Below, piece after piece: positions 1 to 64,000 of a stretch of 64,000 bases of DNA. The notes under the pieces are model-generated. The model was not told the origin of the DNA and did no database searches. It worked only from the letters and a program-made list of their open reading frames with translations. Every line of letters starts with the position of its first letter. The stretch's first letter is position 1. This stretch comes from Chloroflexota bacterium (GTDB lineage Bacteria; Chloroflexota; Dehalococcoidia; UBA2247; RBG-13-53-26), in the NCBI GenBank assembly GCA_016875915.1, contig VGOM01000002.1, positions 23,263 through 87,262 on the forward strand, read 5' to 3'. The translations under genes and the position numbers were made by a program.

Positions 1-724
1 TCTGCCGGGCCAGATCCGCGGTCACCCCGCCGGGCATGCAGTCCGACCCGTTGATGCGGCAGCTCACCGTGAAGTCCGCCCCCGCTCTCTCCTTGATGAG
101 ATGGACAATCTCCATGACGAAGCGAGCCCGGCCCTCTACACTGCCGCCGTACCTGTCACTCCGCCTGTTGGTGTGGGGCGAGAGGAAACCACTGAGCAGA
201 TAGCCGTGGCAGGCATGAAGCTCGACCATGTCGAAACCGGCCTCCCTGGCTCTCCGGGCCGCCGCCGCAAACTTCTCCACCAGGCCCTCGACCTCACCCG
301 CGGTCAGCTCTCGAGGGGCTTCCTCATTGGGGGAAAGGGGGACCGGCGAGGCCGCCACCGGCTGATAACCCTTGATCTCTCCGCCCTGCCGGCCGAGATG
401 CATCAACTGGATGCCCATGAGGGCCCCTTCGGAGTGCACCAGGTCGGTCAGCTGCCTCAGCGAAGGAATGAAACGGTCTTCGTAGATGCCCAACTGAATG
501 GGCGACGCCATGCTTATGTCCACAATACCCGGGGTCAGCACGATCAGGGCAACACCACCCCTGGCCCGGGCGGCATAGAAGTCCTTCACCCTGTCGCCGG
601 CCACGCCATCCACGGCCAGCCGGTCGATCATGGGGGGCATGATGATCCTGTTCTTCAGCTCGATCCTGCCCACCTTGATCGGAGTGAACAGCAACTGAAG
701 CGCCTTATCAGCCTTCGTCGACAT
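1..724 (-). CDS. NADH:flavin oxidoreductase, Old Yellow Enzyme family (N-terminal part; gene continues beyond window start)
   Basis: Hand translation of the minus strand from ATG at ~722-724 gives MSTKADKALQLLFTPIKVGRIELKNRIIMPPM...HACHGYLLSGFLSPHTNRRSDRYGGSVEGRARF. These are classic OYE/TIM-barrel FMN motifs. Not in the ORF track because it runs off the window edge. Confidence 0.75.
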   Translation of the reverse strand, partial: MSTKADKALQLLFTPIKVGRIELKNRIIMPPMIDRLAVDGVAGDRVKDFYAARARGGVALIVLTPGIVDISMASPIQLGIYEDRFIPSLRQLTDLVHSEGALMGIQLMHLGRQGGEIKGYQPVAASPVPLSPNEEAPRELTAGEVEGLVEKFAAAARRAREAGFDMVELHACHGYLLSGFLSPHTNRRSDRYGGSVEGRARFVMEIVHLIKERAGADFTVSCRINGSDCMPGGVTADLARQ

Positions 725-768
725 GCAGTTCCTCTCTTCGCGTTCTGGCCAAGGCCGACCCTTCAGTC

Positions 769-1431
769 TCACCGAGCCTGAAAGGCGGTCTGGAAGAAGT
801 CCGCCACCTTCCGGGCAACCTGTCCCTCGTATCCCCACCAGAAGTGGTCGGCGCCGGGGATGATCTCGCACCGGCTCGGTCCGGCCAGACCGCCGGCCAG
901 ACGCTGCACCTTGTGGCACGAGATGTGCTGGTCGGCACTGCCACAGAGCAGGAGCATAGGGATGGGGAGATTCCTGGCCCTCTCCCAGTCTTCGTCGGTG
1001 GCGAAGGGCGAGACCAGAGCGACCGCCCTGACCGACCCGTTCCGGAGGGCCACCGGCAGGGCCACCCGGGTCCCGAAGGAGTAGCCAGCCAGACCGATCC
1101 TGGCGGGGTCAACGCCCTTCAGAGATCTGAGGTGGTCCAGAGCGGCGACGACGTCGTCCTGCTCACCGATGCCCTCCGCATAGTCGCCCTCGCTACGGCC
1201 AACACCGCGGAAGTTGAAGCGCAGCGCGACGATCGATGCCTCTGCCAGATCTTCGCAGATGGAAACCACCACGCTGCTCTCCATATCGCCACCATGAAGA
1301 GGATGGGGATGGCACACCGCCACCGCCGGGTGAGGGGCCACACCGGCCGGCCAGTGGATCACGCCCTCGAGCCACAGATCAGCCGCGGCGAACCTGATCC
1401 GCTTTTGGCCTACTTCCTGCCCTTCCACCAT
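769..1431 (-). CDS. alpha/beta-fold hydrolase (dienelactone hydrolase-like)
   Basis: 220-aa ORF with HGG oxyanion-hole motif (HPLHGGDM), GYSFG nucleophile elbow (GxSxG) and a C-terminal His. True start may be internal. Confidence 0.6.
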   Translation of the reverse strand: MVEGQEVGQKRIRFAAADLWLEGVIHWPAGVAPHPAVAVCHPHPLHGGDMESSVVVSICEDLAEASIVALRFNFRGVGRSEGDYAEGIGEQDDVVAALDHLRSLKGVDPARIGLAGYSFGTRVALPVALRNGSVRAVALVSPFATDEDWERARNLPIPMLLLCGSADQHISCHKVQRLAGGLAGPSRCEIIPGADHFWWGYEGQVARKVADFFQTAFQAR

Positions 1432-2735
1432 TCCTTCATCCGCGCCTTGACCTCCGCCTCAAAGCCCAGGTCGCCCGGGGAATAGTAGCGCCTGTCCTTC
1501 AGGCTGTCGGGCATGTTCTGCTGCTCCACGAAGTGACCTTCATAGTCGTGGGCATACTTGTATCCATCCCCATATCCCACCTCCCGCATCAGAGAGGTCA
1601 CCGGATTTCGGAGATGCAGAGGCACTGGCGGGCTCCCGGTCCGCCTTATGTCATGTTGCACCTCGGAATAGGCCCGATACAGGGAGTTGCTCTTCGGCGC
1701 GGTGGCTAGATAGACCACCGCCTCGGCCAGGGCCAGATTGCCCTCGGGCATGCCCACGAAGTGCACCGCCTGCTGGGCCGCCACGGCCACTGTCAGAGCC
1801 TGCGGGTCGGCCAGGCCCACATCCTCGGAGGCGAAGCGGATCAGCCGTCGTACGATGTAGAGCGGGTCCTCGCCAGCTTCCAGCATCCGCCCCAGCCAGT
1901 ACAGCGAGGCGTCGGGGTCGGAACCCCGGAGCGACTTGTGCAAAGCGGAGATCAGATTGTAGTGCTCTTCGCCCGCCTTGTCGTACAGCAGCGACCGGCG
2001 CTGCATGGCCTCCTCGATGGTGGGCAGATCGACCGTCCTCTTCCCCTCCACATCGGGACGGGTGGACAGGGCGGCCAACTCCAGGGCATTGAGGGCGGTT
2101 CGTCCATCCCCATTGGACATGCCCACCAGGTGCTTCAGGGCACCGGCCTCCAGTTCCACCCTCAGGCGGGCCAGTCCCCTCTCCCCATCCGCCAGTGCCC
2201 CGTTCACAATGACCTCCAATTCTTCGTCGGACAGAGCACTGAGGGTGAACACCCGGCAGCGCGAAAGCAGTGGTGAGATGACCTCGAACGAGGGGTTCTC
2301 GGTGGTGGCTCCGATGAGGGTGATGGTGCCGTCCTCCACATAGGGCAGAACGGCGTCCTGCTGCGCCTTGTTGAAGCGGTGTATCTCGTCAATGAACAGA
2401 ATGGTCCGCTGCTGGTACAGGCCCCGCCTCTCCCTGGCTTCCTCAACCACGCGGCGCAGATCGGCCACGCCCGAACTCACCGCCGACAGCGGACTGTAGT
2501 GGGACTTCGTCAGGCTGGCCACGATGTAGGCCAGCGTGGTCTTGCCGCTCCCCGGTGGGCCCCACAGGATCATCGACGGCACCTGGTCGGCCTCGATGCT
2601 CTTCCTCAGCACCCGCCCCCTCCCGACTACGTGCTCCTGGCCCACGAACTCATCGAAGTTCCTGGGCCTCATCCTGGCCGCCAGCGGCGCTTCGCGCTCT
2701 CTCAGCTGTTCGCGACTCAGATCAAACAGGTCCAT
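1410..2735 (-). CDS. rarA: replication-associated recombination protein A (AAA+ ATPase RarA/MgsA)
   Basis: Walker A GPPGSGKTT, ILFIDEIHRFNK, the conserved RarA C-terminal helical domain and the sensor motifs. Start moved to the internal MDLFDL, which has a GGGGGAA RBS. Confidence 0.9.
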   Translation of the reverse strand: MDLFDLSREQLREREAPLAARMRPRNFDEFVGQEHVVGRGRVLRKSIEADQVPSMILWGPPGSGKTTLAYIVASLTKSHYSPLSAVSSGVADLRRVVEEARERRGLYQQRTILFIDEIHRFNKAQQDAVLPYVEDGTITLIGATTENPSFEVISPLLSRCRVFTLSALSDEELEVIVNGALADGERGLARLRVELEAGALKHLVGMSNGDGRTALNALELAALSTRPDVEGKRTVDLPTIEEAMQRRSLLYDKAGEEHYNLISALHKSLRGSDPDASLYWLGRMLEAGEDPLYIVRRLIRFASEDVGLADPQALTVAVAAQQAVHFVGMPEGNLALAEAVVYLATAPKSNSLYRAYSEVQHDIRRTGSPPVPLHLRNPVTSLMREVGYGDGYKYAHDYEGHFVEQQNMPDSLKDRRYYSPGDLGFEAEVKARMKEWWKGRK

Positions 2736-2834
2736 CGGGAATTCCCCCGGTGCTGCCGGCCCTGCGGCGGGACCGCAAGAGAACGTACCCTCCACGTTCT
2801 CTTGCCAGCATCTTACCGCAGGGATACGGCTTTG

Positions 2835-3668
2835 TCATCCGTCCGGACCCGCAGCCGGATGCCGCCGGCCGGTCTCCCTGATCCTGTCGATCTGTTCATT
2901 CACCCGGGCGAAGAGTGACCAGCGATCATCACGAAACAGGCGCCGCCTCTGCCGTTCCTCCGCCCAGTCGTCGATGGAGGACAGAACCAGCACCCGAACC
3001 ACCCCGTCCGCACCGGCCACCGGCACTCTCTCCAGAGGCGCGCCCAGCCTTCTCAGGCCATTCTCGAAGTCGGGATCGCGGGACGGATCGCAGGTCTGCC
3101 ACCCATCCAGATAGACCTCGCACTGCATGTGGTCCTGCTCATCAGGCACCCCGCCGAGCCTCCCGCCCAGATCCCGGTTCTGCTGTATCACCTGCTGCAA
3201 CAGCCTTCGCTCCGACCTGATCCTGAACACCCGGTACCTTGCCGGGATGAGCAGAACCCGCGACATGGCTACCAGAAGGTTGGCCTTGCCGCAGCACATA
3301 CCCCAGCCCTTTCGGAGGGTCTCCGAAGCCCTGACATCCCAGTCCTCCAGTCCATAGGGCAGCCCCCTGACGAACCGCTCGACCCGGTCGAATCTCTCGC
3401 TCAGACTGGAACAGCCACCGGTCAGCTGAAGGACTGACTCGGCTATCCTGCCGTCCCTATCGAAATCGCAGAGCCGCGTCGGTTGCAGGTAGTCCCTGTC
3501 CTCACTCAATGCCCTGCTCCCGGCACTTCGCTCTTCCGTCTGGGGACTCCCGTCCAAACGCGAAGCTGCCACCGCTATGGTACTCTGGGGAGGGCTGTCG
3601 GGGCGAGCGGCGAGAAGGAGAGGAAGATGGCAAGCGTTCCAGTCTCCCCGGCTCGGCCTCATCCCCAC
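2835..3668 (-). CDS. transglutaminase-like cysteine protease domain protein
   Basis: Core motif GWGMCCGKANLLVAMSRVLLIPARY (Cys nucleophile), followed by downstream His and Asp. The N-terminal 60-80 aa of the ORF are probably not translated (alternative start). Confidence 0.55.
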   Translation of the reverse strand: MGMRPSRGDWNACHLPLLLAARPDSPPQSTIAVAASRLDGSPQTEERSAGSRALSEDRDYLQPTRLCDFDRDGRIAESVLQLTGGCSSLSERFDRVERFVRGLPYGLEDWDVRASETLRKGWGMCCGKANLLVAMSRVLLIPARYRVFRIRSERRLLQQVIQQNRDLGGRLGGVPDEQDHMQCEVYLDGWQTCDPSRDPDFENGLRRLGAPLERVPVAGADGVVRVLVLSSIDDWAEERQRRRLFRDDRWSLFARVNEQIDRIRETGRRHPAAGPDG

Positions 3669-3677
3669 CCGGCAGGG

Positions 3678-4892
3678 TCAAGGGCGAGAGGACAGCGGGT
3701 TGACTCTCCCACAGTGAGGGCATCTGATGCTGCTGCCCCGGAGCTTCGGGGGCACCCTGAGCTTGGTGCCGCACTCGCAGTTCACCAGGCCGTAGTTGCT
3801 GTACTTCCAGAGCAGGTCGGACGTCTCCCTGGCCCGCTCCACCTTGCCGGGCTCGGCCGGCACGGCCTCGGCCTTCCGGGCGGCCACCGGTGTCTCGCCA
3901 ACGAGAGCAGAGGGGGGAATCACCCCCCTGCCGGAGCCCCTGACCTCCTGGTAGGCCTTCTCGTAGGCAGCCAGCGAAGCGCCCCCGGCCATGCTCCGCA
4001 GGATCCTGACCCTCTCCGATATCGGTGGATGGGTGCTGGTCAGATCGCTGGCCGCCCTCCCTTTGCTTCGGAAGGGATTGATGATGTACATCGGGGCGAA
4101 GGCCTGATTGGCCGTCTTCAGTTCCTGGGTCGATCCGGCGATCTTCTCCAGCGCCGAGGCCAGTCCCTCGGGGTATCTGGTGTAGAGAGCGCCCGACGCA
4201 TCGGCCAAGTACTCCCTCTTCCTGGAGATGGCATAGTAGATCAGTTGGGCGGCGATGGGCGCCAAGATCATCAGCAGGATAGCTACGGCCACGATGATCA
4301 GGGTTGCGTAGCCGCCTCCACCTCCGGAGCTTCTCCTGCCCCCGCGGGCCCCGCCGAAGAGCATCATCCTGGAGCCGAACCAAGCCAGGATGACAATAGT
4401 ACCCAGCAGGACACTGCAGAACGTCATCAAGAGCACATCCCGGTTCTTGATGTGGGATATCTCGTGAGCCATGACGCCCTGCAGTTCATCCCTGTTCAGT
4501 CTCTCCAGCAGGCCCGAGGTGATGGCCACCGACGCCCGGCTGGGATCACGGCCAACGGCGAAGGCGTTCGGCGAGGGATCGTCGATGATGTAGATGTCCG
4601 GTATCTTGGGCAGCCCCGAAGCGATCTTCATTTCCTCGACCACGTTGTAGAGACGGGGGTGATCGTCAGGGCTGATCTTCCTGGCCCGGGATATGGCCAG
4701 TATCATGCTGTCTCCCTGGAAGTAGGCGAACAGATTCATGACCACCCATATCAGGATGGCCACCACCAGACCGCCGATGCCGCTCCCGAAGATGGCCTCG
4801 CCCAGAAAGTAGCCCACCAGCAGGAGCAGCAGCCCCATGGCCACCACCAGAACCAAGGTCCGGGTCTGGTTAGACCTGATCTGTTCCCACAT
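3678..4892 (-). CDS. HtpX-like M48 zinc metalloprotease with C-terminal zinc-ribbon
   Basis: N-terminal TM helices, HEISH zinc-binding motif, a second TM pair, and a C-terminal CxCG...CPHCG ribbon. Confidence 0.85.
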   Translation of the reverse strand: MWEQIRSNQTRTLVLVVAMGLLLLLVGYFLGEAIFGSGIGGLVVAILIWVVMNLFAYFQGDSMILAISRARKISPDDHPRLYNVVEEMKIASGLPKIPDIYIIDDPSPNAFAVGRDPSRASVAITSGLLERLNRDELQGVMAHEISHIKNRDVLLMTFCSVLLGTIVILAWFGSRMMLFGGARGGRRSSGGGGGYATLIIVAVAILLMILAPIAAQLIYYAISRKREYLADASGALYTRYPEGLASALEKIAGSTQELKTANQAFAPMYIINPFRSKGRAASDLTSTHPPISERVRILRSMAGGASLAAYEKAYQEVRGSGRGVIPPSALVGETPVAARKAEAVPAEPGKVERARETSDLLWKYSNYGLVNCECGTKLRVPPKLRGSSIRCPHCGRVNPLSSRP

Positions 4893-4909
4893 CGCCGGAT
4901 GTCTTCAAA

Positions 4910-5485
4910 CTAGCCGAAACTGACCTTGGGGGCTTCCCTTTCCGCAGCCGCCGTGACCTCGAAGAACTCGCCGGTCTTGAAGCCGAACATGCCGGCGATG
5001 ATGTTCGAAGGCACCATCTGGGTCTTGTTGTTGTAGGTCAGCACCGAGTCGTTGTAGTACTGCCGGGAGAAGCTGATCTTGTTCTCCGTGGAGGTCAGCT
5101 CTTCCTGAAGGGCCATGAAGTTCTGGTTGGCCTTCAGGTCGGGGTAGTTCTCCACCACCGCCAGCAGCCTGGACAGCGCGCTGCTCAGCTCACCCTCCGC
5201 CTTGGCCTGGGCTCCCACGCCTGTCCCGATAGCCTTCTGGGCCAGGTTGCGGGCGCTAGTCACCGCCTCCAGGGTCTCCCGCTCGTGCTTCATGTAGCCC
5301 TTGACCGTCTCCATGAGGTTGGGGATCAGGTCATGCCTTCTCTTGAGCTGCACGTCGATCTGCGCCCAGGCGTTCTTCACCTGGTTGCGCAGTCTCACCA
5401 GTCCGTTGTAGGTCATCCAGATGAAGCCGATGACAAGGAACAGGACCGCCAGAACCACGATAAGCACAATGATTCCAATGCCCAC
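4910..5485 (-). CDS. LemA family membrane protein
   Basis: N-terminal TM helix followed by the typical LemA sequence (YNGLVRLRNQVKNAWAQIDVQLKRRHDLIPNL...). It sits 17 nt upstream of the HtpX-like gene, which is the usual LemA-HtpX pairing. Confidence 0.85.
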   Translation of the reverse strand: MGIGIIVLIVVLAVLFLVIGFIWMTYNGLVRLRNQVKNAWAQIDVQLKRRHDLIPNLMETVKGYMKHERETLEAVTSARNLAQKAIGTGVGAQAKAEGELSSALSRLLAVVENYPDLKANQNFMALQEELTSTENKISFSRQYYNDSVLTYNNKTQMVPSNIIAGMFGFKTGEFFEVTAAAEREAPKVSFG

Positions 5486-5509
5486 GAATCACCTCCTCAG
5501 AGTATTCCG

Positions 5510-5926
5510 CTATCCTCTGACATGAAAGACCTCCCCCAGGAAGTCAATCACCCTTCCCTGCTCGTCCGCCGCTGCGCCCTTGTCCTTCAGCTGTCCCAGC
5601 ACCTGTCCCACCTCCCCACCATCGAACCACAGCCCATCCCCTCGGGTGCAAACATCCACCAGCACCTCCGGCGCACTGCCCAGGGTCACCTTCTTCATCT
5701 TCTTCCGGCATATGGGGCAACCCCTGGCCTTCTCGGCCGCCTTCTTCTCCGGCAGGGCGGCTATCTGGTTCACATCCAGCGCCGCGCCCCGGAGATCCAA
5801 GCGCTCTGCAAGCAGAGACAACTCTCCGGCATCGAACCAGACGCCGTAGCACTTGGTGCAGTAGTCCAGCTCAATCCTCTGGTACTCCACCACGACCACC
5901 ACACCCTTGCATGCAGGACAGTCCAC
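5510..5926 (-). CDS. double zinc-ribbon (zf-TFIIB-like) domain protein
   Basis: Two CPxC...C(T/P)xC modules (CPACKG...CTKCYGVWFD and CPICRK...CTRGDGLWFD). First gene of the Zn-ribbon / LemA / HtpX operon. Confidence 0.6.
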   Translation of the reverse strand: MDCPACKGVVVVVEYQRIELDYCTKCYGVWFDAGELSLLAERLDLRGAALDVNQIAALPEKKAAEKARGCPICRKKMKKVTLGSAPEVLVDVCTRGDGLWFDGGEVGQVLGQLKDKGAAADEQGRVIDFLGEVFHVRG

Positions 5927-6074
5927 CGTCTTCTCCCTCAGGCCCCGGGAATCAGCCCTTCCTTTGACATGGAAGTATAGAACAGTCCACGGATTAGGGC
6001 AATACGGGCGTCAGGCACAATCCAGCCATCATCCCCAGCGGCCGGCCAGGCTCGCCCCGAAGGCAGATCACCCC

Positions 6075-8462
6075 TCACCTCTCGGTCTCCACCCAGAGCC
6101 TCTCCCCATCGGTGATGAAGCTCACTGTCCCGTTCATGTCGGTGCGATAGATCTCCGCCTCCCCCAATCTGGCCACCGTGGCCCCATCAGGGTGACCGAA
6201 ACCGTTGTCTTCGCCCACCGAGACGACCGCTATCTCCGGCTCGACTGCGGACAGCAATCGAGCGGACGTTGAACCGGCGCTGCCGTGATGGGGCACCTTG
6301 AGCACGGTGCAGTTCAGTTCCTGCCACTGATCGGCACCGAGGATGGCCGTCTCCGCCTCTCGATCGATATCGCCTGTGAAGAGGAAGCTCACCCCTCCCA
6401 AGACAAGCCTCAGCACCAGCGAGTTGTTGTTGGCGTCCGAGTCTGTGCCCTGGAGCATCTCCTCCTGGGGGTGGATGACGTCGATGGTGATGCCGCCGCC
6501 CAGATCGATCCGCTGCCCTGCTTCAGCCACGGCGCGCTCTATGCTCCTCTCCTCGATTGCCTCCAGCCAGGCCTCATAGGCAGGCGTGCTTTCCGCCAGA
6601 CCGGACTCCAGCACCAGGTCAACCCGGTACCGATGGAGCACCTCCACCAGTCCCGTGATGTGATCATCGTGGCCATGGCTGAGCACCACCAGATCCAGGC
6701 TCCTGTCCCAGAAGGGCAGCTTCTCCCCCAGTTCCTGACAGACCCTGTCGCCGTCCGGGCCGCCGTCGATGAGGATCTGCTGACCCGCCGGCGTCTCGAT
6801 GAGAACCGCGTCTCCCTGGCCGGTATCGAGGAAACTGACCCGCAGCCGCTCATCGGGCATGGCCAGAACGGCTATCCAGACCAGAGCCGTGCAGACCACA
6901 AGCACTGCCAGTGAGAGCCTCACGGCAAGACGAGAGTTGAGCCAACTCGACCCGGCCAGCCATGACGCGCACCTACGTGCATACCCGGACAGTCCCGAGA
7001 TGGCTATGCCTAGCTGCCTCCTGAGCACCAGTCCCCCGACCAACGCATAATACACCCAGATGAACGCCCAGTGCACCGGCCCAATCGGCAGGGACGCCGC
7101 CTCCACCGAGCCGAAGGCACCGACTACCTCAATGATACAGGTGAGGAAGAGCCAGGCGGCCCAGCCTACAACTGCAGCTACCGCGGGGGCGAAGAGTCCC
7201 AGCACGGCTGTGGCGGCCGCCAGCAGGAGCGCGCCAGGCAGAAACAGGGAAACGACGACCGTGGCTGGCAGGGCGAACAGGGAGAGATCCCCGAAGTAGT
7301 ACAGAGTCAGCGGCAGGGTAGCACCGATAGCCGCCAGGCCTAGGGCAGTGCCATCGATGACCGTCCTCACGACTGCCGCCCCGGCATGGGAACCACCGGA
7401 GGTGATCCTCGCACCCCACCGCTGAAAGACGGGGAAGAAGAGGATCAGCCCCGCCACCGCAGCGAAGCTCAACTGAAAGGACACGTCCCACAGCACCGCC
7501 GGATTGACGCCCGCCATCACCGCAGCCGCCAAGGCCAGCGAAGGCAGGGCTGTGCCCGGCCTTCCCAGCCACAGGGATGCCAGATACGTGCTGAACATGA
7601 TGGCCGCCCGGAGCACCGGCGGCTGCATTCCGGTCAGGGAAGCGTAGAGCCACACGCCGGCGAGGGCCAGGAACAGGTACGTGGGACGGCGCCTGCCCAA
7701 GGCCCACGCTCCGCCAACCAGGAGCATCCCTCCGAAGATGGCTACATTGAATCCCGAAATGGCCAGCAAGTGGGCCGTCCCCGTCTGATAGAAGCCGTTC
7801 TGAAGCGACTGGGGGATGTGGCTCCGGATGCCAAGGAGGAGCGCCCCGGCCAGCGATGCCTGTGGTTCAGACAGAGCGGACGCCAGCGACTGAGCCAGCC
7901 GCTGCCTCACCTCGAAGAGCCAGCCCTGGCCCAGCGAAACCACCTCTTCGGGGCGGGTCAGAAGCGAACAGAAGCCCTGACGGTCGAGATGGACGGCATA
8001 CTCGACGTCTTCGATGCCGGATAGCGATGTGAGCTCTCCTCTGACCTCCAGCCGCTGGCCCAGGCTGCAGGCGGGTAGGGCTGCCGTCTTGATGAGCACT
8101 TTGCCCGAGACCCCTGTCCATCGGTCGTCGGCCCATACCCGCTCGGCCGCCAGGGTGATCCTGGCCAGGCCGTCGTCGACCTCGGGGTCCCTGACCACCT
8201 CTCCTCTGACCGTCACCACCCCACGGTTGTTGAACACCTCGAGCGTCGATTCGGTGGCCCTCCACTGGTACCAGCCGATGCCGCCAAGGAGGACGATGAG
8301 GCACAGCCCTCCCCAGAGAGCAGCGGTCCGCCCCCGCCAAGCCAGCAGAGCCAGCAGAGGGATGGGGCATAGCGAAAGCAGGACGAGCCAGAGCGGCGAT
8401 AGAGACAGCGAGCCCAGATAGATGCCCAGAATCCAGGCACAACCGAGCGATACTAGCTTCAC
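6075..8462 (-). CDS. comEC: DNA internalization competence protein ComEC/Rec2
   Basis: 795 aa with a polytopic competence domain plus a C-terminal metallo-beta-lactamase domain (VLSHGHDDH). Confidence 0.9.
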   Translation of the reverse strand: MKLVSLGCAWILGIYLGSLSLSPLWLVLLSLCPIPLLALLAWRGRTAALWGGLCLIVLLGGIGWYQWRATESTLEVFNNRGVVTVRGEVVRDPEVDDGLARITLAAERVWADDRWTGVSGKVLIKTAALPACSLGQRLEVRGELTSLSGIEDVEYAVHLDRQGFCSLLTRPEEVVSLGQGWLFEVRQRLAQSLASALSEPQASLAGALLLGIRSHIPQSLQNGFYQTGTAHLLAISGFNVAIFGGMLLVGGAWALGRRRPTYLFLALAGVWLYASLTGMQPPVLRAAIMFSTYLASLWLGRPGTALPSLALAAAVMAGVNPAVLWDVSFQLSFAAVAGLILFFPVFQRWGARITSGGSHAGAAVVRTVIDGTALGLAAIGATLPLTLYYFGDLSLFALPATVVVSLFLPGALLLAAATAVLGLFAPAVAAVVGWAAWLFLTCIIEVVGAFGSVEAASLPIGPVHWAFIWVYYALVGGLVLRRQLGIAISGLSGYARRCASWLAGSSWLNSRLAVRLSLAVLVVCTALVWIAVLAMPDERLRVSFLDTGQGDAVLIETPAGQQILIDGGPDGDRVCQELGEKLPFWDRSLDLVVLSHGHDDHITGLVEVLHRYRVDLVLESGLAESTPAYEAWLEAIEERSIERAVAEAGQRIDLGGGITIDVIHPQEEMLQGTDSDANNNSLVLRLVLGGVSFLFTGDIDREAETAILGADQWQELNCTVLKVPHHGSAGSTSARLLSAVEPEIAVVSVGEDNGFGHPDGATVARLGEAEIYRTDMNGTVSFITDGERLWVETER

Positions 8463-8559
8463 CTGACGAATCCCCCAGGCTGCAGCAGAGGTCTTCGGCC
8501 GGCCGTCTCACCCGGTCGCCTGCCCTCACCGGCCAGCCAGCCGATCTGTGTTCGTGGGC

Positions 8560-9093
8560 CTAGTCCACCAGACTGATCTGGTCTCTGATCTCTTCCAGGG
8601 TCTGGGGCCCTATGCCCGGGACATTGAGAAGCTCATCGACGGTTCGGAACAGCACGTGTTCATTCCGGTAGTCCACAATGGCCTGAGCCTTCACCGGGCC
8701 GATGCCGTTTAGTGTCTCCAGTTCCTCCATCGTCGCGGTGTTGACATTGACCCTCTTCCCGACATCGGCTGGGCCAAACGGATCTTCGCCGGCATGAAGG
8801 ACATAGAGCTTGAGGCCAATTGGCTCCCCGGCGTCGGTGAGCCCACCGGCCCTCTCCAGGACGGCTTCCAGAGTGGTGTCCAAGCTGAAGGCGTAGATGC
8901 CTTCGCTGGCCAAGGCTCCGCTGAGGTAGATGTCGACCGGCGAAGCAGGCGGGGACGAACTGACCTCGATCTCAAGGGGCTTGGGGCGAGAGCTATGCTT
9001 GTAGGCCAGCACCGCGCCGCCGGCCACAAGGGCAACCATCAGGACGCCCAGCGCCAGCAGCCACCATTTCTGGTGGCTCCCGCTCTGGCTCAT
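8560..9093 (-). CDS. comEA: competence protein ComEA (helix-hairpin-helix DNA-binding)
   Basis: N-terminal TM helix, SLBB-like middle region, and a C-terminal tandem HhH motif (VNVNTATMEELETLNGIGPVKAQAIVDYR). Confidence 0.85.
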   Translation of the reverse strand: MSQSGSHQKWWLLALGVLMVALVAGGAVLAYKHSSRPKPLEIEVSSSPPASPVDIYLSGALASEGIYAFSLDTTLEAVLERAGGLTDAGEPIGLKLYVLHAGEDPFGPADVGKRVNVNTATMEELETLNGIGPVKAQAIVDYRNEHVLFRTVDELLNVPGIGPQTLEEIRDQISLVD

Positions 9094-9797
9094 CCAGCGG
9101 CATCCGCCTCGAGGACTATCCTGGCGTCAACAGCCACGGCCCCGTCCTTGTAGGCAAATACCGGATTGAGGTCGAGCTCCTTGATGACCGGATTCCGTTC
9201 CACGAAATCGGAGACCTTCAGAATCATATCCTCCAGAGCACCGACATCCGAGGGAGGCTGGCCCCGGTAGCCTTCGAGCACGGGATAGCCCTTGATGTCG
9301 CGGATCATCTCTCTGGCGTCCTTCCTCAGCAGAGGGACTATGCGGAAGGATACGTCCTTGAGGATCTCCACCAGTATGCCCCCCAGGCCGAACATGATCA
9401 CCGGCCCGAACTGGGCGTCCTTGGTCATGCCAATGATGGTCTCCACCCCTGGCTTGGCCATGGCCTGAACCGAAACACCGTGCACCGTGGCCTTGGGCTC
9501 CTTCTCCTTCACAGCGGCCATGATCTCCCGGTAGGCCTTGCTCACCTGGCTGGCGTTGCCAAGCCCCACCTTCACTCCGCCGATATCGCTCTTGTGAACT
9601 ATGTCCGGCGAGGCGACCTTGAGAACCACCGGGAAGCCCACTTCCCTGGCTATGGACGCGGCCTCCTTCATCGACCGGGCCAGTCTGGCCCTGATCACGT
9701 TTATGCCTGCTTCCTCAAGAACCTGCTTCGACTCGACCTCGGTGAGAAGGACCCTCTTCTCGCGTCTGGCGGCATCGACAGTAGCCTGAATACCCAT
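9090..9797 (-). CDS. ATP-grasp domain protein, similar to the ADP-forming acetyl-CoA synthetase beta subunit
   Basis: 235 aa consisting of an ATP-grasp_5-type domain only (EVESKQVLEEAGINV...GFPVVLK). Its stop overlaps the comEA start by 4 nt. Confidence 0.7.
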   Translation of the reverse strand: MGIQATVDAARREKRVLLTEVESKQVLEEAGINVIRARLARSMKEAASIAREVGFPVVLKVASPDIVHKSDIGGVKVGLGNASQVSKAYREIMAAVKEKEPKATVHGVSVQAMAKPGVETIIGMTKDAQFGPVIMFGLGGILVEILKDVSFRIVPLLRKDAREMIRDIKGYPVLEGYRGQPPSDVGALEDMILKVSDFVERNPVIKELDLNPVFAYKDGAVAVDARIVLEADAAG

Positions 9798-9892
9798 TCG
9801 CTTCTCCTCTTCTCCGCTTCGCGTGTCCCGGACAAGAATCGCCGAAGGCTATTATACGAACAGGACCTCTGCGGGGGCAAGTTGAAGGTCAG

Positions 9893-9935
9893 CGGAAAAA
9901 GGAGACTGGTACCCCCAACCAAGCGGAGGTACCAG
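9893..9935 (-). terminator. putative intrinsic terminator downstream of mvhA
   Basis: Minus-strand hairpin CUGGUACC...GGUACCAG followed by UCUCCUUUUUCC, about 30 nt after the mvhA stop. Confidence 0.45.
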
Positions 9936-9963
9936 TTATGCGCGACGCGTAAACGGCAGGAGT

Positions 9964-11427
9964 CTAGTCCCTCGATAGGGTACGGACCACCCTGCCTTCG
10001 CTGTCTCTGATATTGACCTGGAGTTGCATCTGGCCGGGCAACGCGTGGGTGGCGCAGGAGAGGCAGGGATCATAGGCCCGGAAGGCCATCTCCACCATAT
10101 TCAGGAAGCCTTCCTTCACCTCATGCCCCTTGACGAACCCCATGGCGGCCTTCTTCACCGAAAGGCAGATGGGCGCCGCGTTGTGCTGCGTGGCCACTAT
10201 CAGATTCACCTTCGTGATCAGACCGCGGTCATCGGTCTCATAGTGATGCAGCAGCGTGCCCCGGGCGGCCTCAACGCAGCCGATGCCGACCTTCTTCAGC
10301 TTCATATCCATGTTGCGGATGTCCTTGCCAGTCAGCAGAGGATCGCTGGCTATTCTCTGCAGATCCTCCGCGGCCTGCAAGGCCTCGATGAGCCGGGCCC
10401 AGTGGAAGGCCAGGGTGTGGTGGCTCGGCCTGCCTCCCAGCGTCTCAAACATCTGCTCGTATTCCTTGTGGGCCAGCGGCGTGGCCATCCCTTCAGCCAC
10501 GTTCAATCTCGCCAGCGGACCAACGCGGTACAGGGATGTACCGTCCCCTTCGATCAACCCGCTCCAGCCGACCTTCCTCAAATGGGTCAGTCTGATGTAT
10601 GTCCACGGCTCCACCCACTCTGCCATGTAGTCAACGTAGCGATGCGGGTCAAACAGGGCGCACTCCTTGCCCTGGGGATCCACGAGCCTGAGCTTGCCTT
10701 CGTAGAAGTTGGCCTTCTTGTCCTCATCCACCATACCCATGTAGTAGCTCTGGAGCTTGTAGGCATCGCTGAGCACCAGGTCAAGATAGGCCTTGTTCTC
10801 CAGGACAACGTCCTTGAACAGCTTCAGGGCAAAACGGGCGAACTCCACGGAATCGTCGGCCGTCTGCCTGATCCACTTCCTCTCCTCAACAGTGATCCCC
10901 CGGGACACGCCTCCGGGCAGCCCCCCCTCCGGATGAGGCGGCTTGCTGGCCACCAGCTTGATGATCTCGCGGCACCTCTTCCTTATGTCGATAACCTTGC
11001 CGCCGATCTCCAGTCCCACCTTCCTGATCACACCGATGATGTTCCTCTCGGCAGGGTCGGCGTCCGGCCCCACCACGAAGTCCGGCCCAGCGAGGAAGAA
11101 GAAGTGGATGTAGTGGTCCTCAACATAGAACGCATTGTAGTGGAGCTGCCTGATCAGCTTGGCCGTCGGCGTCGGTTCGACGCTGTACAGGTCATCCAGG
11201 GCTTTGGTGGCCGCCATGTTGTGCGGCGTGGGGCAAACCCCGCAGATGTTGGACACGATCCGGGGCATTTCCTCAGCTGGCCGGCCCAGGCAGAACCTCT
11301 CGAAACCCCTGAGCTCAACCACCTGCCAGTAGGCATCCTTTACATCTCCCTTGTCATCCAGGAAGATCTCGATCTTCCCATGCCCCTCGAGCCTGGTTAT
11401 CGGGTTTATGGTCAGTTTGCTGGTCAT
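9964..11427 (-). CDS. mvhA: [NiFe]-hydrogenase large subunit, group 3c (Mvh/Vhu-type)
   Basis: N-terminal RLEGHG and CGVCPTPH Ni-binding motifs and C-terminal DPCLSCATHAL, with a cleavable C-terminal extension. Confidence 0.92.
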   Translation of the reverse strand: MTSKLTINPITRLEGHGKIEIFLDDKGDVKDAYWQVVELRGFERFCLGRPAEEMPRIVSNICGVCPTPHNMAATKALDDLYSVEPTPTAKLIRQLHYNAFYVEDHYIHFFFLAGPDFVVGPDADPAERNIIGVIRKVGLEIGGKVIDIRKRCREIIKLVASKPPHPEGGLPGGVSRGITVEERKWIRQTADDSVEFARFALKLFKDVVLENKAYLDLVLSDAYKLQSYYMGMVDEDKKANFYEGKLRLVDPQGKECALFDPHRYVDYMAEWVEPWTYIRLTHLRKVGWSGLIEGDGTSLYRVGPLARLNVAEGMATPLAHKEYEQMFETLGGRPSHHTLAFHWARLIEALQAAEDLQRIASDPLLTGKDIRNMDMKLKKVGIGCVEAARGTLLHHYETDDRGLITKVNLIVATQHNAAPICLSVKKAAMGFVKGHEVKEGFLNMVEMAFRAYDPCLSCATHALPGQMQLQVNIRDSEGRVVRTLSRD

Positions 11428-11450
11428 AACTCAATGCTCCTCGTTCTCTT

Positions 11451-12416
11451 CTAGACTCTCTTCTTCCTCAAGAGGGATGTCGGCATCGAGAAGCGGTACA
11501 GGTAGCCGACGGGGTCGTCTATCCCGTCCATGACCTTCCTGATGTCCTCTTCCTTCTCGGCATCGACGATGGCCGCCAGGGCGGACACGAACTTGGCCCC
11601 GGAGTCCTCTACCCCCTCCACGGGTCCGAAGCAGCCCCGGCAGGGAAGATTGATATTGAGGCAAGCCTCTCCGCAGCCTGAGCGGGTGGCCGGTCCCAGG
11701 CAGAGCACGCCCTGCACCAGGAAACAGGTGTTGGGCTCCGCCTCGATCTGGTGGATCCTCTTGACCTCCTTGATGGTGAAACGGCTGGGTTTGGTCTTGT
11801 TGCGCGGACAGGTGTCGCACAGGGCTTTGTGCGGCGTCAGTGTCGAGCCCTTGGGGGGCAGCTTGCCTTCAAGGACGGCAGTCACCGCATTCATGATCAG
11901 GTCAGGAGGCGGGGGGCATCCCGGCAGGTAGTAGTCCACGTCGACGGCATGCTTGAGCGCATACACCTCACCGAAGAACTCCGGAAGCGTCAACTCCCGG
12001 CCATTCGAGGTGCATTTGGTCTGTGGGCGGCTGCCCTTGGGATTGACCACCGTTGGGGCGTCCCGGTACACCCAGTTGAAGATGTCTTCCTTCGTGGTCA
12101 GATTGGCCAGTCCGGGCGTCCCTCCAAAACAGGCGCAGGCTCCGAAGGCCAGCACCAACTGGGACTTCTTCCGGAGCAATCTGGCCACCTCTTCGTGATC
12201 GGAGTTCCTCACATTGCCGTTGATGATGCTCAGTGCGATCTCGCCGTCCTTCATGGCCTCCACGTGGTGGTACTTGAAGTCCAACGCCACCGGCCAGAGG
12301 ACGAAATCGACGGCGTCCACGACCTTGAGGACGGCCTCATTGATGTCCACGACAGCTTCGTCACAGCCCCCGCAGCCACCCAGCCAACAGATCGCCACTT
12401 TTGGTTTGTCTGCCAT
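11451..12416 (-). CDS. mvhG: [NiFe]-hydrogenase small subunit, group 3c
   Basis: Proximal-cluster Cys pattern (WLGGCGGCDEA...GACACFGG...LPGCPP) and a cytoplasmic type without a Tat signal. Confidence 0.9.
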   Translation of the reverse strand: MADKPKVAICWLGGCGGCDEAVVDINEAVLKVVDAVDFVLWPVALDFKYHHVEAMKDGEIALSIINGNVRNSDHEEVARLLRKKSQLVLAFGACACFGGTPGLANLTTKEDIFNWVYRDAPTVVNPKGSRPQTKCTSNGRELTLPEFFGEVYALKHAVDVDYYLPGCPPPPDLIMNAVTAVLEGKLPPKGSTLTPHKALCDTCPRNKTKPSRFTIKEVKRIHQIEAEPNTCFLVQGVLCLGPATRSGCGEACLNINLPCRGCFGPVEGVEDSGAKFVSALAAIVDAEKEEDIRKVMDGIDDPVGYLYRFSMPTSLLRKKRV

Positions 12417-12436
12417 CTTCGCTCCCTTTCACCAGT

Positions 12437-12862
12437 CTAGACCGCAGAGGCCTTCTCTGCGTGTTCCTTGGCCTTCTTCACCGGGCCCAGCTTGGCCAGC
12501 CTGTCGCTCATCTCCTTCACAATGGCGGGGATGGTCTTCCCCTCCGGGTCGAGAGACAGTCTGATCTCCAGCCTCTCCTTCTCGATTCCGTAGGATTCCA
12601 GCACCCGGCGCAGCAGATAGACCCTCTTCTTCGCCTCGAAGTTGCCGTCCTGGTAGTGACAATCGCCTTCCGGGCAGCCCAGGATCAGCACACCATCGGC
12701 ACCATGCTGGAAGGCACTGAGTATGTGGGTGGATTCGATCTTGCCGCTGCAGATGATGGGAATCCAGTTCTTCACCTGACGCGCCAGCGAGACCTCGTCA
12801 GCCACATAGCCCCAGCTAAACCTACAGGAGAAGCAGACCAACTTGGGTTCGTAGTTCTTCAT
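12437..12862 (-). CDS. mvhD: methyl-viologen-reducing hydrogenase delta subunit (MvhD) family protein
   Basis: FSCRFSWGY...ILGCPEGDCHYQDGN is the MvhD [2Fe-2S] signature. Confidence 0.85.
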   Translation of the reverse strand: MKNYEPKLVCFSCRFSWGYVADEVSLARQVKNWIPIICSGKIESTHILSAFQHGADGVLILGCPEGDCHYQDGNFEAKKRVYLLRRVLESYGIEKERLEIRLSLDPEGKTIPAIVKEMSDRLAKLGPVKKAKEHAEKASAV

Positions 12863-12895
12863 TTCTTCTCTCCCTAAGCCTCCTCTGGAGTAACT

Positions 12896-14686
12896 CTAGA
12901 GCGCGGCGCATGCCTCGAAGATGCGCTCTTCGGTGTCATCATCGACCAGCTTCCTGGCGTGTGACGGACAGGCCACTACGCACATGCCGCAGGACTTGCA
13001 CCGGAACATGTCCGTCGTCGATACGGTCTTGCCCTCCACATCGGTCAGCCTGGCCGAATCGTAGTTGCAGACATAGACACACATGCCGCAGCCACTGCAC
13101 CTCTTCTCGTCAACAGCCACCGAATAGAGCGACTTCTCAAAGCCTATGGAGATGCAGGCCTTGCAGGAAACGCACGGGCCGCAGGTGATACACCTCTTGG
13201 CCTCCTCCCTGGCTTCCTGCAGGGTGAAACCCTTCTCGAACAATTGGAAATGCATCCTCTTCTCAGGGGGTATCCAGGCTACCTCGGCTTCGGGCTTGTA
13301 GTCCCTCCTCAAGGGAATGCCAAACCCTTCGTAGTCCCTCTTCCGCCCCTCCCTCATGTCCAGGCCCCTGAGGAACCTCTCTATCGATTCAGCGGCGACC
13401 AATCCCTCCTTCATGGCCTCTACCATGAAGCCGATCCTCCTCACGTCGCCGCCCACAAAGACATAGCCCTTTCTCAGGCTCTGCAGGGTGAAGGGGTCCA
13501 CCACCAGCCGGCCCCGTTCGTCCAGTAGCCCCTCCCTCTGCAGGAAGGCCTTGTCCGGCACCTGCCCCACGGTGATGACCAGCATGTCACCTTCCATGTC
13601 GGTGCAGTCGGCACAGTCAAACTGGGGATTGAAGCCCTTTTCATCGAACACGCTGGTGCATTTGGGGCAGATGATCTTCTTGAATCTGCCGTGCTCACCA
13701 ACGATCTTCTGCACGCCGCGTGAGTACGTTATCGGTATCCCCTCTTCCCACGCCCCGCGGATTTCCTCCTCATCGGCAGGGATGCCATCCTTGGTGCCTT
13801 TGTCCTCACTCTCCAGACAGATGATGCTCACATCTCCACCCAGCCTCCTGGCCGTCCTGGCCACATCGAAGGCCACGTTGCCACCTCCGATGACCACCAG
13901 CCTCTTGCCCTTGAAGTAGTCCGCGGTGATATTGCCATGACTGACCTCATAGAGAAGGGTGTGGCCGTACATCACCCCGGACAGATCCTGCCCTTCCACG
14001 ACCTCTCCGTCGAAGGTCAGCACCCGGGGGTACGGCGTCCCCTTGGCCAGGAAGACAGCCCTGTAGCCTTCGTTTCTCAGCCTCTCCATCGTCAGTCGGC
14101 CCTCACCGACCCTGGACCCGAACTTGACGTCTATCCCGGCGATCCGCACCAGGCTGTCCATGGTGGTGGTCAGGACATCCTCCGGCAGGCGGTAGTTCGG
14201 TATGAGCCAAAGCGCGCCTCCCAGCCGCTTGGACTCCTCGAATATGGTCACCCGGTAGCCCTTCCTGCTCAGGGCATAGGCACACATCAGTCCGCCCGGC
14301 CCGCCACCGATGATGGCGATGTTCTCCTTGTCCTTGACGATGCTCAGTTCCTCTTTCTGTTTCAGATGCGGAGTGTAGTGATCAGAGAGGAACCTCTTGA
14401 GCAGCCTCCGCCTGATCGCCCCACCCTTGTTCTTGTAGTTGCACTCCAGCTCGCACAGTCCGCAGATATAGCCGCAGACGTTGAAGAAGGGATTCTTCTC
14501 ATACAGATAGTCGCCAATCTGAATGACCTCGTTCTTGGCCTGCTCCAACTCCTCCGGCAGCAGCGAGATGAGCACATTCGTCCGCTGGATGTCCTCGTTG
14601 ATGGGGCACTTGATCTGGCACGGTGGCAGGAGCTGCTTCATGGCTTCCTCAACCCGGGCCACTCCCTTGCTTTCGGTCCTCCACAT
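12896..14686 (-). CDS. GltD/NfnB/SudA-like FAD- and NAD(P)-binding oxidoreductase fused to a C-terminal poly-ferredoxin
   Basis: An N-terminal 2x[4Fe-4S] Cys region typical of GltD; two Rossmann GGG motifs (IIGGGPGG, VVIGGGNVAFD); and a C-terminal triple CxxCxxCxxxCP ferredoxin. GGAGG RBS. It is the first gene of the mvhD-G-A operon. Confidence 0.75.
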   Translation of the reverse strand: MWRTESKGVARVEEAMKQLLPPCQIKCPINEDIQRTNVLISLLPEELEQAKNEVIQIGDYLYEKNPFFNVCGYICGLCELECNYKNKGGAIRRRLLKRFLSDHYTPHLKQKEELSIVKDKENIAIIGGGPGGLMCAYALSRKGYRVTIFEESKRLGGALWLIPNYRLPEDVLTTTMDSLVRIAGIDVKFGSRVGEGRLTMERLRNEGYRAVFLAKGTPYPRVLTFDGEVVEGQDLSGVMYGHTLLYEVSHGNITADYFKGKRLVVIGGGNVAFDVARTARRLGGDVSIICLESEDKGTKDGIPADEEEIRGAWEEGIPITYSRGVQKIVGEHGRFKKIICPKCTSVFDEKGFNPQFDCADCTDMEGDMLVITVGQVPDKAFLQREGLLDERGRLVVDPFTLQSLRKGYVFVGGDVRRIGFMVEAMKEGLVAAESIERFLRGLDMREGRKRDYEGFGIPLRRDYKPEAEVAWIPPEKRMHFQLFEKGFTLQEAREEAKRCITCGPCVSCKACISIGFEKSLYSVAVDEKRCSGCGMCVYVCNYDSARLTDVEGKTVSTTDMFRCKSCGMCVVACPSHARKLVDDDTEERIFEACAAL

Positions 14687-14788
14687 AGTCGACGCCTCCG
14701 TTTACATAAGAATACTGGTGGCTTCAGAGGGATGGTTTCGGTTCCACTGCCCCACCACCCCACCCTCGTCAGAGCCGCAAAAACGAAC

Positions 14789-14815
14789 GGGAGAGCCCCC
14801 GCTGCGGGCTCTCCC
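14789..14815 (-). promoter_or_regulatory. perfect 10-bp GC-rich stem-loop with a downstream U-run, in the leader/upstream region of the hydrogenase operon
   Basis: Minus-strand GGGAGAGCCC-gcagcgg-GGGCUCUCCC followed by GUUCGUUUUUGCGG, about 100 nt upstream of the ATG at 14686. This is terminator-like geometry in a 5' region. Confidence 0.35.
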
Positions 14816-14978
14816 TGAGTAGCTGCTGAGCGAATACCTTGATGGCACCGTGGAAATCCACCCTTTATTGTAGGGCAGTGGCCCGCACAATGCAAAACCA
14901 GTGTACTCGACCTCCGCATTTGACCGCGGGGTCGGCCCTCTTCAGTACTAGGTGCTCGCCCGGGGGACACGGTGTGCC

Positions 14979-14995
14979 TAGGCAGAAATACCTAG
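14979..14995. promoter_or_regulatory. palindromic motif TAGGCAGAAATACCTAG (copy A), a putative regulator operator
   Basis: Near-identical motif at 26430-26446 (TAGGCATAAATGCCTAC). Both lie upstream of the paralogous small membrane-protein genes; copy B is a perfect 7-2-7 palindrome. Confidence 0.4.
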
Positions 14996-15082
14996 AGCCA
15001 ACAGGCATAATAGCGGAATCCAGTGCCACCGGCCCTGTGCTAATGTCATCAATAGCCAACAACCAAGGAGGCAGGGAACACA

Positions 15083-15253
15083 ATGGAATGGCAGTTGATT
15101 GTAGCGCTGGTCATCATGATCCCGGTAATTCTTCTGCCGGTGGCCTTCGTGTGGTACCTCAACCTCGGGGGGATGCGCCTACTGCTTCGCGCCGTTCGGA
15201 GAGGCAAGGCGACCGACAAACAACGGGCGGTCGCCCCTGAGGAGGCAAGATAG
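15083..15253 (+). CDS. small single-pass membrane protein (56 aa), paralog A
   Basis: Hand translation: MEWQLIVALVIMIPVILLPVAFVWYLNLGGMRLLLRAVRRGKATDKQRAVAPEEAR. GGAGG RBS. About 80% nucleotide identity over the first ~90 nt to the ORF at 26692. Below the size cutoff of the ORF track. Confidence 0.6.
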   Translation: MEWQLIVALVIMIPVILLPVAFVWYLNLGGMRLLLRAVRRGKATDKQRAVAPEEAR

Positions 15254-15421
15254 AGCCGCGATGCCGGTGGTGACGGGGGGAGGAAGCGCTGATCGACAGA
15301 GGGCGCTCCAGTGTGAGAACATAGCAGATGGGCCAAGTTCTCTCCCTTTCCGGAGGTCATCGGAGTACGATGCCAGGGCGCGTCTTTCGCCTGCCGAGAC
15401 TAACTCAGCCTCTCGTGTTGC

Positions 15422-16690
15422 GTGGGGCATATTGCCATGGTTAACGGCGCAGTAGCACCGTTCACAGGCGGCAACGAGGCTGAATGGGCCAGGTACCTCG
15501 AGAGGCTGCTCAAGACCGAGAGAGACCGCCTGATGTCGATCCTCAACTCCATGGAGGAGGGGGTCACCATCATCGGGCCGGACCACAAGATCCGGTTCAT
15601 GAACCCCAGCATGATGCGTCAGTTTGGTGACGGCACTGGCCTCCCCTGCTACAGACACCTCCGTGGCTACGATCAGCCCTGCCCCGACGTCTGCAGACTG
15701 CCGGAGGTGGTCAAGGGTGCTACGGAGCGATGGGAACACAGCTTTCCGGAAGGGGTGACCTACGAGGTGATCTCCTCCCCCTTTGCCGATACGGATCAGA
15801 CACCCTGCATGCTGTCAACGTTCAGGAATGTCACTCAGCAGAAGCAGATCCAGCTTGAGCTGATCAGGCTGAACCAGCTCAGATCAGAGGTCCTGGCCCA
15901 GATAACCAAGGACCTGGATCAGACCTCACATGAGGTGGTCCGCCTGCAGGAGGAGAAGCGCCGTTTCGTCCGCTTCCTGAGCGCCGTGGTACACGATCTC
16001 CGCGCTCCTCTGGCAGTCACTCAGAGCTGTCTGTGGACAATCCTGGAGGGCTACACCGGCGACGTCAACGACGAACAGAAGGACCTCCTGCAGAGGGGCA
16101 CCAGAAGGATCAATGACCTGATGGCACTTGTTGACGATCTGCTGGACATCCCCCGCATCGAATCGGGTCAACTGGTTCACGAGATGCAGGGCGTCTCCGT
16201 GAACGAAGTTGTCCGCCGGGCGCTCGATGGTCTGGACAGCCTGGCCGCAGAGAAGGGCATCAAGCTGGAGACGGCGCTGCCCGCCGTGACCCCCAGGGTC
16301 CATGGGTCAGCCCGGAGGCTGCAGCAGGTGGTCACCAATCTGGTGAACAACGCCATCGCCTACACCAACAAAGGGCAAGTGACGGTCAAGGTCTCTGAAG
16401 ACAACGGCAACGTCAAGGTTGAAGTCATGGACAGCGGCATCGGCATACCGGCGGACGATCTGTCGCGGCTCTTCGAGGATTTCTTCCGGGCCAGCAATGT
16501 GTCGGCCAAGGGTACCGGACTGGGACTGTCAATATCGAAGAGGATTGTCGAGGCCCATGGAGGCAGAATCTGGGTGGAGAGCCCGTGCCCCGAGACCAAG
16601 AAGGGCAGCAAGTTCAGCTTCACCCTGCCCAAGAGGACCGCGGTGCTGGCCGACGGAACAGCCAATGGGAATACTGGCAGACCTGCTTGA
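15422..16690 (+). CDS. cytoplasmic PAS-domain sensor histidine kinase with conserved 4-Cys PAS motif
   Basis: No TM helix. PAS domain with C-x10-C-x3-C...PCML; HisKA (AVVHDLRAPL) and HATPase_c (GTGLGLSISKRIVEAHGG). Paralog of the kinase at 23659. Confidence 0.85.
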   Translation: MGHIAMVNGAVAPFTGGNEAEWARYLERLLKTERDRLMSILNSMEEGVTIIGPDHKIRFMNPSMMRQFGDGTGLPCYRHLRGYDQPCPDVCRLPEVVKGATERWEHSFPEGVTYEVISSPFADTDQTPCMLSTFRNVTQQKQIQLELIRLNQLRSEVLAQITKDLDQTSHEVVRLQEEKRRFVRFLSAVVHDLRAPLAVTQSCLWTILEGYTGDVNDEQKDLLQRGTRRINDLMALVDDLLDIPRIESGQLVHEMQGVSVNEVVRRALDGLDSLAAEKGIKLETALPAVTPRVHGSARRLQQVVTNLVNNAIAYTNKGQVTVKVSEDNGNVKVEVMDSGIGIPADDLSRLFEDFFRASNVSAKGTGLGLSISKRIVEAHGGRIWVESPCPETKKGSKFSFTLPKRTAVLADGTANGNTGRPA

Positions 16691-16724
16691 GCCTGCCATA
16701 TAATTGTGAAGGAGGTAGGAGGCG

Positions 16725-17204
16725 ATGGAGAAGAAAGCCAAGATCCTGCTGATCGACGACGATCCCGACTTCGTGGAGGTAACCAGGAAGGTCCTGGAAA
16801 AGGGCGAGTCCTACCAGGTCGTCATTGCCGTCAACGGCAAGGAGGGCCTAGAGAAGGCCAAGAAGGAGAAGCCTGACCTCATCCTCCTGGACATCCTCAT
16901 GCCGGTGACAGATGGCTTCGGCTTCGCGGAACAGTTCAGCAAAGAGAGGTCACTGCGCAACATCCCCGTCCTGGCTCTGACCAGCTTCTCCACCTCTCTC
17001 GGGGAGCCATTTGCCTTTGACGTGGCGGAATTCATCAGGAAGCCCGTCGGCCCCCGAGACCTGATCGAGAGGGTGGAGAAGCACCTCAAACGAGCCGCAG
17101 AGAAGGCAGAGACGCGCGCTGTCAAGGTAAGCCCCAAGAGGCGTCCGGCCTCAGCCAAGCCCAGGCCGAAGGCCCCGGCCAGGACCAGCAAGCGTCCCAA
17201 GTAG
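16725..17204 (+). CDS. response regulator, receiver domain only, with a Lys/Pro/Ala-rich basic C-terminal tail
   Basis: CheY-like receiver (LLIDDDPDF...DLILLDILMP...) and then KVSPKRRPASAKPRPKAPARTSKRPK. Confidence 0.85.
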   Translation: MEKKAKILLIDDDPDFVEVTRKVLEKGESYQVVIAVNGKEGLEKAKKEKPDLILLDILMPVTDGFGFAEQFSKERSLRNIPVLALTSFSTSLGEPFAFDVAEFIRKPVGPRDLIERVEKHLKRAAEKAETRAVKVSPKRRPASAKPRPKAPARTSKRPK

Positions 17205-17275
17205 CCCTGCGGCTGCAGACCATTCCCGAGGCAGGCCAGATTGAGTCTTGACGGCAGAACGGATCAGGAAGAGAG

Positions 17276-18430
17276 GTGTCCACCATAGTCGTATCGCCTT
17301 TCAAGGAAGCCATCGATGCCGTTGTGGAGGCGGGGGGCAAGGCTCTGAAGCAGTGCTACCAGTGCGGCCTGTGCACCGGCACATGTCCGTGGAACCTGGT
17401 GAAGAGCTTCCCCACCCGCAAACTGATCCATCAGTCCCAGCTTGGCGCCGCCGACTTCGAGAGTGAGGATACCTGGACGTGCGCCACGTGCCGGGCATGC
17501 GTGGCCCGCTGCCCCAGGGGGGTGGCCATCATAGACATAATGAAGGCCCTCCGCGGAGTGATCGTGGGCATGGGGGCCGGCTATGTGCCGGACGGCCTGC
17601 GGGTGACCCTGAAGAACATCGCCGGAACGGGCAATCCTCTGGGCGAATCAGCGGAGAAGCGGACGGACTGGGCCAAGGACCTGGAGATCGCCCCTTTCAC
17701 CAGTGACACCGAGGTGCTCTACTTCTCCTGCTGCATCCCGGCCTACGACCCCAACATCAAGAGGGTGGCCAGGGCCACGGCGGCGATCCTCAAGAAGGCC
17801 GGGGTCAGCTTCGGTATGCTCGGCCCCCGGGAGAGCTGCTGCGGCGAGAGCGTGCGCAAGGCGGGAAACGAGAGCCTGTTCCAGACGCTGGCTCAGAGCA
17901 ACATCAGCGCCTTCGTGGAGAGAGGCGTGAAGAAGATCGTGGTCAGCTCTCCACACTGCTACCACACATTCAAGAATGAATACCCCGAGCTGGGCAGCAG
18001 CTTCGAGGTGACCCATCTCACCCAGTACCTTGCCGGACTGATCAGGGAGGAGCGGCTGAAGCCGAAGAAGGAACTGAACTTGAAGGTGACCTATCATGAT
18101 CCCTGCTACCTTGGGCGCCACAACAGCGTCTACGACGAACCCAGAGAGATCCTGACGAAGATCCCGGGGCTGGACCTCGTGGAGATGGCTGAGTGCCGAG
18201 AGAACAGCCTCTGCTGCGGAGGGGGCGGGAGCAGGATATGGCAGGAGACCAAGAAGGGCGAGAGGCTGTCCGATCTACGGCTGGACCAGGCGGTGGCCAC
18301 AGGGGCCAGCGTGCTGTCCACAGCCTGCCCCTACTGCATGCTCAACTTCGAGGACAGCATACTCACATCCAACAAGGGCGATATGATCAAGTTGAAGGAG
18401 ATCTCGGAACTGGTTCTGGAAGCCCTGTAG
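17276..18430 (+). CDS. heterodisulfide reductase subunit D-like protein (HdrC-like 2x[4Fe-4S] ferredoxin fused to an HdrB-like double CCG domain)
   Basis: CGLCTGTCP / CATCRACVARCP, then two CCG motifs (FSCCIPAYDP...CCGES and YHDPCYLGRHN...LCCGGGG). GTG start with an AGGAAGAGAGG RBS. Confidence 0.8.
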   Translation: MSTIVVSPFKEAIDAVVEAGGKALKQCYQCGLCTGTCPWNLVKSFPTRKLIHQSQLGAADFESEDTWTCATCRACVARCPRGVAIIDIMKALRGVIVGMGAGYVPDGLRVTLKNIAGTGNPLGESAEKRTDWAKDLEIAPFTSDTEVLYFSCCIPAYDPNIKRVARATAAILKKAGVSFGMLGPRESCCGESVRKAGNESLFQTLAQSNISAFVERGVKKIVVSSPHCYHTFKNEYPELGSSFEVTHLTQYLAGLIREERLKPKKELNLKVTYHDPCYLGRHNSVYDEPREILTKIPGLDLVEMAECRENSLCCGGGGSRIWQETKKGERLSDLRLDQAVATGASVLSTACPYCMLNFEDSILTSNKGDMIKLKEISELVLEAL

Positions 18431-18454
18431 CGAACGCGCAAGGAGATTCTGACC

Positions 18455-20452
18455 ATGGCCAGGATAGGCGTCTTCATCTGCCACTGCGGCACCAACATCG
18501 CCGGCACCGTCGACATCGGCCGTGTGGTTGAGGCAGCCGGTCAGATGCCTATGGTGGTCCACGCCGCCGACAACAAGTACAACTGCAGCGAACCGGGGCA
18601 AGCCCTGATCCGCGACGCCATCGCGGAGCACAGGCTGAGCCGGGTGGTCATCGCCGCCTGTTCGCCGCGGATGCACGAGAATACCTTCCGCAAGACCGTG
18701 GCTGCCGCGGGGCTGAACCCGTATCTGCTGGAGATGGCCAATCTGCGTGAGCACTGCAGCTGGGTCCACAGCGATGGGAAGGAAGCGGCCACCACCAAAG
18801 CCATCGAGCTGATCCGGATGGCCGTGTCCAAGGTGGCCCGCCACGAGAAGCTCTTCCCGAAGCAGGTGTCCCTCACCAAGCGGGCACTGGTCATTGGTGG
18901 GGGCATCTCGGGCATCCAGGCGGCCCTGGACATCGCCAATTCCGGCTACAAGGTGGTCCTGGTCGAGCGCGAGCCGACCATCGGCGGCCGCATGGCCCAA
19001 CTGGACAAGACATTCCCTACCCTGGACTGCTCCTCGTGCATCCTCACGCCCAAGATGGTGGATGTGGCCCAGCATGCCAACATCACCCTGCTGACCAGCG
19101 CGGAGGTGAAAGAGGTCAAGGGCTTCGTGGGCAATTTCGAGGTGAGCATTGTCCAGAAGGCCAGGAAGGTTGACCATGCCAAGTGCACCGGGTGCGGAAT
19201 ATGCTGGCAGAAATGCCCGGAGAAGGCCCCCTCGGAGTTCGACATGGGTCTGGGGAAGCGCTCCGCCATCTACATCCCCTTCCCGCAGGCGGTGCCGCCG
19301 AAGCCGGTGATTGACACCGCCAACTGCCGCTACCACAAACACCTGCGCTTCGTGGAGGAGAAGCGGGAGGGCAAGCCGCCACCCCAGTGCCGCGTCTGCG
19401 AGAAACTCTGCCCGGTGGGCGCCATTGACTGGGAGCAGAAGGACGAAGTCCTGACGGAGAAATTCGGAGCCATCATTGTGGCCACGGGCTACAAGGCCTT
19501 CGAGCCCGCGGTCTATGCAGAGCTGGGCTACGGCAAGCACCCCGACGTGATCACCGGACTGGAGATGGAGAGGATGATGAGCGCCTCCGGGCCAGCCGGC
19601 GGCGACGTGACCCGTCCCTCCAACGGCGAGCATCCCAGGGACGTGGTCTTCCTCACGTGCATTGGCTCCAGGGATGAACAGAGGGGCCGGACCTACTGCA
19701 GCAAGGTCTGCTGCATGTACATCGCCAAACACGCCATCATACTGAAGGAGCACTATCCGGACGTGCAGTGCTACGTCTTCTACATGGACGTCCGGGCAGT
19801 GAGCAAGGACTACGAGGAATTCTACAAGCGGGCCCAGGAGAGCGGCGCCATATACATCCGGGGCAAGGTGTCGGGAATACGGCAGGAGGATGGCCGGCTC
19901 GTCGTGCGGGGCGAGGACACGCTGCTGGGGGAGATGGTCGAGATCCCGGCCGATATGGTAGTGCTGGCCGTGGGCATGGAGCACAGTCCGGGATCGGCCG
20001 AGTTGGCCCAGGCCTTGAAGGTCAGCTATGACATCAACGAGCTGTTCATCGAGGCCCACCCCAAGCTGCGTCCCGTGGAGACGATGAGCGATGGGGTCTT
20101 TGTGGCCGGAGCCTGCGTGGGCCCCCGGGACATCCCTGAATCGGTAGCCAGCGGGAGCGCCGCCGCCGCCAAGGTGGCTGCCCTATTCAGCCAGGAATTC
20201 CTCACCACCGACCCCATGGTGGCCAGTGTGGACCAGATGAAATGCGGCGGCTGCCTGCTGTGCACCAAGGTCTGCCCCTTCAAGGCCATCGACACTCAGG
20301 TACTCCGGGATGGCCGGACCGTGGCCGTGGTCAACGAGAGCCTGTGCAAGGGCTGCGGCCTGTGTGTTGCCACCTGCCGGTTCGGTGCGGCCAACCTGCG
20401 CGGGTTCACGCAGCAGCAGCTGCTGGCTGAGGTGACATCTCTATGGCAATAG
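18455..20452 (+). CDS. hdrA: heterodisulfide reductase subunit A-like flavoprotein
   Basis: N-terminal GVFICHCGTNIAGTVD motif, FAD motif VIGGGISGIQAALD, an inserted ferredoxin and a C-terminal ferredoxin (CGGCLLCTKVCP...CKGCGLCVATC). Confidence 0.9.
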   Translation: MARIGVFICHCGTNIAGTVDIGRVVEAAGQMPMVVHAADNKYNCSEPGQALIRDAIAEHRLSRVVIAACSPRMHENTFRKTVAAAGLNPYLLEMANLREHCSWVHSDGKEAATTKAIELIRMAVSKVARHEKLFPKQVSLTKRALVIGGGISGIQAALDIANSGYKVVLVEREPTIGGRMAQLDKTFPTLDCSSCILTPKMVDVAQHANITLLTSAEVKEVKGFVGNFEVSIVQKARKVDHAKCTGCGICWQKCPEKAPSEFDMGLGKRSAIYIPFPQAVPPKPVIDTANCRYHKHLRFVEEKREGKPPPQCRVCEKLCPVGAIDWEQKDEVLTEKFGAIIVATGYKAFEPAVYAELGYGKHPDVITGLEMERMMSASGPAGGDVTRPSNGEHPRDVVFLTCIGSRDEQRGRTYCSKVCCMYIAKHAIILKEHYPDVQCYVFYMDVRAVSKDYEEFYKRAQESGAIYIRGKVSGIRQEDGRLVVRGEDTLLGEMVEIPADMVVLAVGMEHSPGSAELAQALKVSYDINELFIEAHPKLRPVETMSDGVFVAGACVGPRDIPESVASGSAAAAKVAALFSQEFLTTDPMVASVDQMKCGGCLLCTKVCPFKAIDTQVLRDGRTVAVVNESLCKGCGLCVATCRFGAANLRGFTQQQLLAEVTSLWQ

Positions 20453-20874
20453 ACTTCGAACCCAGGATTGTGGGCTTCCTCTGCAACTGGTGCAGCTACG
20501 CCGGGGCTGATATGGCCGGCACGGCACGGATCTGCTACCCCTCGAACATCCGCGTCATCAGGGTGCCCTGCTCGGCCAGGATCGACCCCCTCCTGGTGGT
20601 CAAGGCCTTTCAACTCGGCGCCGACGGCGTGCTGGTGGCGGGCTGCCACCCCGGCGACTGCCACTACACCGAAGGTAACTACTACTCCCGGCGCCGCTTC
20701 GCGCTGCTCTATCCCTTCCTGGAATACCTCGGCATCGAGAAAGGCCGGCTCCGACTGGAATGGGTGTCAGCCTCCGAAGGGAGGAAGTTCTCACATGTGG
20801 TGTCCTCCTTCACCGAGGGCCTGGTCAGCCTGGGCCCCCGGGAGAAGGTCCCGGCAGAAGGAGCGCTGCCATGA
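20443..20874 (+). CDS. MvhD/FlxD-like [2Fe-2S] protein
   Basis: FLCNWCSYAGADMAG...VAGCHPGDCHY. Overlaps the hdrA stop by 10 nt and the next gene by ATGA. Confidence 0.85.
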   Translation: MAIDFEPRIVGFLCNWCSYAGADMAGTARICYPSNIRVIRVPCSARIDPLLVVKAFQLGADGVLVAGCHPGDCHYTEGNYYSRRRFALLYPFLEYLGIEKGRLRLEWVSASEGRKFSHVVSSFTEGLVSLGPREKVPAEGALP

Positions 20875-21731
20875 GCCAGACAGCCCAGATCCGCCAAGCG
20901 GCCAGGGAACTGCTGCAGGGCAAGGCCGTGGAGTGCGTCATCGGCTATGAACGTGGCACCGATGGCGTGAACGCCAGGCCATTCTTCGCCTACGAGGCGG
21001 CGGAGGCCGACAGGCTGATCTTCGATCAAACCTGCACTCACGACCTGGCCAAGTATCTGCTCAACCGCAAGGGCAAGTCCACAGCCATAGTGGTCAAACC
21101 CTGCGATTCACGGGCCATCAACTTGCTCCTCAACGAGAGCCAGATTCAGCGGGACAAGCTCCACATCATTGGAGTGGTCTGCCCCGGCGTGGTGGAGAGG
21201 CGCTGGGGGACTCCCGGCGCCAAGCAGCTCAACGCCTGCCAGGTGTGCCAGCAGCATACGCCGGTGGTCTACGACACCCTGGTAGGCCAACCCGTCTCAG
21301 AGCCGGCGGTTGCCGACCCATACCCCGACGTCGCCGGGATGGAAGCCAAACCGGCCGACGAGAGACGAACCTTCTGGGAAGAGCAGTTCAGCCGGTGCCT
21401 GCGCTGCTATGCCTGCCGTCAGGCCTGCCCTGGCTGCTATTGCCCGGAGTGCTTCGCGGAGAGGCTGGACCCGCTGTGGGTGGGGATCAGGATCGCTCCG
21501 GGCGAGAACGAGGTCTGGAACACCATGCGGGCCTTCCATCTGGCCGGGCGGTGCATCGGCTGCTACCAGTGCGAGCAGGTCTGCCCTGTGAACATCCGAC
21601 TCAGTCTCCTCAACCGCAAGCTGGAGAAGGACGTCCTGGGTATGTTCCATTTCCAAGCGGGCATGGATGCCGAAAGCCCGCCGCCCTTCTCCACATATCA
21701 GAAGGACGAGAAGCTGGGGATAGGCGAATGA
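20871..21731 (+). CDS. iron-sulfur subunit (2x[4Fe-4S]; FrhB/FlxC-like)
   Basis: Start chosen at MSQTAQIRQ (ATGA overlap with the upstream gene). CLRCYACRQACPGCYCPEC and CIGCYQCEQVCP motifs. Confidence 0.65.
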   Translation: MSQTAQIRQAARELLQGKAVECVIGYERGTDGVNARPFFAYEAAEADRLIFDQTCTHDLAKYLLNRKGKSTAIVVKPCDSRAINLLLNESQIQRDKLHIIGVVCPGVVERRWGTPGAKQLNACQVCQQHTPVVYDTLVGQPVSEPAVADPYPDVAGMEAKPADERRTFWEEQFSRCLRCYACRQACPGCYCPECFAERLDPLWVGIRIAPGENEVWNTMRAFHLAGRCIGCYQCEQVCPVNIRLSLLNRKLEKDVLGMFHFQAGMDAESPPPFSTYQKDEKLGIGE

Positions 21732-22720
21732 GACAGTTCATCTCAAAGCAGAATCTGATCTCGTGGCTGCGCCAGCAGATGGAGGCTCGCCAGTTGGTGG
21801 CGCCAACGCAGGTAGATGACCTCATCCTCTTCAGGAGGATCGACCGTGTAGATGACGTCATCCTTCAGTTCCAGAACACCGCAACATCTCCCAAGGAATG
21901 GCTGTTCCCCAAGACCGAGACCCTGTTCCATGTGGAGCGAAAGGACGGAAAGGCGGAACTGATCCCCGCCGAGATCGACGGGGAAACCGTGATCTTCGGC
22001 CTTCGCCCATGCGATGCCAGGGGCATCACCATGCTGGACCTGCCCTACCTGGCGGACCCGGCTGACACCCTCTACCGTCAGCACCGCCAGAAGACCGTTC
22101 TGGTGGGCCTCTCCTGTCTGACGGCCTGCCCGGAGTGCTTCTGTGAAAGCATGGGCAGCGGACCAGAGGACACGGCGGCACTGGACATCATGTTTACCGA
22201 GGTCCGGGACGGCTACCTCGTTCAGGCGATCACAGAGAAGGGCAGGAGTCTCATGCCTCAGGCACTGCTGTCGCCTGCAGAGACGGTCAAGCCGCCAGCC
22301 CCCGAGACGGCCCCGGTGCCAAGTGAAGGCATCACGGCCAAGATGCGCCAAGCCTTCGACGGTCCCTATTGGGGAAGGGTGGCAGACAGATGCATCCACT
22401 GCAATGTCTGCGCCTATGTCTGCCCCACATGCTACTGCTTCGACGTCCGCGACTACACCAACAAGGGCAGCGTGGAGCGGGTGCGCAGCTGGGAGAGCTG
22501 TCAATCGCCGGGGTTCACCAAGATCGCCGGCGGCCATGACCCCCGGGCCAACAAGGGGGCCAGGATGAGACAGAGATTCAGCCACAAACTGCTCTACTTC
22601 CCGGAGCAGTTCGGTCCCCTGCATTGCGTCGGCTGCGGCCGATGCGTCAGGGCCTGCCCGGTGAACATCGACATCAGAGAGATCATGCAGGACGTACAGA
22701 GAATGGGGGCCCCCAAGTGA
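21728..22720 (+). CDS. iron-sulfur subunit, sulfhydrogenase-beta (HydB) / AsrA / FlxB-like
   Basis: Start at MRQFISKQ (ATGA overlap). CPECFCESMG, CIHCNVCAYVCPTCYC and CVGCGRCVRACP motifs. 330 aa, typical of HydB/AsrA. Confidence 0.7.
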   Translation: MRQFISKQNLISWLRQQMEARQLVAPTQVDDLILFRRIDRVDDVILQFQNTATSPKEWLFPKTETLFHVERKDGKAELIPAEIDGETVIFGLRPCDARGITMLDLPYLADPADTLYRQHRQKTVLVGLSCLTACPECFCESMGSGPEDTAALDIMFTEVRDGYLVQAITEKGRSLMPQALLSPAETVKPPAPETAPVPSEGITAKMRQAFDGPYWGRVADRCIHCNVCAYVCPTCYCFDVRDYTNKGSVERVRSWESCQSPGFTKIAGGHDPRANKGARMRQRFSHKLLYFPEQFGPLHCVGCGRCVRACPVNIDIREIMQDVQRMGAPK

Positions 22721-23550
22721 AGTCCGACAACCCCTTCGTGCCCCATATGGCCACGCTGCGGGAGGCAGTGGAGCTGACCCCCGACGTGATGCTCTTCAGG
22801 ATCGACCTCGACGACCCCGACCTCAAGCCCGACTTCAGCTACCAGCCCGGCCAGTTCGTCTTCGTATCCGCCTTCGGGACAGGTGAGTCTCCCTTCGGAT
22901 TGACCTCAGTGTCGTACCGCCGCGGGCCGCTGGAAGTAGCCGTGAGAAAGGTGGGCACGGTGACCGGTTCGCTGCACGAACTGGAGGCCGGGGCCTCCGT
23001 GGGCGTGAGGGGTCCGTTCGGCAATCACTTCCCCCTGGATGATTTCAGAGGGAAGAACATCCACATCATCGGAGGCGGCATCGGTTTCGCACCGCTGCGG
23101 CCGGTGATCCTGACCATCCTGGACCACAGGTCGGACTACGAGGACCTGCTCATCCTCAACGGGGCCCGTACTCCACAGGACCTGGTCTTCGCCAGCGAGT
23201 TCGACACCTGGGCGGCATCGCCGAGGACGAGGCTGGAACTCACCGTTGATGCCGGTGACAAGAGCTGGACGGGCCGGGTGGCCCTGATCCCTTCGGTGGT
23301 CAGGGAGCTGAACCTCTCGCCGCAGAACTCCGTGGCCGTGATCTGCGGTCCGCCGATCATGATCCATTTCACCCTGATTGAACTGAAGAAGCTGGGCTTC
23401 GCCGACCATCAGATCGTGACCACCCTGGAAGGAAAGATGAAGTGCGGCCTGGGCAAGTGCGCCCGCTGCAATGTCGGCGACAAGTACGTCTGCAAAGACG
23501 GTCCCGTCTTCACCCTGGAGCAGATCTCCACGCTCCTGGAGCAGTTCTGA
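22717..23550 (+). CDS. FAD/NAD(P)-binding oxidoreductase with C-terminal [2Fe-2S] (HydG/AsrB/PyrK/FlxA-like)
   Basis: FNR-like fold (RLFSI-type FAD region GQFVFV; NAD(P) motif IGGGIGFAPLRP) and C-terminal CGLGKCARCNVG...C. GTG start in a GTGA overlap with the upstream stop; an ATG at 22747 is the alternative. Confidence 0.8.
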   Translation: MKSDNPFVPHMATLREAVELTPDVMLFRIDLDDPDLKPDFSYQPGQFVFVSAFGTGESPFGLTSVSYRRGPLEVAVRKVGTVTGSLHELEAGASVGVRGPFGNHFPLDDFRGKNIHIIGGGIGFAPLRPVILTILDHRSDYEDLLILNGARTPQDLVFASEFDTWAASPRTRLELTVDAGDKSWTGRVALIPSVVRELNLSPQNSVAVICGPPIMIHFTLIELKKLGFADHQIVTTLEGKMKCGLGKCARCNVGDKYVCKDGPVFTLEQISTLLEQF

Positions 23551-23658
23551 GCATCGTTGGAGACAGCCCTACTCATCGCCACATCCCCCCTCAGACCAGT
23601 CCGCACCCGATGGCTGCCGGCACGATGGACAGACCGATTTCCGGTGTGAGAATATAGG

Positions 23659-24960
23659 ATGTACGAAGATCCTTCAGATTCCGGAGACAACCGGAGAATG
23701 CTTCGTGCGCATGGCCCTCATCTGGTCCTGGTGCTCCTGGCGACTGGGGCACTGCTCTGGCATTCGCCCGGCTCAGTCGGCCTCCCGGCAGCGGGCGTCT
23801 TCGGATTCGCCGGGCTGACCGTCCTTCTGGCCATGGTCAGCAGCGTCCTCGGTCCTTTCGCCGGAGGCAACGAGGCGGAATGGACCGTGTACCTGGAGAA
23901 GGCCCTCAAGGCAGAGAGGGACAGGCTGATGGCCATGCTCAACACCATGGAGGAAGGGGTGGCCATCATCGGCCCGGACCACCGGATCCGCTTCATGAAT
24001 CCCAGCATGGTCAGGGACTTCGGCCACGGCATTGGCGCGCTGTGCCACCGGCATCTCTACGGCTTCGACGAGCCGTGCAACGAGGTGTGCAAGCTCCCAC
24101 AGGTGATCAGGGGCTCCACGGAGAGGTGGGACTACACCTTCGCCGACGGCCGGACCTACGACATGATCGCCGCACCGTTCGCCGACTCCGACGAGAGTCC
24201 CTGCATGCTGGCCACCTACAGGAACGTCACCCGGCAGAAGCAGGTTGAGCTGGAGCTAATCAAGCTCAACCGCCTCAAGTCCGAGCTTCTGTCCAACGTG
24301 TCACACGAACTCAAGTCACCGCTGACCTCCATCAAGGGGATCATCAGCAGCCTGCTGCAGGAGGACATCAGATGGGACGATGCCACCGGCAAGATGCTGC
24401 TGGCCGGAATAAGCGAGGAATCGGACCGGTTGGCCAGCCTGGTGACCAACCTGCTGAACATGAGCAAGCTCGAGGCGGGGGTGTGGAATCCCGAGAAGGA
24501 GGCCTGCGACATATCGGAGATCATTCGTGAGACCCTGGAACGCCAGAAGTGGGTCCACAAGAGCCACACGTTCGAGGCCAACGTCGCCCCGGACCTGCCG
24601 GAGATCTCTGCGGACTCCAACCAGATCAAGCAGGTCCTGATCAATCTGCTGGAAAATGCCGCGGCCTACTCTGAAGAAGGCACCAGGATCGTAGTGGCGG
24701 CCAGGGCGGACGGCAGAGAGATCGAGGTGTCGGTGTCCGACCAAGGCATCGGCATGCCGGCGGAGGAACTGGAGAAGGCCTTTGAGAAGTTCTACCGCGG
24801 CAGCCAGAAGCGCCGCCGCCCCGGAGGCACCGGACTGGGCCTGGCCATCTGCAAATCCATTGTCATGGCTCACGGTGGGCGGATCTGGGCCGAGAGCCAA
24901 CTTGGCAGAGGAAGCACCTTCCGCTTCACCCTGCCCCCAGGCGAGCAGGCCAAGCACTAG
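23659..24960 (+). CDS. membrane-anchored PAS sensor histidine kinase (paralog of the 15422 kinase; same 4-Cys PAS motif)
   Basis: Two N-terminal TM segments; the PAS core has ~60% identity to the kinase at 15422, including C-x10-C-x3-C...PCML. HisKA and HATPase_c domains. The start codon is uncertain (23659 or 23698). Confidence 0.85.
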   Translation: MYEDPSDSGDNRRMLRAHGPHLVLVLLATGALLWHSPGSVGLPAAGVFGFAGLTVLLAMVSSVLGPFAGGNEAEWTVYLEKALKAERDRLMAMLNTMEEGVAIIGPDHRIRFMNPSMVRDFGHGIGALCHRHLYGFDEPCNEVCKLPQVIRGSTERWDYTFADGRTYDMIAAPFADSDESPCMLATYRNVTRQKQVELELIKLNRLKSELLSNVSHELKSPLTSIKGIISSLLQEDIRWDDATGKMLLAGISEESDRLASLVTNLLNMSKLEAGVWNPEKEACDISEIIRETLERQKWVHKSHTFEANVAPDLPEISADSNQIKQVLINLLENAAAYSEEGTRIVVAARADGREIEVSVSDQGIGMPAEELEKAFEKFYRGSQKRRRPGGTGLGLAICKSIVMAHGGRIWAESQLGRGSTFRFTLPPGEQAKH

Positions 24961-24974
24961 AGACTGAAAGCGCG

Positions 24975-25664
<690 letters not shown>

Positions 25665-25688
25665 ACCGGAGAGAGAAACCCCGTCCCC

Positions 25689-26354
25689 TCACGGGATATC
25701 CTCCAGGGTGACCCAGCCCTCCTTCAGCGCCCTGACCACCGCCTCGGTCCGGGAACTGACCTGCAGTTTGTTGAAGATGTGCCCCAGGTGCCCCTGCACC
25801 GTCCTGATGCTCAGACAGAGATCTCTGGCGATATCGGCGTTACTGAGACCGTGGGTGGCCATCCTGAGTATCTCCTTCTCCCGGTCGCTGAGCACCTCCG
25901 CGGACTTGGCCGGCGACGCCTTTGCACCGCCGGCCACGAAGCGATTGAGCACCTTCTTGGCCACCGCCGGATGCAGCACTGACTCGCCGCCGTGCACCGC
26001 ACGCACCGCGTCTATGAACTCGCGGCTGCGTACGCTCTTGAGCAGATACCCGGCAGCCCCGGCCTCCAGCAGACTGAAGACGAACTGATCATCGTCATAG
26101 GCGGACAGTATCAGGATGGTCACCGAAGGGCAGCGGGCCTTGATCTGTCTGGTCGCCTCTATGCCGTCCAGCTTCGGCATCGATATGTCCACGATGGCAA
26201 CATCGGGCCTGGTCTCGTCCGCCAGTTTGACCGCCTCTTCCCCATCAGCAGCCTCACCCACCACCTCCATATCCCCCTCTTGTTCCAGCATCCTCCTGGT
26301 CCCTTCCCTCACCACAGCATGATCATCCGCTATCAGCACACGTATCTTGCCCAC
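25689..26354 (-). CDS. NarL/LuxR-family response regulator (paralog of 37223-37888)
   Basis: Receiver plus LuxR helix-turn-helix (ILRMATHGLSNADIARDL). The ORF track extends it to 26399. The preferred start is the GTG at ~26354, which has a GGAGAGG RBS and an extended -10 TGCTATAAT 26 nt upstream. Confidence 0.85.
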   Translation of the reverse strand: MGKIRVLIADDHAVVREGTRRMLEQEGDMEVVGEAADGEEAVKLADETRPDVAIVDISMPKLDGIEATRQIKARCPSVTILILSAYDDDQFVFSLLEAGAAGYLLKSVRSREFIDAVRAVHGGESVLHPAVAKKVLNRFVAGGAKASPAKSAEVLSDREKEILRMATHGLSNADIARDLCLSIRTVQGHLGHIFNKLQVSSRTEAVVRALKEGWVTLEDIP

Positions 26355-26377
26355 GTTGCCTCTCCTCTGCCTAGGGC

Positions 26378-26388
26378 GGATTATAGCA
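26378..26388 (-). promoter_or_regulatory. extended -10 promoter element TGCTATAAT for the LuxR-type regulator
   Basis: The minus strand reads TGCTATAATC. The identical element sits at the same spacing upstream of the paralogous gene at 37911-37921. Confidence 0.45.
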
Positions 26389-26429
26389 TCGCGCCTCACC
26401 GCCCCCCAGAGGGGAACTACCCGATGCAG

Positions 26430-26446
26430 TAGGCATAAATGCCTAC
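26430..26446. promoter_or_regulatory. palindromic motif TAGGCATAAATGCCTAC (copy B), a putative operator
   Basis: Perfect TAGGCAT-AA-ATGCCTA palindrome. About 45 nt upstream of the LuxR -10 element and ~245 nt upstream of small gene B. Matches copy A in 14 of 17 positions. Confidence 0.4.
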
Positions 26447-26536
26447 CTCATACCCCGACCATGGGAGTTTTAGGCAAGGGCAAACAAGCATTACTGCGGA
26501 AGCCATCCTTCCCCTCCAGATGATACCTTTGGGCCT

Positions 26537-26611
26537 GGAGGTAAGAGATGCGATGAACACCGCAGAAACTCCCTTCTTCGGCTTCCCTTGCGCATGTCTG
26601 CTCTTACCTCC
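26537..26611 (+). promoter_or_regulatory. long imperfect stem-loop in the 5' region of small-protein gene B
   Basis: GGAGGTAAGAG(ATGCG)...(CGCATGTCTG)CTCTTACCTCC. The outer stem is a perfect 11 bp, extendable to ~18 bp; ~80 nt upstream of the ATG at 26692. Confidence 0.3.
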
Positions 26612-26691
26612 AATTTCTTAACAAGACACGCGGCTGAGAGCGAACATGGCGTTCCGGAAACGGCAGGGGGATGGGGAAGGAGGAGTGAGCC

Positions 26692-26874
26692 ATGGACTGG
26701 GAGTTCATTGTAGCGCTGGTGGTGGCCATTCCCATCGTTCTTCTGCCCGTGGCGTTCGTGTGGTACCTCAATATCGGCGGCATCTACGCAACCATACGAG
26801 CTGCGCGGCGCAGGAGGGCGGCACGCCGCGAAAGGGAGGCCGCGTCCACTAGACAGGGACAAGGAGGAGCCTGA
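26692..26874 (+). CDS. small single-pass membrane protein (60 aa), paralog B
   Basis: MDWEFIVALVVAIPIVLLPVAFVWYLNIGG..., then an Arg-rich tail. GGAAGGAGGAG RBS. Its stop overlaps the next start (TGATG). Confidence 0.6.
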   Translation: MDWEFIVALVVAIPIVLLPVAFVWYLNIGGIYATIRAARRRRAARREREAASTRQGQGGA

Positions 26875-27293
26875 TGGCGGACAGGAAGATTGAACAGATC
26901 CGGGAGATTGTCAGTGGAATCGCTGAACCCGACGAAATCGCGGAAGTGGACAGAGTCGTCGGTGAAGCCAAAGGCAGAATCCTGATGGAGTCGAAGCGGG
27001 GGTTCTGGGCCGGCAAGACCCCGTGCTGGGAAATGGTCCGTTGCCCGGAGGCCATCAAGAACGACTGCCCGGCATCAAAAGGCCACTCAGTGGCCTGCTG
27101 GGAGATCGCAGGGACCTACTGCAAGCTGCCTTCGGGACACGACACCAGTATCTGTGAGGTATGCCGGGTGTACAAGAGGTGGGGCGATGGAGAGGTCATC
27201 GCCATCAAGCTCGATACCACAGGGACCACAGGCAGCGCAGCGGCTGAGACCCGCACAAAGGCGGCTTCAGCCAAGGCAAAGGGCGGGAAGTAA
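26874..27293 (+). CDS. cysteine-rich protein of unknown function (8 Cys, two CWE(M/I) motifs)
   Basis: Cysteine array: ...CWEMVRCPEAIKNDCPASKGHSVACWEIAGTYCKLPSGHDTSICEVCRVY... Translationally coupled to the upstream small membrane protein, with an A/K-rich C-terminal tail. Confidence 0.55.
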   Translation: MADRKIEQIREIVSGIAEPDEIAEVDRVVGEAKGRILMESKRGFWAGKTPCWEMVRCPEAIKNDCPASKGHSVACWEIAGTYCKLPSGHDTSICEVCRVYKRWGDGEVIAIKLDTTGTTGSAAAETRTKAASAKAKGGK

Positions 27294-27385
27294 CTCAGGG
27301 ACGTGAATGGCCACGAACAAGGAGTCCATCGGTTGTTGACACAGGCAGGAAGTATGAGATCGCAGAGGTGTAGAGAGGGGGCAGC

Positions 27386-27410
27386 CGGGCGGCGAAGCCC
27401 CCGTTTCTTT
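27386..27410 (+). terminator. putative intrinsic terminator after the Cys-rich protein gene
   Basis: GC-rich hairpin CGGGCGGC-gaa-GCCCCCG followed by UUUCUUU, ~95 nt after the stop. Confidence 0.35.
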
Positions 27411-27462
27411 GGATAAGGGATCTGGTTCCGCGGCTCGTGCGGCACCGCTTAGGAGGCAAGGG

Positions 27463-27975
27463 ATGACCAAGGCCGAACTAGAATCACTGGTGAAGAGAGA
27501 GGCTGGCACAGGGTACGCCCCCCGCATCTTCAGGGACATCCAGAAGGTCATTGAAGACACCGGAGGGCGGTCGGGGGCATTGATCAGAGTCCTGCAGCAA
27601 GCCCAGGGACTGGTGGGGTATCTGCCGCCGCCGGTGCTCATGACCATCTCCAGGGACCTGAACATACCTCTCAGCGAAGTGAACGGCATAGTCAGTTTCT
27701 ACAGCTTCTTCACCACCGTTCCCCGCGGGAAGTATGTCGTTCAGGTGTGCCTGGGTACATGCTGCTACGTCAGAGGCGGGCAGAGGATCCTGGATGTCCT
27801 GAAGAAGGAGTACGGGCTTGAACCCGGCGATACGTCGCCTGACGGACTGCTGTCCGTGGACACCATCCGCTGTCTGGGGGCCTGCGCCCTGGCCCCGGTG
27901 GTTACTCTGGACGGACAGGTGCACAGAAGGGTGAAGGCCACCGGTGTGAAAGAACTAGTCAGCCACTGCAAATAG
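27463..27975 (+). CDS. hoxE: NuoE-like [2Fe-2S] thioredoxin-fold diaphorase subunit (HoxE/HndA-like)
   Basis: CLGTCC...C...C motif of NuoE/24-kDa-subunit type. Start at MTKAELESL, with an AGGAGG RBS. Confidence 0.85.
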   Translation: MTKAELESLVKREAGTGYAPRIFRDIQKVIEDTGGRSGALIRVLQQAQGLVGYLPPPVLMTISRDLNIPLSEVNGIVSFYSFFTTVPRGKYVVQVCLGTCCYVRGGQRILDVLKKEYGLEPGDTSPDGLLSVDTIRCLGACALAPVVTLDGQVHRRVKATGVKELVSHCK

Positions 27976-27985
27976 GGGGTTAGCC

Positions 27986-30900
27986 GTGAAGAGAATTGAC
28001 TCCTTGGAAGCCCTGGACGCCATCAAGAAGAAGGTAAGGCCCCGTCTGGCCGTCAGAGAGGACACCGACCACAGCAAGATCAAGGATGCCGCTCAGGTCG
28101 ATGTGCTCGTCTGCAGAGGCACCGGCTGCACGGCTGCCGGCGCCGACCTGGTCGAAGAGGCTTTCCGCGACCTCATTGCCAAGAAAGGCCTCGAGTCCAA
28201 AGCCAGAGTCGTTGGCGTGACCAAGATCGGCTGCCGCGGTTTCTGTGAGAAGGGCCCCAACGTGACCATCACCCCCGGTGACATCCTCTACACCCTGGTG
28301 AAGCCCGAAGACGTGGAGGAGATCATCGAGACGCACCTCATCCACGGTGAGATCGTGGACAGGCTGGTCTACGTTGACCCCATCAGCCGCAAGGCCAGTC
28401 CGGCGAACCATGACATCGAGTTCTATAAGAAGCAGAAGAGGATCGTTCTGGGCCTCAACGGCCTGATAGACCCATGGAGCATAGAGGACTACATCGCCTT
28501 TGACGGCTACCGCGCCTTTGTCCGCGCGCTGACCCAGATGAACGCCGATCAGGTCCTGGAAGAGGTGAATAAGTCGGGCCTCCGCGGGCGGGGCGGGGCC
28601 GGATTCCCCACGGCGCGCAAATGGACGTTCGTCCGCAATGCCACCGGCGATGAGAAGTTCGTGGTCTGCAACGGAGACGAAGGCGACCCCGGGGCTTTCA
28701 TGAACCGCTCCGTCCTCGAAGGCAACCCCCACGCCGTGGTTGAGGGCATGCTGCTGGGAGCATATGCCATCAAGAATGTCCGCCAGGGATATGCCTACGT
28801 CCGTGCCGAGTACCCGCTGGCCATCGAGACGCTGGGCCACGCCATAAGCCAGGCTCGCCAGTACGGGCTGCTGGGCAAGGACATCCTGGGGACCGGCTTC
28901 GAGTTCGATCTCGACATCTTCCCCGGTGCGGGAGCCTTCGTCTGCGGAGAAGAGACCGCCCTGCTCATATCCATCGAAGGCAAGCGGGGCAATCCCCGCC
29001 AAAGGCCCCCGTTCCCGGCCAACAAGGGTCTCTTCGACAAGCCGACCACCATCAACAATGTGGAGACGTGGTCCATAGTCCCGCAGATCATCCTCAACGG
29101 CGGGGAGTGGTACAAGAGCCTGGGAGTGAAGGGGAACGCGGGAACCAAGACCTTCTGCCTGGTGGGCAAGATCAGTAGCTCCGGAATCGCTGAAGTCCCG
29201 GTCGGCACTCCCTTGGGGAACATAGTCTTCGACATCGGCGGAGGTCCTCCCGGCGACAAGGCCTTCAAGGCCGTCCAGATCGGCGGACCCTCCGGCGGCG
29301 TGATCCCTATCGAGCATATCAACACCTCCGTTGACTATGAATCGGTGACCAGCCTGGGGGCCATCATGGGCTCCGGCGGCCTCATCGTCATGGATGAAGA
29401 CAGCTGCATGGTGGACATGGCCAAGTTCTTCCTCCAGTTCACCAAGGACGAGTCCTGCGGCAAATGCCTCCCGTGCCGCGCCGGCATCCCCAAGATGCTG
29501 GACATCCTGAACAAGATCACCCGGGGCGAAGGCAGCCTGGAAGACCTGGCCGTCCTCCAGGAGTTGGCCGAGATGGTGGGCTCCGCGTCCCTCTGCGGAC
29601 TGGGCCAGACCGCCCCCAACCCCGTGTTGAGCACCATCCGCCACTTCCGTCAGGAGTACGAGGCGCATATCATCGACAAGAGGTGTCCGGCGGCTGTCTG
29701 CGCAGCGCTGTTCAAGGCACCATGCCAGCACACCTGTCCGGTGGGCCTGGATGTCCCGGGCTACGCCGCCTTCATCAAGGAAGGCCGGTTCGCCGATGCC
29801 TACCGACTGATCAAGCAGAGGAATCCCTTCCCCTCGATTTGTGGCCGAGTCTGCCACCACCCCTGCGAGAGCAAGTGCCGGCGGGGGCAGATGGATGAGC
29901 CCGTGGCAATCAGGCACCTGAAGCGGTTCGCCGCTGACTGGGCTATCGAACACGGCTTCGAATATATACCGCCGGTGAAGGAGAGAAGGGCGGAGAAGGT
30001 GGCCATCGTTGGGGCCGGCCCCGCCGGACTGTCCGCGGCTCACGACCTGGCCCTTGACGGCTACCCGGTCACGGTCTTCGAGGCTTTGTCCGTGGCCGGC
30101 GGCATGCTTGCGGTGGGCATACCCGAATACCGGCTGCCCAGGAACGCCATCCAGAGAGAGATCGACGCCATCCGGAGAATGGGCGTTGATATCCAACTGA
30201 ACACCAGCATCGACGATCTGAAGGCCCTGTTCAAGGATGGCTACAAGGCCGTCTTCATGGCCGTGGGTGCCCACAGCGGGGACAAGATGAAGATCGCCGG
30301 CGAGGACATGAAAGGCGTGTACGACGCCGTGGAGTTCCTCCGCGACGCCAACCTGGGCCGCGCCGCCAAGGTAGGGAAGAAGGTGGCCGTGGTCGGCGGG
30401 GGCAATACTGCCACCGACTCCGCCAGAGTGGCCCTGAGGATGGGCGCCGAAGAGGTGCACATGTTCTACAGGCGGGAGAAGAAGGATATGCCCGCCATAG
30501 CCGAGGAGGTGGTGGCCGTCGAGGAAGAGGATATCCACCTTCACCTGCTGACCGCCCCCACCCGGATAGTGGGCCAGGACGGCAGGGTGTCAGGGCTGGA
30601 GCTGATCCAGATGACGCTGGGAGAGTTCGACAAGAGCGGCAGGAGAACGCCGAGCAATGTTGCCGGCTCTGAGTACGTCTTCAAGTGCGACACCATCATC
30701 GAGGCCATCGGGCAGCGGCCAGCCACCGCCTCGTTCAGCGGCAACGGACTCAAGATCGGCCGGGGCGGGACCATATCCGCAGATGCCCGCACCCTGGCCA
30801 CGGATCAGCCGGGCGTGTTTGCCGGTGGAGATGCAGTGACCGGCCCCCAGACGGTGATAGAAGCCATCGCCGCCGGCCAGAGGGCCGCTTCTTCCATCAA

Positions 30901-31141
30901 GCGCTTCCTGCGGGGAAGCGATCTGGCCCCGAGGGTGGATCGCCCCGACGTCGAGGCCTTCGTGCTGCCTGCGCCTGACGAGGTGGAGGACGTCAAAGAG
31001 AAAGCACGGCTGGTCATCGAGGAGGTGACCTCGAAGAAGAGGAAGGGCTCATTCGACGAAGTGGTCCTGGGCTACAGCGCTCCGGAGGCCATGGAAGAGG
31101 CAGCGCGATGCCTCAGGTGCGATGCAGAAGCTGGAGGATAA
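27986..31141 (+). CDS. hoxF: NuoF-like NAD(H)-binding FMN/[4Fe-4S] diaphorase subunit (HoxF) with N-terminal [2Fe-2S] domain, fused to a C-terminal GltD-like FAD/NAD(P)-binding domain
   Basis: GTG start. N-terminal thioredoxin-like [2Fe-2S] (CRGTGCTAAG...CRGFCEKGP). NuoF core (GRGGAGFPTARKW, CGKCLPCR). 2x[4Fe-4S]. Then, from about residue 650, VAIVGAGPAGLSAAHDL...VAVVGGGNTATDSAR, typical of the glutamate synthase small chain. Confidence 0.88.
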   Translation: MKRIDSLEALDAIKKKVRPRLAVREDTDHSKIKDAAQVDVLVCRGTGCTAAGADLVEEAFRDLIAKKGLESKARVVGVTKIGCRGFCEKGPNVTITPGDILYTLVKPEDVEEIIETHLIHGEIVDRLVYVDPISRKASPANHDIEFYKKQKRIVLGLNGLIDPWSIEDYIAFDGYRAFVRALTQMNADQVLEEVNKSGLRGRGGAGFPTARKWTFVRNATGDEKFVVCNGDEGDPGAFMNRSVLEGNPHAVVEGMLLGAYAIKNVRQGYAYVRAEYPLAIETLGHAISQARQYGLLGKDILGTGFEFDLDIFPGAGAFVCGEETALLISIEGKRGNPRQRPPFPANKGLFDKPTTINNVETWSIVPQIILNGGEWYKSLGVKGNAGTKTFCLVGKISSSGIAEVPVGTPLGNIVFDIGGGPPGDKAFKAVQIGGPSGGVIPIEHINTSVDYESVTSLGAIMGSGGLIVMDEDSCMVDMAKFFLQFTKDESCGKCLPCRAGIPKMLDILNKITRGEGSLEDLAVLQELAEMVGSASLCGLGQTAPNPVLSTIRHFRQEYEAHIIDKRCPAAVCAALFKAPCQHTCPVGLDVPGYAAFIKEGRFADAYRLIKQRNPFPSICGRVCHHPCESKCRRGQMDEPVAIRHLKRFAADWAIEHGFEYIPPVKERRAEKVAIVGAGPAGLSAAHDLALDGYPVTVFEALSVAGGMLAVGIPEYRLPRNAIQREIDAIRRMGVDIQLNTSIDDLKALFKDGYKAVFMAVGAHSGDKMKIAGEDMKGVYDAVEFLRDANLGRAAKVGKKVAVVGGGNTATDSARVALRMGAEEVHMFYRREKKDMPAIAEEVVAVEEEDIHLHLLTAPTRIVGQDGRVSGLELIQMTLGEFDKSGRRTPSNVAGSEYVFKCDTIIEAIGQRPATASFSGNGLKIGRGGTISADARTLATDQPGVFAGGDAVTGPQTVIEAIAAGQRAASSIKRFLRGSDLAPRVDRPDVEAFVLPAPDEVEDVKEKARLVIEEVTSKKRKGSFDEVVLGYSAPEAMEEAARCLRCDAEAGG

Positions 31142-31144
31142 GAG

Positions 31145-33124
31145 ATGAAGCAGATAACGCTCACTGTTGACGGCAAGGAAGTCAAGGGCCGCGAGGGTGA
31201 TACTGTCCTCGATGTCTGCCAGGCCAACGGCTTCGATGTCCCCACACTGTGCCATTTCAAGGGTCTTACCAGTGTCGGCGCCTGCCGCATGTGTGTCGTT
31301 GACATTGAGGGTGAGAGAAGGATAAACCCCGCCTGCACCTACCCCGCCAGGGACGGCTTGGTGGTGCAGACCAAGACCGAGACGCTGGAGAGATACCGCC
31401 GCCTGATGCTGGAACTGATGTTCACGGAGAGGAACCACCTCTGCATGTTCTGCGAGCAGAGCGGCGACTGCGAGCTGCAGAAGATGGCCTACCGCTATCA
31501 GATGGATAATGTCCGCTACCCCTACACCTTTCCGTCGCAGCCGCTGGACCCGTCCACGGACGCCATTGCCGTGGACCACAACCGCTGCATCCTCTGCGGC
31601 AGGTGCGTCCGCGCCTGCGCTCAGATTGAAGCCAACCACACCCTGGATTTCTCCAAGCGCGGCTGGAAGACCATGGTGGCGGCCGATCTGGGCCAGTTGC
31701 TGGGCGAATCGTCATGCACACTCTGCGGGGCCTGTATGCAGGTCTGCCCCACCGGAGCAGTATTCTCCAAACTTAGCATCTATAAGGGGAGGACCGCGGA
31801 GTGTCAGAAGACTGATACGGTCTGCCCCATCTGCGGGGTGGGCTGCGAGCTGCGGGTCTTCTCCAAGGACAACAACGTGATACTTATTCAGGCCCCGGAA
31901 CCGGCTCAGCCAAGGGGAGCCCTCTGCAAAGAGGGCCGCTTCGGGCTGCTCCGCAACGGGCATCTGAGGGTCGCCTCACCCCTGATCAGGGACAGGCATG
32001 GCAGGCAGTCGGAGAGCACTCTGGATGAAGCCCTGGAGGCGGCGGCAGAGAAGCTCAAGGCGGCGGGGCGGGGCTCCACTGCCGGGGTTGTCTCGTCCAG
32101 ACTGCCCGGCGAGACCCTCTCCCTCTTCGACAACTTCGTGCGCGATGTGCTGGGCAGCGACTGCATCGATACCTGCGATGGCAGGTCCTTCCGGGTGATT
32201 GCCCAGGGCATCAAGCAGTTCCACGGCAAGAGGAAGGGCCTGGACATCGAATGCGGTGCCGAGGAGATCCTTCAGGCCGACTGCATCCTCCTGGTGGGGG
32301 CTGACCCCCTGAAGACCCACCCGGTCATCGGCGCGCTGATCCGCAGAGCCTTGGACGAGAGGAAGGCCAAGCTGGTGGTGGTCAACGTTGAGAGGGATGT
32401 CTTCCCCCTATGGAGCACCCTCTGGCTGAAGCCCAGGGCGGGCAGCGAAGGAGCGGTGCTCAGCGGCCTGTCCAAGAGCATCATCGACAACGGCCTGGTG
32501 AAGACCAAGAAGACGCCGGCTGAGCTCATTCAGTCCCAGCGCCGCTACTGGACCGAGGAACCGGTCCATTCCACCGGCGTCGATCCGGAGAAGATCGATG
32601 CCGCGGCCAGGATGTACGCCGAGGCTGAGAACGCCGTGATCATCTACGGTGAAGGGTTGCTGGAGAGGAATGACTCCAATCTGGTCACCCTCCTGCTCAA
32701 CCTGGCCGATCTGACCGGGAACCAGGCGGGAAGCCATCTCCGCGTGCTCTCCCTCAAACCGCACTGCAACAGCCGCGGCGCCTGGGATCTGGGCATAGCA
32801 GACAAGGAGATCCCCCGGGGCAAGGTGAACGGGCTTTATCTGCTTCTGGGTGAGGAGCAGGGAAGCGAGAGGCTGCAGAGCTGGCTTCGGGGCATGGATT
32901 TCCTCATTGTCCAGGCCAGCTACCAGTCGCCGGTGACCTCGATGGCCGACATCGTATTGCCATCGCCAACCTGGGCGGAGAGGGAGCCGGGGGAGTTCAT
33001 CAGCATGGACGGTCGTATCTACGAGTCACGACCGGTCGTCAGCCCGGCGGATGGCGTGCTTCAAGACAGGGAGATCCTGGTGAGGCTCTCGAAGAAGCTG
33101 GGACACAGATTGACCCCAAGGTAG
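31145..33124 (+). CDS. hoxU: NuoG/HoxU-like Fe-S subunit with an N-terminal [2Fe-2S] and [4Fe-4S] region and a degenerate molybdopterin-oxidoreductase-like C-terminal domain
   Basis: 2Fe-2S motif (CRMCVVDIEGERRINPAC), 4Fe-4S His/Cys cluster motifs, CILCGRCVRAC and CTLCGACMQVCP. No Mo-ligating Cys/Sec context. Confidence 0.85.
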   Translation: MKQITLTVDGKEVKGREGDTVLDVCQANGFDVPTLCHFKGLTSVGACRMCVVDIEGERRINPACTYPARDGLVVQTKTETLERYRRLMLELMFTERNHLCMFCEQSGDCELQKMAYRYQMDNVRYPYTFPSQPLDPSTDAIAVDHNRCILCGRCVRACAQIEANHTLDFSKRGWKTMVAADLGQLLGESSCTLCGACMQVCPTGAVFSKLSIYKGRTAECQKTDTVCPICGVGCELRVFSKDNNVILIQAPEPAQPRGALCKEGRFGLLRNGHLRVASPLIRDRHGRQSESTLDEALEAAAEKLKAAGRGSTAGVVSSRLPGETLSLFDNFVRDVLGSDCIDTCDGRSFRVIAQGIKQFHGKRKGLDIECGAEEILQADCILLVGADPLKTHPVIGALIRRALDERKAKLVVVNVERDVFPLWSTLWLKPRAGSEGAVLSGLSKSIIDNGLVKTKKTPAELIQSQRRYWTEEPVHSTGVDPEKIDAAARMYAEAENAVIIYGEGLLERNDSNLVTLLLNLADLTGNQAGSHLRVLSLKPHCNSRGAWDLGIADKEIPRGKVNGLYLLLGEEQGSERLQSWLRGMDFLIVQASYQSPVTSMADIVLPSPTWAEREPGEFISMDGRIYESRPVVSPADGVLQDREILVRLSKKLGHRLTPR

Positions 33125-33134
33125 GAGGTATAAC

Positions 33135-33671
33135 GTGGCCAAACCGAAGATCGCTACTGCGTGGCTAGCCGGGTGTGCTGGATGTCATATGTCCTTCCTT
33201 GACATCGATGAGGCGATCATCGAGGTCGCCAAACTGGTGGAGATCACCGCCAGTCCCATCACCGACTTCAAGGAGTTCCCCGCTGTTGACGTCGGCATCG
33301 TCGAAGGCGCCGTCAATACCACGGACAACGTCGAGGTAGTGCACAAGCTGCGGCACGCCTGCAAGATACTCATGGCCTGGGGTGACTGCGCCTGCTTCGG
33401 GGGCATACCTACCATGCGCAATATGTTCGACAAGAACGAACTGCTCCGGCGGGCTTTCGTCGAAACCGAGAGCACCGCGAAGGGGAGGATCCCCTCCTCT
33501 GACGAGCTGCCCCGCCTTCTGGATCAGTGCAAGCCGGTGCACAACGTCGTCAAGGTGGATTGCTTCGTCCCCGGCTGTCCCCCCAGTGCCAAAGCGATTC
33601 ACTACGCCCTGGTGGAGCTCCTCAATGGCAGGATCCCGGTGCTGCCCGCCGAAATGATGAAGTTCGACTGA
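33135..33671 (+). CDS. hoxY: [NiFe]-hydrogenase small subunit, group 3d (HoxY)
   Basis: GTG start after a GGAGG RBS. WLAGCAGCHMSF...WGDCACFGG...VPGCPP; short (178 aa), HoxY-type. Confidence 0.88.
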   Translation: MAKPKIATAWLAGCAGCHMSFLDIDEAIIEVAKLVEITASPITDFKEFPAVDVGIVEGAVNTTDNVEVVHKLRHACKILMAWGDCACFGGIPTMRNMFDKNELLRRAFVETESTAKGRIPSSDELPRLLDQCKPVHNVVKVDCFVPGCPPSAKAIHYALVELLNGRIPVLPAEMMKFD

Positions 33672-33697
33672 ATGTGCAGAGTTGTGGAGGCATTCAA

Positions 33698-35128
33698 ATG
33701 ACCAAGAAGATCGTCATCGAGCCGATTACCCGTATCGAGGGCCACGGGAAGGTGACCATCGAACTGGACAACGACGGGAATGTTGCCGACACCAGGTTCA
33801 ATGTCGTGGAGTTCCGGGGGGTGGAGAAGTTCTGTGAGGGGCGGCTCTTCTGGGAAATGCCACTGATCACTGCACGGGTCTGCGGCATCTGCCCCGTCAG
33901 CCATCATCTGGCCGCCGCCAAGGCCGGCGATGCCATCCTGGGCGTTGAACTGCCCCCGGCGGCCAAGAGACTGCGCGAGCTGCTCCACATGGCCCAGTAC
34001 GTCCAATCCCATTCTCTTCACTTCTTCCACCTGGCCAGCCCCGATCTGCTCCTGGGTATGGACGCCGATCCGGCCAAACGGAACGTCATCGGGCTCATCG
34101 CCGAGAAACCTGAAATCGCAGTCAAAGGGGTGATGCTGCGCAAGTTCGGCCAGGAGCTGATTGAAGCCCTGGGCGGCAAGAAGGTGCATCCCAACGCTGC
34201 CATCCCGGGAGGGATGAACAAGGCCCTCTCCCATGCGGAGCGGGACAGGTTCCTGGGGCAGGCAGACCGGGTCATCGCTGACATCGGCGTTGCCCTGGAC
34301 ATCGCCAAGGACTACTTCGCCCACCACGGGCGCGAAGCGGCTACCTTCGCCGTGTTCCCGTCCTGCTATATGGGACTGGTGGGCCAGAGCGGGAATCTCG
34401 AGCTGTACGACGGCACTCTGAGGGTCAGAGACAGCAAGGGGTTCATCCTCGAAGATAACGTGGATCCCAGCGACTACCTGTCCATCATCGAGGAAACGGT
34501 GGAGGACTGGTCCTACCTCAAGTTCCCCTACTACAAGAAGTGGGGCTACCCCGCCGGCACCTACCGCGTCGGCCCGCTGGGCAGGCTGAACGTGGCGGAC
34601 AGGATTGCCACGCCTCTGGCCGACAAGGAGTTCCGCGCCTTCAAGAAGCTCGGAAACGACGGGATAGTCGAGGGTTCGCTGTACTACCACTATGCCCGGC
34701 TCATCGAGGCCCTGTACGCCGCCGAGAGGCTGAAGGCACTGCTGGAGGATGAACTCACCTGTTCAACTGAGATAAACGTCAACTCCTCGACCTTCAACGA
34801 AGAGGGTATCGGGGTCATCGAGGCCCCCAGGGGCACGCTGATCCATCACTACTGGGTGGACCGCAACGGGACAGTGAGGAAGGCCAACCTCATCGTGGCC
34901 ACCGGGCACAACAACGGGGCCATCAACCGCGCCGTTCACGAGGTGGCCAAGGAGTACATCAAGGGGACCAAGATCGCCGAGGGAATGCTGAACCGGGTGG
35001 AGGCAGCCATTCGCTGCTACGACCCCTGTCTCTCCTGTTCAACGCACGCCCTGGGGCAGATGCCCCTGAGAATCGAAGTGGTCTCCCCCTCCGGGGAGGT
35101 CTTGGACTGCTCTCAGACCCGGCCGTAG
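33698..35128 (+). CDS. hoxH: [NiFe]-hydrogenase large subunit, group 3d (HoxH)
   Basis: Start at [17 protein letters not shown] with a [16 protein letters not shown] and C-terminal [12 protein letters not shown], plus a C-terminal extension for endopeptidase processing. The ORF track entry starts further upstream. Confidence 0.92.
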
Positions 35129-35149
35129 CTAGCAGCAGCGGCGCGGGCC

Positions 35150-35183
35150 AGAACATCTCCTGATGTGGGACAGGAGATGTTCT
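35150..35183. terminator. perfect 13-bp inverted repeat between convergent hoxH and the histidine kinase (putative bidirectional terminator)
   Basis: AGAACATCTCCTG-atgtggga-CAGGAGATGTTCT, lying between the hoxH stop (35128) and the kinase stop (35185). No strong U-run. Confidence 0.35.
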
Positions 35184-35184
35184 C

Positions 35185-37191
35185 TTATGCGGCGATCTCC
35201 ACCACCACCGATGTACCTTTGCCCGGCTCGGAGTGAAAGGTCACATTGCCGCCGAGCAGGCCCGCCCTCTCCTGCATGCCGGTCAACCCGAGCTTGCCGT
35301 CCCTGGTCAGATCACCGACGGAACTCGGCACGGCGAAGCCCTTGCCATTGTCCTTGATGATCATCACCACCTTGGATCCCTGGAAATCCACGCTGACTTC
35401 TGCTTCTGTTGCCTCGGAATGCCGCCAGACATTCCTCAGGGACTCCTGAGCGATCCGAAACAGAGTCAGCTCGACATCGGGAGGTAGTCGCCGGCTGGCG
35501 CCGCCCACTTTGACCTTGACATCTATGCCTGAGTACCGGGACACATCGCTGGCCAGCCACTCCAGCCCGGCCAGCAGGCCGAGCCGGTCCAGCGTCGAAG
35601 GTCTCAGGTCCTGAGTCAGACGCCTCACCCCGTCCATGATGCCGGTGGTCTGCTGCCGCAGGCTCTCCAGGAGAGCCCTCTTCTCCTCCGGCATGCTCCT
35701 GCCCGAAGAGGCCGCATCCTCGAGCTGCCGCGAAAGGACCACCAGCGCCTGTATGGTGTCATCGTGAAGCTCGCGGGCAATGCGCTTTCTCTCCTCTTCC
35801 TGGGCCTTGGTCACCTGGCTCAGGTAGCGGCGCAGGTTCTCTTTCAGACGGATCTCCTCGGTCACATCCCTGGCGATGTTGTGGAAGCCCACGGGCTTTC
35901 CATCCTCCGCCACCATGCTGGTGGTCACCATCAGTATCGCCTCGGAACCGTCCCTGCGCCCCATGCGCAGCTCATAGGGCTGTTCCAGGGGCTCGCCGTC
36001 CATCAACTTGGACTTGACCTCCCTGGCACGGCCTAGGCCCTCCTCCGACAGGAAACCCCTGACGTTCATGGTGAGTAGTTCTGCCATGCTATATCCAGTG
36101 ACCTTCTCGGAGGCCCTGTTGGCAACGATGTAGTTCCCTTCCAGGTCGTGCACCCAGATGGCATCGTAGGCGTTCTCGAAGAGCCCCCGGTAGTTCCTCT
36201 CCGAGACAGCCAGCCTCTGGGTCGCCAGACGCTCCATCTCATACAGTCGAGCGTTGTCTGTGGCCACCCCGATCTGGTTGGCGATGGCGGTGAGCAATTC
36301 CACGTCGTCCTTCAGGAAGCGCCTGACACTCCGCGTAGCCACGTAGAGGGTCCCAGCCACCCTGCCCTTGGCCTTCATAGGCACCACCAACTGGGACCGA
36401 ATCCCCTCCTGCTTCACTGCCTGCCTGGCCACATCGTAGTGCTGGAAGGCATCCTCCACCAGCTTCATCTCGCCCGACTCAGCGACATGATTCTGGAAGC
36501 CGCGGCGCACCTTCACCCGGCCCACGGCCAGCACGAATTCCTGGGACGCACCGTGGTGGGCGGAGACCACCAGCTCGCCCGCCTCCTCATCGACAAGGGC
36601 GATCATGGCCACGTCTACCTTGGTCACATCGACCACATTCCGCACCGCCCTGTTCAACACATCATCCAGCTGCAGCGACTCAGACAGTATGGCCGACATC
36701 CGGTTCAGAGCCCCCAGTTTCCTCTCATTCTCCTTGATCACCTGGAGCTGCAGTTGCAGCCTCTTCTCCGCCATCTCCAGCTGGGTCCGGCGGTTGTGCT
36801 CCTCTCTGAGGGACTTGAAGGATAGGGCCACAACCATGCCGATGCTGAATACGGCAATGCTCTCCAGAATCGCGTCCGTGGGGTGGTCCGAGATGGCGAT
36901 GGCCCGCGGCAGCATGCAGGCCAGGGCCACGACGGAGGTGGCCACCACCCCCCGCTGGCCGAAAAGGAATCCCGCCCAGACCATCGGGGCCAGGTAGAGT
37001 ATTCTCTCGAACGAGTGTCTGTCCAGCTTGATGTTGTCAAGGACGCTGTTCAGCCACTGGGGATAGCCCGCCGTGTCCCGGTAGTGCAGGACGGTGATCA
37101 GTGCCAGCAGGACGACTGTCAGCCAGAAGCCAGGGCGCTTCAACAACCCCGACAGACGTCTGGTCAACGGCATTCTCTCGTGTTCAGCCAC
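35185..37191 (-). CDS. NarL-family sensor histidine kinase (TM + GAF + PAS + HisKA_3 + HATPase)
   Basis: N-terminal TM helices, GAF and PAS regions, the HisKA_3 H-box (ARELHDDTIQAL) and HATPase_c (GKGTSV). Confidence 0.88.
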   Translation of the reverse strand: MAEHERMPLTRRLSGLLKRPGFWLTVVLLALITVLHYRDTAGYPQWLNSVLDNIKLDRHSFERILYLAPMVWAGFLFGQRGVVATSVVALACMLPRAIAISDHPTDAILESIAVFSIGMVVALSFKSLREEHNRRTQLEMAEKRLQLQLQVIKENERKLGALNRMSAILSESLQLDDVLNRAVRNVVDVTKVDVAMIALVDEEAGELVVSAHHGASQEFVLAVGRVKVRRGFQNHVAESGEMKLVEDAFQHYDVARQAVKQEGIRSQLVVPMKAKGRVAGTLYVATRSVRRFLKDDVELLTAIANQIGVATDNARLYEMERLATQRLAVSERNYRGLFENAYDAIWVHDLEGNYIVANRASEKVTGYSMAELLTMNVRGFLSEEGLGRAREVKSKLMDGEPLEQPYELRMGRRDGSEAILMVTTSMVAEDGKPVGFHNIARDVTEEIRLKENLRRYLSQVTKAQEEERKRIARELHDDTIQALVVLSRQLEDAASSGRSMPEEKRALLESLRQQTTGIMDGVRRLTQDLRPSTLDRLGLLAGLEWLASDVSRYSGIDVKVKVGGASRRLPPDVELTLFRIAQESLRNVWRHSEATEAEVSVDFQGSKVVMIIKDNGKGFAVPSSVGDLTRDGKLGLTGMQERAGLLGGNVTFHSEPGKGTSVVVEIAA

Positions 37192-37222
37192 AGCCCTGCT
37201 CCGGCAAAGCCACGGAGGCCAC

Positions 37223-37888
37223 TCAGGGCACGTCTTCCAGAGTGACCCACTCTTCCTTCAAGGCCCGGACCACCGCCTCAGTGCGGGAGCCAACCTGCAG
37301 CTTGTTGAATATGTGCCCCAGATGCCCCTGCACAGTCCGTATGCTGAGGCACAACTCCTCGGCGATGTCGGCATTGCTCAGGCCGCGGGCGGCCAGCTTG
37401 AGGATCTCCTTCTCTCGATCGCTCAGTATCTCGGCCGACCTAGCGGCCACCGTCTTCTTGTTGCCGGCCATGAAGCGGTTGAGCACCTTCTTGGCCACGG
37501 CAGGGTGCAGCACAGACTCGCCGGAATAGACCGCCCTGACCGCATCCACCACCTCGCGGCTGCGCACGCTCTTGATCAGATAGCCCGCCGCGCCGGCCTC
37601 CAGCAGAGCGAAGACAAACTGATCATCATCATAGGCAGAGAGGATCAGCACCGTCACTGAAGGGCAGCGCCTCTTGATCTCCTTGGTGGCCTCTATGCCA
37701 TCGAGCTTCGGCATCGAGATGTCCATTATGGCTACGTCCGGCCTCAACTCATCGGCCAGGCATACCGCCTCTTCACCATCGCCGGCCTCGCCCACCACCT
37801 CGAGGTCCTTCTCGCGCTCGAACATCCTCCTCATCCCCTCCCTCACCATCGCATGATCATCAGCTATCAGCACTCGGATATTGGTCAT
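37223..37888 (-). CDS. NarL/LuxR-family response regulator (cognate of the upstream kinase; paralog of 25689-26354)
   Basis: About 75% aa identity to the other LuxR regulator. Start set at MTNIRVLIADDH, which has a GGGGG RBS and the TGCTATAAT element 26 nt upstream. The ORF track extends it to 37948. Confidence 0.88.
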   Translation of the reverse strand: MTNIRVLIADDHAMVREGMRRMFEREKDLEVVGEAGDGEEAVCLADELRPDVAIMDISMPKLDGIEATKEIKRRCPSVTVLILSAYDDDQFVFALLEAGAAGYLIKSVRSREVVDAVRAVYSGESVLHPAVAKKVLNRFMAGNKKTVAARSAEILSDREKEILKLAARGLSNADIAEELCLSIRTVQGHLGHIFNKLQVGSRTEAVVRALKEEWVTLEDVP

Positions 37889-37910
37889 GCCACCCCCTCG
37901 TAGCTGACGT

Positions 37911-37921
37911 AGATTATAGCA
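37911..37921 (-). promoter_or_regulatory. extended -10 promoter element TGCTATAAT for the LuxR-type regulator (copy 2)
   Basis: Same sequence and spacing as at 26378-26388. Confidence 0.45.
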
Positions 37922-38040
37922 CAGGCCGAACGTGATCTCGCGTTGCATTGGACCAGGCGCACCGGCACCGCACGGGTTTCTTTGACACTCGCGTTCGGCA
38001 CAGCGTACAATCTACACAGGAGACTCGCTCAGGAGGCCAG

Positions 38041-39216
38041 ATGGATTTCAGCTTCACCGATGAGGAAAAGAAGTTCCGCTTAGAGGTCCTCGACTTCATC
38101 AAGAGGGAGCTCCCTGACAACTGGACCGGGACCGGCCTTCTTCAGGAGGCCAAGGACGGTGCGGAGTGGGAATTCGCCCGGGGCATGCTGCGCAAGGTGG
38201 GAGAGAAGGGCTGGCATTCTCTGTCCTGGCCCCGGGAGCATGGCGGAGAGGACTCCGTAACCAAGCAGTTCATCTTGAGCGACGAGATGTACTACCACGA
38301 GCTTCCCGGCGTGGACATCCAGGGCGCTCTGATGTGCGCTCCCACCCTGATACAGTATGGCAGCGAGGCCCAGAGGAAGAACTTCCTGCCCGAGATCGCC
38401 CGCGGCGAGCAGGTCTGGTGTCAGGGCTTCAGTGAACCGGGGGCCGGCTCCGACCTGGCCGCGGTGTCAACCAAGGCTGTGGACAAGGGGGACCATTTCG
38501 TCGTTGATGGGCAGAAGGTCTGGAGCACCGGGGCCATGCGCGCCGATTGGACCTTCATCCTGGCCAGGACCGACCCCGAGGCCGCCAAGCACAAGGGGAT
38601 AAGCTTCCTCCTCGTTGATCTGAAGACGCCCGGGGTTGAGGTGCGCTTCCTGCCGAACATCGTCGGCACCTACTGCGAGATCTTCTTCGACAACGTCAAG
38701 GTGCCCAAGGAGAACCTAATAGGCAAGCAGAACGACGGCTGGCGGGTCACCGGAGCCATCCTTGGCTACGAGAGATCGGGCATTCACCGCATTGCCGCCG
38801 CCCGGCGGAATCTCACCCGTCTGATCGAGTTCGCCAAGGAAACGAAGCGCAACGGCAGGCCGCTCTTTGCCAATCCGGTTGTCCGCAGCCGCCTGGCTCA
38901 ACTCTACGTCGAAGCTGAGGTGGCCAGGATCCTGGCCCACCGCATCGTCTGGATGCAGGGTGCCGGCAAAGCCGTGGACCACGAAGCCTCGATGTCCAGG
39001 GTGTTCGGCGCGGAGTTCCAGCAGCGCGTGGCCCAGGCCGGACTGCAGATCACCGGGGCTTTCGGGCAACTCGACGAGGGCTGCAAGTGGGCCCCTCTCT
39101 CGGGGTTCTTCCAGCGTCAGTATTTCTACGCCGCCGCGGCCACCGTGGGCGCTGGCACCGCCGAGATACAGAGGAACATCATCGCTCTCAGAGGACTGGG
39201 GCTGCCCAGGGGCTAG
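38041..39216 (+). CDS. acyl-CoA dehydrogenase
   Basis: Start at MDFSFTDEEKKF. ACAD N-terminal, middle (CQGFSEPGAGSD) and C-terminal domains, with a catalytic Glu near the C-terminus. Confidence 0.88.
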   Translation: MDFSFTDEEKKFRLEVLDFIKRELPDNWTGTGLLQEAKDGAEWEFARGMLRKVGEKGWHSLSWPREHGGEDSVTKQFILSDEMYYHELPGVDIQGALMCAPTLIQYGSEAQRKNFLPEIARGEQVWCQGFSEPGAGSDLAAVSTKAVDKGDHFVVDGQKVWSTGAMRADWTFILARTDPEAAKHKGISFLLVDLKTPGVEVRFLPNIVGTYCEIFFDNVKVPKENLIGKQNDGWRVTGAILGYERSGIHRIAAARRNLTRLIEFAKETKRNGRPLFANPVVRSRLAQLYVEAEVARILAHRIVWMQGAGKAVDHEASMSRVFGAEFQQRVAQAGLQITGAFGQLDEGCKWAPLSGFFQRQYFYAAAATVGAGTAEIQRNIIALRGLGLPRG

Positions 39217-40421
39217 TCCAGAACGCCCTCGTTCAGCAGCCGGACGAACTCCTCGTCGCTCATGCCCAAGATGTGCTTGCACACGTATTCATTGTGCTCG
39301 CCCAGACAGGGGGCCGGCCGTCTGGGCTCTCCGGGCGTCTTCGAGAATCTGAACGGCGGCAGCAGGTACCGGTGGCGGCCGATCTCGGGGTGCACCAGCT
39401 CCTTGTAGAAGCCCCTGGCACTGAGATGATCGTTCTCCACCAGGTCACGGCCGTTGAGCACGGCGCCGGCGGCCACCCCGGCCTGCTGCAGTAGTCCCAT
39501 CACCTCCTCGGCCGAACGGGCACCAGTCCACTCCTCTATCAGCGCATCCAGGGGCTCAGAGTTCTGAACCCGGTCCAGCATGGTGGCAAACCTGGGATCT
39601 CCGGCCAGTTCCGGCCGCCCCATAGCCGCACACAGTCTGGACCACTCCTCCTCGGTGAACACGGCAATGGCGCACCACCTCTCACGGCCACGGCACCGGT
39701 ACACACCGTGGGGAGCGACGCCGGCGCACCGGTTGCCCGCCCGATTCGGCTCGCGGCCATGCGCAAACCAGTCCATCATCACCGGCGCCAGGAACTGGAT
39801 ACCTGCTTCATACTGGGCGATCTCCACGAACTGCCCCCTGCCCGTTCTGCGCCGGGAGTCCAGTGCCGCCATCACAGCGCAGACCGCGTAGTAGGGGATG
39901 ATGAAATCGGTGTAGGCGCCCGGCGGAGAACTGGGCTCGCGATCCGGCCAGCCAGTGAGATTGCCGAACCCGATCAGGTCCGACAACTGGGAGCCCAGGC
40001 CCGGCTGCCCGGACCACGGCCCCGTGTGCCCAAACATGGGCAGGCTGACCATGATCAGGTCAGGCCTTGCCTGCCTCAGGTCGGAGTAGCCCAGGCCCAG
40101 CCTGTCCATTGTCCCCGAGCTGAAGTTCTCCACCACCACATCGGCCCAGGCCACGAGCCTCCCGGCCAAGGCCACCCCCTCGGGCTTCCTCAGATTGAGG
40201 CTCAGCCCGTACTTGCTGCTGTTGTACCGGGCGAAGGCCGCCGAGCGGTTGATCCCCGGCACGTTGCCCTTCATCGGAGTGGTGCTCCGCATGTTGTCCG
40301 GACTGGTGACCGACTCAACGTGAACCACCTCGGCCCCGCAATCACCGAGGAACTTGGTGGTCAGCGGACCAGAGATGAACCAGGTGAAATCGATGACCTT
40401 GATGCCCTCAAGTGCCTGCAA
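39213..40421 (-). CDS. CoA-transferase family III (CaiB/BaiF/Frc-like)
   Basis: LEGIKVIDFT...GP and VENFSSG motifs typical of family III CoA-transferases. Confidence 0.88.
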   Translation of the reverse strand: MQALEGIKVIDFTWFISGPLTTKFLGDCGAEVVHVESVTSPDNMRSTTPMKGNVPGINRSAAFARYNSSKYGLSLNLRKPEGVALAGRLVAWADVVVENFSSGTMDRLGLGYSDLRQARPDLIMVSLPMFGHTGPWSGQPGLGSQLSDLIGFGNLTGWPDREPSSPPGAYTDFIIPYYAVCAVMAALDSRRRTGRGQFVEIAQYEAGIQFLAPVMMDWFAHGREPNRAGNRCAGVAPHGVYRCRGRERWCAIAVFTEEEWSRLCAAMGRPELAGDPRFATMLDRVQNSEPLDALIEEWTGARSAEEVMGLLQQAGVAAGAVLNGRDLVENDHLSARGFYKELVHPEIGRHRYLLPPFRFSKTPGEPRRPAPCLGEHNEYVCKHILGMSDEEFVRLLNEGVLD

Positions 40422-40431
40422 GCAGCACCTC

Positions 40432-41664
40432 CTAGATCACCCCGGCCTCAGCGAGCGCGGCCAGGTCCCCCCTCGACAGGCCAATCTCGCCGTACACCTC
40501 TTCGTTGTGCTCACCGATGAGCGGCGCTCTTCGCCGCAGACCGCCGCCGCCTTCTGACGGCCTGATGCAGACCCCGGGGTAGGTGACATCCCCGCCGAGA
40601 TGATCATGCCTCAAACCCACCCAGTAACCCCTTTGCTTCAGCTGGGCGCTGCCGCAGACCTCCCGGGGAGAAGCCACCGGGTAGACGCAGCAGCGCCGGG
40701 CCAGGCCGCCCCGCCACAGTTCCTCCTTGGTATGGGCCAGGAAGAACCGGCCGACGGGCTGGGAGATCCCCTCCACCAGCTCGGGTGGCACCGCCGAATA
40801 GTCGAACGTGGCCCAGTCGATTTCCCTGATGAAGTCGGGGGCCATGCCCTCTTCTGCCATCCAGGCTGCCAGCGGGATCATGAAGTTGCGGGCGAGCCGG
40901 CCACCGTAGAGGTCGAAACTGACGTAGCCATCGGCGCACCGCCAGACGCGTCTCATCCGGGCCCCGGTCGTCGGTCTGACCCGCACTGCCCCGTGTCGCT
41001 CCTCCAGAAGCCGGTTCATCTCCCAGAAGGCGGCGGAGTCCGGCGGTATCCAGGCACAGGCCTCATGGATGGACACATCCACCCACTGCCCCTCTCCGGT
41101 GGACTGCCTGGCACAGTGGGCAATCATCGCCCCGGCAGCGCCGGCCATGCCACCATGGAGATAGGCCTGGGGAAAGCCGATGCGCACCGGCGGCCGGTCT
41201 GGCTCCCCGGTGAGGTACAGATAGCCGCCCAGGGCCATGCTGACGATGTCCGCCGTCCTGTGGTCGCGATAGGGACCGCTCTGTCCGAAGGGAGCTATCG
41301 AGGTCAGGATCACCCGGGGATTCAACCGGCTCAACTCCTCGTAGCCTAGGCCGAGGCCCTTCAGATGCCCGGGGGCAAAGGATTCGATGATGAAGTCGGA
41401 CTCCCGGGCCAGCCTTCCGAAGATGGCCTGACCGTCCTTCGTCTCGATGTTCAGGGTGATGCCCCGCTTGTTGGCATTGTAGGCCATCCAGTACAGGCTC
41501 GCCTCTGGGTGGGGGGTGTCACCGAAGAACGGGCCGATGTTCCTCGCCCGATCACCACCGGGCGGCTCGATCTTGACCACGTCCGCACCCAGGTCGGCCA
41601 GGGTCTTGCCGCATATGAAGCCCTTCTCGTCCGTCAGATCGAGCACTCGATAGGCATCAAGCAT
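40432..41664 (-). CDS. CoA-transferase family III (CaiB/BaiF/Frc-like), second copy
   Basis: LDAYRVLDLTDEKGFICGKTLADLGADVVKIEPPGG is the N-terminal signature. About 35% identity to the neighbouring transferase. Confidence 0.88.
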   Translation of the reverse strand: MLDAYRVLDLTDEKGFICGKTLADLGADVVKIEPPGGDRARNIGPFFGDTPHPEASLYWMAYNANKRGITLNIETKDGQAIFGRLARESDFIIESFAPGHLKGLGLGYEELSRLNPRVILTSIAPFGQSGPYRDHRTADIVSMALGGYLYLTGEPDRPPVRIGFPQAYLHGGMAGAAGAMIAHCARQSTGEGQWVDVSIHEACAWIPPDSAAFWEMNRLLEERHGAVRVRPTTGARMRRVWRCADGYVSFDLYGGRLARNFMIPLAAWMAEEGMAPDFIREIDWATFDYSAVPPELVEGISQPVGRFFLAHTKEELWRGGLARRCCVYPVASPREVCGSAQLKQRGYWVGLRHDHLGGDVTYPGVCIRPSEGGGGLRRRAPLIGEHNEEVYGEIGLSRGDLAALAEAGVI

Positions 41665-41810
41665 GATGGTCAGTCACCAACGGGGTCCGGGCTTTCTTCA
41701 CACCAGGATTCATGTTTTACCACCGCGCCGTCGCGGTTTCAAATCCGCAGCGTCCCGCATGTGACTGGCGAAGGCACAGATGCTAAACTAGTCGGCAGAG
41801 CGCAGCAGCG

Positions 41811-42857
41811 ATGGAACCGGTCGTTTGGCTCGGCGACGGCATCGAGATCGTTGATCAGACCAGGCTCCCCTGGGAGGAGGTCTGCCTTCGCCTGTCGACA
41901 TGCCAGGAGGTGGCCGCGGCCATCAACGAGATGAGGGTCCGGGGAGCGCCGGTGATCGGCATAGCAGCCGCCTATGGCATCGCGCTGGGAGCCCGGTCCA
42001 TCGAGGCGCCGGACAAGGAGTCGTTCCTGGCCGATCTGAGCCGCATGGCTGAGATGCTGGCCTGCACCAGGCCCACGGCGGTCAATCTCTTCAAGGCCAT
42101 CGACCGGATGCTGTCGGCGGCCGGCGGGGGTGGGGACGCGGCCACGATCAAGGCCTCGCTGGTGGCTGAGGCAGAGGCGATCCACGCTGAGGAAAGGGCG
42201 GCCACCAGAAGCATATCCCGACTCGGCGCTGAACTGATCAGGGATGGCTCCACCATCATCACCCACTGCAACGCCGGGCCGCTGGCCACCGGCGGGTATG
42301 GAACGGCCCTGGGCGTGATCATCGAAGCCAAGCGGCAGGACAAGGCGATTGCCGTCCTGGCCACGGAGACCCGGCCCCTGCTCCAGGGAGCACGGCTGAC
42401 CATGTGGGAGCTCATGCGGGAGGGTATTCCCGTCACGCTCATCACCGACTCCATGGCCGGCCATTTCATCAACAGAGGCGACGTGGACTGCGCCTTGGTC
42501 GGTGCCGACAGGATCGCCGCCAACGGGGACGTGGCCAACAAGATCGGCACCTATGCACTGGCGGTCCTGGCCAGGGAGAACGGCGTCCCCTTCTACGTTG
42601 CCGCCCCCACTTCCACGATTGACCTCTCACTGGCCTCCGGCGACGGAATCCCCATCGAGCAGAGGAGGCCCGACGAGGTGACCCTGATCCGGGGCATGTC
42701 AATTGCCCCCCAGGGGGCACCGGCAGCCAACCCCGCCTTCGACGTCACCCCGCACCGCTACGTCTCTGCCATCGTCACCGACAGAGGCATACTGCGGGAA
42801 CCCTATGTTTCCACCATACCCCGCGTCCTCAGCAGGGCGAGCACTACTGGCGGATAG
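41811..42857 (+). CDS. mtnA: S-methyl-5-thioribose-1-phosphate isomerase (eIF-2B alpha/beta/delta-like)
   Basis: MtnA family: conserved C...THCNAG and DRIAANGDVANKIGTY motifs. Confidence 0.85.
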   Translation: MEPVVWLGDGIEIVDQTRLPWEEVCLRLSTCQEVAAAINEMRVRGAPVIGIAAAYGIALGARSIEAPDKESFLADLSRMAEMLACTRPTAVNLFKAIDRMLSAAGGGGDAATIKASLVAEAEAIHAEERAATRSISRLGAELIRDGSTIITHCNAGPLATGGYGTALGVIIEAKRQDKAIAVLATETRPLLQGARLTMWELMREGIPVTLITDSMAGHFINRGDVDCALVGADRIAANGDVANKIGTYALAVLARENGVPFYVAAPTSTIDLSLASGDGIPIEQRRPDEVTLIRGMSIAPQGAPAANPAFDVTPHRYVSAIVTDRGILREPYVSTIPRVLSRASTTGG

Positions 42858-42872
42858 AGGAAGGAGGCCCCA

Positions 42873-43736
42873 GTGATTCAGGCCAGCATCGGCGTCATCG
42901 GAGGCAGCGGCCTCTACCGGATTGAAGGGTTGACCGACGTTGAACAGGCGGAGGTGAGCACCCCCTTTGGCGAACCCAGCGACCTCATCACCACGGGCAC
43001 CCTGCGCGGTGTCCGAGTGGCCTTCGTGCCCCGGCATGGCAAGGGACACCGCATCAGCCCGGCCGAGGTCCCGGCCAGAGCCAACATCTATGCACTCAGG
43101 TCCCTGGGCGTGGAACGGATCATCTCCATCAGCGCCGTGGGCAGCCTGAAGGAGGACATCCATCCCCTGGATCTGGTCATTCCAGACCAGATCATCGACC
43201 GAACCAGCAGCCGGGTGAACACCTTCTTCGGACAGGGACTGGTGGCCCACGTGGGACTGGCTGAGCCGTTCTGCCCCGACCTGAGCCGTCTCCTGTATCA
43301 GACGTCGCGGCAGGCGGGGGCAGTCGCGCACCAGGGAGGAACCTGCGTGGTTATAGAGGGCCCGTCGTTCTCCACCCGGGCGGAATCCTTCCTGTACCGC
43401 TCCTGGGGCGCCAGCATTGTGGGCATGACCGCCGTGCCGGAGGCCAGACTGGCCCGGGAAGCCGAGATGTGCTACGCCACTCTGGCCTTCGTTACCGACT
43501 ACGACTGCTGGCATCACAGTGAGGAGTCGGTCACGGTGGAGATGGTCGTAGCCAACCTCGAGCGGAGCGTGGAGGTGGCGAAGAACATCGTCAAGGCTGT
43601 GGTGGCCCAGATCCCCCGGCAGCGGGGCTGTGAGTGCGCCACAGCTCTCAGAGATGCTATCATTACCTCTCCGGAACAGATCCCGGCATACCTGAAGAAG
43701 GACCTGGATCTGCTGATCGGGAAGTACGTCAAGTAG
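42873..43736 (+). CDS. mtnP: S-methyl-5'-thioadenosine phosphorylase
   Basis: PNP/MTAP family: IGVIGGSGLY, RHG.GH and GMTAVPEARLAREAEMCYA. Confidence 0.88.
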   Translation: MIQASIGVIGGSGLYRIEGLTDVEQAEVSTPFGEPSDLITTGTLRGVRVAFVPRHGKGHRISPAEVPARANIYALRSLGVERIISISAVGSLKEDIHPLDLVIPDQIIDRTSSRVNTFFGQGLVAHVGLAEPFCPDLSRLLYQTSRQAGAVAHQGGTCVVIEGPSFSTRAESFLYRSWGASIVGMTAVPEARLAREAEMCYATLAFVTDYDCWHHSEESVTVEMVVANLERSVEVAKNIVKAVVAQIPRQRGCECATALRDAIITSPEQIPAYLKKDLDLLIGKYVK

Positions 43737-43748
43737 AAGGGATGAACC

Positions 43749-44777
43749 ATGACCGGCACACCTGACTTCGGCTGCCTGCCCACCATCATCGGCAGCATGC
43801 CGCACACTGATCCCCAGGCGGCCTGCCGCCTGATCGGGCGCTTCCTCAAGGACATCCCTGTCTGGCCACAGTTGCCCAACCGCTCCGCCGAGGAGAACAT
43901 GTACGCCCAGTTCGGTCAGGGCTTCCCCGGCATAGTCATGGCCGATGGCAGGATAACCATTGACCGTTCACGCGACCTTGAACTGGGTCTGGAGCGGCTG
44001 TATACCGCCCACGCCAGCAACGCCTACGCTGACTACCCCATCGGCCCGGACCATGCCGCTGGCCTTCAGGCATTCCTGAACCTTGACTTGGCGACGCCCC
44101 TGGCGGTCAAGGGACAGGTCACCGGCCCCATAAGCTGGGGCCTCTGCGTCACCGACGGCGTCCACTACGCCGTCTACGATGATTCCCTGGCCGACGCCAT
44201 GGCAAGACACCTCCGCCTCAAGGCCGCCTGGCAGGAAAGCGTCCTCAGGCGGCTGTCACCGAATGTCATCCTGTTCGTCGACGAGCCCTACCTCACATCG
44301 CTGGGTTCCGCCTTCGTCTCCCTGCCCTCCGAGAAGGTGGTGGCCCTCCTGACTGAAACCCTGGGAGGCATAGCCGGCATCCGCGGACTCCACTGCTGTG
44401 GCAACACCGACTGGACCCTCCTGCTGGATCTGCCCATCCACATCCTCAGCTTTGACGCCTACAACTACGCCGGTGCCCTGAGCACCTATCCGGAGCAGGT
44501 GCAGTCCTTCCTGAAACGGGGCGGCACCGTGGCCTGGGGCATCGTCCCCAACGACGAAGAGGCGCTGGCCAGGGAGTCCGTGGCCAGCCTGAAGGACCGG
44601 CTGGAAGAGGCCATGGCGCCCTATGCCAGGTCCGGCACTCCGTTCAAGCGACTGCTGCAGCAAGCCCTGCTCACCCCTTCCTGTGGCCTGGCATCGCTGT
44701 CGGCAGAGGCCGCAGAGCACTGCCTGGAATTCCTGGCACAGCTCTCCGCCAGGATGCGCCAGCAGCACGCCTTGTAG
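43749..44777 (+). CDS. core-MetE-like zinc methyltransferase (MetE C-terminal/UroD-like fold; possible corrinoid-dependent methionine synthase)
   Basis: About 340 aa with MetE C-domain signatures: ILFVDEPYL (compare IQIDEPA), LHCCG (compare H-x-C) and TPSCGLASL (compare NPDCGLKTR). It sits between mtnP and ahcY. Confidence 0.55.
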   Translation: MTGTPDFGCLPTIIGSMPHTDPQAACRLIGRFLKDIPVWPQLPNRSAEENMYAQFGQGFPGIVMADGRITIDRSRDLELGLERLYTAHASNAYADYPIGPDHAAGLQAFLNLDLATPLAVKGQVTGPISWGLCVTDGVHYAVYDDSLADAMARHLRLKAAWQESVLRRLSPNVILFVDEPYLTSLGSAFVSLPSEKVVALLTETLGGIAGIRGLHCCGNTDWTLLLDLPIHILSFDAYNYAGALSTYPEQVQSFLKRGGTVAWGIVPNDEEALARESVASLKDRLEEAMAPYARSGTPFKRLLQQALLTPSCGLASLSAEAAEHCLEFLAQLSARMRQQHAL

Positions 44778-44890
44778 ACCTCCCAGGCCCCGCGCCTCGA
44801 ACCCTGAGGCCAGCCCAGGCAACCCGGGGATTGCAGCCTCTGGCGAGCGGTGGGCAAGTCCCGACCAGTGAAGAACAACGCGCCACTATG

Positions 44891-44899
44891 TGCTACAAT
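44891..44899 (+). promoter_or_regulatory. candidate extended -10 element TGcTACAAT upstream of ahcY
   Basis: tgTGcTACAATg sits about 200 nt upstream of the ahcY start, implying a long leader. Confidence 0.25.
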
Positions 44900-44994
44900 G
44901 TGGCCATGATACTGAGAGATGTCCTTCCGGAAGGACGGCGGCCGCGCCGGGAACTCCACGGCCATTCCGCACGGGAAGTTGCCCTCATGACGAC

Positions 44995-45078
44995 CTGAGG
45001 CGGCGATCGCCGCTCCCGCCGGGGACCCTGCTCCCCGAACCATGCTCCACCACTCAGACTGCGCCGCTCACCATTTGA
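44995..45078 (+). ncRNA. candidate SAH riboswitch-like element in the ahcY leader
   Basis: A 5' GAGGCGGCG can pair with a 3' GCGCCGCUC, which would form P1. The 3' end UCAGACUGCGCCGCUCACCAUU resembles the SAH-riboswitch consensus ...UCAGGCUCGG..ACGGCGCUCACCAUU, and the element ends ~15 nt before the RBS. The core is imperfect and lacks CGGAAAC. Confidence 0.3.
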
Positions 45079-45096
45079 AACGAAAGGGGGGACTTG

Positions 45097-46368
<1,272 letters not shown>

Positions 46369-46399
46369 CCGAAGACACGCACTTGAAGGAGAAGCGACC

Positions 46400-47644
46400 A
46401 TGACTCTGACTTTCTCAAGATCTTCCTCATACATGCTCACTTCTGAATCCGTCACCGAAGGGCATCCCGACAAGGTATGTGACCTCATCGCCGACGCCAT
46501 TCTGGACGCTATCCTGGCCAAGGATCCCGTAGCCAGAGTAGCCTGCGAGGCCATGGCCACCACCGGCCTGGTAATCACCACGGGGGAGATCACCACCAAC
46601 TGCTACGTTGACATACCGCAGATCGTCAGGGATACGGTCTTGGAGATTGGCTACACCCGGGCCAAGTACGGCTTTGACGGCGAGACCTGCGGGGTGATCG
46701 CCTCCATCAAGGAGCAGTCCCAGGACATCGCTATGGGTGTCAACCACGCCCAGGAGTCGAAGCAGAAGACGGAGAACGCCAGCGACAAGGACGGCCTGGG
46801 CGCCGGCGACCAGGGGATGATGATCGGTTTCGCCTGTGACGAAACGCCGGAACTGATGCCGCTGCCCATCTCGCTGGCCCACAAGCTCTGCCGCCGTCTG
46901 GCTGAGGTGCGGAAGGACGGCACCCTGTCCTATCTGCGCCCCGACGGGAAGTCTCAGGTAACCGTCGAGTACAGTCACGGCGTTCCCAAGAGGGTGGACG
47001 CCGTGGTCATCGCGGCCCAGCACAGCGAGACGGCCAGCAACGACACCATCCATCGCGATATCCAGCAGATGGTGATCAAGAAGGTTATTCCCGCCCATTT
47101 GCTGGACAAGAAGACCAAGTACCATATCAATGCCACCGGCCGCTTCGTCACCGGTGGCCCCATGGGCGACACCGGCCTCACCGGGCGCAAGATACTGGTG
47201 GACACCTACGGGGGCATCGCCAGACACGGCGGCGGCTCCTTCTCCGGAAAGGATCCCACCAAAGTGGACCGCTCGGCGGCCTACTACGCCCGCTACGTTG
47301 CCAAGAACATCGTGGCCGCCGGACTGGCCAAGCGCCTGGAGATTCAGGTCTCCTATGCCATTGGGATCGCCCACCCCATCTCCATCTCCATCGAGACCTT
47401 CGGGACGGCCAAGGCAGACGAGGACCTGATCGTGAGCCTCATCAGGAAGCACTTCGACTTCCGGCCCAGCGCCATCATCGATTCACTGGGGTTGCGCCGG
47501 CCCATATACAAGCAGACCGCGGCCTACGGTCACTTCGGCCGGCCCGACCTGGATCTTCCCTGGGAAAGGACTGACAAGGTCGCCCTGCTCCAGGCCGACA
47601 TGGAGCTGGCCAAGGTCAGCGGCTCTCTCCAGAAGCAACCGTAG
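46400..47644 (+). CDS. metK: S-adenosylmethionine synthetase
   Basis: [20 protein letters not shown] and DTYGG...GGGAFSGKD motifs. GGAGAAG RBS. Confidence 0.92.
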
Positions 47645-47665
47645 GCGCCACGGAAGCGACAGGAT

Positions 47666-49090
47666 ATGCAGCCCGCAATCAGGTTCGGCACCGACGGCTG
47701 GCGCGGTGTCATTGCCGACGACTTCACCTTCGGCAACGTCAGGTACTGCGCCCAGGGGCTGGCCGATCACCTCAACGACGATGGCGTGGGCCGCCAGGGC
47801 CTGGTCATTGGCTACGACACCCGCTTCGCTTCGGAGAACTTCGCCGCCGCCGCCGCGGAGGTGGTCGCCGCCAACGGGATCAAGGCGTACCTCTGCACCC
47901 AGGCCACTCCCACCCCGATGGTGAGCTACGCCACGGTGAACCACAGGGCGGCCGGGGCCATCATCATCACGGCCAGCCACAACCCGGCGCAGTGGAACGG
48001 ATTCAAGATCAAGACCTCAGATGGAGCCAGCGCGCCAACCAGCGTTGAAGCAGACATCGAGTCGCGCCTGCCTCAGATCATAGCCTCAGGCAGCGTGAAG
48101 CGCCTGCCTCTGGAGGAAGCGGTCAAGAAGGGACTGGTGGAGCACCTCGATGCGTCGCCAGCCTACTACGAGCACATAGCCCGGTTCGTCGATCTGGGGG
48201 AACTGCGCCGGGCGGGGCTGAAGGTGGCGGTGGACTCGATGTACGGCGCGGGGTCCGGCCATTTCAGGAGGCTCCTGCAGGGGGGAGAAACGCAAATAGC
48301 GGAGATCAATGGGGAACGGAATCCATCCTTCCCCGGAATACAGCCTGAGCCCATTGCCCGGCACCTCACCAGGCTGTCCGAGACGGTCAGGACCCGCGGG
48401 GCAGACGTCGGCCTGGCCACCGATGGCGACGCCGACCGCGTGGGCATTGTAGATGAGAAGGGCATCCCGCTCACGCCGCTGCAGATCTTCGCCCTGCTTG
48501 CCCTCTATCTCCTGGAGGTGCGCGGCGAGCGGGGTCCCATCGTCAAGACCCTGACCACCAGCAGCATGCTGTTCAAGTTGGGGGACCTGTACAACGTGCC
48601 GGTGCACGAGACCCGGGTGGGCTTCAAGTACGTGGCGCCCAAGATGATCAGCGACAACGCCCTCATCGGCGGGGAGGAGAGCAGCGGCTTCGGATTCAGG
48701 GGCCACCTGCCGGAGCGAGACGGTATTCTCGCCGGCCTGTATTTCCTGGACTTCATGCACAAGCTGGGCAGAACCCCGTCACAGCTCATCGACTACCTCT
48801 ACAGCAAGGTCGGACCGCATCACTACCAGCGGGTCGACCTGGAGTTCCCGCCGGTCGACCGACAGCGGATCATCGGCCAACTAGCCTCTGACAGGCCGTC
48901 GCGGATCTCCGGCAGCGAGGTGGTGAAGGTCAACACCGTGGACGGCTATCACTTCTCCCTGGCCGATGGCTCGTGGCTGCTCATCCGTCTCTCAGGCACG
49001 GAGCCCATCCTGCGCATCTATGCCGAAGCCAGCAGTATGGACAGGGCCCAGACACTGGTGGCCGAGGGCAGGCGGCTCCTGGGGGTGTAG
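47666..49090 (+). CDS. phosphoglucomutase/phosphomannomutase (alpha-D-phosphohexomutase family)
   Basis: Active-site TASHNP, FGTDGWRG, GDADR metal loop, and the four-domain architecture. Confidence 0.85.
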   Translation: MQPAIRFGTDGWRGVIADDFTFGNVRYCAQGLADHLNDDGVGRQGLVIGYDTRFASENFAAAAAEVVAANGIKAYLCTQATPTPMVSYATVNHRAAGAIIITASHNPAQWNGFKIKTSDGASAPTSVEADIESRLPQIIASGSVKRLPLEEAVKKGLVEHLDASPAYYEHIARFVDLGELRRAGLKVAVDSMYGAGSGHFRRLLQGGETQIAEINGERNPSFPGIQPEPIARHLTRLSETVRTRGADVGLATDGDADRVGIVDEKGIPLTPLQIFALLALYLLEVRGERGPIVKTLTTSSMLFKLGDLYNVPVHETRVGFKYVAPKMISDNALIGGEESSGFGFRGHLPERDGILAGLYFLDFMHKLGRTPSQLIDYLYSKVGPHHYQRVDLEFPPVDRQRIIGQLASDRPSRISGSEVVKVNTVDGYHFSLADGSWLLIRLSGTEPILRIYAEASSMDRAQTLVAEGRRLLGV

Positions 49091-49093
49091 GGC

Positions 49094-50155
49094 ATGAGCG
49101 TCCTGGACAGTCCTCCTCTCTACAAGCAACTGGACCCCTCGGGGATGCTGGGGCATCTTCACCGCTTCCCGGAGGAGTGCCGCCGCGCCTGGGACAACTC
49201 CATGCGGCTTGGCCTGCCATCGGAGTACGCCAGCGTCAACAAGGTGGTCATCTCAGGCATGGGGGGCTCGGCCATTGGAGGCGAGTTCATTCGCCGTCTG
49301 GCCGTTCTCGACAACAGCGTGCCGGTGGCAGTGCACCGCGACTACGGACTGCCGCCCTTCGTCGACAGGGACACATTGCTCATCTTCTCCAGCTACTCCG
49401 GGAACACCGAGGAGACCATCTCCTGCTTCACGGAATCCCTGAGCACCCCAGCGAGGAAGCTGGCCATCACCACCGGCGGGAAACTGAAGGAACTGGCGCA
49501 GCAGGAGGGATTCCCGGTTCTAGCCATAGACTATGCCTCTCCGCCCCGGGCGGCCTTCCCCCACAGCTTCGTCTCCCTGCTGGGCATCTTCAACGCTCTG
49601 GGACTGATCCGGGACAAGACCGCTGACTCCCAGGAGACGCTGCAGGTTCTGGGGTCCATCGCGGGGCAGGCGGGCCAGGGAGTGCCCCTGGCTTCAAATC
49701 CGGCCAAGCAACTGGCCACCCAGTTGCACGGCCGCGTGACTGTGGTCTATGGGGCCGGACTGCTCACGGAAGTGGCCCAGCGCTGGAAGACCCAGATCAA
49801 TGAGAACAGCAAGGCCTGGGCTTTCCACGAGGCCCTCCCCGAACTGAACCACAACGCCGTCGTGGGCTACCAGTTCCCGCCCGAGGTTGGAGCCGGAGCC
49901 GTAGTGGTCCTGCTCCACTCCCCGCTCCTCCATCAGCGTGTCTCTCTCCGGTACCATCTGACCCAGGAACTACTGGCCCGGCAGGCTGTGAAGCACAGGA
50001 TGGTGGAAGCCACGGGGCGGAGCGCTCTGGCCCAGATGCTGGGGATGGTCCTGCTGGGGGACTACGTCAGCCTCTATCTGGCCATGCTGAACGGTGTTGA
50101 CCCAACAGGCGTGCCGCAGATCGACTACCTGAAATCGCGCCTCTCGCAATCCTAG
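49094..50155 (+). CDS. bifunctional phosphoglucose/phosphomannose isomerase (SIS-domain, archaeal-type PGI/PMI)
   Basis: Two SIS domains (ISGMGGSAIGG; TVVYGAG) and the size and pattern of PGI/PMI. Confidence 0.7.
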   Translation: MSVLDSPPLYKQLDPSGMLGHLHRFPEECRRAWDNSMRLGLPSEYASVNKVVISGMGGSAIGGEFIRRLAVLDNSVPVAVHRDYGLPPFVDRDTLLIFSSYSGNTEETISCFTESLSTPARKLAITTGGKLKELAQQEGFPVLAIDYASPPRAAFPHSFVSLLGIFNALGLIRDKTADSQETLQVLGSIAGQAGQGVPLASNPAKQLATQLHGRVTVVYGAGLLTEVAQRWKTQINENSKAWAFHEALPELNHNAVVGYQFPPEVGAGAVVVLLHSPLLHQRVSLRYHLTQELLARQAVKHRMVEATGRSALAQMLGMVLLGDYVSLYLAMLNGVDPTGVPQIDYLKSRLSQS

Positions 50156-50246
50156 AGAGGCGTGTGACGGGAAGCCAGGCAGCCCCCTGGAGTATGTATG
50201 CCACTGCGGGGCGCGGCCTCCGCCGTGTGCCGGGCCGGGTGGCGAT

Positions 50247-50642
50247 CTACCTCTTGGTGTACTGAGGTGCCTTGCGGGCCCGCTTCAACCCGTACTTCTT
50301 GCGTTCCTTGATCCTGGCGTCCCTGGTCAGCAATCCGTACTGGCGTAGCACCGACCGCAGTCCCTCGTCAGACTCCACCAGGGCCCGGGCGATGCCATGA
50401 CGAAGGGCCCCCGCCTGACCCATGGCACCACCACCAACCACCTTCACCGCAGCGTCCATCTTGTTGAGAGTGCCCGTGACCTTGAGGGGCTCGAGGACAG
50501 CGTTCTGGAGGGCCAGGCTGGGGAAGTACTCCTGGAATGCCCGGCCGTTGACAACAATGCTGCCATTGCCGGCCAGCAGCTTCACCCGGGCTATGGCGGT
50601 CTTCCTCTTCCCCGTGCCGTAGGTGTATTCCGGATCAGCCAC
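50247..50642 (-). CDS. rpsI: 30S ribosomal protein S9
   Basis: Typical S9 sequence ending KKYGLKRARKAPQYTKR. Confidence 0.95.
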   Translation of the reverse strand: MADPEYTYGTGKRKTAIARVKLLAGNGSIVVNGRAFQEYFPSLALQNAVLEPLKVTGTLNKMDAAVKVVGGGAMGQAGALRHGIARALVESDEGLRSVLRQYGLLTRDARIKERKKYGLKRARKAPQYTKR

Positions 50643-50643
50643 T

Positions 50644-51075
50644 TCAGCCCTCCCTCTCTACCGTGATCTGAGCCTGGTGCGGGTGAGCGCCTTCGGCATA
50701 GACCTTCAGTCTCCTGGCCATGGCACGCCCCTGGCTGTTGTGAGGCAGCATCCCCTTGACGGCATGCTCAATGACACGTGTGGGATGCGTCTCCATCATC
50801 TTGGCAAAGGTGGTCTCTCTCAGCCCTCCGGGATACTGGGTGTGGTGGCGGTAGACCTTCTGCTCCGCCTTCTTGCCGGTCACCCGGACCTTGGCCGCGT
50901 TTATGACCACCACGAAATCACCATTGTCGAGGTGCCGGGAATACGCCGGCTTACCCTTTCCCTGGAGCAATGCCGCTGCCTCGGTGGCCAGCCTGCCCAG
51001 GGTCTTCCCTGAGGCATCCTGCAGATGCCAGCGGCGCTTCACATCCGAGCTCTTCACGCTGTATGTCATGATCAC
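50644..51075 (-). CDS. rplM: 50S ribosomal protein L13
   Basis: L13 family; adjacent to rpsI. Confidence 0.95.
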
Positions 51076-51827
51076 TCCTCAGTCTCCGTCTGGGACGGTG
51101 GGAAGTCTCTGTATTTCACGCTCATCAGGCACAAGCCTCGAGCGGGCGCGGTCGGCCCCACTACCCCGGGCTTGCCGGAGGCCGCCATGCTCCGGAAGTC
51201 ATCGCATTTGGTCTTCCCCAGGCCGACCTTCACCAGGCCTCCCACCGTATTGCGCACCTGGTGCGGCAAGAAGGAATCGGCCGCCATGTCGAAGACAACG
51301 AGATCGCCCCTTCCGGATACCCCGGCCTCGAAGACCCGGCGATGCGTGGACCGGCCATCCGCCACCGATGCGAAGGGGGCGAAATCGTGCCGCCCCACCA
51401 GAACCTGGCAGGCCTCGTTCATGGCATCAACGTCAAGAGGCCAGCGCACGAAATCACAGAACCCGCGACAGAGAGCAGGTGGAGCAGGCCGGTTCATGAT
51501 GCAGTACCGGTACTCCCGGCGTACAGCATGACGTCTGACATCGAATCCCATCTCGACCTCATAGGCAGCAGTGCTCGATATGTCCTTGGGCAGATGATGG
51601 TTCAGAGCGCTGACCCATGCCTTCAAGGGCAGGGTCTTGTTGGTCCTGAAACTGGCCACCTGTCCCCGGGCGTGAACGCCCGCATCGGTGCGACTGGCCA
51701 TGGACACCCGGTGTGCCTCACCGGTGAGTTTGAGCAGGGAGCACTCGACCTCCCCCTGAACAGTGGGGGCATTGGTCTGATACTGGGAGCCGTGGTATCT
51801 GGTGCCATCGTATTCCATAACTAGCAC
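51072..51827 (-). CDS. truA: tRNA pseudouridine(38-40) synthase
   Basis: TruA family: [13 protein letters not shown] and RTDAGVHA with the catalytic Asp. Confidence 0.9.
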
Positions 51828-51879
51828 AATTCTGGTCGGCTCCCCTGCGTTCCGAATACCACACTCCCCAAGGCAGCTT

Positions 51880-52233
51880 CTACTTCACCAACTCGATTAT
51901 GGCCATTGAGGCCCCGTCACCCGGCCGGGCTCCCAGCTTCAGGACGCGGGTGTAGCCTCCGTTGCGGCTGGAGTATCTGGTGGCCAGTTCGCCGAAAGCC
52001 TTGTCAACGGCCTTCTTGTCGTTCACCATCGTCAGAGCCCGCCTCCGGGCATGGAGGCTACCCGCTTTGCTCAGCGTAATCACCCTGTCCGCCAGACCTC
52101 GTATCTCCTTGGCCTTGGGCTCCGTGGTCACAATCCTCTCATACTGCAGCAGGTCGCCAACCAGATTCCGGTACATGGCCGTGCGGTGACTGCCACGTCT
52201 GGAGAACTCCCTTCCCGCGACTCTATGCTTCAT
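51880..52233 (-). CDS. rplQ: 50S ribosomal protein L17
   Basis: MKHRVAGREFSRRGSHR is a typical L17 N-terminus. Confidence 0.95.
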   Translation of the reverse strand: MKHRVAGREFSRRGSHRTAMYRNLVGDLLQYERIVTTEPKAKEIRGLADRVITLSKAGSLHARRRALTMVNDKKAVDKAFGELATRYSSRNGGYTRVLKLGARPGDGASMAIIELVK

Positions 52234-53188
52234 CTTCCTTTTCCGATCTCAGGCTCAATCCCATCTCCTGAAGGTGTTGCTGCAGTTCCTCCACCGACTT
52301 GCGGCCGAACTTCTTCAAGGCCAGGAGATCCTTCTCGCTCTTCTCCAGCAGCTCGCCCACCTTGCTGATCTTGTTCCTTCTCAGGCAGTTGAAGACGCGG
52401 GGCGACAGTCCGAGTTGCTCCAACGGCATCTCGTACTGCTCCACCGATACCCCGCCGATGGCCTGCTCCGCTTCGGTCGGGGGCGTCAGTACCAGTGAAG
52501 CGAAGGAGGCCAGCTGTTCCCTGAGGATCTGGGCGCTCTGGTTCAGAGCCTCAAGTGCGGGGATGGTCCCGTCGGTCCAGATGTCCAGAACCAGTCTCTC
52601 GTAGCCGCTGTACTGACCGGTCCGAACGGGTTCAACGATGTAGTTCACCTTGCGCACCGGAGTGAATATGGCGTCGACCGGGATGGTGCCGATGGGAAGA
52701 CCGTCGCCGTGGTCCGCCGCGGACAGGTACCCCTTGCCCAGCTTCACGCTCATCTCCACGTACAGGCTGGCCTCAGCCGAATCCAGTGTGGCCAGATAGA
52801 GATCCGGGTTGACCACTTCGAAATCGGCCGATGGCTGGATGTCGCCAGCATGGAGGATCCCCTCACCATCCGCCTTCAGGACGAGCCTGCCTTCGCTCTT
52901 GCTTGTGGACCGCAGACGGATGGCTTTGACGTTCAACAGGAACTCCGTCACATCCTCTTTCACGTACGGGATGGTGGAGAACTCATGATCGATGCCTTCG
53001 ATCCTCACCGAGGCCACCGCCGCCCCAAGGAGAGAGCCAAGAAGGACCCGCCGCAAGGCATTGCCCAGGGTGATCCCAAACCCGCTCTCCAGTGGCTCGG
53101 CAACGAAGCGTCCGTAGCTGTTCGCGCTCTCCACGCATTCAACTCTTGGCGTAACAAGATGAGACAAAGCTAAAGCCTCCTTCCGCAA
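52223..53188 (-). CDS. rpoA: DNA-directed RNA polymerase subunit alpha
   Basis: N-terminal dimerisation domain and C-terminal alpha-CTD (VEELQQHLQEMGLSL). Confidence 0.95.
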   Translation of the reverse strand: MRKEALALSHLVTPRVECVESANSYGRFVAEPLESGFGITLGNALRRVLLGSLLGAAVASVRIEGIDHEFSTIPYVKEDVTEFLLNVKAIRLRSTSKSEGRLVLKADGEGILHAGDIQPSADFEVVNPDLYLATLDSAEASLYVEMSVKLGKGYLSAADHGDGLPIGTIPVDAIFTPVRKVNYIVEPVRTGQYSGYERLVLDIWTDGTIPALEALNQSAQILREQLASFASLVLTPPTEAEQAIGGVSVEQYEMPLEQLGLSPRVFNCLRRNKISKVGELLEKSEKDLLALKKFGRKSVEELQQHLQEMGLSLRSEKEDEA

Positions 53189-53818
53189 TCACCGGGAGTA
53201 GTGCTCAACTATCAGCTTCCCATCGAACTTGGCGCCCACTTCGCCAGCCAACGGAAGGCTCAGGACCCGCCCCGAAAGATTGCTCTTGTCTACGTTGAGC
53301 CAGCTCGGAATGACCTTCGATTCGATCCCCTGCAGAGCGCTCTTGTAGGGCTCCTTGTTCAAGCTCCTCTCACTCCAGGCGATGGCGTCGCCCGGCTTGA
53401 CCAGGAACGAAGGTATGTTGACCCTTCGTTTGTTCACCGTAAGATGACCGTGAAGCACCAGCTGTCGCGCCTCATTCCGAGACTCGGCGAAGCCCGCCCG
53501 GTACACCGTGTTGTCCAAACGTCTCTCCAGCAGTTGTATCAGCGACTCACCCGTCTTCCCCGGGGACTTCTGGGCCTCGGCAAAGAGACGCCGAAACTGC
53601 TGTTCCAGGACTCCGTAGGTGTATCTGGCCTTCTGCTTCTCACGAAGTCGAACCCCGTAGTCGGACAGTTTCTTGGGACGGCCGCCGCGCCGCCGGCCAG
53701 AAACCATCGACCTCTTCTGCACAGCGCACTTTGGGCCCGCACATCTCTCCCCCTTCAACATGAGCTTCTCGTCCACTCGACGACACAGTCGGCAATTGGG
53801 TCCGGTATATCGAGCCAT
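53189..53818 (-). CDS. rpsD: 30S ribosomal protein S4
   Basis: MARYTGPNCRLCRR with the zinc-finger-like N-terminus. Confidence 0.95.
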   Translation of the reverse strand: MARYTGPNCRLCRRVDEKLMLKGERCAGPKCAVQKRSMVSGRRRGGRPKKLSDYGVRLREKQKARYTYGVLEQQFRRLFAEAQKSPGKTGESLIQLLERRLDNTVYRAGFAESRNEARQLVLHGHLTVNKRRVNIPSFLVKPGDAIAWSERSLNKEPYKSALQGIESKVIPSWLNVDKSNLSGRVLSLPLAGEVGAKFDGKLIVEHYSR

Positions 53819-53823
53819 CGCCC

Positions 53824-54195
53824 CTATACCCTCCTTCGCTTCGGTGCCCGGCAGCCGTTATGAGGGACAGGAGTCACATCCCTGATGCCGGTCACGCTCA
53901 GGCCGGCGATCTGCAGGGACCGGATGGCGGCCTCACGACCGCTCCCCGGACCTCTGACGTAGACCTCCACCTGGCGCAGACCGTACTCCTTGGCACGCCG
54001 CGCCGCCTGCTCGGCGGCCAACTGGGCTGCAAACGGAGTCCCCTTGCGGGACCCCTTGAAGCCGGCTGTGCCCGAGCTCCCCCAGGCGATGACGTTTCCG
54101 CCGCCATCGGTCAGGGTCACGATGACGTTGTTGAACGTCGAGTAGATATATGCCTTCCCATGGGGGACGACCTTCTTCTCCTTCTTCTTCGCCAT
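53824..54195 (-). CDS. rpsK: 30S ribosomal protein S11
   Basis: S11 family. Confidence 0.95.
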
Positions 54196-54238
54196 ACCAC
54201 TCTCCTTGTCTGCGCCAGCCTCAGATTATGTCAACTCC

Positions 54239-54628
54239 CTACTTCTTGGCCACGCCGCGGCGTCTGCCTCTGCCGGCCACAGTCTGTCTCGGACCGCGTT
54301 TGGTTCTGGCGTTGGTCCGGGTGCGCTGCCCTCGAACCGGCAACCGCCGGCGGTGTCTCACCCCCCGGTAGCAGCCGATCTCTCTCAGCCGCCCGATGTT
54401 GAGGTTGATCTCCCTTCTCAGATCACCCTCGACGCGGTAGCCCTTGTCGATGGTGTCACGAATCCGGGACACCTCCTCTTCCGCCAGATCCTTCACCTTC
54501 TTGCCGGGGTCAACCCCGGCCTGGGCCAGGATGCGCCTACTGAAGGCCGGCCCGATGCCGTAGATGTAGGTCAATCCAATCTCAACGCGTTTCTCGTTGG
54601 GAATGTCAACACCAGCAATACGTGCCAC
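54239..54628 (-). CDS. rpsM: 30S ribosomal protein S13
   Basis: [10 protein letters not shown]; GTG start. Confidence 0.95.
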
Positions 54629-54642
54629 TGGAAGCCTCCCCT

Positions 54643-54756
54643 CTAGCCTTGCCTCTGCTTATGCCTGGGGTTCGAACAAATCACCCGGACGATCCCCTTC
54701 CGCCTGACTATCTTGCACTTGTTACAGCGGCGCTTGACCGAAGCTCGTACCTTCAT
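54643..54756 (-). CDS. rpmJ: 50S ribosomal protein L36
   Basis: Hand translation gives [37 protein letters not shown]. Below the ORF-track size cutoff. Confidence 0.9.
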
Positions 54757-54773
54757 CTGACTGTCTCCAAACC

Positions 54774-54992
54774 CTACTTGAAACGGTAGACTACCCTGCC
54801 GCGGCCCAGGTCATACGGAGAAAGCTCCACCCGCACGATATCCCCCGGCAGGATCTTGATGAAGTGCTTCCTCATCCTCCCGGATATGTGGGCCAGCACC
54901 TTGTGCCCGTTGGCCAGCTCAACCCGGAACATGGCATTGGGCAGGCACTCCACCACCGTACCTTCGACTTCTATCCTTTCCTTCTTGGCCAT
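54774..54992 (-). CDS. infA: translation initiation factor IF-1
   Basis: [26 protein letters not shown]. Confidence 0.95.
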
Positions 54993-55012
54993 GCTTGCTG
55001 TAACTGCGAAAC

Positions 55013-55762
55013 CTAGACCAGGGTCAGGATCTCCGCCTCGCCGTTGGTGACAGCCACGGTATGCTCGAAATGCGCGGAGAGACTGCCGTCGGCGGTGACC
55101 ACCGTCCAGTGATCATCGCCAACGCGGGTGCTCCAACCGCCGCTGTTCACCATCGGCTCAATAGCCAGCGTCATGCCCCTGCGAAGGCGGGGGCCATGCC
55201 CCGGCCTGCCGAAATTGGGTATCTGGGGCTCCTCATGCATCTCTCGACCGATCCCATGTCCGGTATACTCTCTCACCACCGAGAACCCGTTCGATTCAAC
55301 ATAGTCCTGAATGGCCGCGGAGATGTCCCCGAGGCGTGCATTCTCCTTGGCCGCGGCAATGCCGGCCCCCAGAGAACCCTCTGTGACCTCCAGCAGCCTC
55401 CTGGCCTCGGCGCTGATCGTACCCACTCCCACCGTCATGGCCGCATCCCCCTGGAAGCCATTGTGCACCACACCCACGTCAATGGAGAGCACATCTCCCT
55501 CCCGGAGGATCCGCTCTCCGGGGATGCCATGGACCACCTCATCATTGATCGAGGTGCAGATGTGAGCCGGAAACCCGCGATAGCCTTTGAAAGAGGACTT
55601 CACTCTGTACCTGGTCAACTCCTCGACACAGACCCTGTCCAGATCAGCCGTTCTCACCCCCGGTCTGACTTCCGCAGCCAGCCTTTGTAGTATCCTGGCC
55701 ACGATCCTGCCCGCTTCCCGCATGGCGGCGATTTCATCATCCGACTTAGTGCCTATGGCCAT
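55013..55762 (-). CDS. map: type I methionine aminopeptidase
   Basis: M24 metal ligands (D..D..H..E..E pattern) and the typical size. Confidence 0.93.
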
Positions 55763-56399
55763 CCTGTCTCAATCGGAGCCTGGCCACGAGATCCTTGTTC
55801 ACCGTCTCTATCGGCCTCTCCCCGGCGATCTCAACCAGCCTTCCCTTCCTCCGGTAGTACTCCACCAGAGGAGCCGTCTGTTCCAAATAGACCTCCAGCC
55901 TCTTCTCGGCGGTTTCCACCGTGTCGTCGGGACGCTGATACAGCTCCCCTCCGCAGTTGTCGCACCTGCCGGCCTTCTTGGGCGGAGATGTCACCAGGTG
56001 ATACGGCTTCTGACACTGGCGGCATATCCAGCGTCCGCTCAGACGCTTGAGCAGTTCACCGCGCGAGACCTCGATGTAGACCGCCTTGTCTATGCCGCCC
56101 TCTCCCAGCGCCTTGTCCAGGGACTCCGCCTGCTCCAGCGTCCGGGGGAAGCCATCGAATATGACCCCCGCCTTGTTGCCCGCGATCCGCTCCAGGACCA
56201 TCCTGATGACCACCTCGTCGGGAACCAGCAGTCCCTTTTCCATATGCGACTTGGCCAGCTTGCCCAGCTCTGTGCCCTCTTTCTCGGCCTGGCGGAACAG
56301 ATCTCCCGATGACAGGTGCATCATGCCCGTAGCCGCCGCAAGCCGCTCCGCCTGCGTTCCCTTGCCCGACCCCGGAGCACCGAGCAGAATAATCCGCAA
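55746..56399 (-). CDS. adk: adenylate kinase (with zinc-lid CxxC...CxxC)
   Basis: MRIILLGAPGSGKGTQ; the lid contains CRQCQ...CDNCGG. Confidence 0.95.
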   Translation of the reverse strand: MRIILLGAPGSGKGTQAERLAAATGMMHLSSGDLFRQAEKEGTELGKLAKSHMEKGLLVPDEVVIRMVLERIAGNKAGVIFDGFPRTLEQAESLDKALGEGGIDKAVYIEVSRGELLKRLSGRWICRQCQKPYHLVTSPPKKAGRCDNCGGELYQRPDDTVETAEKRLEVYLEQTAPLVEYYRRKGRLVEIAGERPIETVNKDLVARLRLRQDGHRH

Positions 56400-56413
56400 C
56401 TTCTATCTCCCCA

Positions 56414-57727
56414 TCACTTGAGGAAGCCCTCGTAGCGGCGCATCAGCAGCTGAGCCTCAAGCTGTTTCATCGTGTCCAGGGCCACGCCGACCATGATCAG
56501 CAGACCGGTGCTGGAGATGGCCACAGCGGTGACATTGGTGAGATTCTTGGCAATGAAGGGCAGCACCGCCACCACAGCCAGGAAGATGGCCCCACCCCAG
56601 GTGATCCGGGTGGTCACCTGGCTGAGGTAGGTGGCCGTGGCCTGGCCGGGGCGAATCCCGGGCACAAAGCCTCCCTGCTTCTGCAGCGTCTCCGCCAGAT
56701 TCATCTGCTCGAAGATGACCATGGTATAGAAGAAGGTGAAGGCCAACACCAGGAGCCCCAGCACCAGCCAGTAGCTCCAGTGGCTGGTCCACGTGTACAG
56801 GAAATGGGCGATGTCACCGCCGATTCCGGAGGCGTTGGTGAAGTAGCTGGCGATCACCCCCGGCAGAGTCACCATGGAGAAAGCGAAGATCAGCGGGATC
56901 ATGCCTGCTGAGTTCACCCTCAACGGTATGTGGGTTGACCCTGACTGGCGGTACATCCGCCTGCCCCGAAAGACGCTCCTCGAGTAGTGCACCGGGATGC
57001 GCCGGGCACCTTCAGTGAACAGGACGATGAACAGCACCGTGGCCAGCCCCAGCACGATGAAGGCGATCAGCCCCGGCAGGTTGTCTCTGGCCGACATCTC
57101 CCCGGTGGCGACCATGCTGGGCAGACCGGCCACAATCCCGGCGAAGATGATGATGGACACGCCATTGCCGATGCCGCGTTCGGTGATCAGCTCGCCCAGC
57201 CATACCAGGAACATGGTGCCGGCGATCACGGCGATGATTATCGCCGCAACGCCCAGGGGGCCAGACGACTCAATGGCCGTTATCCCCGACTCATCCGGCC
57301 GGCTCAGAGTGACATAAAGAGCGTAACCCTGAAGGCCGGCCAGAGGCAGCGTCAGCCAGTGGGTGATCACATTGATCTTGTTCCTGCCCGCCTCGCCTTC
57401 CCTGGAGAGATTCTGCAGCTGGGGGATGACCGGCACCAGGAGCTGCATCACAATCGACGCCGTGATGTAGGGATAGACCCCCATGGCCACGACGCTGAAG
57501 TTCCTCATTGCCCCGCCGCTGAATATGTTCAGCATCCCCAGCAGCTGATTCCCTTCGAAGACCTTCTCCAGCGCAGTAGTGTCAACCCCCGGAGCAGGGA
57601 TATGGGCCACAAAGCGGAAGATGATCAGAGCGCCAATGGTGAAGATGAGCCTGGCCCTTAGATCAGGCAAGCTGAAGGCATCGATCATCGCCTGGATGAG
57701 GCGTGGCCTAGCTTGCCTTTGCTGCAC
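56414..57727 (-). CDS. secY: preprotein translocase subunit SecY
   Basis: 10-TM SecY topology with the conserved plug and hinge regions. Confidence 0.95.
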   Translation of the reverse strand: MQQRQARPRLIQAMIDAFSLPDLRARLIFTIGALIIFRFVAHIPAPGVDTTALEKVFEGNQLLGMLNIFSGGAMRNFSVVAMGVYPYITASIVMQLLVPVIPQLQNLSREGEAGRNKINVITHWLTLPLAGLQGYALYVTLSRPDESGITAIESSGPLGVAAIIIAVIAGTMFLVWLGELITERGIGNGVSIIIFAGIVAGLPSMVATGEMSARDNLPGLIAFIVLGLATVLFIVLFTEGARRIPVHYSRSVFRGRRMYRQSGSTHIPLRVNSAGMIPLIFAFSMVTLPGVIASYFTNASGIGGDIAHFLYTWTSHWSYWLVLGLLVLAFTFFYTMVIFEQMNLAETLQKQGGFVPGIRPGQATATYLSQVTTRITWGGAIFLAVVAVLPFIAKNLTNVTAVAISSTGLLIMVGVALDTMKQLEAQLLMRRYEGFLK

Positions 57728-58175
57728 TTCTCACCTCCTCCACTCTCCCCCCCACCGCTTCAATCTTCTCTCTGGCCGCTGCCGATACCTTCTCGGCCCG
57801 CACTACCAGCGCTCGGTCAAGAGAGCCCCCGCCAAGGAGCTTGAGAGGCTTTGCAGTTGATTTGATCACCCTGGCGCTCACCAGCTTCTCCCGGTCGATG
57901 ATGCTGTTGGGCTCAAAGACATTCAGCCTGCCCACGTTCACCACGCAGTACTCCTTCCGGAATATGTTGTTGAAGCCCCGCTTGGCAGGCAGGCGTTTCA
58001 CCAGAGGCAACTGACCGCCCTCGAAGTAGGGATGAATGCCCGGGCCGCTGCGCGCTTTCTGCCCCTTCATGCCCCGTGTGGAATACGTGCCATGGCCGCT
58101 TCCCAGGCCTCGGCCGACGCGCTTTCTCTTCTTCCTGGAACCACTGGCGGGTGCAAGACTGTCCTGTCTGACCAC
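57708..58175 (-). CDS. rplO: 50S ribosomal protein L15
   Basis: RKRVGRGLGSGHGTYSTRG. Confidence 0.93.
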   Translation of the reverse strand: MVRQDSLAPASGSRKKRKRVGRGLGSGHGTYSTRGMKGQKARSGPGIHPYFEGGQLPLVKRLPAKRGFNNIFRKEYCVVNVGRLNVFEPNSIIDREKLVSARVIKSTAKPLKLLGGGSLDRALVVRAEKVSAAAREKIEAVGGRVEEVRSAAKAS

Positions 58176-58360
58176 TACGCTTCTATCTCCTCAACCTTGA
58201 CCAGATGCTTGATCTTAAGGAGCATACCGCGAACGGAGGGTGAATCCTCTCGCTCGACCTTCTGGTGCAAGCGCCGCAGACCCAGTGCCTCGAGCGTACC
58301 TCTCTGATCCCGTTCGTAGCCTATGCAGCTCTTGGTCCACGTGATACGCAGTTTGGACAT
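58175..58360 (-). CDS. rpmD: 50S ribosomal protein L30
   Basis: [31 protein letters not shown]. Confidence 0.93.
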
Positions 58361-58366
58361 CTATGT

Positions 58367-58870
58367 CTATCCCCTGGCAGCAGACGCTGCCTTTCTCTCA
58401 GCGATGACCTTGTCCGGCTCCCTCAAGCGGCTCAGCGCGACCATCGTCGCCCTGACTACGTTGGTGGGATTGGAGCTGCCCAGGGACTTGGCCAGGACAT
58501 CCTTCACCCCGGCCACCTCCACCACGGCACGCATGCTGCCGCCCGCGATAACCCCGCTGCCGGGCCTTGCCGGCCGGAGCAGCACATCGGCCCCGCCGAA
58601 CTTGGCCCGGATTTCATGCGGAACGGTTGTCCCCGCCAGGGGAACGCTGATCATGGCCTTCTTGGCCACGCTGTTGGCCTTCTGGATGGCCTGAGCCACC
58701 TCGTTGGCCTTGCCCATCCCTATGCCAACCTGGCCGTTCCCATCGCCAACCGCCACCAGAGCCCTGAACCTCAGGTGCTTCCCGCCCTTGACCACCTTGG
58801 CCACGCGGGTGACGGAGATCACCCGTTCGGACAACTCCTCCTTGGCTTCCGCTATCTCTTCACGCACCAT
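58367..58870 (-). CDS. rpsE: 30S ribosomal protein S5
   Basis: S5 family ([23 protein letters not shown]). Confidence 0.95.
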
Positions 58871-58883
58871 CGTCTCACCAAGC

Positions 58884-59216
58884 CTAGAACTTCAGTCCCG
58901 ACGTCCTGGCTGCTTCAGCCAGAGCCTTCACCCGCCCGTGATACTTGAACCCATGCCGATCAAACACCACCTCCACCACACCCTTCTCAATGGCCCGCTT
59001 GCCCACCAAGCTGCCCACAGCAGCAGCCACCTCCGTCTTCTTTCGCTTCTCAGCGGCGATCTCGGGTTCGCAACTGGAGGCGCTGGCTATGGTCCGCGAC
59101 TGCCTGTCGTCAATGACTTGGGCACTGATGTGCTTCAGGCTCCGGGAAACACACAAACGAACCCGCGATTGATGCCTCAGTCTCCGGCTTGAGTCTCTCT
59201 TCTTCTTCAGTGCCAT
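58884..59216 (-). CDS. rplR: 50S ribosomal protein L18
   Basis: L18 family; position between rpsE and rplF. Confidence 0.9.
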
Positions 59217-59768
59217 CTATTTCTTCTTAGCCGCAGCCCTGCCGGCCTTGCCCGCCTTCAGCCGCAAGGTCTCTCCCACGTATTTGACACCCTTCCCCTT
59301 ATAGGAGTCGCAGCGACGGATAGCCCGGATCTTCGCCGCCGCCTCACCAACGGCCTCCTTGTCTATGCCCGCCACCTTGATCCTGTTCGTCCCCTCCACT
59401 GAAAAAGATATGCCTGAGGCAGGCGACACTTCCACCGGATGAGTGAAGCCTACCTGGAGGACCAGTTTCTCCCCCACCTTCTGAGCCCGATAGCCCACGC
59501 CGACCACCTCTAGGAGCTTCTCATAGCCCTTGCTCACTCCATCAACCATGTTGGCCAGCAGCGATCTGGTAAGTCCGTGCAGAGCACCAAGACCATCTCT
59601 GCTTCCCGTCGAAACGACTAAGGCGCCTCCTTCAAGAGCAATCGACATCTTCGGGTCAAAGGATCGACACAGTTCGCCCTTTGGCCCCTTCACAGTCACC
59701 TCGTTTTCCCTTATCTCCACCGCCACGCCCGGCGGCAGATCTATTGGCAGTTTCCCGACTCTCGACAT
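59217..59768 (-). CDS. rplF: 50S ribosomal protein L6
   Basis: MSRVGKLPIDLPPGV. Confidence 0.95.
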   Translation of the reverse strand: MSRVGKLPIDLPPGVAVEIRENEVTVKGPKGELCRSFDPKMSIALEGGALVVSTGSRDGLGALHGLTRSLLANMVDGVSKGYEKLLEVVGVGYRAQKVGEKLVLQVGFTHPVEVSPASGISFSVEGTNRIKVAGIDKEAVGEAAAKIRAIRRCDSYKGKGVKYVGETLRLKAGKAGRAAAKKK

Positions 59769-59798
59769 CGCAGAATCACCACATCATTCCGTCGCAGG

Positions 59799-60194
59799 TC
59801 ACCATATGTAGCACAGCAACTCACCGCCCAGGTGTTGCTTCCAGGCCTTCTGCCCCGCCATTATCCCCTTGGAAGTGGACAGCATGGCTATGCCCAGTCC
59901 CCCGTAGACGCGGGGGATTTCCGAAGACCCGACGTACACCCTGAGTCCCGGCCTGCTCACTCTCTTCAGGCCCAGGATCGCCGGCCGGCTCCGGTCAACG
60001 TATTTGAGGTGAAGCTTCATTGTCCGCCCCGGTTTGCCCTTCAGTATCTCGTAGTCCTGAATGAACCCCTCTTCCTTCAGGATCTTGGCCATCGACATCT
60101 TCATTCTGGACCAGGGTATCAGGACGAAGTCCTGCCTCACCATATTGGCGTTCCGTATTCTGGTCAGCATATCGGCGATCGGATCAGTAGTCAT
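59799..60194 (-). CDS. rpsH: 30S ribosomal protein S8
   Basis: Start moved to the internal [16 protein letters not shown] (131 aa). The upstream 56 codons of the track ORF are probably not translated. Confidence 0.9.
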
Positions 60195-60202
60195 ACTATT
60201 AC

Positions 60203-60388
60203 TCACCAACTCGATTTCTTCACTCCGGCGATCTCTCCCTTGAGGGCCAGCTCGCGGAAGCAGATACGACAGAGGCCGAATCTGCGTATGTAGGCCCGTG
60301 GTCTGCCGCACAGGTTGCACCTGTTGTGCTTCTGCACCTTGTACTTGGGTTCCCGTTGCCATTTGACGATCTTGGACAGCTTTGCCAA
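60203..60388 (-). CDS. rpsN: 30S ribosomal protein S14 type Z (zinc-binding)
   Basis: 61 aa with CNLCGRP...CRIC. Confidence 0.93.
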
Positions 60389-60392
60389 CTTG

Positions 60393-60950
60393 CTAACCTC
60401 TCACAAAGGGCATTCCCAGAAGCTCCAGCAGCCGTCTGGCTTCATCGTCCGTCTTGGCACTGGTCACAATGGTGACTTCCAGGCCCCGGGCCTTGTCCAC
60501 CTTGTCGTATTCAATCTCCGGGAACACCAACTGATCCTTCATGCCCAAACTGTAGTTGCCCCGGCCATCGAATGAGCCCCTGGGAACGCCCCGGAAATCC
60601 CTGATGCGCGGCAGCACCGCGTTGACCAGCCTGTCCAGGAATTCATACATCCTGCGCCCCCGCAGGGTCACTTTCATCCCGATGGGCATCCCCGTCCTGA
60701 GTTTGAAGGCGGCGATGGATCTCCGCGCCCGGGTGATGATGGGATGCTGTCCTGAGATGGTGGCCAGGTCCTTCTCCGCGCTCTCCAGAGCCTTGGGGTC
60801 CTGGATGGCCTCGCCCAGCCCGATGTTGATCACCACCTTCTCCAGCCGGGGCACACACATGACATTGGGGTACTTGAAGTCCTTCATCAGCGCCGGAAGG
60901 GCCTGACGGCTGTACCTGTCCTGCAGTCTCGGTCGGTTCTGCTTCTCCAT
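60393..60950 (-). CDS. rplE: 50S ribosomal protein L5
   Basis: L5 family. Confidence 0.95.
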
Positions 60951-60955
60951 CTCCG

Positions 60956-61264
60956 CTAGTCCATAACCTCATGACAGGAAGAGCAGACACGAACCTTCTT
61001 CTCTTCCGTGAACCGGAAGCCCACCCGGGTGGGCTTGCTGCACTTGTTGCAGATCAGCATCACCTTGGACACCGGAAGCGGGGCCTCGCGTTCGATGACT
61101 CCCGCCTGTCTGGCCATGGCTCTGGCCTTGGTGTGCCTCTTGATCATGTTCACGCCGTCCACGATCAGCCGCTTCTTGTCAGGATAGGCGTACCTAACCT
61201 TGCCCTTCTTGCCCCTATCCTTCCCGGCGATGACCAGCACGTTGTCGTTCTTGTGGATCTTCAC
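60956..61264 (-). CDS. rplX: 50S ribosomal protein L24
   Basis: [23 protein letters not shown]. Confidence 0.93.
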
Positions 61265-61268
61265 TTGT

Positions 61269-61637
61269 CTAGAATACCTCCGGCGCCAGGGAGATTATCT
61301 TCGTGAAATCCTTCTCACGAAGCTCTCTCGCCACAGGCCCAAAAATGCGGCTGCCTTTGGGGTTGTTCTGCTCACCCAGAATCACGGCCGCATTGTCATC
61401 AAACCTGATGTACGAGCCGTCACGACGGCGATACGACTTGGTGGTCCTCACAATCACAGCCTTCACTACCTCCCCTTGCTTCACCACCCCCCTGGGCATG
61501 GCCTGCTTCACCGTGGCCACAATGATATCGCCGATGCTGGCGTATCTCCTCTTCGTGCCTCCAGAGACATGGATACACATGATGGTCTTGGCTCCAGTAT
61601 TGTCCGCCACTCGAAGCCGGCTATATATTTGGATCAT
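61269..61637 (-). CDS. rplN: 50S ribosomal protein L14
   Basis: Start at [17 protein letters not shown] (122 aa). Confidence 0.93.
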
Positions 61638-61908
61638 CCCGCTTAACCTCAACCATGTCGGCTCTGGCAACTATCTCTGCTATTCGCCAATGCTTGCTCT
61701 TGGAGATGGGGCGGCTCTCCACGATCCTCACCGTGTCGCCCGCCTGGCACGAGTTGCCCTCATCATGGGCCTTGAACTTGGCCTGACGTCTGACGATCTT
61801 CTTGTACAAGGGATGGGCTCGCCTGGACTCCACAGCCACCACCGCCGTCTTGTCCATAGCCCTGCTGACGACATGTCCGACCAGCGTCTTCCGCTTTCCC
61901 CTGCTCAT
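61621..61908 (-). CDS. rpsQ: 30S ribosomal protein S17
   Basis: S17 family. Confidence 0.93.
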
Positions 61909-61969
61909 CGGTCAACCCCGGACGATTCTCGCGCCTGCCTCTGCGCCATTCTCCATCTCTTCCTTCCAG

Positions 61970-62176
61970 CTAGGTTTGGGCTCCGGCCAGCTCCCTCTCC
62001 CGCAGCACGGTCTTGATCCTGGCGATCTTCCTCTTCGCCCTTCTCACCTCTCGGTGATTGGTGAGCTGCTTCGTGGCCAGGCGGAACCGCAGGTTGAACA
62101 GCTCGCGCTGCGCCTCCTCCAATTGACCTACCAGGTCAGTGTCGCTCAGCCCCCGGACCTCCTCCGCCTTCATCAA
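61970..62176 (-). CDS. rpmC: 50S ribosomal protein L29
   Basis: [31 protein letters not shown]. Confidence 0.93.
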
Positions 62177-62583
62177 GCCCCCTTGCCCACGACCTTGGTC
62201 TCCATGGGAAGCTTGTGTGAGGCAAGCCGAAACGCCCCCTTGGCCGCCTCCTCGTTCACGCCGCCGATTTCGAATATCACTCTACCCGGCTTCACCACCG
62301 CCACCCAGTGATCCAGGCTGCCCTTGCCACTACCCATTCGCGTCTCCGCCGGCTTCTTGGTTATCGGCTTGTCCGGAAACACCCGAATCCACAGCATCAC
62401 TCCGCGCCGAAGATTGTGCACAATAGCCCGCCGTGCCGCCTCAATCTGCCTGGCACTCAGCCGCCCACCCTGTGATGCCTGAAGCCCGAATTCCCCGAAG
62501 ACCAGGGTGTTGCCGGATTGAGCTTCCCCTCTGATCCTACCCTTCTGGATTTTTCGGTACTTCACTCTCTTTGGCTGCAGCAT
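62173..62583 (-). CDS. rplP: 50S ribosomal protein L16
   Basis: [16 protein letters not shown]. Confidence 0.95.
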
Positions 62584-63313
62584 CTCTTCCCACCTCAGCG
62601 ATCTGTCCCAAAGTCACACCCTTATTGGATGCCCCACCAGCCGCCTGGGCCACGGGCTGCCCGGCCGGCGCCTCCATCTCCTCCATCTTCGGGAACACAT
62701 CGCCCTTGTATATCCAGACCTTAACGCCGATGCGACCCATCATGGTGCGTGCCTCACAGAGACCATAGTCGATGTCAGCACGCAGCGTGTGCAGAGGCAC
62801 CCTGCCCTCGCGGAGCGTCACTGTGCGTGCGATTTCAGCCCCGCCCAGCCTCCCGGAGCAGATGACCTTCACTCCCTTCGCACCCGCTTGCATCGTCCGC
62901 ATAATCGCACGCTTGATTGCCCTGCGATAAGATATCTGACGTTCCATCTGACCGGCAATGCTCTTGGCTACCAGATAGGCCTCCAGCTCGGGGATCCTGA
63001 CTTCCTGGATGTTCAGGCGGATCTTCTTGCCGCAAAGCGCCTCCAGCGAATTCCTCAATGCCTCCACCCTCTGCCCCCCACGCCCGATGACTATCCCCGG
63101 CTTGGCAGCATGAACAGTGACAGTCACTTCATTCGCCCACCGTTCAATATCCATCCTAGACACACCGGCTTCGTCGGTGCGCTCCCGAACCAGCCTGCGG
63201 ATGCGCGCATCCTCCTGCACCAGCGCGCCGTAGTTCCTGTGGGCATACCATTTGGAACGCCACTCGGTGCTTATGCCGATCCTGAACCCTACGGGATGAA
63301 CCTTATGCCCCAA
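62537..63313 (-). CDS. rpsC: 30S ribosomal protein S3 (with low-complexity C-terminal extension)
   Basis: KH and S3-C domains. The C-terminal Ala/Gly-rich tail overlaps the rplP start by ~47 nt. Confidence 0.93.
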
Positions 63314-63649
63314 TTATCCCTCCACATCAACTACGACTGTGATATGACTCGTGTGTCTCAGGATGGGACTCACCCTCCCCCTGGCCTGAGCGCGAATCCT
63401 CTTCAGAGTGGCACCCTGGTCTATCTGAATCCCGACCACCCTCAGATCAGAGGGCGTCATCTGGTGGTTGTTCTCAGCATTGGCAGCGGCCGACTTCACC
63501 ACCTTGGCCAGTGCCCGGGCACATGGAGAAGGCGATAGCTTCAGAATGGCCAGGGACTCCTCCACTCTCCTGCCCCGAACCAGACCGGCATACAGACGCA
63601 GCTTCTGCGGAGACACGCCCACGTATTTGGCCACAGCCTTGACTTCCAT
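63314..63649 (-). CDS. rplV: 50S ribosomal protein L22
   Basis: L22 family. Confidence 0.93.
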   Translation of the reverse strand: MEVKAVAKYVGVSPQKLRLYAGLVRGRRVEESLAILKLSPSPCARALAKVVKSAAANAENNHQMTPSDLRVVGIQIDQGATLKRIRAQARGRVSPILRHTSHITVVVDVEG

Positions 63650-63657
63650 CGAACCCT

Positions 63658-63933
63658 CTAGGCGGCTTTCTCCACCTTGCCAACATGGCTTCTGAACGTG
63701 CGGGTGGGGGCGAACTCACCCAGCCTGTGCCCCACCATGTTCTCGGTGACGAATATGGGCACATGCCTCCGGCCATCATGGACGGCAATGGTGTGACCCA
63801 CCATCTCGGGTACAATGGTCGAGGCCCGGGACCAAGTCTTGATCACCGTCTTCTGCCCCGCCACATCAACGGCCTTGACCTTCGCCATCAGCTTCGGGTC
63901 GACAAAGGGACCCTTCTTTATGGACCTGCCCAT
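63658..63933 (-). CDS. rpsS: 30S ribosomal protein S19
   Basis: [19 protein letters not shown]. Confidence 0.95.
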
Positions 63934-63936
63934 TAT

Positions 63937-64000
63937 CTACTTCCCTCTCCGCTTCACGATCAACTTGTCACTGGCTCTCTTCTTGCGCGTCTTGTAGCCC
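63937..64000 (-). CDS. rplB: 50S ribosomal protein L2 (C-terminal end; gene continues beyond window)
   Basis: The minus-strand translation ends ...GYKTRKKRASDKLIVKRRGK*. Confidence 0.8.
   Translation of the reverse strand, partial: GYKTRKKRASDKLIVKRRGK

Follow-up and report, generated by a model that had tools for sequence, protein, structure and literature searches.

The hyd operon and its neighborhood

Reading of the sequence places five tightly spaced open reading frames on the + strand at positions 27463-35128 of the window (the whole 64-kb stretch of DNA analyzed), with intergenic gaps of 10, 3, 10, and 26 nt in the order hydC-hydB::gltD-hydA-hydS-hydL. The first-pass annotation named these genes hoxE, hoxF, hoxU, hoxY, and hoxH, respectively. 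hydC (27463..27975, + strand) encodes the NuoE-like subunit BfuC (170 aa; Pfam 2Fe-2S_thioredx, E 2e-43). This gene is conserved in all relatives, and its product, with cysteines at 96, 100/101, 137, and 141, would hold C1, the mobile [2Fe-2S] cluster. hydB::gltD (27986..31141, + strand) starts with GTG and encodes 1051 aa, a BfuB core joined to a GltD-type NADP(H)/FAD module. The NuoG-like BfuA (659 aa) is encoded by hydA (31145..33124, + strand), identified by Pfam and by full-length alignment to 7T2R_A. The [NiFe] small subunit (178 aa) is encoded by hydS (33135..33671, + strand; 7T2R_E match and Pfam Oxidored_q6) and the large subunit (476 aa) by hydL (33698..35128, + strand; 7T2R_D match and ligand motifs RVCGIC and DPCLSCSTH). 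The ATG of hydL lies at 33698 and not at 33695, as first called. A predicted 26-residue C-terminal extension of HydL has to be cleaved.

Directly upstream of hydC, the translation of a small ORF (26874..27293, + strand) gives a Cys/Trp-rich protein of 139 aa, weakly two-CW-domain-like (NCBIfam two_CW_domain, 19.6 bits, under the cut-off of 35). By tblastn, 9 Chloroflexota loci have a homolog of it upstream of hydC, and we consider this ORF a conserved, putative accessory or regulatory gene.

As the first-pass annotation had remarked, no maturation endopeptidase lies next to the operon. Pfam detected neither a HycI/HoxW-type protease nor hyp genes in 60 of the 63 window ORFs of at least 90 aa (all but 3129-3437, 23409-23690, and 63474-63815), and a six-frame motif scan and tblastn with a relative's protease likewise gave no protease in the 64-kb window. 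The HycI/HoxW-type endopeptidase and Hyp proteins needed for maturation would be encoded beyond it. In two relatives a HycI-family gene lies directly 3' of hydL; the lack of a neighboring protease varies within the clade and does not define it.

The hairpin and convergent kinase previously noted downstream are both there. A perfect 13-bp inverted repeat (35150..35183), whose arms AGAACATCTCCTG (35150-35162) and CAGGAGATGTTCT (35171-35183) enclose a loop of 8 nt, sits between the stop codons of hydL and of a GAF-PAS-HisKA_3 histidine kinase gene (35185-37191, − strand; Pfam). This hairpin probably acts as a bidirectional terminator; it lacks a T-run and was for that reason missed by a simple terminator scan. 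The kinase gene is accompanied by that of a LuxR-type response regulator (37223-37948, − strand; Pfam), and a homologous kinase adjoins the operon, upstream or downstream, in 8 Chloroflexota loci. Kinase and regulator probably control expression of the operon. The window also encodes Hdr-like proteins, which typically use ferredoxin.

The subunits most likely belong with the bifurcating Bfu family rather than with Hox

Four of the five subunits (HydB, HydA, HydS, and HydL) were searched against solved structures, and the best sequence match of each was 7T2R, the bifurcating NiFe-HydABCSL of Acetomicrobium mobile. HydL scored 611 bits with 7T2R_D versus 481 with 5XF9_D and 414 with MvhA, and HydS 205 bits with 7T2R_E versus 155 with 5XF9_C. 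HydA matched 7T2R_A over its full length (430 bits), whereas its match to the Hox structure 5XF9 (140 bits) covered the first 209 residues. HydB reached 733 bits with 7T2R, and 5XF9 chains were absent from its 60 best sequence matches.

The locus had been read as a canonical group 3d hoxEFUYH operon, that is, a bidirectional hydrogenase whose HoxF gained an extra C-terminal domain. The E-F-U-Y-H-like gene order, the precomputed Pfam "HoxH" matches on large subunits of relatives, and the below-cut-off NCBIfam names (HoxE ranked first, HoxU second) speak for that assignment. However, the four searched subunits are all nearer to 7T2R than to 5XF9, the NCBIfam equivalogs for HoxE (149.9 bits, cut-off 224) and HoxU (263.8 bits, cut-off 333) are both missed, and the Foldseek match of HydB to HoxF has an rmsd of 14.7. 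HydB also has an N-terminal [2Fe-2S] domain and a Zn hinge, features that, according to the A. mobile study (PMC8880783), the Hox enzyme of H. thermoluteolus lacks. We therefore abandoned the Hox assignment, which now appears very improbable.

The "HoxU" of 659 aa had been singled out as unusual for a degenerate MopB-like domain. Pfam finds Fer2_4, NADH-G_4Fe-4S_3, two Fer4 motifs, Molybdop_Fe4S4, and Molybdopterin (275-651) and no Molydop_binding domain, so the description is fair, but such a protein is normal for its family: the 692-aa HydA of 7T2R can be aligned with it over the full length, which also argues against a Hox enzyme. HydA would combine an N-terminal [2Fe-2S]/[4Fe-4S] chain with a cofactor-less MopB/NuoG-like C-terminal domain. 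From sequence comparison, the locus most likely (probability about 0.9) encodes the Chloroflexota equivalent of A. mobile NiFe-HydABCSL: a [NiFe] hydrogenase of five subunits, located in the cytoplasm and belonging to the electron-bifurcating Bfu (HydABC-type) family.

HydB is a genuine fusion with a GltD-type module

The HydB::GltD fusion recurs at full length in more than 120 protein clusters (1027-1055 aa, 62-96% identity), and GTDB genomes from many phyla contain at least 600 stretches with a junction-specific pattern. The junction residues are invariant among homologs. A survey of such fusions had been proposed, and it shows them to be real and widespread. A sequencing or assembly artefact, in which a frameshift fused hydB to a separate gltD gene, had been named beforehand as fatal to the fusion; since the same junction recurs in so many independent clusters, this explanation is refuted, and its probability is negligible.

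In the N-terminal half, Pfam detects 2Fe-2S_thioredx at residues 33-116, Complex1_51K at 194-366 (E 9e-41), and NADH_4Fe-4S at 477-561 (E 3e-33). The thioredoxin-like [2Fe-2S] domain (28082..28333, + strand) has the ligands C43, C48, C83, and C87; its cluster is called B5 in the 2025 nomenclature. The FMN/NAD(H) core (28463..29671, + strand; Pfam and motifs) carries the B1 [4Fe-4S] site (C491, C494, C497, and C537). PGAxM (A237/M239), GAGAF (F318), and GGPSG, the published signatures separating bifurcating from non-bifurcating beta subunits (PMC7311640), are all there in the bifurcating form and invariant in 117/117 homologs. The zinc hinge, H561...C567-P-A-A-V-C572 (29666..29701, + strand), corresponds to the B2 site, assigned as Zn (PMC11829005). 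Its H561, C567, and C572 are invariant among homologs, and it is the final segment that aligns with canonical HydB.

The C-terminal half begins with a GltD-type Fe-S subdomain (29717..29956, + strand; Fer4_20 at residues 569-657, E 1e-27), predicted to hold two [4Fe-4S] clusters (C580, C584, C623, C627, C631, and K646). The FAD- and NADP(H)-binding Rossmann domains follow (29987..30916, + strand; Pyr_redox_2 at residues 671-964, E 5e-34; alignments to NfnA, StnC, and NfnB structures). Their dinucleotide motifs, GAGPAGL for FAD and GGGNTATDSAR...YRRE for NADPH, are intact, and invariant among homologs, which settles the doubt raised about them earlier; from motif homology, the FAD site would prefer NADP(H) over NAD(H). 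The C-terminal tail (31028..31123, + strand) ends in RCLRCD (C1042 and C1045) and aligns with residues 8-43 of 4YLF_B and with 9BOV_A, the latter alignment running up to residue 567. RCLRCD is invariant in 117/117 homologs and kept also in fusions of 34-48% identity. The tail would be the counterpart of the NfnB N-terminal segment and would supply the last ligands of a GltD [4Fe-4S] site; this is a circular permutation also seen in StnC/NfnA.

The GltD module takes the place of the ferredoxin-type domain

HydB can be aligned to 7T2R_B and to the [FeFe] HydB 7Q4V_B as far as residue 578 (chain residue 542 of 597), immediately past the Zn-hinge motif DKRCPAAVC, and the first GltD cluster cysteine, C580, lies 8 residues past C572 of the hinge. 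Pfam found no ferredoxin-type Fer4-family domain over the whole 1051-aa protein. In BfuB, the C-terminal domain carries clusters B3 and B4, forming the branch C1 -> B3 -> B4 -> Fd (PMC11829005, PMC8880783). The first-pass annotation rightly described a complete NADP-type module after the NuoF core (Pfam, motifs), but the module substitutes for this 2x[4Fe-4S] domain and is not merely appended. This replacement is the mechanistically important point: as the ferredoxin-delivering part is swapped for an NADPH-binding flavin module, the enzyme probably joins hydrogen to both NADH and NADPH.

Besides the 733-bit match to 7T2R_B, the PDB sequence matches of HydB::GltD include 9BOV_A (403 bits). The GltD part is most similar to known NADPH-input modules, scoring 403 bits with C. 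saccharolyticus NfnA, 360 with T. sibiricus NfnA, and 355 with S. ovata StnC, and has the permuted C-terminal CxxC in common with them. The cluster-ligand position equivalent to StnC K170 is Lys here, not Glu, and K, R, H, and E occupy it in 99, 13, 5, and 0 of the 117 homologs. We assign the module to the Stn/NfnABC type, in which the FAD of StnC/NfnA is a non-bifurcating NADPH site (PMC10482914, PMC11829005).

An AF2 model of the fusion (pLDDT 79.7, pTM 0.74; pLDDT <50 at residues 566-587, 621-640, and 1043-1051) was compared with solved structures using Foldseek. The N-terminal half resembled BfuB chains of the bifurcating type (TMt 0.82-0.92) and the C-terminal half NfnA/StnC GltD modules; no solved chain spanned both. 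We infer the place of the module in the complex from its very short link to the Zn hinge.

Proposed electron transfer and alternatives

The earlier suggestion of dual NADH/NADPH use, possibly with energetic coupling, agrees with the evidence. We tentatively propose, at slightly under even odds, a hydrogenase that works without ferredoxin and couples H2 to NAD(H) together with NADP(H). The NiFe site would oxidize H2, and the electrons would travel along the clusters of HydS and HydA to reach B1/FMN of HydB, where they would be split at the B1-FMN-C1 site. The high-potential pair would reduce NAD+ at FMN, while low-potential electrons would run from C1 through the two GltD clusters to FAD and NADP+, which would replace ferredoxin. 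The net reaction, 2 H2 + NAD+ + NADP+ <-> NADH + NADPH + 2 H+, would be fully reversible without ferredoxin, and in the H2-evolving direction NADPH (~-380 mV) would pull NADH oxidation (~-280 mV). With the potentials given in Table 1 of PMC9304861, we calculated equilibrium H2 pressures of ~145 Pa for NADH + NADPH, ~3 Pa for NADH alone, and ~15 kPa for NADH + Fd. This makes fermenters and syntrophs without a large supply of reduced ferredoxin a plausible niche. Against the proposal, delivering electrons of ~-500 mV to NADP+ (~-380 mV) would waste driving force.

The cluster-ligand cysteines of HydB::GltD are invariant in the 117 homologs, C83 and C87 included, except for C43 and C48, kept in 61/117. 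In Nfn-ABC the N-terminal [2Fe-2S] domain aids ferredoxin binding as one leg of a "tripod" (PMC11829005), and the loss of its ligands in about half of the clade is compatible with ferredoxin independence. It weighs against a possible but doubtful alternative, in which bifurcation to ferredoxin is kept, with docking on the distal GltD [4Fe-4S] cluster and FAD/NADP(H) as an extra port. The dedicated ferredoxin-reducing B3/B4 domain, another leg of the tripod (PMC11829005), is also gone, and a Stn-type module (Lys ligand, permuted) is not known to bind ferredoxin (PMC10482914). On the other hand, in NfnSL the distal cluster of the GltD fold is an electron donor to ferredoxin (PMC10482914, PMC6405883), HydC and the bifurcating signatures are retained, the [FeFe] version in Pelotomaculum adjoins rnf genes, a ferredoxin-based system, and the Hdr-like genes of the window are those of typical ferredoxin users. 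Such an enzyme would be a hydrogenase that also contains its own Nfn/Stn-like transhydrogenase, so that H2, NAD(H), NADP(H), and Fd would all be connected through one complex.

It is unlikely that the enzyme is a non-bifurcating NAD(P)H hydrogenase in which FMN/NAD(H) and FAD/NADP(H) are independent ports on one wire without coupling, the "dual-specific" option of the first-pass annotation. This is the simplest view of two nucleotide sites, and loss of C-terminal clusters is a feature of ferredoxin-independent, non-bifurcating [FeFe] HydAB(C) (PMC7311640). However, the three beta-subunit signatures are all of the bifurcating type and invariant, and the enzyme has kept both HydC/C1 and the Zn hinge. 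An uncoupled NADPH-NAD+ wire would moreover be a futile transhydrogenase, and the NADPH/NADH disequilibrium would collapse.

Distribution and comparison with known systems

We found the five-gene NiFe operon conserved at 16 loci, all from Chloroflexota, and this NiFe version in no other group. It is a genuine form of the electron-bifurcating [NiFe] hydrogenase that is widespread in Chloroflexota. We found no prior description in the literature of a hydrogenase that couples H2, NAD(H), and NADP(H) without ferredoxin. Our proposal of such an enzyme is weakened by comparison with Stn/NfnABC, where a module of this kind passes its electrons to the mid-potential chain of BfuA and not to the low-potential branch. 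The BfuC + BfuB::GltD unit is also paired with an [FeFe] HydA in about 15 loci, a pairing confirmed by Pfam in the cultured Pelotomaculum terephthalicicum JT, and with a GltB-like protein in 11 loci; canonical BfuBC cores are likewise reused with different catalytic modules.

Operon organization and family assignment

Five closely packed genes lie on the + strand at 27463-35128, with intergenic gaps of 10, 3, 10 and 26 nt. According to Pfam, they encode HydC, a NuoE-like protein of 170 aa (2Fe-2S_thioredx, E 2e-43); the 1051-aa HydB::GltD (27986-31141), in which thioredoxin-like [2Fe-2S], Nuo51 FMN, NuoF [4Fe-4S], Fer4_20 and Pyr_redox_2 domains succeed one another (Complex1_51K, E 9e-41; NADH_4Fe-4S, E 3e-33); and HydA, a NuoG-like protein of 659 aa with Fer2_4 and Fer4 families and a cofactor-less, molybdopterin-oxidoreductase-like C-terminal part. 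They are followed on the same strand by the [NiFe] small subunit HydS (178 aa) and the [NiFe] large subunit HydL (476 aa, ATG at 33698), which carries the ligand motifs RVCGIC and DPCLSCSTH and a 26-residue extension at its C-terminus. The five-gene operon and the domain content of the 1051-aa and 659-aa proteins thus agree with the first-pass annotation, as does the hairpin it had placed before the convergent GAF-PAS-HisKA_3 kinase: a perfect 13-bp inverted repeat (35150-35183) separates the stop codon of hydL from that of the kinase. A promoter scan returned no promoter-like site across the operon, and terminator-like sites in the operon scan were no more numerous than the shuffled expectation.

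These genes had been read as a canonical group-3d Hox operon, an assignment that did not hold on sequence scores. We compared four of the five subunits (all but HydC) with PDB sequences, and each of them found its best match in the NiFe-HydABCSL of A. mobile (7T2R). HydL scored 611 bits with 7T2R, 481 bits with Hox (5XF9) and 414 bits with MvhA, and HydS scored 205 bits against 155 bits for 5XF9. HydA aligned over its full length with the 692-aa chain of 7T2R (430 bits), while 5XF9 matched its first 209 residues only (140 bits). For HydB, 7T2R reached 733 bits and 5XF9 was absent among the best 60 matches. The NCBIfam equivalogs for HoxE (149.9 bits, cut-off 224) and HoxU (263.8 bits, cut-off 333, with the match limited to residues 1-211 of the 659-aa protein) both stayed under their cut-offs. 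Together with the end-to-end alignment of HydA, this indicates that the long "HoxU" is the ordinary HydA of this family; its length and its degenerate MopB-like domain were correctly described, and only their interpretation as a departure from canonical HoxU fails. Group 3b, the NADP-coupled sulfhydrogenases, was ruled out, as sulfhydrogenases scored much less (about 110 bits with the large and about 56 bits with the small subunit).

By sequence, the locus is a HydABCSL-type enzyme of the electron-bifurcating Bfu family, in which BfuA, BfuB and BfuC correspond to HydA, HydB and HydC. We found the subunits C, B, A, S and L, a long HydA without H-cluster, and group-3-type HydS and HydL with all NiFe ligands. 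Among the domains that define the Bfu family (PMC9304861), the Nuo51 FMN (IPR011538) and NuoF 4Fe-4S (IPR019575) domains of BfuB are present, as are the NuoE-like domain of BfuC (IPR002023) and the 2Fe-2S and 4Fe-4S ferredoxin-type domains of BfuA. For SLBB (IPR019554), PF10531 gave no match on the window HydB at E<=0.01; it matched some close homologues and the fusion of Pelotomaculum, and the motif GGPSG of the SLBB region is invariant. No Fer4-family match was found on HydB except the Fer4_20 of its GltD part, so that the 4Fe-4S ferredoxin-type domain of BfuB (IPR017896), which holds clusters B3 and B4, was not detected.

The GltD module replaces the ferredoxin-reducing domain of HydB

Aligned with HydB of A. 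mobile and with HydB proteins of the [FeFe] type, the window HydB matches up to residue 578. This position is equivalent to residue 542 in the 597-residue chain of 7T2R and directly follows the hinge motif H561-x5-C567-PAAV-C572; C580, with which the cluster cysteines of the GltD module begin, lies eight residues beyond C572. In canonical HydB, the hinge is followed by a ferredoxin-type 2x[4Fe-4S] domain of about 55 residues, which carries B3 and B4. In the A. mobile, Stn and Nfn-ABC structures, the low-potential branch (C1 -> B3 -> B4 -> ferredoxin) leaves the enzyme through these two clusters (PMC8880783, PMC11829005), and the hinge site binds zinc in the later structures (PMC11829005). Since the alignment stops at the hinge and the B3/B4 domain is undetected, the GltD module replaces the ferredoxin-reducing domain and is not added to a complete subunit. 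It had been described as appended after the NuoF core: it is indeed present there and complete, in the place of the C-terminal 2x[4Fe-4S] domain. An AF2 model of HydB::GltD has pLDDT <50 in the metal-binding loops, junction included, and is uninformative on the rigidity of the junction.

Bifurcating and non-bifurcating NADH-dependent beta subunits can be told apart by three sequence signatures (Losey et al. 2020, PMC7311640). In the bifurcating type these are A/E and M in PGxFM (T. maritima 232/234), F in GAGAF (367) and GGPSG (427-431) (PMC7311640). HydB has all three (A237/M239, F318 and GGPSG at 433-437), and they are invariant in 117/117 homologues. HydC is kept as well, with its [2Fe-2S] ligands. 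There are two alternatives to the role of NADP(H) proposed below. A four-substrate hub would retain ferredoxin use in spite of the undetected B3/B4 domain, and we consider it somewhat unlikely. An uncoupled enzyme of dual specificity would use both pyridine nucleotides next to a full set of bifurcating-type signatures, and appears unlikely.

The N-terminal [2Fe-2S] site of HydB begins with cysteines at residues 43 and 48 (28112-28114 and 28127-28129), which the window protein retains; 55/117 full-length homologues, a subgroup of roughly 1029 aa, have His/Gly in their stead. Judging from these substitutions, about half of the clade has probably lost the N-terminal cluster B5 or holds a different metal there. 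In Nfn-ABC, this site holds zinc and is dispensable for bifurcation (PMC11829005).

The module is of the Stn/NfnABC type

The best matches of the GltD module were NfnA of C. saccharolyticus (9BOV_A, 403 bits), NfnA of T. sibiricus (9N5U_A) and StnC of S. ovata (8OH5_C). Scores with these NfnA/StnC NADPH-input modules (355-403 bits) rank above or level with those for NfnB of NfnSL (311-371 bits). The CxxC that is N-terminal in NfnB sits at the C-terminus of the window module, as an invariant RCLRCD, and the cluster-ligand position 646 of HydB, occupied by Glu in NfnB and by Lys170 in StnC, holds Lys, Arg or His and never Glu in homologues. The first-pass annotation had named intact dinucleotide-binding motifs as a test, and the motifs for FAD and for NADPH (the latter with YRR) both proved invariant. 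All features of a Stn/NfnABC-type module are therefore present, namely the ligands of two [4Fe-4S] clusters, the FAD and NADPH motifs, the terminal CxxC after the Rossmann domains and the Lys, and neither the Glu ligand nor the N-terminal CxxC of the NfnSL type was found. Pfam detected no gene for a PyrK-like (NfnS/NfnA) partner in the operon or in the scanned neighbours.

In Stn/NfnABC, an electron wire terminates at the FAD of this module, which acts as a plain NADPH site and does not bifurcate (PMC10482914, PMC11829005). The Arg in contact with FAD N5 is of no use for telling bifurcating from non-bifurcating FAD sites, since NfnB and StnC both have it (PMC10482914). A structure search returned no solved chain that spans both the HydB core and the GltD half.

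Recurrence of the fusion and partner modules

The first-pass annotation had called for a survey of such fusions, and its outcome is that the fusion is real. A search covering 5.8 billion proteins returned more than 120 protein clusters of 1027-1055 aa that are 62-96% identical to the window HydB::GltD over its whole length; those with a named source were labelled as Chloroflexi/Dehalococcoidia MAGs. Near homologues include a Logan protein (96% identity) and a protein of Chloroflexi RBG_13_53_26 (88%), and identity to one related locus, L005, is 72-92%; these values mark the host as Dehalococcoidia-like. In 117 full-length homologues, no cluster-ligand cysteine varies, whether in the FMN core, in the hinge, in the GltD Fe-S subdomain or at the extreme C-terminus. 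In distant fusions (34-48% identity), the junction and motifs are unchanged, and a junction-specific pattern matched at least 600 stretches in GTDB species genomes from many phyla. The fused subunit is currently annotated as "FAD-dependent oxidoreductase", "NuoF" or plain "hydrogenase".

Using the window subunits as tblastn queries, we found a complete NiFe operon with the fusion in 16/84 related loci, all from Chloroflexota (15 Dehalococcoidia or Dehalococcoidales and 1 Chloroflexia); two further loci lie on truncated contigs. In about 15 loci, BfuC and BfuB::GltD adjoin an [FeFe] HydA, and the hosts include Bacillota, Firestonebacteria, Halanaerobiales, Armatimonadota and Omnitrophota. Among them is an isolate, Pelotomaculum terephthalicicum JT (Bacillota), with rnf genes adjacent. 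In 11 others (L025, L037, L041, L048, L051, L056, L059-L061, L064 and L067), from Acetothermia, Aminicenantes, Zixibacteria and Ignavibacteriales, the pair adjoins a GltB-like protein. The order there is BfuC and BfuB::GltD, a short BfuA-like Fe-S protein and the GltB-like protein with its Glu_synthase domain; at L025, a glutamate dehydrogenase gene also follows. These loci could encode a Bfu-linked glutamate-synthase-like complex. Reuse of BfuC and BfuB::GltD with different "third" modules mirrors that of canonical BfuBC cores.

In a neighbour-joining tree of 51 BfuB cores, built without bootstrap, the NiFe, FeFe-linked and GltB-linked fusions each stand beside different unfused BfuB proteins, a hint that the fusion may not be monophyletic and may have arisen more than once.

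Maturation, regulation and neighbouring genes

No maturation endopeptidase adjoins the operon, as had been noticed, and none was found elsewhere in the window. We found neither a HycI-family protease nor a hyp gene there by Pfam (60/63 ORFs of at least 90 aa) or, over the whole window, by six-frame motif scan and tblastn. Four relatives with precomputed gene tables likewise had no HycI-family protease within 10 kb. In two Dehalococcoidales, HycI genes (PF01750) stand directly 3' of hydL (L013, 13845-14306, E 1e-20; L007, 15451-15861, E 2e-15), so a dedicated endopeptidase is in use in this clade, with a gene position that varies among genomes. As the C-terminal extension of HydL implies cleavage, the protease gene must lie in another part of the genome to which the window belongs.

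The GAF-PAS-HisKA_3 kinase and a LuxR-type response regulator occupy 35185-37948 (-). A homologous kinase, along with a LuxR-type response regulator, adjoins the operon, upstream or downstream, in 8 loci (L001, L005, L007, L008, L011, L013, L014 and L016). A second LuxR-type regulator lies upstream at 25689-26399 (-). Directly 5' of hydC, a small Cys/Trp-rich ORF (26874-27293, +; …CWEMVRCP…CP…CWEIAGTYC…CEVC…) matches the NCBIfam "two-CW domain" weakly, at 19.6 bits and under the cut-off. It is kept at the same position in 9 Chloroflexota loci; a role in sensing redox state or metals, or as an accessory subunit, is possible. At L001, an extra HoxU-like gene of 210 aa with 2Fe-2S and 4Fe-4S motifs directly follows hydL (17175-17807); the window has none.

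The window also contains a second [NiFe] hydrogenase at 9964-14686 (-). Its Mvh/Vhu-like large subunit (9964-11427, -, 487 aa) matches 7T2R_D with 373 bits and MvhA with 361 bits, and its small subunit is VhuG-like (11451-12416, -, 321 aa). Upstream on the same strand stands the gene for a stand-alone GltD/NfnB-like protein (12896-14686, -, 596 aa) with an extra C-terminal 2x[4Fe-4S] domain and a best match to T. sibiricus NfnA (178 bits); both hydrogenases of the window are thus associated with a GltD-type NADPH module. An Hdr-like cluster at 17276-22720 (+), flanked by several two-component system genes, encodes an HdrB/C-like protein with two CCG domains and Fer4 (384 aa), an HdrA-like protein (665 aa), a 160-aa ORF without family match at a frequent MvhD position, and a Fer4_22 protein (491 aa). 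Beyond the regulators lie an acyl-CoA dehydrogenase gene (37948-39216, +) and two family III CoA-transferase genes (39213-41664, -). These genes hint at a metabolism of organic compounds or fatty acids as a possible source of reducing equivalents.

Proposed role of NADP(H) and significance

We propose that BfuC and BfuB::GltD form an unrecognised, widespread Bfu sub-family in which NADP(H) stands in for ferredoxin as low-potential partner, and that the Chloroflexota NiFe form would be the first bifurcating/confurcating hydrogenase with two pyridine nucleotides; we put this at roughly two chances in five. NADP(H) would take ferredoxin's place on the low-potential branch, reached through the covalently attached flavin module, and the net reaction would be 2 H2 + NAD+ + NADP+ <-> NADH + NADPH + 2 H+. 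This reading draws on the domain swap exactly at the B3/B4 position with almost no linker, on a module type known as an NADPH port, and on the retention of the bifurcating core and C1. Using the physiological potentials tabulated in PMC9304861, we calculated equilibrium H2 pressures of about 145 Pa for NADH + NADPH, 3 Pa for NADH alone and 15 kPa for NADH + Fd.

We found no description of a BfuB/HydB/NuoF-GltD fusion in openly searchable full-text literature, and no publication that characterises the Pelotomaculum [FeFe] enzyme or discusses its fusion. [quoted passage not shown] Under this rule, [FeFe] operons with HydB::GltD would count as ordinary bifurcating enzymes of group A3, with their NADPH module unnoticed. 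The Bfu survey defined BfuB by four InterPro domains, the ferredoxin-type 4Fe-4S domain included, and its NiFe clade had only six members, with the function attributed to Synergistetes (Schut et al. 2022, PMC9304861). The lack of this required domain in HydB::GltD probably explains the absence of the clade from the survey, and the clade is probably still being overlooked.

How the FMN of Bfu enzymes splits electron pairs and how low-potential electrons are gated is still debated (PMC11829005). If our reading is right, the enzyme would offer a ferredoxin-free model for the mechanism and a simple test system, with three small-molecule substrates, two of them optically trackable, and no diffusible ferredoxin. 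It would also represent a third thermodynamic class of H2-evolving enzyme, at about 145 Pa, between the NADH-only and NADH + Fd types. Dehalococcoidia are common in anoxic sediments and aquifers. Abundant subsurface members, and syntrophs like Pelotomaculum through the [FeFe] version, could then vent or take up H2 without a ferredoxin pool, and models of the hydrogen and NADPH economy of Dehalococcoidia would change. The function is inferred; the variant is of real interest for the bifurcation and hydrogenase fields, and the [FeFe] counterpart in cultured P. terephthalicicum JT makes the idea experimentally testable.

Comparison with known systems

The closest system is A. mobile NiFe-HydABCSL (7T2R/7T30; Feng et al. 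2022, PMC8880783), which has the same five-subunit composition. HydA, HydS and HydL of the window align with it over their full length and HydB up to residue 578. Both HydA proteins are long, without H-cluster, and have a NuoG/MopB-like C-terminal domain; both HydB proteins share the N-terminal [2Fe-2S] domain, the FMN, cluster B1 and the Zn hinge. A histidine kinase is linked to the operon in both, within the operon itself in A. mobile. In contrast, the last 55 residues of 7T2R_B (2x[4Fe-4S]) are absent from the window HydB, which has a 470-residue GltD module instead; the window operon has no hydD/hydP-type genes, and its host belongs to Chloroflexota, not Synergistota.

The window enzyme shares its BfuBC-type core with StnABC (S. 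ovata, 8OH5) and NfnABC (C. saccharolyticus, 9BOV; T. sibiricus, 9N5U), and these enzymes also have the same kind of GltD module, with two [4Fe-4S] clusters, FAD, an NADPH site, the permuted terminal CxxC and the Lys ligand. In them, the module is an insertion within BfuA (StnC/NfnA) that provides mid-potential electrons, and BfuB keeps its ferredoxin-reducing C-terminal domain, whereas in the window BfuB itself carries the module, fused where that domain would be, and a NiFe hydrogenase supplies the mid-potential substrate. The large subunit of NfnSL/NfnAB (T. maritima, 4YLF; P. furiosus, 5JCA) has the fold and cofactors of the C-terminal half of the window HydB. In NfnSL, however, the FAD of the GltD fold is the bifurcation site itself, the ligand is Glu and the N-terminal segment is unpermuted; NfnSL also needs the PyrK-like partner NfnS, which the window locus is without.

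The group 3d enzymes HoxEFUYH/HoxFUYH (5XF9; Synechocystis Hox) are cytoplasmic and bidirectional, with related large and small subunits and a NuoE/F/G-like diaphorase. They differ by a HoxU of only about 240 aa, a HoxF without GltD module and lower scores for each subunit searched. Cyanobacterial Hox, too, is reported to bifurcate, between NAD and Fd and without use of NADPH (2026 preprint, 10.64898/2026.06.25.734504). The non-bifurcating, NADH-dependent [FeFe] hydrogenases of syntrophs, S. wolfei Hyd1ABC and S. aciditrophicus HydAB, couple H2 to pyridine nucleotides without ferredoxin (PMC7311640) and are a possible functional analogy to the window enzyme, but their beta subunits have non-bifurcating signatures (T/S and K/S/A, Y, no GGPSG) and no second flavin module (PMC7311640). 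The Pelotomaculum terephthalicicum JT fusion (L036, 1011 aa), with HydC upstream, has an architecture and junction identical to those of the window protein, at 58% identity in the core and 47% in the GltD part; it differs in its catalytic subunit, a 577-aa [FeFe] HydA.
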